From positions 62,001 through 94,590 of IMG/VR virus record IMGVR_UViG_3300017767_000001: DNA of 32,590 nucleotides, one strand, 5' to 3'. Positions 1 through 32,590 of the stretch are shown here, piece by piece (the first letter of the stretch is position 1; each line of letters starts with the position of its first letter). Origin of the DNA: an uncultured virus (IMG/VR IMGVR_UViG_3300017767_000001). Taxonomy: Duplodnaviria > Heunggongvirae > Uroviricota > Caudoviricetes. A model generated the notes under the pieces. The model had not been told where the DNA came from. It saw nothing but the letters and a program-made list of their open reading frames with translations, and searched no databases. Position numbers and translations under genes: made by a program.

Positions 1-1
1 T

Positions 2-1168
2 ACAGGTGCAGATGCAGATATTGGTAGTAATGATTTTATTACTACAGGCAAAGTTTATTTTGCAAATATGTTTTCACAGGTTGCAAATCTTCCTAGTGCT
101 ACTACATATCATGGTATGTTTGCTCATGTACATGCTACAGGTGCTGCTTATTTTGCTCATGGAGGTAATTGGGTACGGCTAGCAAATCAATCAGAAGTAT
201 TTAGTGGTGCATTTAGCTCACTTACAGGCAGGCCGACTACTCTTACAGGGTATGGTATTACAGATGCTGCACCTTTAGCTAGTCCAACTTTTACAGGAAC
301 GCCTTCAGGGCCTACAGCTACTAGCGGTACAAACACAACTCAGTTTGCAACAACAGCTTTTGTTCAATCAGCAATATCAGGATTTAGTGCTGGAGCAAAT
401 GTATCTGTATCTGGTAGCGCTCCTAGTAGTCCTTCTGCAGGAGATTTATGGTTTGATGACGATGCTCTTGTACTTTATGTTTATTATGCGGATGGAAGCT
501 CAAACCAGTGGGTACAAACTAACCCAAGTTCTGTAGACCCAAGTGGTTTTGATGGGGCATTTAGTAGTTTATCGGGCAAGCCCACTACTCTTACAGGGTA
601 TGGTATTACAGATGCAGCAGCGGCAAACTCTCCTACGTTTACAGGAACACCCGTTGCTCCCACAGCAAGCAGTGGAACAAATACTACTCAGCTTGCAACT
701 ACAGCATTTGTACAACAAGAAGTATCTTCAGCAGGAGGGTATAATAATGCAAATGTAGATACTCACCTAAATAGAGGTACAGCAAACACAGGAGAGATAT
801 TAAGTTATAATGGTAGTGATTATGACTGGATAGCACAACAAACACAAGAATTTATTAAAGCATATCGCTTTAATGATACTTTAGCAACGAATACTGGGAC
901 TAAAAGATTATATCTACAAAAGGGATATAGCTTGAAAAAAGTTCATGCTTATGTTGACACTGCCCCAGCAGGTTCAAATGTAAATTTAACTATAAAAAAG
1001 AATGGATCAAATTTACAAAATATAAGTGTTTTAGCGGGACAAACAACTGCTAGCTTAACTTCTTTGTCTCATTCGATTACTGCAAATGACTATTTAACAA
1101 TTGATATAACTCAGGTAGGCTCTTCAACAGCGGGCGAAAATTTATACCTAGTGTTTACATTTAACTAA
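2..1168 (+). CDS. Tail fibre-like protein, 5'-truncated by the window edge
   Basis: The frame is open from base 2 (TGADADIGSNDFITTGKVYFANM...). That peptide recurs internally in the 3020-5800 protein, so ATG68 is not the true start. It carries fibre-shaft motifs (KPTTLTGYGITDA; SPTFTGTP.APT..GTNTTQ.ATTAFV), a PSSPSAGDLWFD module and a distinct ~105-aa C-terminal beta-rich domain. Confidence 0.8.
   Translation, partial: TGADADIGSNDFITTGKVYFANMFSQVANLPSATTYHGMFAHVHATGAAYFAHGGNWVRLANQSEVFSGAFSSLTGRPTTLTGYGITDAAPLASPTFTGTPSGPTATSGTNTTQFATTAFVQSAISGFSAGANVSVSGSAPSSPSAGDLWFDDDALVLYVYYADGSSNQWVQTNPSSVDPSGFDGAFSSLSGKPTTLTGYGITDAAAANSPTFTGTPVAPTASSGTNTTQLATTAFVQQEVSSAGGYNNANVDTHLNRGTANTGEILSYNGSDYDWIAQQTQEFIKAYRFNDTLATNTGTKRLYLQKGYSLKKVHAYVDTAPAGSNVNLTIKKNGSNLQNISVLAGQTTASLTSLSHSITANDYLTIDITQVGSSTAGENLYLVFTFN
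200..715 (+). repeat. Intragenic duplication of a 56-codon fibre-shaft block (200-367 and 548-715)
   Basis: FSGAFSSLTGRPTTLTGYGITDAAPLASPTFTGTPSGPTATSGTNTTQFATTAFVQ versus FDGAFSSLSGKPTTLTGYGITDAAAANSPTFTGTPVAPTASSGTNTTQLATTAFVQ. Both copies share the DNA run actactcttacagggtatggtattacagatgc. Confidence 0.9.
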
Positions 1169-1179
1169 GGAGAAAATAT

Positions 1180-2433
1180 ATGTATGCTAAATTAGTATTC
1201 CCCGGCGACACCAAAACAGGGGAGCAGGTTAGGGACATTGTAAGGCTAATTACAAGCTCTACATCAAGTACTGCAAGCCTTTCAGGACTTGAGTTTATTA
1301 CAACCGCACAATCTACAGTATCAGGCGGAAATAGCGGATGGAGTTTACACTCTAGTTCGCCTTCTATTCCAAGTTCGGGGACCGCTGTAAGTGCAGCAGA
1401 CTCAAACTTTACACTAGAAGCTCCGTGTGTAACGAGTGGAAAGACAAAGTACTGCAGTATTCATGTAAATGGAAGCTGGACTCATGCGGCTGCAACTCAT
1501 ACTGGAGATGACTTTGCATTTACAGTGGCAAGTATTATAGATCCTGGTGCTGCTACCGAATTGATCAGTAATGGCTATAGTGGTACGAGTTCTAGTTATG
1601 GCGAAAACTATGGAATCTGCGGAAATACAGAGCATTCAGATCAAGGAATTCACATCTTTGCAGATAACCGAAGAATTATTATTCATGGAAAAGATGGAAA
1701 AAACCATACTGTAACATTAATTAATGGAGAATTTGCTGAAACCGATACCACAACTCGATATACTCTTGTTCCTCAAGCTCAAATGTGTTTAAGTAGTATG
1801 TATCATATTTCAGATCTAAGAAATGTTAGTTATCGAGGAGATACTTATACTCCTTGGGACGGCTTTAGCTATACAGTTCCTTTTATTAGCTTTTTAGAGT
1901 CAATGTACTCTTATCAAAGTGGTTGGACTGGAAAAATAAGATTTACAGGGTGGCATCAATACAACGATAGAGCTAGCTACGGTGGAAAATGCCGTTATCG
2001 TAGCCGTATTGACGATGGAACTCAATATGGAGATTCAACTTTAGAGTCCTCTAGTGGCTACGGAAGAGCACATATGGGGTATGAAATGCTTGATTGGCCT
2101 CAAATTTATATGTTCGGACCAAATCAATATAACCAAGGATGGAATGATAACTCTAATTATGATAGTAGATTTGGAAGAGCTGCCTCAGGTGCTGTAGAGT
2201 ATGATTCAAGTGGAAATGCAGGACTTGCTTTGTACAAAATGTGGTGGTCATCCCCTTCTTGCTGGAATTCAGATAAACAAGTTTTTTCTGATCTTTGTAA
2301 TATTTGGAGATGTGCAGGCGGTCTAGGATCAGATGGGGATACTGTAACTATTGGTAGCGATACTTATGTTTACTTACAGCAAAATACTGCAACTCCTGAT
2401 ACTCTCGGCGGATTTTTAATTAAAAGGACTTAA
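1180..2433 (+). CDS. Hypothetical protein, probably virion/tail-associated (417 aa)
   Basis: Long ORF with RBS taaggag upstream, located in the tail fibre operon. It is Ser/Gly/Tyr/Trp-rich with no recognisable catalytic motif. Confidence 0.7.
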   Translation: MYAKLVFPGDTKTGEQVRDIVRLITSSTSSTASLSGLEFITTAQSTVSGGNSGWSLHSSSPSIPSSGTAVSAADSNFTLEAPCVTSGKTKYCSIHVNGSWTHAAATHTGDDFAFTVASIIDPGAATELISNGYSGTSSSYGENYGICGNTEHSDQGIHIFADNRRIIIHGKDGKNHTVTLINGEFAETDTTTRYTLVPQAQMCLSSMYHISDLRNVSYRGDTYTPWDGFSYTVPFISFLESMYSYQSGWTGKIRFTGWHQYNDRASYGGKCRYRSRIDDGTQYGDSTLESSSGYGRAHMGYEMLDWPQIYMFGPNQYNQGWNDNSNYDSRFGRAASGAVEYDSSGNAGLALYKMWWSSPSCWNSDKQVFSDLCNIWRCAGGLGSDGDTVTIGSDTYVYLQQNTATPDTLGGFLIKRT

Positions 2434-2435
2434 TT

Positions 2436-2759
2436 ATGGCTGCTTTACAAATTACTTACGGAGGATCTTCATATAATGTCACACGACTAGACGTGCAAGA
2501 TACTACTACGCCCTCTCAGGTTCTTTTACAGGGGGCGCAAAATTTATTTACAAATAATACTGCGCGGCTAGATGTACAAGATACAGTTTCTCCTTCTCCA
2601 ACTTTTGCACAAAATGCACAAAAATTATTTGAAAACAATACTACACGATTAGATATTCAAGAACCTATAAGCCCTAATCGTGTGTTTATTCAAGGAGGGG
2701 TTGCGAGTCCTAATGCACAGACAACAGGGGCTCCAGCATCAAAAGAAAGCTGGGAGTAA
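2436..2759 (+). CDS. Hypothetical protein with three 27-aa tandem repeats (107 aa)
   Basis: Tightly packed (2-nt gaps on each side). Repeats NxxRLD[VI]Q[DE]xxxP occur at 81-nt period. Confidence 0.7.
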   Translation: MAALQITYGGSSYNVTRLDVQDTTTPSQVLLQGAQNLFTNNTARLDVQDTVSPSPTFAQNAQKLFENNTTRLDIQEPISPNRVFIQGGVASPNAQTTGAPASKESWE

Positions 2760-2761
2760 TC

Positions 2762-3010
2762 ATGAACTTGACAAAAACATATACAAATTCTGACGACAAA
2801 ATAACTCATGTAGAGATAACTCTTTCTCACATAGAAGATGAAGTAACAACATCAGTATCGGATATATTTGAATTAAGGGAGCCTTTAGATTCAATTACTG
2901 AGACTGAAGCAATAATGGGTGTGGGAATCTGGTGGGCACAATTACGTGCTTTACAAAAAGCACTACAAACAAAATTAAGTCTTGTATCCCACACGGAGAC
3001 GGTAGTTTAG
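2762..3010 (+). CDS. Hypothetical small protein (82 aa), possible fibre chaperone
   Basis: RBS ggag precedes ATG2762, and the ORF fills the gap between neighbouring genes exactly. Function is inferred from context only. Confidence 0.65.
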   Translation: MNLTKTYTNSDDKITHVEITLSHIEDEVTTSVSDIFELREPLDSITETEAIMGVGIWWAQLRALQKALQTKLSLVSHTETVV

Positions 3011-3019
3011 GAGTAGATA

Positions 3020-5800
3020 ATGGCCTATAATTTTCCAAACAGTCCAAGCAATGGAGATACCGTTACAGTAAACGGTGTTGTCTATACTTATATTTCAGCA
3101 GACAATGCTTGGAAAACGGGCACTGGTTTAAGTCCTGCTATACTTAGCAATGGAACTGTTCCTAGTCTCGGTACTGGTATTACTGCAGCAGAAGTAAGAA
3201 CTCTTATTGGAGCAGGGACTAGTAGTGTAGATATAAGCTCTATTGGCGGAGATATAATTCCAGACGGAAATGAAACTCGAGACTTGGGCTCAAGTACAAA
3301 TAAATTTAAAGATCTACACTTAAGTGGTACAAGTATAAATCTTGGCAACCAAACTATCTCCGCGGATAGTAGTAATATAATTGTAGGTCAATTAAAAATT
3401 GGTAGTGGAAATAATCAAGTAACTCTTAGTGGCGGTACAAATAATACTTTACAGATTGGAAATACTGCCGCCTTTAGTGGCGCATTTAGTGATCTCAGCG
3501 GTAAGCCAACAACTATATCAGGATACGGAATTACAGATGCATTTGATGGAGTTTTTGCTTCTCTTTCTAGCAAACCAACAACTATATCAGGATACGGAAT
3601 TACAGATGCGCTTACTTTAGGAACATCATCTACAACTGCACTTGCAGGTAACACTGCTTTATTTAGTGGTGCATTTAGCGCTCTTACAGGTAAACCTAAT
3701 ACTATTGCAGGATATGGTATTACCGATGCATTTAACGGCGCATTTAGTGCTCTTACAGGTAAACCCACTACTATAGCAGGATATGGTATTACCGATGCCG
3801 CATCTACAAGTGCAGATATTGATATTGGTAGTAATGATTTTATTACAACAGGTAAAGTTTTATTTGCAAATATGTATTCAGCGCTTTCCAATTTACCTAG
3901 CGCTACAACTTATCACGGTATGTTTGCACACGTACATGCTACAGGGGCTGCATACTTTGCACACGGCGGAAACTGGATAGAACTCGCAAACAAAAGTTAT
4001 GTAGATACTCAAGTTTCTGCTCTTGTAGACTCTGCACCTGCAACTTTAAATACTTTGAATGAGCTTGCAGCTGCATTAAATGATGATGCTAGTTTTTCTA
4101 CAACAGTTACAAATAGTTTAGCTGTAAAAGCACCTCTTGCAAGTCCTGCACTTAGTGGTATACCGAGCGCCCCAACAGCATCGAGCGGTACAAATACTAC
4201 TCAAATAGCTACTACTGCATTTGTAACAGCAGCAGTAGCGGGAGCTTCTGGAACATATAATAACGCAGCAGTAGATACTCATTTAAATACAGGCACTGCT
4301 TCTACAAATGAAGTACTCTCTTGGACTGGCAGTGATTATGACTGGGTAGCACAGTCTGGTGGCGGTGGTGGTGCTTCGGTGAGCACTTCTGATGCGGCAC
4401 CAAGTAGTCCGAGTGCAGGAGATCTGTGGTACAATACAAGTGCTGGTGGATTATTTGTGTATTATCAAGATGCAAACTCCTCTCAATGGGTGGAAATTGT
4501 AGGTAAAACAGGTGCTACAGGTGCTACAGGTGCTACAGGTGCTGCGGGGTCTAGTGCTGCAATAACTCGTTATGCTAATGTTGCAGGCTTTCCAGGAAGT
4601 CCTACTGCCGCTGATTTAGCTTATGCAAATGATACAAATACTTTATATTTATATAATGGGTCTGCATGGGAAATAGTAGCCTCTGGAAATGACGAAAGTC
4701 CTGTAATTCTTACAGAACCTCCTACAAGCACTCAAAGTTTGACTGGGGGAGCTACGTCAACAGTAACAATGGTAGCACAAGATCCAGAAGGTTTTGATAT
4801 TCAATATGGTATTGCTTACAAAACTACAGGCAATGCACGGCCTACTCAATTATCAGCAGATACAACTATAAATCAAACTACCGGAGTATTTACTCTCACT
4901 GCTAGTAGTAATTCCTCTCACGCAGGAAGTTTCAAAGCACGATTAAGTGCATCTGATGGAGCAAGAACTACAACTCGTTTTGTTGATTTTGACTTATCTT
5001 TTTATGACTTTACTATATCGCCTGCTGTTAGCGGACAATCAACCTGGACCTTAGCAAGTGGAGCTTTAACTTTAGATACTGCACAAGTTTACACAATTAC
5101 TCCTACTTCAAACATGAATATAAATGCAAAAATGTGGGGAGCTGGCGGATCAACTACAGGTACTAGTGCGGGAGGGGCTGGAGGTTACGCAAGCGGTACG
5201 ATTGCTCTTACTGGAGGTACAAGCTATAAAATTCGAGTCGGGTCCCAAACTGGAGGGGGCACGGGAGGTTCAGGTACCGGTGGCGGCTATTCTGGTATTT
5301 TTGTAACGAGCGAAACTCACGCAAATTCTGTAATTATTGCTGGTGGCGGGGGTGGTGGAATTACTCAATACAGTGTTACTCAACAAGCTGCTGCGGGGGG
5401 AGGTGCTTCTGGTCAAACAGGAGGTGTTAGTGGTTCTGGTGCTGGGGGCGGGGGTACTCAAAGTGCAGGGGGTGCGGGCGCTTCTGAAGGAGCTACTCGG
5501 GGAGGTACCGCAGGTAGTGCTCTTACAGGCGGTGTAGGTAATTCTGCTGGTAGTTATGGCGGAGGCGGTGGTGGCTCCGGTTACTATGGTGGAGGCGGTG
5601 GTGCCTCCCGTATAGGGGGTGACGGAGGAAACAATGGAATGGGCGGTGGTGGCTCTGGTTATATTGGACACTCAAGTGTATCTAACGGAGTGAATACTGC
5701 TGGAAATTTAGGAACCCCAGGAAACAGTTCGGATAGTGCAAGAGGCACTGCAGGTAATCCAGCAGTCGCTGGAAAAGTAGTAATTTCTGCAAGTTCATAG
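3020..5800 (+). CDS. Long tail fibre/adhesin with C-terminal glycine-rich domain (926 aa)
   Basis: RBS aggag. N-motif MAYNFPNSPSNG; four YGITDA repeats; SAPATLNTLNELAAALNDD and NTTQIATTAFV motifs typical of lambda Stf/P2 gpH-like fibres; GDLWY module; Gly-X-Y linker; DPEG-containing Ig/cadherin-like domain; Gly-rich C-terminus starting at MWGAGG. Confidence 0.85.
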   Translation: MAYNFPNSPSNGDTVTVNGVVYTYISADNAWKTGTGLSPAILSNGTVPSLGTGITAAEVRTLIGAGTSSVDISSIGGDIIPDGNETRDLGSSTNKFKDLHLSGTSINLGNQTISADSSNIIVGQLKIGSGNNQVTLSGGTNNTLQIGNTAAFSGAFSDLSGKPTTISGYGITDAFDGVFASLSSKPTTISGYGITDALTLGTSSTTALAGNTALFSGAFSALTGKPNTIAGYGITDAFNGAFSALTGKPTTIAGYGITDAASTSADIDIGSNDFITTGKVLFANMYSALSNLPSATTYHGMFAHVHATGAAYFAHGGNWIELANKSYVDTQVSALVDSAPATLNTLNELAAALNDDASFSTTVTNSLAVKAPLASPALSGIPSAPTASSGTNTTQIATTAFVTAAVAGASGTYNNAAVDTHLNTGTASTNEVLSWTGSDYDWVAQSGGGGGASVSTSDAAPSSPSAGDLWYNTSAGGLFVYYQDANSSQWVEIVGKTGATGATGATGAAGSSAAITRYANVAGFPGSPTAADLAYANDTNTLYLYNGSAWEIVASGNDESPVILTEPPTSTQSLTGGATSTVTMVAQDPEGFDIQYGIAYKTTGNARPTQLSADTTINQTTGVFTLTASSNSSHAGSFKARLSASDGARTTTRFVDFDLSFYDFTISPAVSGQSTWTLASGALTLDTAQVYTITPTSNMNINAKMWGAGGSTTGTSAGGAGGYASGTIALTGGTSYKIRVGSQTGGGTGGSGTGGGYSGIFVTSETHANSVIIAGGGGGGITQYSVTQQAAAGGGASGQTGGVSGSGAGGGGTQSAGGAGASEGATRGGTAGSALTGGVGNSAGSYGGGGGGSGYYGGGGGASRIGGDGGNNGMGGGGSGYIGHSSVSNGVNTAGNLGTPGNSSDSARGTAGNPAVAGKVVISASS
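3473..3799 (+). repeat. Four 69-nt (23-aa) F.G.F..L..KP.TI.GYGITDA repeats in two pairs
   Basis: An identical 35-mer ccaacaactatatcaggatacggaattacagatgc occurs at 3506-3540 and 3575-3609. A second pair lies at about 3662-3799. Confidence 0.9.
4508..4543 (+). repeat. Perfect 9-nt tandem repeat (acaggtgct)x4 encoding a collagen-like Gly-Ala-Thr linker
   Basis: Read directly from the sequence. Confidence 0.9.
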
Positions 5801-5809
5801 GAGTAAACA

Positions 5810-7333
5810 ATGGCAACAGATTTTCCAAATAGCCCCGCAAACGGAGCAACTCATACTTTCGGAGGCACTACATATACTTATGATTCCTCTGTAGGTGCTT
5901 GGACTGCTGGAACTTCTGCGGGCGGAGCATCTGTAACTGTATCAGAAACAGCTCCTTCTAATCCTGCTGAAGGGGATTTGTGGTTTGATCCGAGTGTACT
6001 TAAAACGTTTGTATACTATAACGATGGAACAGCAAATCAATGGGTACAGAATAACCCGACGGGAGGCGGAGGAAGCTCCGGCGGAGGTGCTTCTGTAACA
6101 GCATCTGACACGGCCCCAACTTCTCCAAGTGCAGGAGACCTGTGGTATAAGTCAGATACAAATGCACTGTATGTATACTATAATGATGGAGACTCTAGTC
6201 AATGGGTAGGTGTATCCGGCCCTGCAGGAGCTGCAGGAGCTGCAGGAGCCGCAGGAGCCGCAGGAGCAAATGCGGCACCAGTAAGCTATACGGCACAGGG
6301 GAATCTTCCTAGTTCTGGAAATACTGTAGGCTCTTTTGCTTGGCTTACAAGCACAGATCAACTTGCGGTAGCACAATCTGCACAGCATTGGAGTATATTT
6401 ACCAGAGATGCTACTACGGCTTTTACTGCAACTGGAGGTACAATTACAACTTATACTGGTGATGGTACTAATGGAACAAATGGTACTAGCTATAAAGTGC
6501 ATACTTTTACTTCTTCTGGAAACTTTGTAACAACTGGATCAAAAAGTTATGATTATATTGTAGTCGCAGGTGGAGGATCAGGAGGGCCAAGACACGCTGG
6601 CGGAGGCGGTGCCGGAGGATATATCGCACAAACAGGAGTAACGATTGCGGCAGGAACTCATGCAATTGTGATCGGAGCAGGTGGAGCAGGTATCTCATCA
6701 GGAACAGGAACAAGCGGAAATAATGGTAGTAATACAACTTTTAATAGCCATACCGCGATAGGAGGCGGTGGAGGTGGATACTCTAGTTCTGCAGCAGGTA
6801 GCGGAGGTTCCGGGGGCGGAGGATCTAGTTGGAATGCATATACTGGGGGTGCTGGTACATCAGGACAAGGATATTCAGGTAGAGATGGACATTGGACCTC
6901 TTCTGGAGACCACAGAATTTCTGGTGGGGGAGGAGGTGCTGGAAGTCAAGGGCCCGTACCTACACAGAGCCCTCAGCAAGCGGGAGATGGTGGTGTAGGA
7001 GTACAAAACTATATAAATGGAACAGGCCATTACTGGGCTGGTGGAGGTGGTGGTGGTACGTGGAATTCTGGGGGAAGTCGAGGAGGAAATGGTGGTAACG
7101 GTGGAGGCGGCGGTGGAACCCATACGGGTACCGGTACTTTAACTGGAGGAACTGGCGGCTCTGGTTTAAATGCTGGAGGCGCTGGAGGAACAGGAACGAC
7201 TAACCTGCCAGGAGCAGGCGGGCAAAATACCGGAGGTGGCTCAGGCGGCGCAGGGCAAGACGTTCATGCAAGCCATGTTGGTGGTTCTCAAAGCGGAGGC
7301 TCTGGCATTGTAATTATAAGGTATGAGGCATAA
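5810..7333 (+). CDS. Glycine-rich adhesin/minor tail protein (507 aa)
   Basis: RBS aggag. N-motif MATDFPNSPANG; two GDLW modules; GPAGAAGAAG linker; Gly-rich domain from VHTFTSSG..YIVVAGGG to GGSGIVIIRY. Confidence 0.85.
   Translation: MATDFPNSPANGATHTFGGTTYTYDSSVGAWTAGTSAGGASVTVSETAPSNPAEGDLWFDPSVLKTFVYYNDGTANQWVQNNPTGGGGSSGGGASVTASDTAPTSPSAGDLWYKSDTNALYVYYNDGDSSQWVGVSGPAGAAGAAGAAGAAGANAAPVSYTAQGNLPSSGNTVGSFAWLTSTDQLAVAQSAQHWSIFTRDATTAFTATGGTITTYTGDGTNGTNGTSYKVHTFTSSGNFVTTGSKSYDYIVVAGGGSGGPRHAGGGGAGGYIAQTGVTIAAGTHAIVIGAGGAGISSGTGTSGNNGSNTTFNSHTAIGGGGGGYSSSAAGSGGSGGGGSSWNAYTGGAGTSGQGYSGRDGHWTSSGDHRISGGGGGAGSQGPVPTQSPQQAGDGGVGVQNYINGTGHYWAGGGGGGTWNSGGSRGGNGGNGGGGGGTHTGTGTLTGGTGGSGLNAGGAGGTGTTNLPGAGGQNTGGGSGGAGQDVHASHVGGSQSGGSGIVIIRYEA
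6224..6268 (+). repeat. 9-nt tandem repeat (gcaggagcN)x5 encoding a Gly-Ala-Ala linker
   Basis: Read directly from the sequence. Confidence 0.85.
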
Positions 7334-7335
7334 AA

Positions 7336-7647
7336 ATGGCACATTACGCAAAAGTAAAAAATGGAATAGTAGAAAATGTAATTGTAGCAGAAGCAGAGTT
7401 TTTTGAAACTTTTGTTGATGATTCTCCAGGTGAGTGGATTCAAACATCCTATAATACACAGGGAGGAGTACATTATGACCCTACAACTGGAGAGCCTAGC
7501 GAAGACCAAAGCAAGGCTCTTCGAAAAAATTACGCGACCCCGGGCGGAAACTACAACGAAGAGGCGGATGCGTTTTATCATCCCCAGCCCGGAGCAGACT
7601 GGACACTGAATACTACTACGTATTTGTGGGAAGCACCAGAGGAGTAA
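7336..7647 (+). CDS. Conserved phage protein (MAHYAK...WIQTSYNT...LRKNYA...WEAP type), likely partner of Gly-rich tail proteins
   Basis: RBS gagg. The motifs WIQTSYN, LRKNYA, DAF..PQP and LWEAP match my recollection of a hypothetical family found beside Gly-rich phage tail genes; function unproven. Confidence 0.8.
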   Translation: MAHYAKVKNGIVENVIVAEAEFFETFVDDSPGEWIQTSYNTQGGVHYDPTTGEPSEDQSKALRKNYATPGGNYNEEADAFYHPQPGADWTLNTTTYLWEAPEE

Positions 7648-7650
7648 AGA

Positions 7651-8940
7651 ATGGCAATTAATTTTCCAAATAGTCCATCAAACGGGGCAACTCATACAGC
7701 AGCAGGCCAGACATTTACATATGATGGTACTGTATGGAATCCTCAAGAAGGTACTCCTGTATCTACCGGCACAAGTGCACCTTCTAGTCCCTCTCCTGGC
7801 GATCTTTGGTTTGATACGGCCTCTGGTACTTTATATTTTTATTATGCTGATGGCTCCTCGAACCAATGGGTTGGTGTAAGCGGTCCTGCTGGAGCCGCTG
7901 GGGCCGCTGGAGCAACAGGAGCCGCTGGAGCAAATGCGGTCCCTGTAACTTACGCTGGAGTAGCAAATCTTCCAACTTCTGGAAATACAATTGGCAGTTT
8001 TGCATATATTACAGGCACAGACCAACTTGCGGTAGCAAAATCAACAAACCACTGGGTTCTTTTTAGTAAGGATAGTTCAACGGATCTACCCACAGTTACG
8101 GGAGGAGGGGCTTTAGGCACTTTCACAGCTGGAGGTACAACTTATAACTATGCAAAGTTTACTTCCGACGGAACATTTGTAGTTACTGGAACTATGACTG
8201 CAGATATAATGATCGTTGCAGGAGGGGGTGGAGGTGCTGGTACTGGTGGAAATGGCGGAGGTGGAGGAGGTGCTGGTGGCCTTGTATATGCTTCAAGTCA
8301 GTCTTTTAGTGCAGGAACATATAATGCAGTAATAGGGGCGGGAGGAGCTTTAGGACAAAATGGATCAAACTCTACATTTACAGGCCAAACTGCCGCAGTA
8401 GGCGGGGGCGCTGGAGGAGCATTTCAATCGGCAGGAGCTGCTGGAGGCTCTGGAGGGGGTAGCGGGCGAGATGGAGGTACCCCAACTCCAGCAGCAGGAA
8501 CCGCAAATCAAGGTTATGCGGGGGGTGCCGGAGGCGGAACTTCTTGTGCTTCGGCTGGAGGCGGCGGCGGAGCCGGAGGGGTCGGAGCTAACGGAGGAAC
8601 TGACTGTGGGTCCTATACTAGTGGAATGTCTGATGGGGGCGTAGGTGCTTCTACGTACTCTGATTGGCTTGAAGGAGCTTCTGCTGGTGAAGAAGTCGGA
8701 GGCACTCGGTATATTGCAGGTGGCGGAGGCGGTGCTATGGAAACAGGTTTTGTTGCAGGAAGAGGTGTAGGCGGTCATGGGGGCGGGGGCGATGGAGCTC
8801 ACAGTATGAGTACATATGCTGACGGTACGGCAGGAGCAGCAAATACCGGAGGCGGGGGTGGCGGAGGCCAACTTCGAAGTGGTACACAACGTGCAGCAGG
8901 CGCAGGAGGCTCCGGTCTAATATTATTGAGGTGGACGTAA
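7651..8940 (+). CDS. Glycine-rich adhesin/minor tail protein (429 aa)
   Basis: RBS aggag. N-motif MAINFPNSPSNG; GDLWFD module; Gly-X-Y linker; Gly-rich domain from IMIVAGGGGG to GGSGLILLRW. Confidence 0.85.
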   Translation: MAINFPNSPSNGATHTAAGQTFTYDGTVWNPQEGTPVSTGTSAPSSPSPGDLWFDTASGTLYFYYADGSSNQWVGVSGPAGAAGAAGATGAAGANAVPVTYAGVANLPTSGNTIGSFAYITGTDQLAVAKSTNHWVLFSKDSSTDLPTVTGGGALGTFTAGGTTYNYAKFTSDGTFVVTGTMTADIMIVAGGGGGAGTGGNGGGGGGAGGLVYASSQSFSAGTYNAVIGAGGALGQNGSNSTFTGQTAAVGGGAGGAFQSAGAAGGSGGGSGRDGGTPTPAAGTANQGYAGGAGGGTSCASAGGGGGAGGVGANGGTDCGSYTSGMSDGGVGASTYSDWLEGASAGEEVGGTRYIAGGGGGAMETGFVAGRGVGGHGGGGDGAHSMSTYADGTAGAANTGGGGGGGQLRSGTQRAAGAGGSGLILLRWT

Positions 8941-11445
8941 ATGACAGCATTAAATTTTCCAGATAGTCCGAGCAATGGTGATACGTACCAGGGCTATACG
9001 TACAATAGTACAAAAGGCACTTGGGCGAAACCAGATTCTCCGGATCCTGATGCAAGAACTGCAGTATACGCAAACATTGCAGCATTGCCTACAAGTGGCA
9101 CTGCTGGTGATATGGCGTATGTAACTGCCACAAATCGTTTATATATTTGGACAGGCACTGGATGGTACAATATTGCATTAATTAATACAAATCCTACTAT
9201 TTCCGGAGTCAGTTCAAGTTATGCTCTTGAAATTGATGGTTCAGCAACTACAGTAACGATTACAGCTACAGATCCAGAAGGAATACCAATTACTTACAGT
9301 ATTGCATCAGATACTTCCGGAAATATTGCTACGGTAGCACAAGGTACCGGTGGAAATACAAATGTATTTACAATTACTCCTTCAACAAATACTGCACACG
9401 CAGGAACTTTTTCGCTTACTTTCCGAGCTTCCGATGGTGTAAATATTGCTTCTGCAGCAGCTAGCTTTACACTACAATTTAAAGTACAAAATTCTAAATA
9501 TACAACTGCCTTGATTACTTCAGTGGGTGCAAATAATGCTGTAAATTCTTCGTTTGATGATAAATCCACTTCGGATCATACAATCACAGCAAATGGAGAT
9601 GCTCATCAAACTACATTTAGTCCTTATCGACATGGAGGATACTCTGTATATTGTGACGGAAATGACGCTGTAAAATTCAATGAAACTGGTGCAGATGAGT
9701 TTACGTTCGGCACTGGAGATTTTACTATGGAAGGCTGGTTTTGGATTGATCTTGCTTCTATTGCAGCCAGCGGAGAGCATACATTAATTGGTAACAATGG
9801 TACAGATGGTGAAATGTGGTTTAGTGTCATTGGTTCCACATGGGGCGGTCCAAAGTACAATCTACAAACAGGTACAGGAAGCGGCTGGGCTAATACGATA
9901 TCCTCAGGAGCAAATACAGTTAAACTTAAACAGTGGGTACATTTAGCGGTTGTCAGAATTAGCGGTACTGTTAATATATATGAGAATGGCGTCTCTGTTG
10001 CAAATGGAAGTAACACAGTAAATATTCCAAACTCTAATAATATGCTTTCATTTATGGGACGGCCACAAACATACGGCCAATATGCAACAGGATATATTCA
10101 TGATGTTCGTATAACTAAAGGCACAGGGGTATATACTTCAGGTTTTACTCCTCCCACGGAAAAAATGGAAGCAGTTACTAATACTAAGTTACTTGCACTT
10201 CGTAAACCTTATATTGTTGATGAATCCGCTAGTCCTCTATCTGTAACAGTAGATACAGGCGATCCGAGTACAAAACCCTTTGCTCCATACGACTATTCAT
10301 CGTATGCAGCAGAAAATGGTGGTTCAATAGCTTGTGATGGCTCTGGTGATAGTATACAAATTACTGGAGGCTCTGACTTTACATTTACAGGTGATTTTAC
10401 TGCAGAGTGCTGGGTTTATTGCAATGCACATACAAATGATTATGCTGGAATTTTCGGTTTTTCTCATGACAGCCAAAGTACAGGATGGAATATTCTTGGC
10501 AGGTCAAACGGTAAACTACATTTTAATGTAGGAATGACTTATACGGATGCAACTGGATCTTTGCCTTTAAATCAATGGGTTCATTTAGCACTAGTTAGAA
10601 ATGGAAGCAGCTCAGGAAACTGTAAATTATATATAAATGGTGTAGCAGATGCGACAACAGTTACAAAAACAGGAACTGTAACTCAGCCAACATTTATACA
10701 AATTGGACAGTACCCTGGAATTGCCGCACGAGCATTTAATGGAAATATAGCAGATGTTCGTGTAGTAAATGGTACTGCAGTTTATACTTCTAATTTTACT
10801 CCTACTACTGCGCCTCTTACAGCAATTACAAATACAAAACTACTTGTACAGAGTACAGATGCAGGTATCATTGATAAGGCTCAAACTCCCCGATTTGTTA
10901 AACTTTTAGGAAATACAAAGTCGTCTACAACTCAAACAAAGTTTCTTTCAAGCTCTATGTACTTTGATGGTACTGGAGATTATATCGAGGCAGACGACCA
11001 AGATATAGGAAATTTTGGTAGTGGAGATTTTACAGCAGAAGGATGGTTCTATCTTACAGCATCTCCTTCAAATTATATTACTATCGCAGAAACACGAGGT
11101 AGCGGAGGATCGACAACTGGCTGGGTTATGGCAATAAGTGCAGGAGACTTTTATGTTTATTCCGGAGCATTTATCGGAGCAAAAGGAAGTGCTATTTCTT
11201 CAAATACATGGTATCACTGGGCTTTTACAAGAAGCGGCACAGATCAAAAAGTATTTTTAAATGGAACTCAAACAGGAAGCACCTATACAACGGCCAGAAA
11301 CTACACAGATAATAATTTTACAATAGGAGCTAAACACGATGCATCTGAATTTTTTACAGGCTACCAGAGCGATGTTCGTATAACCAAAGATTTAGCAAGA
11401 TACACAGCGAATTTTACGCCACCAACGGCAGCTTTAGAGGGATAA
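8941..11445 (+). CDS. Tail-associated adhesin with three LamG/concanavalin A-like domains (834 aa)
   Basis: N-motif MTALNFPDSPSNG; DPEG Ig-like domain; three copies of the LamG-like pattern F..GDFT.E.W ... W.H.A..R ... DVR. Confidence 0.85.
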   Translation: MTALNFPDSPSNGDTYQGYTYNSTKGTWAKPDSPDPDARTAVYANIAALPTSGTAGDMAYVTATNRLYIWTGTGWYNIALINTNPTISGVSSSYALEIDGSATTVTITATDPEGIPITYSIASDTSGNIATVAQGTGGNTNVFTITPSTNTAHAGTFSLTFRASDGVNIASAAASFTLQFKVQNSKYTTALITSVGANNAVNSSFDDKSTSDHTITANGDAHQTTFSPYRHGGYSVYCDGNDAVKFNETGADEFTFGTGDFTMEGWFWIDLASIAASGEHTLIGNNGTDGEMWFSVIGSTWGGPKYNLQTGTGSGWANTISSGANTVKLKQWVHLAVVRISGTVNIYENGVSVANGSNTVNIPNSNNMLSFMGRPQTYGQYATGYIHDVRITKGTGVYTSGFTPPTEKMEAVTNTKLLALRKPYIVDESASPLSVTVDTGDPSTKPFAPYDYSSYAAENGGSIACDGSGDSIQITGGSDFTFTGDFTAECWVYCNAHTNDYAGIFGFSHDSQSTGWNILGRSNGKLHFNVGMTYTDATGSLPLNQWVHLALVRNGSSSGNCKLYINGVADATTVTKTGTVTQPTFIQIGQYPGIAARAFNGNIADVRVVNGTAVYTSNFTPTTAPLTAITNTKLLVQSTDAGIIDKAQTPRFVKLLGNTKSSTTQTKFLSSSMYFDGTGDYIEADDQDIGNFGSGDFTAEGWFYLTASPSNYITIAETRGSGGSTTGWVMAISAGDFYVYSGAFIGAKGSAISSNTWYHWAFTRSGTDQKVFLNGTQTGSTYTTARNYTDNNFTIGAKHDASEFFTGYQSDVRITKDLARYTANFTPPTAALEG

Positions 11446-11449
11446 TACA

Positions 11450-12886
11450 ATGGCAGCAGTAAATTTACCAGATAATCCAGCCAACGGCACTACACAAACT
11501 GTTGGTGGAATTACTTATACTTATAATTCGAGTAAGGGCTACTGGACAGCAGCCGCAAGTTCCGGCGGAGGCGGGGGAGGCGGCGCTTCGGTGAGCACTT
11601 CTGATGCTGCCCCAGGTTCTCCAAGTGATGGCGATCTTTGGTACGATACTGATGATGGCGGTATGTTTGTATACTATCAAGATACTGATTCTAGTCAATG
11701 GGTTGAAGTAATTGGCTCTGCTGGAGCCACTGGAGCCGCAGGAGCCGCAGGAGCTGCTGCTACTGGATATGGACAAGTTCCGATTGTTTATACCGAGCCT
11801 TCTACTACGCACAGTTTAAATAAGGATGGCAGTACTAGTACAGTACAGATGCAGGCAGTTGATCCTGAAGGAACTGCAATTACATATGGAATTGCGTATG
11901 CAAATGCTACAAATGCGCGACCAAATCAACTTGCAACAGATACAACTATTAATCAAAGTACTGGTACTTTTACTTTTGACCCCTCTACAAATAGTTCTCA
12001 TGCAGGTACTTTTAAAGCACGTTTAAGTGCTTCAGATGGAATTACACACGCTACTCGTTTTGTAGATTTTAGTTTAGCTTTTACCGTAGATGTAGACTAC
12101 TTGGTTATTGCTGGCGGTGGTGGGGGTGCTGCCGGTTCGGCAGGTGGTGGTGGTGGAGGTGCTGGTGGTTATCGTACTGGTACTGGCCTTTCTTTAACAC
12201 CTGGCACAACTTACTCTATTACTGTAGGTGCAGGGGGTACAGGTAATCCAACATCTGATGGTATTAGTGCCTCTTCAACAGACGGGGCCAACTCTGTATT
12301 TTCTACCATAACAGCAACTGGTGGAGGAGGGGGTCAAGGTGGACACGCTTCATCTCCTTGGGCGGGCCCTGGACGAGATGGTGGATCAGGTGGTGGCGGT
12401 CGTTACGGGGGTGCTGGAGGAGCAGGTACTTCTGGTCAAGGTAATGATGGTGGAGCATCCACCTCGGCCGGTAGTAGAGGTGGTGGTGGAGGCGGTGGTG
12501 CTGGAGGTGCGGGCGCAGATGGTACATCAGGCGCTGGAGGTGCTGGGGGTGCTGGTTTGGCTTCTTCGATAACAGGTTCTTCTGTAGTACGAGCTAGTGG
12601 AGGAGCAGGCGGTAATACTGGTTCAAATACTGTTGCTGCTACTACTGGAGGCGGGGGAGCTGGGGGCACTTCTGCAAATTCAACGGCAGGTACCGCAAAT
12701 ACTGGCGGCGGTGGCGGTGGTAATGGTAGTAGCGCGGGCGCAAAAGACGGTGGCTCGGGCGTAGTAATTATCGCAGCGCAGGAGGCAGCAGCAACTGTAG
12801 CAGGAACTTATACTGTAGACACTAGCGGCAGATCCGGATGGCATGTTTATACATTTACAGCAGGCACCGGTAGTATAACTTTTTAA
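11450..12886 (+). CDS. Glycine-rich adhesin/minor tail protein (478 aa)
   Basis: N-motif MAAVNLPDNPANG; GDLWYD module; Gly-X-Y linker; DPEG Ig-like domain; Gly-rich domain from YLVIAGGGGG to VYTFTAGTGSITF. Confidence 0.85.
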   Translation: MAAVNLPDNPANGTTQTVGGITYTYNSSKGYWTAAASSGGGGGGGASVSTSDAAPGSPSDGDLWYDTDDGGMFVYYQDTDSSQWVEVIGSAGATGAAGAAGAAATGYGQVPIVYTEPSTTHSLNKDGSTSTVQMQAVDPEGTAITYGIAYANATNARPNQLATDTTINQSTGTFTFDPSTNSSHAGTFKARLSASDGITHATRFVDFSLAFTVDVDYLVIAGGGGGAAGSAGGGGGGAGGYRTGTGLSLTPGTTYSITVGAGGTGNPTSDGISASSTDGANSVFSTITATGGGGGQGGHASSPWAGPGRDGGSGGGGRYGGAGGAGTSGQGNDGGASTSAGSRGGGGGGGAGGAGADGTSGAGGAGGAGLASSITGSSVVRASGGAGGNTGSNTVAATTGGGGAGGTSANSTAGTANTGGGGGGNGSSAGAKDGGSGVVIIAAQEAAATVAGTYTVDTSGRSGWHVYTFTAGTGSITF

Positions 12887-12896
12887 GGAGTAAAGA

Positions 12897-14282
12897 ATGG
12901 CAACTAACTTTCCAAATAGTCCATCGAATGGAGCCACACATACATTTGGCGGAACTACGTACACTTATAATTCTTCAAAAGCTGTGTGGAAGGCGAGTGC
13001 TGATGCTGTTGCTGTAGGAGATAATCCTCCCTCAAATCCGGAAACAGGTGCATTATGGTTCGATTCAAGCGTAGCAAAAACGTATATTTACTACAATGAT
13101 GGCTCTTCTGCACAGTGGGTACAGCTAAATCCTTCTGGTGGATCAGATGGTGCAGACGCGACAGGTGACGGTGAAAGTCCAATAATTTATACAGAACCAC
13201 CTACGAGTCATTCTTTAAATAAGGATGGCAGCACTAGCACAGTACAAATGCAGGCAGTAGATCCTGAAGGTACTGCAATTACTTATGGTATTGCTTATGC
13301 AAACTCTACAAATACTCGACCCACGCAGCTTGCAGCAGATACAACTATTAATCAAAGTACTGGTACTTTTACTTTTGATCCTTCTACAACCTCGAGTCAT
13401 GCAGGGTCTTTTAAAGCAAGATTAAGTGCCTCTGATGGCATACAGACTTCTACTCGTTTTGTGGACTTTAATCTTAGCTTTAATCCTGATATTACATACT
13501 TAGTTGTAGCTGGCGGAGGTGGCGGAGGTACACAGTCTGGTGGTGGTGGAGGTGCTGGAGGACTTCTTACCGGAAGTAGTACTCTTGCTATAGGAACAAC
13601 ATACACAGTTACAGTTGGAGCCGGAGGAAATGGCTCTGCAACAGGTCCTGGAGCTGCTTCAGATGGAGCAAATAGTGTAATATCTGGTAGTGGATTTACT
13701 ACTCTTACAGCGATTGGAGGAGGTAAAGGAGGAATATATAATGGCGGTGCAGGAGGCACTGGAGGTTCTGGTGGTGGAGGTGCTGTAAATAACGGTGCTG
13801 GCGGATCAGCTACCTCTGGCCAAGGAAATGCAGGCGCAGCCGCTGGAGCAGATAATAGTAGTGCTACTGACTTCGGTGGTGGCGGTGGTGGTGCTGGCGA
13901 AGCTGGAAACACTGATGGGCCAGGACATGGTGGTGATGGTATAGAGTCAAGCATAACAGGAACAGCTACTTACTATGCTGGTGGCGGTGCCGGTGCTCAC
14001 CATCCTGCAAGTCAGTCTCCTGCTAGCGGAGGCCAAGGTGGTGGTGGTGCTGGAGTGAACTCATCCACGAATGGTGGTAACGGCTACCCCGGTACGGCAA
14101 ATACTGGCGGCGGTGGAGGCGCGGGCTCAGAGCACAATAATACTGGAGGTGCAGGGGGCTCTGGAGTTGTTATTATCAGAACTACTTCAACGGCCGCATC
14201 AACTACTGGATCCCCGACTCTAACTACTGACGGATCTTTTAATGTATACAAGTTTACTGCAAGCGGTAGCATAACTTTCTAA
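12897..14282 (+). CDS. Glycine-rich adhesin/minor tail protein (461 aa)
   Basis: RBS aggag. N-motif MATNFPNSPSNG; GALWFD module; DPEG Ig-like domain nearly identical to that of 11450-12886; Gly-rich domain ending VYKFTASGSITF. Confidence 0.85.
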   Translation: MATNFPNSPSNGATHTFGGTTYTYNSSKAVWKASADAVAVGDNPPSNPETGALWFDSSVAKTYIYYNDGSSAQWVQLNPSGGSDGADATGDGESPIIYTEPPTSHSLNKDGSTSTVQMQAVDPEGTAITYGIAYANSTNTRPTQLAADTTINQSTGTFTFDPSTTSSHAGSFKARLSASDGIQTSTRFVDFNLSFNPDITYLVVAGGGGGGTQSGGGGGAGGLLTGSSTLAIGTTYTVTVGAGGNGSATGPGAASDGANSVISGSGFTTLTAIGGGKGGIYNGGAGGTGGSGGGGAVNNGAGGSATSGQGNAGAAAGADNSSATDFGGGGGGAGEAGNTDGPGHGGDGIESSITGTATYYAGGGAGAHHPASQSPASGGQGGGGAGVNSSTNGGNGYPGTANTGGGGGAGSEHNNTGGAGGSGVVIIRTTSTAASTTGSPTLTTDGSFNVYKFTASGSITF

Positions 14283-14292
14283 GGAGTAAAGA

Positions 14293-16824
14293 ATGGCAAT
14301 TAATTTTACAGACAGTCCATCAAATGGAGCTACGCAAACAATCAGTGGGCGTACGTATACATACAATAGTGCAAAAAATAAGTGGGATACTACTGCTACA
14401 GAGGTAGCAGGCCCAACTGCAACTGTATATGCAAATGTTGCTGCCCTGCCTACTTCTGGAAATATTACTGGCAACCAGGCTTTTGTAAGTGCTACAAATC
14501 GGTTATACATATGGAATGGTACTGGTTGGTATAATATTGCACTTATTAATACAAATCCAACTATTAGTGGTGTAGCTTCGAGTTATGCTTTAGCAATTGA
14601 TGGTACTGCTACGACTGTAACGATTACAGCTTCTGACCCCGAAGGCATACCAATTACTTACAGTATTGCTTCGGATACTTCTGGAAATTCTGCAACAGTA
14701 GCTCAAGGAACGGGTTCAAATACAAACGTATTTACGATTACTCCTTCTACAAATACAGCTCACGCAGGAACTTTCAGTCTTACTTTCCGTGCAAGTGATG
14801 GTGTAAATCTGGCAACTGCTGTATCTTCCTTTACATTACAGTTTAAGGTTCAGAATCAAAAGTATACTACAGCACTCATTACTTCAGTAGGGGCAAACAA
14901 TGCTGTTAACACTTCTTTTGACGATAAGTCTACAAACGACCATACAATTACTGTAGCAGGAGACGCACATCAAACTACATTTAGTCCTTATCGACATGGA
15001 GGATATTCAACTTATTTTGATGGCACAACAGATTATTTAAAAGTAACAGACTCAGCCGAACATGACTTTGGAACAGGTGATTTCAGTATGGAATTTTTCT
15101 GGTGGCCTGAAACGGTAACTGGAAATAGTGGAAACATACATATAATGATTTCTGCTCCAAATAATAGTCATAATCAGTTTATCTACCATGAGTCCAACTA
15201 TTGGTATTATCAAAGTGGAGGTGGGGGCGCTACAGTAATACCAAGTTCTACAGGGGCCGCCACTGCTAAGACATGGAATCATGTGGTTCTTTGTAGATCT
15301 GGAACTACAATGAGTATATTTAGTAATGGTAGTCGAACTGCAACAGTGCAGTCAAGTGCAGCAGTTGATTTTTCTCATGCAACTATTGGTCGATATGATA
15401 GTGGAGGCTATGAAGTAGACGGATATATTCGAGATATGAGATGGTTAAAAGGAAGCTCTGCCTACGATGCTACACAAACATCTATAACAGTTCCGACCGA
15501 GCCTCTTACAGCAGTAACAAACACTACTTTCCTTGCTTGTCACTTACCTTATATTGCTGATGGTTCTACTACAGGCCATAGTATAGCTGTAAATGGCAAT
15601 ACTAAAACACTACCATTTGCACCTTATGACGAACAAGAGTACTCTGCCAGTAGTCATGGAGGTTCTGCGCATTTTGATGGTACTGGTGATTATTTAAGTA
15701 TTGCGGATCACGCAGATTTAGATATGGGTAGTTCGGATTTTACAATAGAAGGTTGGTATTATCCAGTTGTAACTCCGGGCGGAATGAATGGATTACTTTC
15801 AAAACGAGCAAATAGTAGTGAAGCAAACGGAATTTTAATATATTTTGGAGGCACTAGCACGGGCGAACCCTCCCTTTTAGTTGCACAGTCTGGTTCTTGG
15901 GCAATCAACACAGCTTCAAGTATAACTTTTAAAACTGGCCAGTGGAATCATTTTGCAATTGTAAGAAATGGAACTAGTTTTAAACTTTACATTAATGGAA
16001 AAGCAGGAGTATCAGTTACTAGTTCTATTACTGTAACTGATAATGGACATGCATTTATAATAGGAGCAATGGGAGCTGACGGTAGTAATCCCTTAGCAGA
16101 ATCTAATATATGTGATTTTCGTGTAGTAAAAGGAACAGCACTTTATACTGCGGATTTTACTCCTCCAACTGCTCCTCTTACAGCAGTTACAAACACAAAA
16201 CTACTTGTACAAAGTACAGACGCAGGCATCATTGATAAGGCTCAAGTTGCTCAACAAATAAAGTTAGTAGGAGATGTAAAATCCTCTACTACTCAAAATA
16301 AGTTTTTAACATCTTCAATAAAATTTGATGACAATGGTGATTATATTATTGTAAAACCTGGTCGAGAGTGGGCTTTTGGAACGGGCGATTTTACAGTAGA
16401 ATATTGGATTTATTATAATGCGATAGGAAGCTATGATTATGTATATGATGGCAGAAATAGTAGTCAAACTACAGGCGCTTGGAGTGTAGCTCATGGTTAC
16501 GGGGGAGGAAATGCCACAATACTTCAGTGGGCAAGTGGAGGTAGCGTAATTCTTACTGCTGCGAGTAATCCATCTACAAGTCAATGGGTCCATGTTGCAT
16601 TCTGCAGAAGTGGCTCAACCTTAAAACTATTCTATGATGGGACTGAAAATCAAAGTGCTACAGATAATACAAACTACTCTACAAATCTTACTCATTCTTA
16701 CTTTGGATGTAGACACAGTATCGAACATTATTTAAATGCATACCTAAGCGATTTTCGTGTAACAAAAGGTTTAGCTAGATACACTTCAAACTTCACTGCG
16801 CCGACAGCAGCTTTACAAGGGTAA
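14293..16824 (+). CDS. Tail-associated adhesin with three LamG/concanavalin A-like domains (843 aa), paralogue of 8941-11445
   Basis: RBS aggag. N-motif MAINFTDSPSNG; same Ig-like domain and linkers as 8941-11445; three LamG-like repeats. Confidence 0.85.
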   Translation: MAINFTDSPSNGATQTISGRTYTYNSAKNKWDTTATEVAGPTATVYANVAALPTSGNITGNQAFVSATNRLYIWNGTGWYNIALINTNPTISGVASSYALAIDGTATTVTITASDPEGIPITYSIASDTSGNSATVAQGTGSNTNVFTITPSTNTAHAGTFSLTFRASDGVNLATAVSSFTLQFKVQNQKYTTALITSVGANNAVNTSFDDKSTNDHTITVAGDAHQTTFSPYRHGGYSTYFDGTTDYLKVTDSAEHDFGTGDFSMEFFWWPETVTGNSGNIHIMISAPNNSHNQFIYHESNYWYYQSGGGGATVIPSSTGAATAKTWNHVVLCRSGTTMSIFSNGSRTATVQSSAAVDFSHATIGRYDSGGYEVDGYIRDMRWLKGSSAYDATQTSITVPTEPLTAVTNTTFLACHLPYIADGSTTGHSIAVNGNTKTLPFAPYDEQEYSASSHGGSAHFDGTGDYLSIADHADLDMGSSDFTIEGWYYPVVTPGGMNGLLSKRANSSEANGILIYFGGTSTGEPSLLVAQSGSWAINTASSITFKTGQWNHFAIVRNGTSFKLYINGKAGVSVTSSITVTDNGHAFIIGAMGADGSNPLAESNICDFRVVKGTALYTADFTPPTAPLTAVTNTKLLVQSTDAGIIDKAQVAQQIKLVGDVKSSTTQNKFLTSSIKFDDNGDYIIVKPGREWAFGTGDFTVEYWIYYNAIGSYDYVYDGRNSSQTTGAWSVAHGYGGGNATILQWASGGSVILTAASNPSTSQWVHVAFCRSGSTLKLFYDGTENQSATDNTNYSTNLTHSYFGCRHSIEHYLNAYLSDFRVTKGLARYTSNFTAPTAALQG

Positions 16825-16825
16825 T

Positions 16826-16853
16826 AAAAAAGGGGCTTAGAGCCCCTTTATTT
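16826..16853. terminator. Probable bidirectional intrinsic terminator between the convergent arms
   Basis: aaaaaaggggct-tag-agcccctttattt: a GC-rich hairpin with a T6 tract on the - strand and tttattt on the + strand. It overlaps the stop codon at 16837-16839. Confidence 0.8.
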
Positions 16854-17094
16854 CTTCTTGAAGTGCCATTGTGAATCCACGTATTGCCATTTCAAGTCGT
16901 TCAACTTTTAACTTCTCTTGCTCTAATTGTTCTTGTAAATCTTGAATTTGAGCAAGATATGAGATAGCTTTATCTGATAAGTCAGAAGCAGGAGTAGGGT
17001 CGGGAGCTCCCTCTCCCTCGTTTTCCCACTCCGACTCCGGACGAAGCTCTATAGAATCAGTCGCTGCTGACTTCGTCTCCAGTTCCTTCTTCAT
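16837..17094 (-). CDS. Small acidic coiled-coil protein, paralogue of 17057-17326
   Basis: Start moved to ATG17094 (taagga 8 nt upstream); the ORF track start at 17130 overlaps the upstream gene more. It aligns without gaps to the neighbouring gene product. Confidence 0.7.
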   Translation of the reverse strand: MKKELETKSAATDSIELRPESEWENEGEGAPDPTPASDLSDKAISYLAQIQDLQEQLEQEKLKVERLEMAIRGFTMALQEEIKGL

Positions 17095-17326
17095 TTTCTC
17101 CATCCTTAAACACTTTATTTTGTGCTTCAATCTCTGATGCCAATAGACTTACAAATCCTGCTCGAGCTACTTCACATTGGTGTAGTTTTGCTTTAATTTG
17201 TAGCATTTGTGTATTAAGATCCTGTACCTGATCAATATAGTACTTTGAGGTCTCATTAAGTTTTTCAATCTCATGCTCTTCTCCCCCGAGAACAAGCGTC
17301 GGATTGTCTTCGTTGATAATTTTCAT
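17057..17326 (-). CDS. Small coiled-coil protein, possibly DUF6447-like (89 aa)
   Basis: RBS ggag upstream. PTLVLGGEEHEIEKLNE followed by a long amphipathic helix; the family assignment is from memory and needs an HMM check. Confidence 0.75.
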   Translation of the reverse strand: MKIINEDNPTLVLGGEEHEIEKLNETSKYYIDQVQDLNTQMLQIKAKLHQCEVARAGFVSLLASEIEAQNKVFKDGENEEGTGDEVSSD

Positions 17327-17334
17327 CTATTCTC

Positions 17335-18294
17335 CTATTTAAATATGTCTTGCCAGTTACCTGTGGTGCTAGCACGAGCATATTCGGTAGCACGATTTTC
17401 AAAAAAGTTTGTATGTTCTACTGCATTCAGCATATAGTCTAACCACGGCAAAGGATTATTCTCACTATGAAAAATCTTTTTCATGCCGAGACCCAGCAAT
17501 CTTCGATCTGCAATGTATCTAATATACTCCTTTACTTCTTCTGCTGTAAGATCAGGAACATCAGCATCTTCAAAACAAAGATCAATAAAAGCATCTTCTA
17601 ATTCTACTGTACGCTCTGCTGCACAATAAATTTGATACTTTAGATCATCATTCCAAAGTTCTGGATTTTCTGCAATGAAGGTTCGGAATAACTGAGACAT
17701 TCCTTCTACATGCAGACTCTCGTCTCGAATACTCCAAGTTACAATCTGTCCCATGCCTTTCATAAGATTGTGACGAGGAAAGTTCAATAGAATTGCAAAA
17801 CTACTAAATAGCTGCACTCCTTCCGTAAACCCGGAATAAATAGCCATAGTTTTTGCAATATTCATCGGAGTATCCATACCAAAGTTAGATAGATGTTCAT
17901 GCTTATCCATCATGGCTTTATGCTCCATGAATTTTTGGTACTCGTCGTCTCCAAACCCTAGAGTTTCTAAAAGCAAAGAATATGCTTCTTGATGTACTGC
18001 TTCCATTGCGGCAAATGCAGAAAGCATCATTCTTATTTCAGGCTGCTTAAATGTTGGTAGATAATGTGTAGCATAGCCACAGCAAACATCTACGTCTGCC
18101 TGAGTAAAGAAACGAAAGATTTGATTAATCAGTTTCTTATTTCCAGGTGTTAGTTTCTCCCGATAATCCTTTAAATCGTCAGCAAGATTGACTTCATCAG
18201 GAAGCCAATGCATGTGCTGTTGATTTTTGTAATGCTCATAAGCCCAAGGATAGTTAAAAGGCTTGTAATACTCTCTTTCTGCTAATAAATTCAT
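17335..18294 (-). CDS. nrdB: Ribonucleotide reductase class Ia beta subunit
   Basis: Di-iron and radical motifs FFTQADVDV, EAVHQEAY (radical Tyr), TEGVQLFSSF, RDESLH; C-terminal NFFENRATEY. Start is ATG18294 or GTG18300. Confidence 0.95.
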   Translation of the reverse strand: MNLLAEREYYKPFNYPWAYEHYKNQQHMHWLPDEVNLADDLKDYREKLTPGNKKLINQIFRFFTQADVDVCCGYATHYLPTFKQPEIRMMLSAFAAMEAVHQEAYSLLLETLGFGDDEYQKFMEHKAMMDKHEHLSNFGMDTPMNIAKTMAIYSGFTEGVQLFSSFAILLNFPRHNLMKGMGQIVTWSIRDESLHVEGMSQLFRTFIAENPELWNDDLKYQIYCAAERTVELEDAFIDLCFEDADVPDLTAEEVKEYIRYIADRRLLGLGMKKIFHSENNPLPWLDYMLNAVEHTNFFENRATEYARASTTGNWQDIFK

Positions 18295-18296
18295 AT

Positions 18297-20072
18297 TCAC
18301 CCTTCACACGCTACGCAAGCGTCTTCGTCCATCGACTCAAATATTCTTTGTCGTAGAACTTCATCTGATACATTTTCTGCTCTTTTATGTGCTTCACTAC
18401 GCAAGTAGTAAAGTGTTTTTACTTTTTTCTTCCATGCCATCATATGTATTGAGTGCAGCTCTTGTTTTGATACATCCGAAGGAAAGAATATATTTAGAGA
18501 CTGACTTTGACAAATTTGTTTTTGTCGGTCTGCCGCCATATCTACTACCCACCTCTGATCTATTTCTACAGCGGTTTTAAATACATATTTTGTCCATTCA
18601 TCTAAAAATTCTAGATGTTGAACAGAGCCTCCATTTGTTACAATATCTTTCCATACTTCTTCTGTATCCATTTCTATTTCTTGTAATACAGCTTGTAGAT
18701 ACTCATTTTTTTGTAAGCTAGATCCGCTTTTAGTTTTTTGAGTAAACGCATTAGCTCTATATGGCTCAATACTAGGGCTAGTATTGCCACAGATAATAGA
18801 ACTACTAGCGTTAGGAGCAATGGCAAGAAGATGTACATTACGACGACCAGTCCCGATAGCATCAGGAGCTTCGCCGCGCTCTTGAGCAAGTTTTTCGCTT
18901 GCCGCTTCTGCACAGGATTTGATGTGCCAGAACATTGCCATGTTTCTGTTTTTTGCTTGGAATGATTCGAAAGGTATACTATGTCTTTGTAAATAGGCAT
19001 GAAATCCCATTGCTCCTAAGCCAATGCTTCTTTCTCGTTCTGCACTATACTTAGCTTTTGCTAGTTCATTAGGTGCATTCTCGATAAAATAAGTGAGTAC
19101 ATTATCTAACATACGAACAAGATCAGGAATAAACTGAGGATCGTTACTCCACTCATCGTATTCTTCCAAGTTTACACTTGAGAGACAACATACTGCGGTA
19201 CGATTTTCGTCTGTAGGAAGTGTAATTTCACTACATAAATTGGACTGATTTACTTTTAATCCAAGATCTTTTTGGCACTCTGGAAGTGCCTCCTGCACTG
19301 TATCGCCAAACATAATGTAAGGCTCTCCGGTCTCCACTCGATTCTGAATAAGTTTTACCCAAAGAGTCTTAGCTGATACTACTTTTGTTGTAATACCGCT
19401 ATTTGGATCAATCAAGGGCCAACTATCATCAAATCCTTCTTCTTTTGTAGCCCCTTCTATAAGCTGCATGAAATCGTCAGGAATAATAACACCATGGTGC
19501 AAGTTAGTAGACTTACGATTAATATCACCTCCAGTCGGCTTTCGCATATCCAAGTATTCTTCAATTTCTGGATGAGACATTGGTAAGTACGAAGCATAGC
19601 TCCCTCTCCTAGTTACGCCTTGCGAGAATGCAAGCATCTCTGCATCTACGACTTTAAGAAATGGTATAACGCCTGTAGACTCAGATCCATTACTGGTTTT
19701 CGAACCCACTGAACGTATATCACCCCAATAACCACCAATGCCGCCACCGACTGAACTGAGAAACGCATTCTCTGTATAGTGGTCGGTGATACCAGTTCTA
19801 CTATCATCCACGTAATTAAGAAAGCAAGAGATAGGAAGGCCCCGCTTAGTGCCTCCATTGCTAAGGATGGGAGTAGAGAACATGAACCAGAGTTTACTAG
19901 CGTAATCATACAATCGCTGGGCATGTTCTTCATCATCTGCAAATGCCTCCGCTGCTCGTGCAAATGCCTGTTGAGGAGACCCTTCTCCATCAACTAAGTA
20001 TCTATCTTGTAGTGTTCTTATACTAAATTGCGAGAGATAACGATCTCTACGAAAATCAATTTCTATATTCAT
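18297..20072 (-). CDS. nrdA: Ribonucleotide reductase class Ia alpha subunit, short form without ATP-cone (591 aa)
   Basis: STPILSNGG, PISCFL, SNLCSEI (thiyl Cys), AIAPNASSS, KTLYY and C-terminal CVACEG. Confidence 0.95.
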   Translation of the reverse strand: MNIEIDFRRDRYLSQFSIRTLQDRYLVDGEGSPQQAFARAAEAFADDEEHAQRLYDYASKLWFMFSTPILSNGGTKRGLPISCFLNYVDDSRTGITDHYTENAFLSSVGGGIGGYWGDIRSVGSKTSNGSESTGVIPFLKVVDAEMLAFSQGVTRRGSYASYLPMSHPEIEEYLDMRKPTGGDINRKSTNLHHGVIIPDDFMQLIEGATKEEGFDDSWPLIDPNSGITTKVVSAKTLWVKLIQNRVETGEPYIMFGDTVQEALPECQKDLGLKVNQSNLCSEITLPTDENRTAVCCLSSVNLEEYDEWSNDPQFIPDLVRMLDNVLTYFIENAPNELAKAKYSAERERSIGLGAMGFHAYLQRHSIPFESFQAKNRNMAMFWHIKSCAEAASEKLAQERGEAPDAIGTGRRNVHLLAIAPNASSSIICGNTSPSIEPYRANAFTQKTKSGSSLQKNEYLQAVLQEIEMDTEEVWKDIVTNGGSVQHLEFLDEWTKYVFKTAVEIDQRWVVDMAADRQKQICQSQSLNIFFPSDVSKQELHSIHMMAWKKKVKTLYYLRSEAHKRAENVSDEVLRQRIFESMDEDACVACEG

Positions 20073-20895
20073 TTATTTTACTCTCAATATCTACTATATT
20101 AGCCTTACCTATTGCATCATCGCAAAAAGTTATTAAATCCATAAGTTCATAGTTCGCTAAGATTTGATCCGCATTTTCATTAAGAGTTTGTATATACTTA
20201 TACTTACTATTAATAGGTATTGCTTCATAAATACTAAAAGCATTTCCATATTGCTCTATAAGTTGCTGAGCTCGTTTCGGTCCTATGCCAGGAATTCCTG
20301 GAACATTATCCCCTTTATCTCCTGTTAAACATTTTAAAGAAATATATTCTTCTGGTTTTACGTCATAGTGTTGTGACCAGTTTTCTAGCGTGACTTCCTT
20401 CCTCGTCACATAAGAAAATCTACTTACAGTATCTTGAATAAGTAAGTCCCAGTCTCGGTCACTTGATACTAGCCATATATTCTCTAAATCATAAACATTT
20501 TTATGCTTTACTAGATGTGCAGCAACATCATCTGCTTCTACTCCTTTGTATCGAAGTAGTATATAATCTTCTGCAAGCACTTCAAGTGTTGCTTCAAACT
20601 CCTCAAAGAACTCTTCAAACGCAATTCTTTCTTCTTCACTTTGTTCTGCAAACTTTTCTTTTCTATTCTGTTTGTAGTCAGGGTACAGTTCTTTTCTGTA
20701 TGAAGAAGATCCCCAGTCTGCTGCTATAATTATTTCACTGCACCCATAAGAGGACGCAAGAGATTGTACTGTTTTTTGATAGTCATATCTAAAGTCTGTT
20801 CTTCCTTGATGTTTCCATCGAAATGCAAGATTTAGTGCATCTACTATCAGTGTTGTTTTTGTATCTGATATTCTATCCTCAAAACTAAATGCCAT
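20056..20895 (-). CDS. D15: 5'-3' exonuclease/flap endonuclease (T5 D15-like)
   Basis: IVDALNLAFRW, YKQNR, GVEADD, SSDRDWD and GDKGDNVPGIPGIGPKRA (H3TH); T5 synteny. Confidence 0.92.
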   Translation of the reverse strand: MAFSFEDRISDTKTTLIVDALNLAFRWKHQGRTDFRYDYQKTVQSLASSYGCSEIIIAADWGSSSYRKELYPDYKQNRKEKFAEQSEEERIAFEEFFEEFEATLEVLAEDYILLRYKGVEADDVAAHLVKHKNVYDLENIWLVSSDRDWDLLIQDTVSRFSYVTRKEVTLENWSQHYDVKPEEYISLKCLTGDKGDNVPGIPGIGPKRAQQLIEQYGNAFSIYEAIPINSKYKYIQTLNENADQILANYELMDLITFCDDAIGKANIVDIESKINEYRN

Positions 20896-21331
20896 TTAAA
20901 AACTCCGGTTGTTCTTTTTCTAGCCATTCGTTAGCAAGTAATACAAAGCACTGCAAAAAGCATATGAACATATACTCTTTTGTTTTTTCAGGAGGCGTAT
21001 CTGTAACTACAAATATAGGAGAGCGATTATATTTAAAAAACAAGAGAGGCTCCTGGTTACCGCCTGCGGCTTGTTTTAACAACTTAACCCACCACCGAAT
21101 AAGATTATTTGTTCTAGGCGCAGTAAAAATTTTATCAGTAAGAGGAGACTCAGAATAGTTTTTTACTTCTATACAATACTTATTTTTTTCATGCGGAACA
21201 TACAAATCTCCCTTCAAATACTCAAGAGCCCCGGAACTCGGGACTCTTTCAAACTGAAGGCCGGTATGTTCTCTTAATAAATCTCTTACTAGATACTCTC
21301 CTCGAGCGCCCTTTGCTCTGCTGTCTACCAC
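20885..21331 (-). CDS. D14: PD-(D/E)xK nuclease, putative Holliday junction resolvase (T5 D14-like)
   Basis: GTG start. SRAKGARGE, RVPSSGA, KGDL and IEVKNY; lies between D13 and D15. Confidence 0.85.
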   Translation of the reverse strand: MVDSRAKGARGEYLVRDLLREHTGLQFERVPSSGALEYLKGDLYVPHEKNKYCIEVKNYSESPLTDKIFTAPRTNNLIRWWVKLLKQAAGGNQEPLLFFKYNRSPIFVVTDTPPEKTKEYMFICFLQCFVLLANEWLEKEQPEFLNGI

Positions 21332-21561
21332 AAGCTCCTCTCTATCTGTCGAAGTACATCTAATTTTTCTTTATACTCTGCGAGCTTTTCTAGCTCTGTC
21401 TCAATAGCTCCAAGAATATCTGGATGTTCTCCGATACCAACAGGATTTAAAAAGTAAACTTTAACATTTGTTTCGTGGTATTTACACTTACCAAGCAAAT
21501 ACTCCTTCATATTTTCTATCATAAGATGCCCCGTAGTAAGTGTCATTTCTTCATTTGTCAT
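21325..21561 (-). CDS. Hypothetical protein with NPVGIGEHPDI motif (78 aa)
   Basis: ATGA overlap with the D13 stop and a short overlap with the D14 start; helical-hairpin-like sequence. Confidence 0.75.
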   Translation of the reverse strand: MTNEEMTLTTGHLMIENMKEYLLGKCKYHETNVKVYFLNPVGIGEHPDILGAIETELEKLAEYKEKLDVLRQIERSLW

Positions 21562-23351
21562 TCTAACCTCGATATATTTCCTGATTTAACAACTTCTACT
21601 TTTTCAAGTAGAGGATGTGTCCATCCGTGACTAACAACATAAGTATTTAGATCTTCTTCTAATAATACTTCCACTAATTTTTCTCGCCCTGCATCGTCCA
21701 AAACTGCGATAACTTCATCTAAGAATAATATATTTATCTTAGACTTTGATATACTACTCATTAGTTTGCGAATAGCAATAAGAGTAGCCGTATTTACCCT
21801 AGCAAGCTCGCCACTAGATAAAGCCAAGATATCGACAATATTCCCATTGTCAGTAATTTGAACGTTAAGCTTATCGTTTGAAACAACGAACTCCAATGTG
21901 AATCTTCCATCTGATAGTTCCGCCAAATAATGATTTGTAAGTTCTTCTAGATCTTTTACAAGATTTTCGATTTTATATGCAATCAATCCATTTGTACTAA
22001 ATGCTTTCTTTAGAACTTCTAAATTATTTGCAGTTTCTTTGTAGCTTTCAAACTGTGCCTGTTGCTCCTCAAGCTGGGCTAAAAAGTTGTCTGTCTGTTC
22101 TTGGATTACTTGAATTCTTGTGTTATGTCTTGTGATCTTTTCGTTACCTCTTGTGATCTTTTCCAAAGACTCTTGTGCTTGAACCAAGTCAGCTCGTATT
22201 CTTCCCAAGCGGCTTTCAAGCTCTCCTTTGTCCAAGAGGGCCACTGGTAAAGTTCGGTCAATACTTCGATAAATTTCTTGCCATTCTCTTTCAATTTTTC
22301 TGGCATTGTCATACTCGGCATTGTCTCGCTTAATTTCTGATATTCTTCCTTCAATTTCATATTCTTCCCTTCTATTTTCTGCAATCTTTTTTGTTTCTGT
22401 ATCTATTAGCGACTGTTTGAACTCGGGATCTACTCCTTGCTCACAAGTAGGGCAATGATCTCCTAGTTTCTCTAGCTTTGCCAGTAGTTTCTTTGACCCC
22501 GCTACGACCCCGCGAAGATTTCCTAAGTCCGATTGCAATCTATCATACGATTGTTTTTCTGCTACAGTACAAGATTGTGCTTTTTGTAGATCAATCTCAC
22601 CCAGCATTTCTTTATATGTATTGTTCTGATTAATTTTTTTATTTTTTTCAGAAATATTTTTAATTTCTAATGAGAGTTCAGCGTATTCCTTTTCGTCTTT
22701 TGATGTGTCGATTGAAATTTCTTCCAGTGGCAGTATGGTTGTATCGGTCAATTTATTATCTTGCAACCATTTTTCTATCGTTGCTATCTTTGATTCTACG
22801 CTTGCAAGATTAACAGTCTGCTTCCTAGACTCTTCTTTGAACAACTCAAATAACCTAACATAGTGCTCTAAATGTAGTAAATCAATTAAGAATTTTTTTC
22901 TATTCGTATCGGTCGCTGTGAGAAATTGTAAGCTGCTGCTAGTGTTTTGATATACCAATTGGGTGAATGTTTTGAAATCAATACCGATAATATCTTGCAG
23001 TGTCTTATAGGTATTGGTTGCGGTATGTGAGGATATATCCTCGCCATTTTCGAGGAGTCGAAGTTTAATACTGGACTTTCGGTCGATGAGAACCTCATAT
23101 TGTTTAGTATCCTTAGTAAAGGTTAAGTGTATACTATAACCTTGATTAACATATCGATTTGGTATGTCTGCTTTTTTGATGCCTTTGGAGTTCTTATTGT
23201 AAAGGGCTTCCTCTATAATTAACGGGATGGAGGACTTCCCCATCCCGTTAGTACCAACAAGTTGAGTAACAGTATTACTGCTTAAATCTAACTCATTGTT
23301 TTCTCCATAACTAAAGCAGTTACTCCATCGTAATTTTTGCAGAGTAATCAT
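21558..23351 (-). CDS. D13: SbcC/Rad50-like recombination ATPase (T5 D13-like)
   Basis: Walker A GTNGMGKS, coiled coils with a CPTC zinc hook, signature LSSGE, Walker B LFLDE, H-loop VVSH. Probable start ATG23351 (MITLQKL). Confidence 0.92.
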   Translation of the reverse strand: MITLQKLRWSNCFSYGENNELDLSSNTVTQLVGTNGMGKSSIPLIIEEALYNKNSKGIKKADIPNRYVNQGYSIHLTFTKDTKQYEVLIDRKSSIKLRLLENGEDISSHTATNTYKTLQDIIGIDFKTFTQLVYQNTSSSLQFLTATDTNRKKFLIDLLHLEHYVRLFELFKEESRKQTVNLASVESKIATIEKWLQDNKLTDTTILPLEEISIDTSKDEKEYAELSLEIKNISEKNKKINQNNTYKEMLGEIDLQKAQSCTVAEKQSYDRLQSDLGNLRGVVAGSKKLLAKLEKLGDHCPTCEQGVDPEFKQSLIDTETKKIAENRREEYEIEGRISEIKRDNAEYDNARKIEREWQEIYRSIDRTLPVALLDKGELESRLGRIRADLVQAQESLEKITRGNEKITRHNTRIQVIQEQTDNFLAQLEEQQAQFESYKETANNLEVLKKAFSTNGLIAYKIENLVKDLEELTNHYLAELSDGRFTLEFVVSNDKLNVQITDNGNIVDILALSSGELARVNTATLIAIRKLMSSISKSKINILFLDEVIAVLDDAGREKLVEVLLEEDLNTYVVSHGWTHPLLEKVEVVKSGNISRLE

Positions 23352-24279
23352 TAAATACACCTATTATGTTTGGTATTTGCGCTTCTGAGATTTCTAGTAT
23401 ATATGTTAAATATTCAACTAACTCTTCTTCAAGAGTCATTTCATTATCTATAATTAAAGTTGCTTCTGTATTTCTCTTTACTACTTTTTTGTCTAAGAGA
23501 TCATTATTTTTTACATTGGCAAGCTCTTGCATATCTCCTTCAATCTCATAAATCGTATGGTGATAGTTGGTAGGAACCATTTCACTTGGATCTGATACAG
23601 TTTTTCGTATCAATTGCGGAAGATCAAAAGGCTCCCATATCCAAGACCAATCGTTTGGATTTATAAGCAAATATCCTGTTTTAACTTCTGTTCTATGAAA
23701 AGAAGTTGTCATAGGAGACCCGGGGTACACAATATTTCTTTGAGTATTACTATGTGCATGTAGATCTCCTGCAAATACTATGGGAAAATCCTCGAACCTG
23801 TCTAAGTCCACCTCTGGCTTGACGTGTGGAGGTATTTCTCCTCGTACATGAGTAAAGAGTGGTGCTGTTGATATAAATTTTTCAATGCTTCCTTCTCTGT
23901 GGAGATCGGCGTAAGGAAGAATACTAAAACCAAGATCGGAATCATAATATGAAATATCCGCTATTTTTACAAGAGGGTTTATATCTCTAGTTACTTGTTT
24001 AAGTTGAGTAAAGAAGGTTTTATTTTTCTTTGTAGCTTCATGATTACCGTCATAGATAAGAGTTGGAATCCCTACTTCCCGAATAAACGAGAAGTAGAGT
24101 TCCAGTTCCTCCATGTTAGGCAGACGGTCAAAAAGATCACCACCAATAATATGCATTTCGCATTGCTTTTCGAGACTATGTATTTGCTCGAAGAATAATC
24201 CGTAGCGGTTAAGTGCCCACTCTTTGGGCACATTCTTCTGACCTAGCTTTATGTGCCAGTCTGCCGTAAATAAAATCAT
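23320..24279 (-). CDS. D12: SbcD/Mre11-like metallophosphoesterase nuclease (T5 D12-like)
   Basis: ADWH, GGDLFD, GNHE and GDLH motifs plus YPGSP; adjacent to the Rad50-like gene. Confidence 0.92.
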   Translation of the reverse strand: MILFTADWHIKLGQKNVPKEWALNRYGLFFEQIHSLEKQCEMHIIGGDLFDRLPNMEELELYFSFIREVGIPTLIYDGNHEATKKNKTFFTQLKQVTRDINPLVKIADISYYDSDLGFSILPYADLHREGSIEKFISTAPLFTHVRGEIPPHVKPEVDLDRFEDFPIVFAGDLHAHSNTQRNIVYPGSPMTTSFHRTEVKTGYLLINPNDWSWIWEPFDLPQLIRKTVSDPSEMVPTNYHHTIYEIEGDMQELANVKNNDLLDKKVVKRNTEATLIIDNEMTLEEELVEYLTYILEISEAQIPNIIGVFNDYSAKITME

Positions 24280-24899
24280 GTCAAGTCAAACTCTTCACCT
24301 AGTTCTTCGTCAACATCTGCTGCCTCTTCTCGAATCTCATCGAGCAACTTCTTTTGTGCATCCGGCGTAGGACGAGGCATAACATCATCCATTGACTTTA
24401 GCTCAGAGATAGCTGTCATCTCATCTTCACCAAGAGCTCGCTGCTTGCACTTCAAGACTTGGAGTTGATACTCTACATTGTAGGGCAGAGGTCCAGTCTT
24501 TACTCGCTTGAACTTAACATCCCATCCGCTTTCGGGATCTGTAGGATCGCCCAAGTCTTCTGCTGCTGTAAGAATAGCTTCAAAGAGCTTCTTCTTGAGA
24601 TTGATAATCTTGACTTCTCCTTGGTCAAGACACTGCATAGCATAGCTCCAGCCACACTTTAGATCAGGATAGTACTCACGTACCCAATCCTTTTCCATGT
24701 TGTTGAATCGCTCTTCGTTGCGATCAAAAGAAAGACACTCAAAAGGAATGTTCTTTCCGTTCTTACCTTCTAGCCAGTAGACATACCGTGCGAGTACGTC
24801 GCCTACGAGACGAACTTCATTGTCCCCGTCACGATATGAATAAGATGTAATGCTAGACTTCTTTGCGCCGCCTGCGGCTTTGTTAAATGATAGTGCCAT
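24276..24899 (-). CDS. D11: Putative single-stranded DNA-binding protein (T5 D11-like)
   Basis: VLARYVYW, GDPTDPESGWDVKFKRVKTGPLPYNVEYQLQ, acidic C-terminal tail; T5 synteny. Confidence 0.85.
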   Translation of the reverse strand: MALSFNKAAGGAKKSSITSYSYRDGDNEVRLVGDVLARYVYWLEGKNGKNIPFECLSFDRNEERFNNMEKDWVREYYPDLKCGWSYAMQCLDQGEVKIINLKKKLFEAILTAAEDLGDPTDPESGWDVKFKRVKTGPLPYNVEYQLQVLKCKQRALGEDEMTAISELKSMDDVMPRPTPDAQKKLLDEIREEAADVDEELGEEFDLT

Positions 24900-25300
24900 T
24901 AGTGTAATTTCTCCTTTGGGACTTCTTCATATATAAAGTGAATTGTATCATCTTCTATACGAAGTAGACTGTTATCTTTGAAAAGTTCGTAATCTAGATC
25001 CACAAGATATGTATCCAGATCTATTTTCCCAGTTGCTGAATAGTCCGAAATTGGACGTAAAGAGCACAACGCGATATACTGGGCTATCTCGCGGTACTCG
25101 TGTTTATATGCATTGAATAAAAGAATGTCCGGGTGAAGCATAAAAGACTCCCCGTCAAAAGATTTCTTACTTAACTCGAAGATAGGGTCGTACTTGTTTT
25201 CAGGCACTAATTTTGCAGTAATCATTTTAAAGATAATAAATATAGTAAAAGTATTGCCATCGGCTACTTCGAAGATTTTATTCCAATCATATAACAACAT
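24899..25300 (-). CDS. Hypothetical protein between D10 and D11
   Basis: The ORF ends in a TAATG overlap with D11. The first ATG clear of the D10 gene is at 25300 (MLLYDWNKIF); the start is uncertain. Confidence 0.7.
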   Translation of the reverse strand: MLLYDWNKIFEVADGNTFTIFIIFKMITAKLVPENKYDPIFELSKKSFDGESFMLHPDILLFNAYKHEYREIAQYIALCSLRPISDYSATGKIDLDTYLVDLDYELFKDNSLLRIEDDTIHFIYEEVPKEKLH

Positions 25301-25329
25301 ATTATACACACATTTGAAGTAAATGTCAA
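25301..25329 (-). promoter_or_regulatory. Consensus sigma70-type early promoter
   Basis: - strand TTGACA-tttacttcaaatgtgtg (17 nt)-TATAAT, with an A-tract (aaaaaatagttc) upstream. Confidence 0.85.
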
Positions 25330-26630
25330 GAACTATTTTTTGTGGCTCCAAGCTCTTTAATAGAATACCCTTGTTTCATATAGTATCCCATACGATTAGA
25401 AGCTTGACGAGTTGCAGTTTTTCCTTTAAGATGAATATCAACAATTACAGGGTCTCGTTTTCCCTCTTGCTCTCGTATAACTCTTCCGATGAGCTGGGTG
25501 AGGAGGGGTTCGTTGTTGATAGGGGTACCGAGTATAAGGACAGAGAGGGAATTGACTGAAATCCCCTCACTAAAGATCGCTTGAGTACCAAAAAGTATTT
25601 CTTTATTTCCATAATTTATCTCATCAATGAGGCTTTCGCGCTCTTCGTGGGGCACTTCCCCTGTTACACAAATTGCTTTTTCTCCTACTAAGTGTGCACA
25701 AGTCTTAAGAAAGTGCACGCGATCTGATACTACAAGTACCTTATGCCCTCGTGCTGCATAGTAGGATGCAAGTAACGAGACACTATGAACATATTCCTCA
25801 TTGTTTGCCAGGTTGTTTACCCGATTTGCCCATGGAATATTTGCACCATCCATAAAGCGTACTTCCGAGCGATAAATATCAATGCTCGGAGTCATAAAAT
25901 TTTCTTTCGGAGGTTGAAACAGTTTGCTACCAAAGTAGTCACGAAAGACTACATGCTTTCCATCTTTTCGCTCGATTGTGCCACTCAGTCCGATTTTGTA
26001 CCGTGCGTGACTACTGTCAATAATTTTTGAAAACGTTGGCGAAGATACGTGATGCATTTCGTCCAAGATAATTGTTCCAAAAAGTTTTCGAATTCGATCG
26101 ATGTTTCTGTAGAGTGTTTGGGTATTACCAACCACAATACAAGGATCGGTATTCCAACTACCACTACCAATAATCCCTGGAGTAATTCCATATACTTTTT
26201 CTACCTCCTTTGCCCATTGATTTCTCAAGGGAACAGTGTGTGTAATTACTAATGTTTTTTGTCCTAGCTTTCCTGCGATTGCAAGACCTGTAAATGTTTT
26301 TCCCCAACTTACCCACGCATTGATGATACTGCTATCGTCGAGTTCGTCATAGACGGCTTGTTGAGATTCGCGGAGTACAAACTGAAACTCAGGAAAATCA
26401 ACAGGAACCATAACCCTCTTGTCCACCATTTCATACGCATTTGGTATTAGATCTCCTCGTCCGATTGGTATTGATACCAGATTTTCGCGCACCCGCTGCA
26501 GATTCTTAATAATGATCGGAGGATCATTAGGATTCTGAGGTGCTATTTTGTACGTTAATTCCTTGGATAACTTCTCACGAAGTTCCAAGTTTGCGTCCAT
26601 GTAAATACGATTACTAAGTACTGCTTTCAT
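25326..26630 (-). CDS. D10: Superfamily 2 DEAD/DEAH-like helicase (T5 D10-like)
   Basis: LRESQ, WGKT, ILDEMHH, GLSGT, FSEGIS and QLIGRVIR. Confidence 0.9.
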   Translation of the reverse strand: MKAVLSNRIYMDANLELREKLSKELTYKIAPQNPNDPPIIIKNLQRVRENLVSIPIGRGDLIPNAYEMVDKRVMVPVDFPEFQFVLRESQQAVYDELDDSSIINAWVSWGKTFTGLAIAGKLGQKTLVITHTVPLRNQWAKEVEKVYGITPGIIGSGSWNTDPCIVVGNTQTLYRNIDRIRKLFGTIILDEMHHVSSPTFSKIIDSSHARYKIGLSGTIERKDGKHVVFRDYFGSKLFQPPKENFMTPSIDIYRSEVRFMDGANIPWANRVNNLANNEEYVHSVSLLASYYAARGHKVLVVSDRVHFLKTCAHLVGEKAICVTGEVPHEERESLIDEINYGNKEILFGTQAIFSEGISVNSLSVLILGTPINNEPLLTQLIGRVIREQEGKRDPVIVDIHLKGKTATRQASNRMGYYMKQGYSIKELGATKNSS

Positions 26631-26695
26631 ATAATAAGTACATACAATATTAATAGTACTATAACTACTATGTCTAGTCTTTGACTAAGTTTCAT
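26627..26695 (-). CDS. Putative 22-aa hydrophobic micropeptide MKLSQRLDIVVIVLLILYVLII
   Basis: Hand translation of the 61-nt gap. Its ATG overlaps the upstream TGA (ATGA at 26695-26692) and its TGA overlaps the D10 ATG (ATGA at 26630-26627). Confidence 0.65.
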   Translation of the reverse strand: MKLSQRLDIVVIVLLILYVLII

Positions 26696-27186
26696 ACTTT
26701 TCTTCTTGTATCTTTTAGTTTAGTTTCTGAATAATCATATAGAAGCCAAGGTCTGGCTCCGTTATGCAAAACTCCTGCATACTGTATTTCTGAAGGAGGA
26801 GGCCGGGGTACGATAAAAGGTTTTTTAATTCCATGTAAGTGTAGTCTTGACACTTTTGTTAAGTTTTCTATTCTTTCTATTTTGTAGTAAGATAGCTTTA
26901 AGAAGTTAGTTTTTTCGTATTCAAAAATAGCTCCCATACTATCTATAAAATGCTTCTTACTTGACTTTATTATACCCGTTAAATCTGTTATTTTGTATTT
27001 TATAGGAAATAAATTTGTATGAGGAGTTTGTAATCTTCTTATGCCTAAGCTGGCTCCTTTCATATTTTTATCATCCAATATTTTATCATCCAAAAACAAT
27101 AATCCATCCTGCCCATACCAATTACCTGAAGGCAGAGCATAGGCAGGAAAAGTAACTAAACGTATATCTCTATATGTGATCGCCAT
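26692..27186 (-). CDS. Conserved hypothetical protein downstream of the polymerase in T5-like phages (164 aa)
   Basis: Basic protein with LDDKNMKG..LG.RRLQ motif, overlapping the polymerase stop; syntenic position. Confidence 0.8.
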   Translation of the reverse strand: MAITYRDIRLVTFPAYALPSGNWYGQDGLLFLDDKILDDKNMKGASLGIRRLQTPHTNLFPIKYKITDLTGIIKSSKKHFIDSMGAIFEYEKTNFLKLSYYKIERIENLTKVSRLHLHGIKKPFIVPRPPPSEIQYAGVLHNGARPWLLYDYSETKLKDTRRKV

Positions 27187-29437
27187 AAAGTTTACTAAAC
27201 TTACCCATCGAGTAATCTTCCCCTATTTCAAAGTCACAGCCGACAGGAGCTCCTGTAATATATACACCCCTGTCCATTTGAACAAATCTACGAAGATGCT
27301 CTGAGTAGAAATCAATTTCATCTTCTGGCACTTCCGCAAGAATCGAGTCATGGACTAAAGCAAAGATTTTAGACTTCATTTTTTGCCCTTTTATAAACTC
27401 TCCCATATCAATAGCTCCGAGTAAGTTAATATCACTAGCAGCAGACTGAACCAAGAAATTAAGACCAGACCTAACGCTATGACCTCGTATGCCTTGATCG
27501 GTACTTTTAACATTTGGTAATCTCCTCTTGCGCCCAAAATGACTGTAAGTGAAGCCATTTGTTAAAATAAATTTTTGATTTTTTTCTATCCATGCTTTTA
27601 GCCTATGAAACGCAGCAAAGTAATCATTAATAACTTCTGCTGCTTCGTTCTTGGAGAAGAATTTTCCACTATCTTTTGTGACTTGTTCGCTAATCTTGGC
27701 GGGCCCTGCACCATACATAATACCAAAGGTAACAGCCTTTGCTGCTTGTCTTCGATCCGCATATAGTTCTGCTACTTCTTCTACAGCGCAGGGCAGTCTA
27801 AATACTTTATGTGCAATTGTACTGTGAAAGTTTCCTCCACTACGAAATACATCCATTAGAGCTTCGTCTTTTGCTAGCACTGCAGCCACGTATACTTCAG
27901 CCGTAGTCAAATCCATGGCAACTATTTTATGGCCTGCCGATGCTTTAATACATCCCTTAACAGTAGGATTATCCCTAGGCAACTGCTGCATATTTAACTT
28001 ACCAGAAGAACTGAGACGACCACTAGTAGTACCATGCAGATTAAAGCCTGTACGAAGGTGAGAATCTCTATCCAATTGAGGTATGATCTTGTCAAGATAA
28101 GTATTTTTGATTTTAGATTTTTGTCGTATGTCCAAGATAAGTTGCGGTACAGGTGATTGAAGGCTGAGTTCCTTGAGCACTTCCGCGTCAGTAGAGTCTG
28201 CGCCCGTGCCAGTCTTTTTTCCAGTCGGTTTGAGGCCCAAATAATCAAACATAAGACCACGAAGCTGAACGGTAGAGTTAGGATTAAAAGATTTTCCATT
28301 TAATTCTTCAAACCTCCGTATTTTATCATTCTCATAAAGCGTAGAGATAGCATTATCAATGTCTGTCTGCATTGCTTCTTGGGCAAACAACAGTCTAGTT
28401 CTATCAAATGGAACACCATTATCCTGAGTATCAATTAAGAATCTAGTTCCAGGAATTAAGATATTATCATATACACTCTTTAGTTTTTTATTAGTTTTTA
28501 CAACGAGCAACTTTTCATATAGCAAGAAAGTAACTACAGCATCCATAGCTGCATAAGTTTTCATAACTTCAAAAGGAATACTATCCCAAGTAAATTGATC
28601 CTTGAGAACTCCATGCTCTTTTCTGTACTGAGCAATCCAATCATACATTGGCTTCTCATAGTCTCCGTACTTAGTATGCTTGATTGCGAGCTGCTTTAGA
28701 CCGTGACCACCTGGGTTTTCATCCACAAGATAGTGTAGTAACATAGTATCTTCAAACTGAGGAAACTTAAAGTGAAAGTGATACTCAAAGAATGCCATAT
28801 CAAACTTGGCATTGTGAAATACTACGGTTTTTTGATTAAATAAAGTTTGTAAAAGTGACTCAGTGCTGTCATCAAAGCAGTCGGTATCAATATAAGCCCC
28901 GCACTTGCCATTATAACTAAGACTAATCCCCAACATATAGCCATCTCTAGGGTATAGCCCAGTAGTCTCAGAGTCGAGAGCAACGTATCTGCATGGATCT
29001 TTGATGGCACGACGAATAAATTCATTTGCCTCCTCCGTATCTTGAATACCAAAGGCGATACTATCATCAATAACTGCATCCTCTAATTCGCCTGAGATAT
29101 ATCCATGAATACTTTCTACACTTTCGTCCCAAGCTTTCTTTGCTTCGGGTTTAAATGCAAGCATAGCAGGACTAATAACAGGCAGGAATTTCTTATCTAC
29201 CTTTTTACCTGAGTATTCTTGAACTGAATTTACAGTAGTAAAATGTTTCACTGGCTCAGAGCCAACGAGGACTAGCCAGTCATAAGAATCTATATCTATT
29301 TCAATATCAGTATCCCGCTTTAAGATTCTTTTAATTGTCGGGTCTGAACACAACTGATATTGGTCAAAGTCAAAATCAAAGTATTGTCCATACTTAATTT
29401 TGCTAGGTTGTTTCTCAACAATAGCTACCTTAGCCAT
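27170..29437 (-). CDS. polA: Family A DNA polymerase with 3'-5' exonuclease (T5-like)
   Basis: Exo motifs ALDSETTGL, FHNAKFD and YAAMDA; TTSGRLSS; motif A DLTTAEV; motif B RQAAKAVTFGIMYG; motif C VHDS. Confidence 0.97.
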   Translation of the reverse strand: MAKVAIVEKQPSKIKYGQYFDFDFDQYQLCSDPTIKRILKRDTDIEIDIDSYDWLVLVGSEPVKHFTTVNSVQEYSGKKVDKKFLPVISPAMLAFKPEAKKAWDESVESIHGYISGELEDAVIDDSIAFGIQDTEEANEFIRRAIKDPCRYVALDSETTGLYPRDGYMLGISLSYNGKCGAYIDTDCFDDSTESLLQTLFNQKTVVFHNAKFDMAFFEYHFHFKFPQFEDTMLLHYLVDENPGGHGLKQLAIKHTKYGDYEKPMYDWIAQYRKEHGVLKDQFTWDSIPFEVMKTYAAMDAVVTFLLYEKLLVVKTNKKLKSVYDNILIPGTRFLIDTQDNGVPFDRTRLLFAQEAMQTDIDNAISTLYENDKIRRFEELNGKSFNPNSTVQLRGLMFDYLGLKPTGKKTGTGADSTDAEVLKELSLQSPVPQLILDIRQKSKIKNTYLDKIIPQLDRDSHLRTGFNLHGTTSGRLSSSGKLNMQQLPRDNPTVKGCIKASAGHKIVAMDLTTAEVYVAAVLAKDEALMDVFRSGGNFHSTIAHKVFRLPCAVEEVAELYADRRQAAKAVTFGIMYGAGPAKISEQVTKDSGKFFSKNEAAEVINDYFAAFHRLKAWIEKNQKFILTNGFTYSHFGRKRRLPNVKSTDQGIRGHSVRSGLNFLVQSAASDINLLGAIDMGEFIKGQKMKSKIFALVHDSILAEVPEDEIDFYSEHLRRFVQMDRGVYITGAPVGCDFEIGEDYSMGKFSKLYGDHI

Positions 29438-30263
29438 ATAGTTTATTCCTTAATTTATCAACTTGTGTTTGTGACAACGATCCTGCATCTGCATATTTAT
29501 CTCCAAAAGCAATGTTTCTTGTACTTATATCTACTTCTTCACATAGTTTTCTTATTGCTTCTGAGCCTTTCTGTCCTGCTTCATCATTGTCTAAAAATAC
29601 ATCTATTCTTTGTATGCCCTGTACAGATAATACTTGTAACTTTTCTGTAGTTACATTCTTTACTCCAAAGCAGCATACCGCATTTGTCAGTCCTTTGTCG
29701 TGTAAATTTATAACATCAAAGATTCCCTCTACCAGTACAATGGTGTCGTGTATTGGTTCTACTACAGGGAACAAGGGCAACTTTACCCCTGGAGGACTGA
29801 ACAAATATTTTGGTGTTTGATCTGTTGTTGTTCTTGATTGAAATGCAATAACTCTACCCGATCTGTCTCGTATTGGGAAACAGATTCTACCGTTGAAGTC
29901 TTTACCTGAATGTATAAAGGCTTCGAAATCTTTATAAGTTTCTGGACGAATGTTTCGCCAGTTTCCTACGTACGGAGCATAACCCTCTGGCATAGAGAGT
30001 CCTACTCCTTCTAATCTTTTTTCTTGTATTTTCTTTTTCAAAAGCTGCCGCCGTAATTCCATTTTATCTGCTTTTTCTCCGAAGTGCTTAAAGATGCTAC
30101 CTTTATAGCCGCAGGAAAAACAGTTAAAAATGCCTGTGATTTGATCCACTCTCATACTAGGGTTGCGATCATCGTGTTCAGGGTTCAAACAACGAACAAC
30201 AAAGTCTTTCCCCTTTGGTATGAAAGGAATATCTTTAGTGCTAAGTAAATCTTCTACGTTCAT
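29430..30263 (-). CDS. dnaG: DNA primase (zinc-binding domain + TOPRIM)
   Basis: CLNPEHDDRNPS...CFSC; RICFPIRD; VEGIFD; LDNDEAG. Confidence 0.92.
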   Translation of the reverse strand: MNVEDLLSTKDIPFIPKGKDFVVRCLNPEHDDRNPSMRVDQITGIFNCFSCGYKGSIFKHFGEKADKMELRRQLLKKKIQEKRLEGVGLSMPEGYAPYVGNWRNIRPETYKDFEAFIHSGKDFNGRICFPIRDRSGRVIAFQSRTTTDQTPKYLFSPPGVKLPLFPVVEPIHDTIVLVEGIFDVINLHDKGLTNAVCCFGVKNVTTEKLQVLSVQGIQRIDVFLDNDEAGQKGSEAIRKLCEEVDISTRNIAFGDKYADAGSLSQTQVDKLRNKLYG

Positions 30264-30496
30264 TAACAGTCCGGATCAAAAGATGCCCACTCATCCATTT
30301 CGGTAGGCTCGTCATAATCTTCATCAATACTACACAGCCACGGTCCGCTGTCTGGCTCGGAGTACCACCAGTCTTCTTCTAGAGCATTAGGACATCGTAC
30401 AGGATTGCCATTGCTATATCCGTCCCCTTCTAAAGTTTCTCCACAGTTAGGGCAAGTATCACGAGTATTCCAATGTTCCATAAGTGCGTCGTGCAT
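30263..30496 (-). CDS. Small Cys-containing acidic protein (77 aa)
   Basis: TAATG overlaps at both ends. CPNC...RCPNA...C motif and an acidic tail ending EWASFDPDC. Confidence 0.75.
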   Translation of the reverse strand: MHDALMEHWNTRDTCPNCGETLEGDGYSNGNPVRCPNALEEDWWYSEPDSGPWLCSIDEDYDEPTEMDEWASFDPDC

Positions 30497-30792
30497 TATC
30501 TTCTCATCCTCGCTAAATCTTTCATTTCTTCTTCGTTGATAATTGGTATCGCATTAGATTTATGCATGGTTCCGATACCCTTAACGAGGGTTCCCGTATA
30601 TTGCAGGCTTTCCACCCTAGCGGCAACTCCAGTTGTGTCGGGAGCTGAGGGGTACTCAGGCATACACCTGCGGTAATTAACTCGTTGAGGCTCATGAATA
30701 CCCCCTCTCGTGCTAACCTTAGTTTTTCGCGCATAACTACGCTTCTTTCTTCCCGTGACATCATAGCGTAACGATCCATATACCATCCCCAT
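30496..30792 (-). CDS. Conserved basic phage hypothetical protein (YTGTLVKGIGTMHKSNAIP motif, ~98 aa)
   Basis: Start reassigned to ATG30792, which has gggag upstream and lies downstream of the promoter at 30824-30852. The track's TTG start is the -35 box itself. Confidence 0.8.
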   Translation of the reverse strand: MGMVYGSLRYDVTGRKKRSYARKTKVSTRGGIHEPQRVNYRRCMPEYPSAPDTTGVAARVESLQYTGTLVKGIGTMHKSNAIPIINEEEMKDLARMRR

Positions 30793-30823
30793 ATATAAAA
30801 AACTCCCATCAATTTCAAGATAT

Positions 30824-30852
30824 ATTATACATGAAAATGACAGGAGTGTCAA
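30824..30852 (-). promoter_or_regulatory. Consensus sigma70-type early promoter
   Basis: - strand TTGACA-ctcctgtcattttcatg (17 nt)-TATAAT, with an A-tract (aaaaatattcc) upstream; intergenic. Confidence 0.9.
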
Positions 30853-30864
30853 GGAATATTTTTA

Positions 30865-32214
30865 TCAGAGGTCGTGAATGTCTTCGTCGCTTTTCTCGGA
30901 AGCTGCATCTCGTTCTTTGGGAGTGAGTTCTGACTCAGGCCCTATCTTCAAAGTCTCCCAATTCATAGTAGAAGTAAAACTCTCCATGCTGGCAGATCTC
31001 ATTTTAACACAATTAAATGTTAAACAGTTATCTTCTTGTTCCCAGCTTTCGAGAGCAAAAGCAGCATCTGCTGCATCGAGAATGCCTTTTGCGAATCTTG
31101 CCTCTCCAGTAGCATCAGTTTGATAGGGAGATACTACTGTACAATCATACTCTTGTGCCATAGACTTGAGTGCTTTACTCACTTCGATCTGTTCCGTCCA
31201 GTCGTACTGTCCACCTCGTGAAGGAAGATGTGACCTACGTACTTGGTTGATATAATCTACAATGATTACACCAGCATTAATTTTACCAACTTTCTTATCC
31301 AACTCTGCACGAATACGGGCAAGAGTTAGACCTGGGTCATAAACTACGTCGAGCTGTTGAGTCGGGAGAAGCTCATGCTCGGTACGTAACTTATGGTGTA
31401 AGTCGCTAAAATTACGGTGTTCTTTGTATTCTTCCAACCTTTCCAGGCCTCTATCATATCGAGCAGCCCACCATGCGCTTACTCGTTCCCACTCATCTAC
31501 GGTCAAGTTCTTTGAACGTAAACGATTTTGAGGTATGCCAGTAGCGATCCCGCAACACCGTTGCAGTATTGCACGACTGTCCATTTCAATGGTAAAATAG
31601 ATAGCTGAACGGCCAGATTCGACAACATTGTTTGCAATATTAGCACAAGTTAAGGACTTGCCTTGACCCCGCTTTCCGCCGATGAGAACCAAATCTCTTG
31701 GGCTAAAAGTAATCTCACTGTCATATGCACCGTTAAGACCAAGTGGAAGATACTTTGCAATATCTTCTTCATTCTCGAACAACTCAATATGTTGCATACT
31801 CTCTTGTGGAGGTTCGAGATCAACCTTTTCTTCTACGTCAAGGACAATCTGATGCAGTTCATTTACAGACTCTTGTGCGTCTGCGAACAATACTGAGTTA
31901 TCAATATACTTGTCAAGAGAGTTTAATATCTCTCTCTGTGCATATTCATTCTTGAGATATTCTAATAAAGTAACTGCATCAATATCTACTGAGATATTTT
32001 CTATTGCAAATACTTTATCCCGGGTTAAGCCGTGGCGAATACTTAATTTAAGATCGTCGAACGAAGGGAAATCATGATGTTTTTCACAATGCTTGTCAAT
32101 GTGGTCATAAAGCAAATGATATTCTGTAGGCAAGTACTCTTTACGCAGGTAAGTCCACGTCTCAAAGTCGCCCACAGCAACACATTGCTTTATTAAAGCA
32201 CTGGAAATATTCAA
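30865..32214 (-). CDS. dnaB: Replicative DnaB-like (SF4) helicase
   Basis: TTG start with ggggga RBS; Walker A GGKRGQGKS, FTIEM, IIVDYINQV, SPYQ and KMR. Confidence 0.9.
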   Translation of the reverse strand: MNISSALIKQCVAVGDFETWTYLRKEYLPTEYHLLYDHIDKHCEKHHDFPSFDDLKLSIRHGLTRDKVFAIENISVDIDAVTLLEYLKNEYAQREILNSLDKYIDNSVLFADAQESVNELHQIVLDVEEKVDLEPPQESMQHIELFENEEDIAKYLPLGLNGAYDSEITFSPRDLVLIGGKRGQGKSLTCANIANNVVESGRSAIYFTIEMDSRAILQRCCGIATGIPQNRLRSKNLTVDEWERVSAWWAARYDRGLERLEEYKEHRNFSDLHHKLRTEHELLPTQQLDVVYDPGLTLARIRAELDKKVGKINAGVIIVDYINQVRRSHLPSRGGQYDWTEQIEVSKALKSMAQEYDCTVVSPYQTDATGEARFAKGILDAADAAFALESWEQEDNCLTFNCVKMRSASMESFTSTMNWETLKIGPESELTPKERDAASEKSDEDIHDL

Positions 32215-32230
32215 TCGTTCCCCCGAACAG

Positions 32231-32259
32231 AAAAAGGCCGACTCCCGAAGGAGTCAGCC
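32231..32259 (-). terminator. Intrinsic terminator with cUUCGg tetraloop downstream of D5
   Basis: - strand ggctgactcc-TTCG-ggagtcggcc-ttttt: a 10-bp stem with one G-U pair. Confidence 0.9.
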
Positions 32260-32275
32260 GCCCACATCAAAAATT

Positions 32276-32590
32276 TTACTGAGCCTTAGCTGCCTTAGCG
32301 GCACCATCATAGTCGGCTGCAGTCAGACCGCGACGAGTAAGCATAGTCTTAACGCCACGAGCAGTCTTGCCAATCGCTTCAGCGATAGCTTCTACAGTCA
32401 TAGACGCAACGTCTACGTCTGCTAGAGGATCTGCATTTGAAGCACCTTTAGTGCTCTCCTGACGGGGGATAGCATCGATATCGCCAGAGCGCAGAAGGCT
32501 CAGAGCCTTGCCACGAATGCTGTTGACCGAACGGCCAAGAGCGTCAGCGATAGCCTCTACAAAGGCACCGTCGTTAACCATAGAAACAAA
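32276..32590 (-). CDS. D5: T5 D5-like DNA-binding protein, 5'-truncated by the window edge
   Basis: The frame is open to the window end. HTH-like repeats EAIADALGRSVNSIRGKALSLLR and MTVEAIAEAIGKTARGVKTMLTRRGL..DYDGAAK match the C-terminal part of T5 D5 as I recall it; position upstream of the helicase agrees. Confidence 0.85.
   Translation of the reverse strand, partial: FVSMVNDGAFVEAIADALGRSVNSIRGKALSLLRSGDIDAIPRQESTKGASNADPLADVDVASMTVEAIAEAIGKTARGVKTMLTRRGLTAADYDGAAKAAKAQ

Follow-up and report, generated by a model that had tools for sequence, protein, structure and literature searches.

A conserved N-terminal tag on seven tail fibre proteins of an uncultured marine siphovirus, a candidate handle for attachment to the virion

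The fibre array and its surroundings

The window under study is a stretch of 32,590 nucleotides (positions 62,001 to 94,590 of IMG/VR record IMGVR_UViG_3300017767_000001) from an uncultured marine phage genome of 94,590 bases (94.6 kb), which is 97%-complete. The phage is a siphovirus that combines a lambda-type tail tip (M-L-K-I-J) with a T5-type replication module. Its DNA polymerase shows 44% identity to the enzyme of T5-like phages. When the replication half was compared by megablast with 50,697 phage records, no near relative among cultured phages was matched. The likeness to T5 is confined to the replication genes; the tail tip is lambda-like.

Seven open reading frames lie closely packed on one strand, in one operon (Table 1). 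Their starts and N-terminal sequences are exactly those of the initial annotation in 7/7 cases. The encoded proteins are tail (side) fibres of the adhesin type. Five bases 3′ to the last fibre gene is a GC-rich hairpin; it probably terminates transcription in both directions, where the fibre operon meets the convergent replication genes. A promoter scan gave no signal (35 sites as compared to 37.7 expected).

Table 1. Genes and features of the fibre array and its flanks (positions in the window)
Feature	Position	Strand	Tag	Details
Primary fibre, C-terminal 388 aa of 965 aa	2-1168	+	untagged	Mtd_N-type N-terminus (PF18454, E 3.8e-14)
417-aa gene	1180-2433	+	untagged	
107-aa gene	2436-2759	+	untagged	
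82-aa gene	2762-3010	+	untagged	
Fibre gene 1, 926 aa	3020-5800	+	residues 1-31, 3020-3112; E 5.8e-21	
Fibre gene 2, 507 aa	5810-7333	+	5810-5902	PF21722 E 1.5e-10
103-aa gene	7336-7647	+	untagged	phrog_7759, function unknown; within array
Fibre gene 3, 429 aa	7651-8940	+	7651-7737, FTY variant	PF21722 E 2.7e-11
Fibre gene 4, 834 aa	8941-11445	+	8941-9024, short variant; E 4.1e-16	PF13385 E 3.6e-51
Fibre gene 5, 478 aa	11450-12886	+	11450-11545, NLP variant	PF21722 E 2.9e-21
Fibre gene 6, 461 aa	12897-14282	+	12897-12989	PF21722 E 2.7e-18
Fibre gene 7, 843 aa	14293-16824	+	14293-14385, NFT variant	PF13385 E 3.9e-41
GC-rich hairpin	16829-16849	both		9 pairs, 5 G-C; T-runs on either strand

Behind their shared N-terminus the proteins are built differently. 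The product of fibre gene 1, which matches tail-fibre PHROGs, has a long shaft in which fibre modules recur, together with an Ig/cadherin-like domain and a head that is probably glycine-rich. Two internal modules of the type PxxPxxGDLW are found in fibre 2 and one in fibre 3, both of which also have a collagen-like stretch and a Gly_rich_2 head. Fibre 5 contains a poly-Gly linker after the tag, an internal module, an Ig-like domain and a Gly_rich_2 head, and fibre 6 an internal module, an Ig/cadherin-like domain (approximately residues 90-195) and a TNF-like plus glycine-rich head (approximately 194-448). Fibres 4 and 7 each carry a second hairpin module, an Ig-like domain and three Laminin_G_3 domains.

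The heads were assigned with Pfam. Gly_rich_2 (PF21722) exceeded the gathering cut-off in the ORFs starting at 5810, 7651, 11450 and 12897 (41.9-77 bits, cut-off 24.3), as did Laminin_G_3 (PF13385) in ORFs 8941 (173.7 bits) and 14293 (141.1 bits), over three stretches in each. The head of ORF 3020 matched Gly_rich_2 (E 0.13, 12.7 bits) and ALK_LTK_GRD (E 0.25) below the cut-off, each over nearly the whole profile, and pairwise BLASTP gave an E-value of 24. An hhalign match of this head to Gly_rich_2 (E 2.3e-8) was discounted, the profile having contained the ORF 3020 protein itself. The head is probably of the Gly-rich type. Because ORF 3020 matches below the cut-off, the Gly-rich heads amount to four certain and one probable; the earlier count of five Gly-rich and two triple-LamG heads is therefore sound for both LamG proteins and for four of the others, the fifth being only probable. 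No Peptidase_S74 domain was found in the seven fibres by the Pfam scan.

The AF2 model of the 461-aa protein (fibre gene 6; pLDDT 84.8) was compared with solved structures. Residues 194-448 matched the Bxb1 tail tip (9d93_Qa; Z 13.4, rmsd 3.5, 168 aligned) and the head matched the Pam3 fibre (7ypx_A; Z 12.9, rmsd 2.7, 164 aligned, 30% identity). This head is therefore similar in predicted fold to Pam3 gp24 (PDB 7YPX) and to the Bxb1 tail-tip protein (9D93), at about 30% identity. An extract of PMC9608196 describes Pam3 as docking to the baseplate by an N-terminal domain and recognizing its host by TNF-like and Gly-rich domains. We propose that the glycine-rich tip is a receptor-binding tip here also. 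These matches indicate that the C-terminal heads are distal and receptor-binding, with TNF-like/glycine-rich tips of the Pam3 gp24 type in four of them, the fold comparison covering one of the four Gly_rich_2 heads (that of the 461-aa protein). The fold match agrees with the initial description of these proteins as adhesins. Since the C-termini would be the distal heads, the N-terminus would be the proximal end of the fibre.

The untagged neighbours were also inspected. The primary fibre shares shaft modules with fibre gene 1 (repeat D16, 81% nucleotide identity to 3805-3990). The three genes between 1180 and 3010 encode candidate adaptors or assembly factors, for which PHROG and Pfam scans gave no family match. 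In related loci reaching that far, the 417-aa protein is kept in three, the 82-aa protein in two and the 107-aa protein, which has three internal repeats of about 27 aa, in one. Near the C-terminus of the 417-aa protein is a hairpin that weakly resembles the tag (E 0.04), and a search with this protein in the ESM Atlas returned unnamed viral clusters only. The 103-aa protein, which had no Pfam match even at E 10, has homologues in 15/61 related loci, directly before a tagged gene in eight distinct cases. It is possibly a fibre assembly factor or chaperone.

The tag as an N-terminal module

The consensus of the seven N-termini, M-A-x-N-F-P-x-S-P-x-N-G-x-T...YTY...W, is referred to here as the tag. 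It is located at residue 1-4 in 7/7 proteins. Alignment of the first 35 residues showed A2, P9, N11, G12, T14, T23, Y24 and W31 to be invariant in 7/7, with a mean column identity of 66%. As described initially, each tag continues with [YF]TY, namely YTY in six and FTY in one, and then with an invariant W. When a profile of the seven tags was run against the whole 94,590-base genome, exactly the seven sites were recovered (E 1.6e-22 to 4.1e-16); the sole further match was the weak one within the 417-aa ORF (window 1180-2433). Such a recurrence at seven sites is far beyond chance. Different codons are used in 188/384 same-residue codon pairs, showing that the likeness is held at the protein level.

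To delimit the module, 94 of 95 sequences were compared. Mean pairwise identity is 59% in the tag as compared to 28% in the next 60 residues, and 30% of the pairs with tags at least 80% identical have unrelated downstream sequence. In the same 94 of 95 sequences, the 12 residues after the tag Trp contain 69% G/S/A/T/P as compared to 52% further on. These sequence comparisons indicate that the tag stands as a module of its own at the N-terminus, with a Gly/Ser/Ala-rich linker behind it.

The AF2 monomer model of the tag (about 33 residues, pLDDT 77-89) consists of a loop and three strands (14-17, 20-25 and 30-33), with no helix. A homotrimer prediction with three copies of residues 1-40 (score 0.00, mark 0.42) carries no weight either way. 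Foldseek of a 105-residue model against the PDB gave nothing at E 0.001 or better, the best hit being CBA120 TSP3 (E 0.27, 45 columns), and VIA-align of this model against 48,161 chains gave no Z of 5 or above. Sequence searches of the PDB with the tag profile, the 461-aa protein and the internal-module profile returned nothing meaningful, and the first 45 residues had no Pfam match even at E 10. Overall, no solved fold matches the tag above noise in PDB fold searches with the monomer model. The internal shaft module, PxxPxxGDLW...YVYY...QW, shows weak kinship to the tag (hhalign E 0.0011, probability 20%). The two align in register at PxxPxxG, Y.Y and W, and their predicted topologies are alike.

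Spread of the tag among phages

Searching with the N-terminal profile, as the initial annotation had suggested, yielded 1972 matching protein clusters (50% identity) with many head types. The tag site is residue 1-4 in 146 of the best 150 of these clusters. In a six-frame scan of related viral loci, 151/152 matches of at least 20 bits start at a Met (overlapping loci unmerged), with a median of one open codon upstream of the tag. Tagged genes number up to 10 per genome and are found in both siphoviruses and myoviruses: seven in the study genome, seven fibres plus gpM in a 100%-complete relative, ten in cyanomyovirus S-N03 and two in Vibrio phage D181. The motif is thus neither mainly internal nor single. 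The tag also occurs on very small proteins of 81-112 aa, and as internal tandem repeats in the giant proteins P0088, P0115 and P0122. A strict pattern, which divergent copies could escape, gave 26 matches in 185,579 cellular genomes, none of them confirmed. The system is general in marine phages, thousands of whose fibre proteins open with the tag, and is not special to the study phage.

Among 92 tagged representatives of at least 200 aa, the heads are LamG in 19, Gly_rich_2 in seven and Peptidase_S74 in four; ten others belong to other families and 52 to none at E 1e-5. Together with the best 150 clusters, this agrees with the initial view of a separate, strictly N-terminal motif of about 30 aa that is combined with many different heads. 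Every one of the seven tags has a counterpart in another genome with an identity of 0.88-1.00, as compared to 0.36-0.79 for its best paralogue. They represent seven distinct subtypes, which relatives keep in the same gene order. The NLP subtype, which precedes a Gly-rich head in the study phage, precedes LamG heads in three relatives (proteins of 915-941 aa). Heads are exchanged behind conserved tag subtypes.

Two observations concern the virion. ORF127, the only tagged protein of cyanophage S-CREM2, was found with one peptide in the proteome of CsCl-purified virions (PMC10665884 Table 3). This is a single peptide, from a phage other than the study phage. In 17 loci of a sister clade, a gpM-like distal tail protein (phrog_14) begins with the tag followed by a linker. 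This fusion can be read in several ways, because gpM is a ring protein and not a fibre.

A literature search by motif and by topic, which did not extend to subscription journals and bioRxiv supplements, found no description of the tag. The tag is thus without a Pfam family, a solved structure or a found literature description.

Candidate function of the tag

The initial annotation had assumed a shared binding partner. None was found among upstream neighbours: when up to four upstream genes were clustered in 57 loci, no family was common to all, the only large cluster being generic fibre proteins, and a universal neighbour gene as socket was rejected. The genes immediately 5′ to the arrays vary between lineages. 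PHROG/Pfam scans of the tail and fibre proteins, which remote homologues may escape, revealed neither a collar protein nor a T4 gp10-like branching domain.

The main alternative to an attachment function is that the tag is only an N-terminal trimerization or folding nucleus, a specialized copy of the internal hairpin that sets the register of three chains and has no shared partner. We regard this as unlikely, while granting it a real chance. The in-register alignment and similar predicted topology of tag and internal module argue for it. So do the collagen-like Gly-X-Y runs directly preceded by the internal module, and the tandem internal tag copies of P0115 and P0122. The unit may also resemble the T4 fibritin foldon. 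The best, weak fold matches of the internal module are the trimerization domains of collagen XV (Z 4.2, rmsd 2.5, 47 residues) and XVIII (Z 3.8); however, Z values below 5 are within the noise of the fold search. Moreover, a trimerization unit need not occupy residue 1, as the tag does in 146 of the best 150 clusters and in 151/152 scan matches, and the flexible, often poly-Gly linker between tag and shaft would not transmit chain register. The presence of the tag on the hexameric-ring protein gpM (17 loci) and on proteins of 81-112 aa also speaks against a trimerization nucleus. A head-to-tail or branched chain, in which each N-terminal cap would bind the C-terminus of the preceding protein to give one jointed fibre and not parallel fibres, is improbable. 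T4 gp36-gp37 and DT57C LtfA-LtfB are known fibre joints, and tight packing of the array genes in one operon would suit such a chain. However, the 108 distinct C-termini encoded directly 5′ to tagged genes have no common plug and are of many unrelated kinds (LamG end, Gly-rich end, small-protein end and others). The proteins upstream of tagged genes end in complete distal heads (Gly-rich tip, LamG), and at several loci the preceding genes are small and non-structural.

Slightly less probable again is a small unit binding surfaces or glycans, which would lend weak adhesion to the host from any position, the distal tail protein among them. The aromatic-rich hairpin pattern, the long tandem arrays in giant proteins and the choline-binding repeat proteins among the weak Foldseek hits of the tag (probability 0.08) are consistent with this, and the tag-gpM fusion would presumably compare with decorated 'evolved Dit' distal tail proteins. 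However, all structural hits of the tag are at noise level, one unit of 30 residues, placed proximally on a long fibre, is poorly sited to reach the cell, and the strict N-terminal position is left unexplained. We give least credit, and very little, to the tag as a recognition signal for a shared assembly chaperone, such as the 103-aa or 82-aa protein, in place of a virion site. One small chaperone-like gene does accompany seven fibres, and 103-aa homologues occur with tagged genes in 15/61 loci, but the protein is absent from the other 46/61. In addition, one tagged protein, that of S-CREM2, is itself present in virions, and an extract of PMC9608196 has the known fibre chaperones (Pam3 gp25; Tfa of Mu) acting on distal C-terminal parts.

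With moderate confidence, we favour the interpretation that the tag is a shared virion-attachment handle, fastening interchangeable host-binding heads to the tail. We infer that it binds a part of the virion, and likewise which part this is and how many fibres of each kind a particle carries. The first ~30 residues would form a small domain in which an NFPxSPxNG loop packs on a three-stranded beta-meander (..T.T / ..YTY / ..W). As the virion-proximal end, with a flexible linker rich in Gly/Ser/Ala between it and the shaft, this domain would be a common handle that fixes many different fibres to the tail tip, leaving the C-terminal heads of these side fibres to recognize the host. The likeliest docking site would be the ring formed by the gpM-like distal tail protein, or its immediate surroundings, in the manner of the Ur-lambda collar domains at the gpV/gpM junction or of the KP32 RBP2 29-residue peptide on RBP1; the capsid, also considered initially, is not supported as the seat of the tagged proteins. 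Recombination just behind the handle could swap shafts and heads, giving a large and renewable adhesin set. Slot-specific tags fit at least as well as the equivalent sites and mixed-adhesin virions first proposed, because the tags are seven distinct subtypes with kept gene order.

Klebsiella phages KP32, K11 and KP34 offer a close comparison in design; their RBP1/RBP2 docking was reportedly described by Latka in 2019 (PMC6872550). An extract of PMC13352976 reports for these phages a conserved N-terminal docking peptide on RBP2 and a branching domain on RBP1. The KP32 peptide has 29 residues, is dispensable for folding, is needed for virion incorporation and can be moved onto foreign heads (same extract). 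The tag is likewise a short conserved element at the extreme N-terminus of a receptor-binding protein, a likeness of design and not of sequence. In contrast to the KP32 peptide, it would, according to the prediction, fold into a mini-domain and be attached by a flexible linker. Moreover, those podoviruses have two RBPs whereas the count here is 7-10, and PHROG/Pfam scans of the study genome found no gp10-like branching domain. In Ur-lambda, according to an extract of PMC12617516, N-terminal collar domains of Stf clasp the gpV/gpM junction and are joined to the trimeric shaft by flexible linkers of about 10 residues. Together with the KP32 peptide (PMC13352976), this supports the initial premise that short N-terminal anchors are an established principle. 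The study phage shares with Ur-lambda the lambda-type tail tip and an N-terminal domain with flexible linker, and its sister clade carries the tag on gpM. However, StfN as described in the extract has 94 residues in a six-stranded sheet plus helix, whereas the tag has ~30 residues, three strands and no helix, and lambda bears one fibre type in four copies whereas seven fibre types are encoded here.

T5 and DT57C carry L-shaped side fibres near the tail tip, with a p132 or LtfC collar and an LtfA-LtfB branch, and T5-like phages have one or two fibre genes, pb1 having a C-terminal Peptidase_S74 chaperone. The study phage resembles T5 in its replication module, and T5/DT57C also hold more than one fibre protein per attachment point. 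In contrast to them, it has seven fibre genes, no pb1-type Peptidase_S74 and no p132/LtfC homologue in PHROG/Pfam scans. The DT57C fibres are named in the extract of PMC12617516. The branched tailspike complexes of Ackermannviridae (CBA120 TSP1-4) and G7C (PMC11414711) hold several RBPs per virion by conserved N-terminal regions, and recombination exchanges their heads. Their anchors are multi-domain, of 150-300 residues with defined pairwise contacts, whereas a unit of ~30 residues is found here on every protein. Pam3 gp24, for its part, docks via an N-terminal alpha-helical bundle, unlike the tag.

More tentatively, and with doubt prevailing, a 'fibre handle code' can be envisaged. The tag would be a universal connector of ~30 residues in ocean sipho- and myoviruses, serving up to ten fibres on a tail tip; its subtypes (NFP, NLP, NFT, short form and others), kept in a constant gene order, would assign each fibre its slot. 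The copy borne by the distal tail protein would label the docking ring or start its formation. If this code were true, one could deduce from sequence which adhesins an uncultured phage carries and how its virion is built, and any head could be placed behind a known handle.

The host range of ocean phages is set by fibres that are nearly impossible to annotate. As a handle, the tag would count and delimit receptor-binding proteins in metagenomes, and its end would be a defined recombination boundary for head swapping. It also makes a testable proposal for how many adhesins are held on one small tail tip. If it docks, fibre engineering could use it as a natural plug, in the way the KP32 peptide is now used. 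Docking would account as well for the large sets of paralogous 'tail fibres' that have been noted in cyanophage genomes since 2005 (extract of PMC1079782).

The N-terminal tag and the proteins that carry it

The initial annotation had described one N-terminal motif in the proteins starting at window positions 3020, 5810, 7651, 8941, 11450, 12897 and 14293, and the starts and opening residues are exactly as claimed. In the alignment of their first 35 residues, A2, P9, N11, G12, T14, T23, Y24 and W31 are invariant in all seven proteins. A profile of this ~30-residue tag (M-A-x-N-F-P-x-S-P-x-N-G-x-T...YTY...W), built from the seven copies, was searched against the whole 94,590-base genome (97% complete, CheckV). 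Exactly these seven sites were retrieved, with E values of 1.6e-22 to 4.1e-16; the sole extra match was weak (E 0.04) and lay close to the C-terminal end of the 417-aa ORF (window 1180-2433). The DNA coding for the tags, including a shared ribosome-binding site, is 65-77% identical. Codons differ in 188 of the 384 pairs specifying the same residue; selection thus acts on the peptide, not on DNA or RNA, and the similarity is not due to recent gene conversion.

Judging from sequence comparisons, the downstream boundary of the tag is sharp. Indeed, mean identity is 59% within the tag versus 28% over the next 60 residues (4371 pairs, 94 sequences), and in 30% of 103 pairs whose tags are at least 80% identical, the sequences behind the tag are unrelated. 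G, S, A, T and P make up 69% of the first 12 residues after the Trp. At least eight kinds of sequence follow, among them collagen repeats, an Ig domain, a second hairpin module and the internal module PxxPxxGDLW...YVYY...QW, a unit of fibre shafts present in seven copies in the window. In the AF2 monomer prediction of residues 1-105 (95 sequences, pLDDT 78.6), the tag is modelled as a conserved irregular segment (1-13) followed by strands 14-17, 20-25 and 30-33, and a second module with the same predicted layout stands behind it (strands 53-56, 61-67, 72-77). Profiles of the tag and of the internal module align in register (E 0.0011, with a probability of only 20%). Therefore, the tag looks like a specialised N-terminal relative of the shaft bead. 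It matched no Pfam family, no PDB sequence and, in fold searches, no solved fold above noise.

All seven proteins matched tail-fibre or virion-structural PHROGs. Of the heads initially described, five glycine-rich and two triple-LamG, the two with three Laminin_G_3 domains each were recovered, and Gly_rich_2 was above the Pfam cut-off in four proteins; the fifth head, that of ORF 3020, is glycine-rich with Gly_rich_2 and ALK_LTK_GRD matches both below cut-off. A kinship of this head to Gly_rich_2 by hhalign was discounted because the comparison was circular, and pairwise BLASTP found none. The AF2 monomer prediction of the 461-aa protein (ORF 12897; pLDDT 84.8) comprises the tag, a second small beta module, an Ig/cadherin-like domain (about 90-195) and the head (194-448). 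The head matched two structures, both well above the Ig-domain matches ranked below: 9d93_Qa, the tail-tip protein of Bxb1 (Z 13.4, rmsd 3.5, 168 aligned residues, 32% identity), and 7ypx_A, the fibre of cyanophage Pam3 (Z 12.9, rmsd 2.7, 164 aligned, 30% identity). Therefore, the seven proteins are fibres whose C-terminal heads form the distal end, and the N-terminal ends are expected to face the virion.

At window 4000-9000 and 11000-14000, G+C reaches 0.46-0.51, versus 0.39 elsewhere, with a strong positive GC skew. These peaks coincide with the glycine-rich heads; they reflect the runs of GGN codons there and do not point to foreign DNA. A strand motif, Y.FT..G.ITF, ends two of the Gly-rich heads (window 11450-12886 and 12897-14282), and a similar motif, Y..FTS.G.F, opens the Gly-rich domain in two others (5810-7333 and 7651-8940). 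This opposite placement suggests a circular permutation of the head.

Distribution of the tag and exchange of heads

The profile scan of phage genomes proposed initially revealed many copies per genome and varied head types. With the 35-position profile searched against 1.84 billion cluster representatives, 1972 proteins matched with E values up to 0.001, 190 of them with E values up to 1e-10. Among the best 150 of the 1972, the match began at residue 1-4 in 146 and at residue 14 in one, probably through a mis-called start; three were giant proteins with internal tandem copies (P0088, P0115, P0122). In IMG/VR, 250 of 269 pattern matches were confirmed and 61 loci kept. Their six-frame scan, in which some loci overlapping on one contig are counted separately, found a Met start in 151 of 152 matches of at least 20 bits, and the median open stretch upstream of the match was one codon. 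Up to seven tagged copies occur per contig, eight in G001 (a 100%-complete 101-kb relative), ten in the T4-like cyanophage S-N03, three in S-CRM01, two in Vibrio phage D181 and one in S-CREM2. Among these matches and loci, the motif is thus neither mainly internal nor mainly single. By tblastn, matches extended to P-SSM2 and many Synechococcus myoviruses. In cellular genomes (one per species, 185,579 bacterial and archaeal species), none of 26 pattern matches was confirmed.

Among 92 representatives of at least 200 aa, heads belonged to Laminin_G_3 (19), Gly_rich_2 (7) and Peptidase_S74 (4); ten carried other families (CBM_4_9, F5/8 type C, SBBP, FG-GAP, He_PIG, Ig/cadherin, propeller, Cyclophil_like2), and 52 had no head family at E 1e-5.

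Each of the seven tags is 0.88-1.00 identical to a copy in another genome, versus 0.36-0.79 to the closest of its six paralogues, and the order of subtypes is the same in relatives L011, L009 and L007/L008. The NLP subtype bears a Gly-rich head here (478 aa), and in three relatives it belongs to LamG proteins of 915-941 aa; behind the 'QTFTYDGT' subtype the head is Gly-rich in this genome and of the LamG type (883 aa) in L006. Kept tags with differing heads are what a fixed handle with exchangeable cargo would predict. As the subtypes are conserved in fixed order, the seven handles may not be equivalent, and this pattern argues as much against as for the equivalent sites proposed initially.

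Short N-terminal docking elements and virions with several receptor-binding proteins are already known. Large paralogous fibre sets were seen in cyanophages in 2005, the motif being absent from the relevant part of the text (PMC1079782). Searches of the openly accessible literature by motif strings or words found no description of the tag. Overall, the tag array is real and general, and docking through the tag is a proposed mechanism.

Possible site of action

In G001, the gpM-like distal tail protein (phrog_14, E 2.5e-20) consists of the tag, a Gly-rich linker and the gpM core; its gene directly follows the gene at the tape-measure position and precedes homologues of L, K, I and J. The fusion recurs in 17 viral loci (L071-L087; 62-100% identity over the whole length), and a more distant one is found in L065. 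The gpM-like protein of the window genome (genome 41569-42060) has a different N-terminal extension of ~59 residues, without the tag. In Ur-lambda, the distal tail protein is described as the six-fold gpM. At its junction with gpV sits a collar of twelve N-terminal Stf domains, which touch the gpM N-terminus and are tied to four trimeric fibres through linkers of ~10 residues; T5 and DT57C have separate collar proteins (PMC12617516). KP32 RBP2 is reported to be no longer incorporated without its first 29 residues, and its peptide brings a foreign head into the virion (PMC13352976). The sole tagged protein of S-CREM2, ORF127 (94606-94944), has its gene flanked by that of the short tail fibre and by others of the baseplate region. 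A single unique peptide revealed it in virions purified on CsCl (PMC10665884); this peptide, which comes from another phage, constitutes the virion evidence for tagged proteins. Taken together, the fusion, the two precedents and ORF127 make a candidate tail-tip attachment handle the best reading of the tag, a reading in which we have moderate confidence.

That the tag is purely a trimerisation nucleus would fit its kinship with the internal module, which sits before collagen-like runs and weakly resembles the trimerisation domains of collagen XV/XVIII (Z 4.2 and 3.8, both at noise level). However, the strict N-terminal position of the tag, the flexible linker behind it and the fact that gpM and proteins of just 81-112 aa also carry it make this unlikely. 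Still less probable is a head-to-tail chain of the seven proteins, since the 108 distinct C-termini encoded upstream of tagged genes share no common plug and are mostly complete head domains. A small glycan-binding unit, which we consider very doubtful, and a chaperone tag, the least credible of these, are possible but poorly supported. P0115 (3352 aa) and P0122 (1801 aa) hold long internal tandem arrays of the tag-type unit beside beta-helix-like repeats, with about 20 copies of P..GDT..V.G..YTYDG..W in P0115; such a unit can therefore stack head to tail. A viral protein at L017:244-558 opens with two tandem tag units.

Genome context and neighbouring genes

The window forms the final 32.6 kb of a 94.6-kb viral contig (40% G+C). 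Upstream of it lie genes for terminase, portal, a protease-capsid fusion, tail tube and tape measure. A lambda-type tip set follows in the order M-L-K-I-J (J, 2512 aa), then the 2OG-Fe(II) oxygenase, large proteins of 961, 682 and 618 aa, a 965-aa primary fibre whose N-terminus is of the Mtd_N type, and proteins of 417, 107 and 82 aa before the array. The convergent T5-type replication module behind the array encodes RNR, SbcCD, SSB, helicases, PolA, primase and a D5-like regulator; T5-like Aeromonas, Vibrio and Klebsiella phages have PolA proteins that share 44% identity with the one encoded here. The T5-like assignment thus holds for the replication genes only, the tail tip being lambda-like. 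A comparison with 50,697 phage records yielded no near relative. In the tail and fibre proteins of the genome, neither a branching nor a collar domain was recognised.

Positions of features discussed in the text
Feature	Location	Strand	Family	Remarks
tag-gpM fusion gene of G001	locus L067:10322-10849	minus	phrog_14	
107-aa protein	window 2436-2759			shortly before the array; made up largely of three ~27-residue repeats in tandem (T-R-L-D-V/I-Q..P-S....Q.AQ.LF.NN)
103-aa protein	window 7336-7647		phrog_7759 (function unknown)	
GC-rich hairpin	window 16829-16849			T-runs on both strands; separates the array from the convergent replication module
2OG-Fe(II) oxygenase gene	genome 52273-52842 (locus L004:16273-16842)		phrog_61, E 1.2e-35	part of the tail module; J on one side, fibre genes on the other
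682-aa protein	genome 56361-58409			

Genes upstream of tagged arrays differ between lineages. The 107-aa protein, which matched no family and was found in a single related locus, could serve as an adaptor offering three similar sites. The first ~85 and last ~30 residues of the 682-aa protein are common to ~148-aa proteins encoded ahead of the main fibre gene in loci of other marine phages (L016, L047, L054). It is a small conserved domain that has received a large insertion in this genome, and a possible fibre adaptor. The fibres contain collagen-like Gly-X-Y runs and invariant prolines; their proline hydroxylation by the oxygenase is pure speculation. The 103-aa protein gave no Pfam match at E 10. 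Homologues occur in 15 of the 61 related loci, directly before a tagged gene in all eight distinct cases checked, and its Trp-rich C-terminus recalls tail-fibre assembly proteins.
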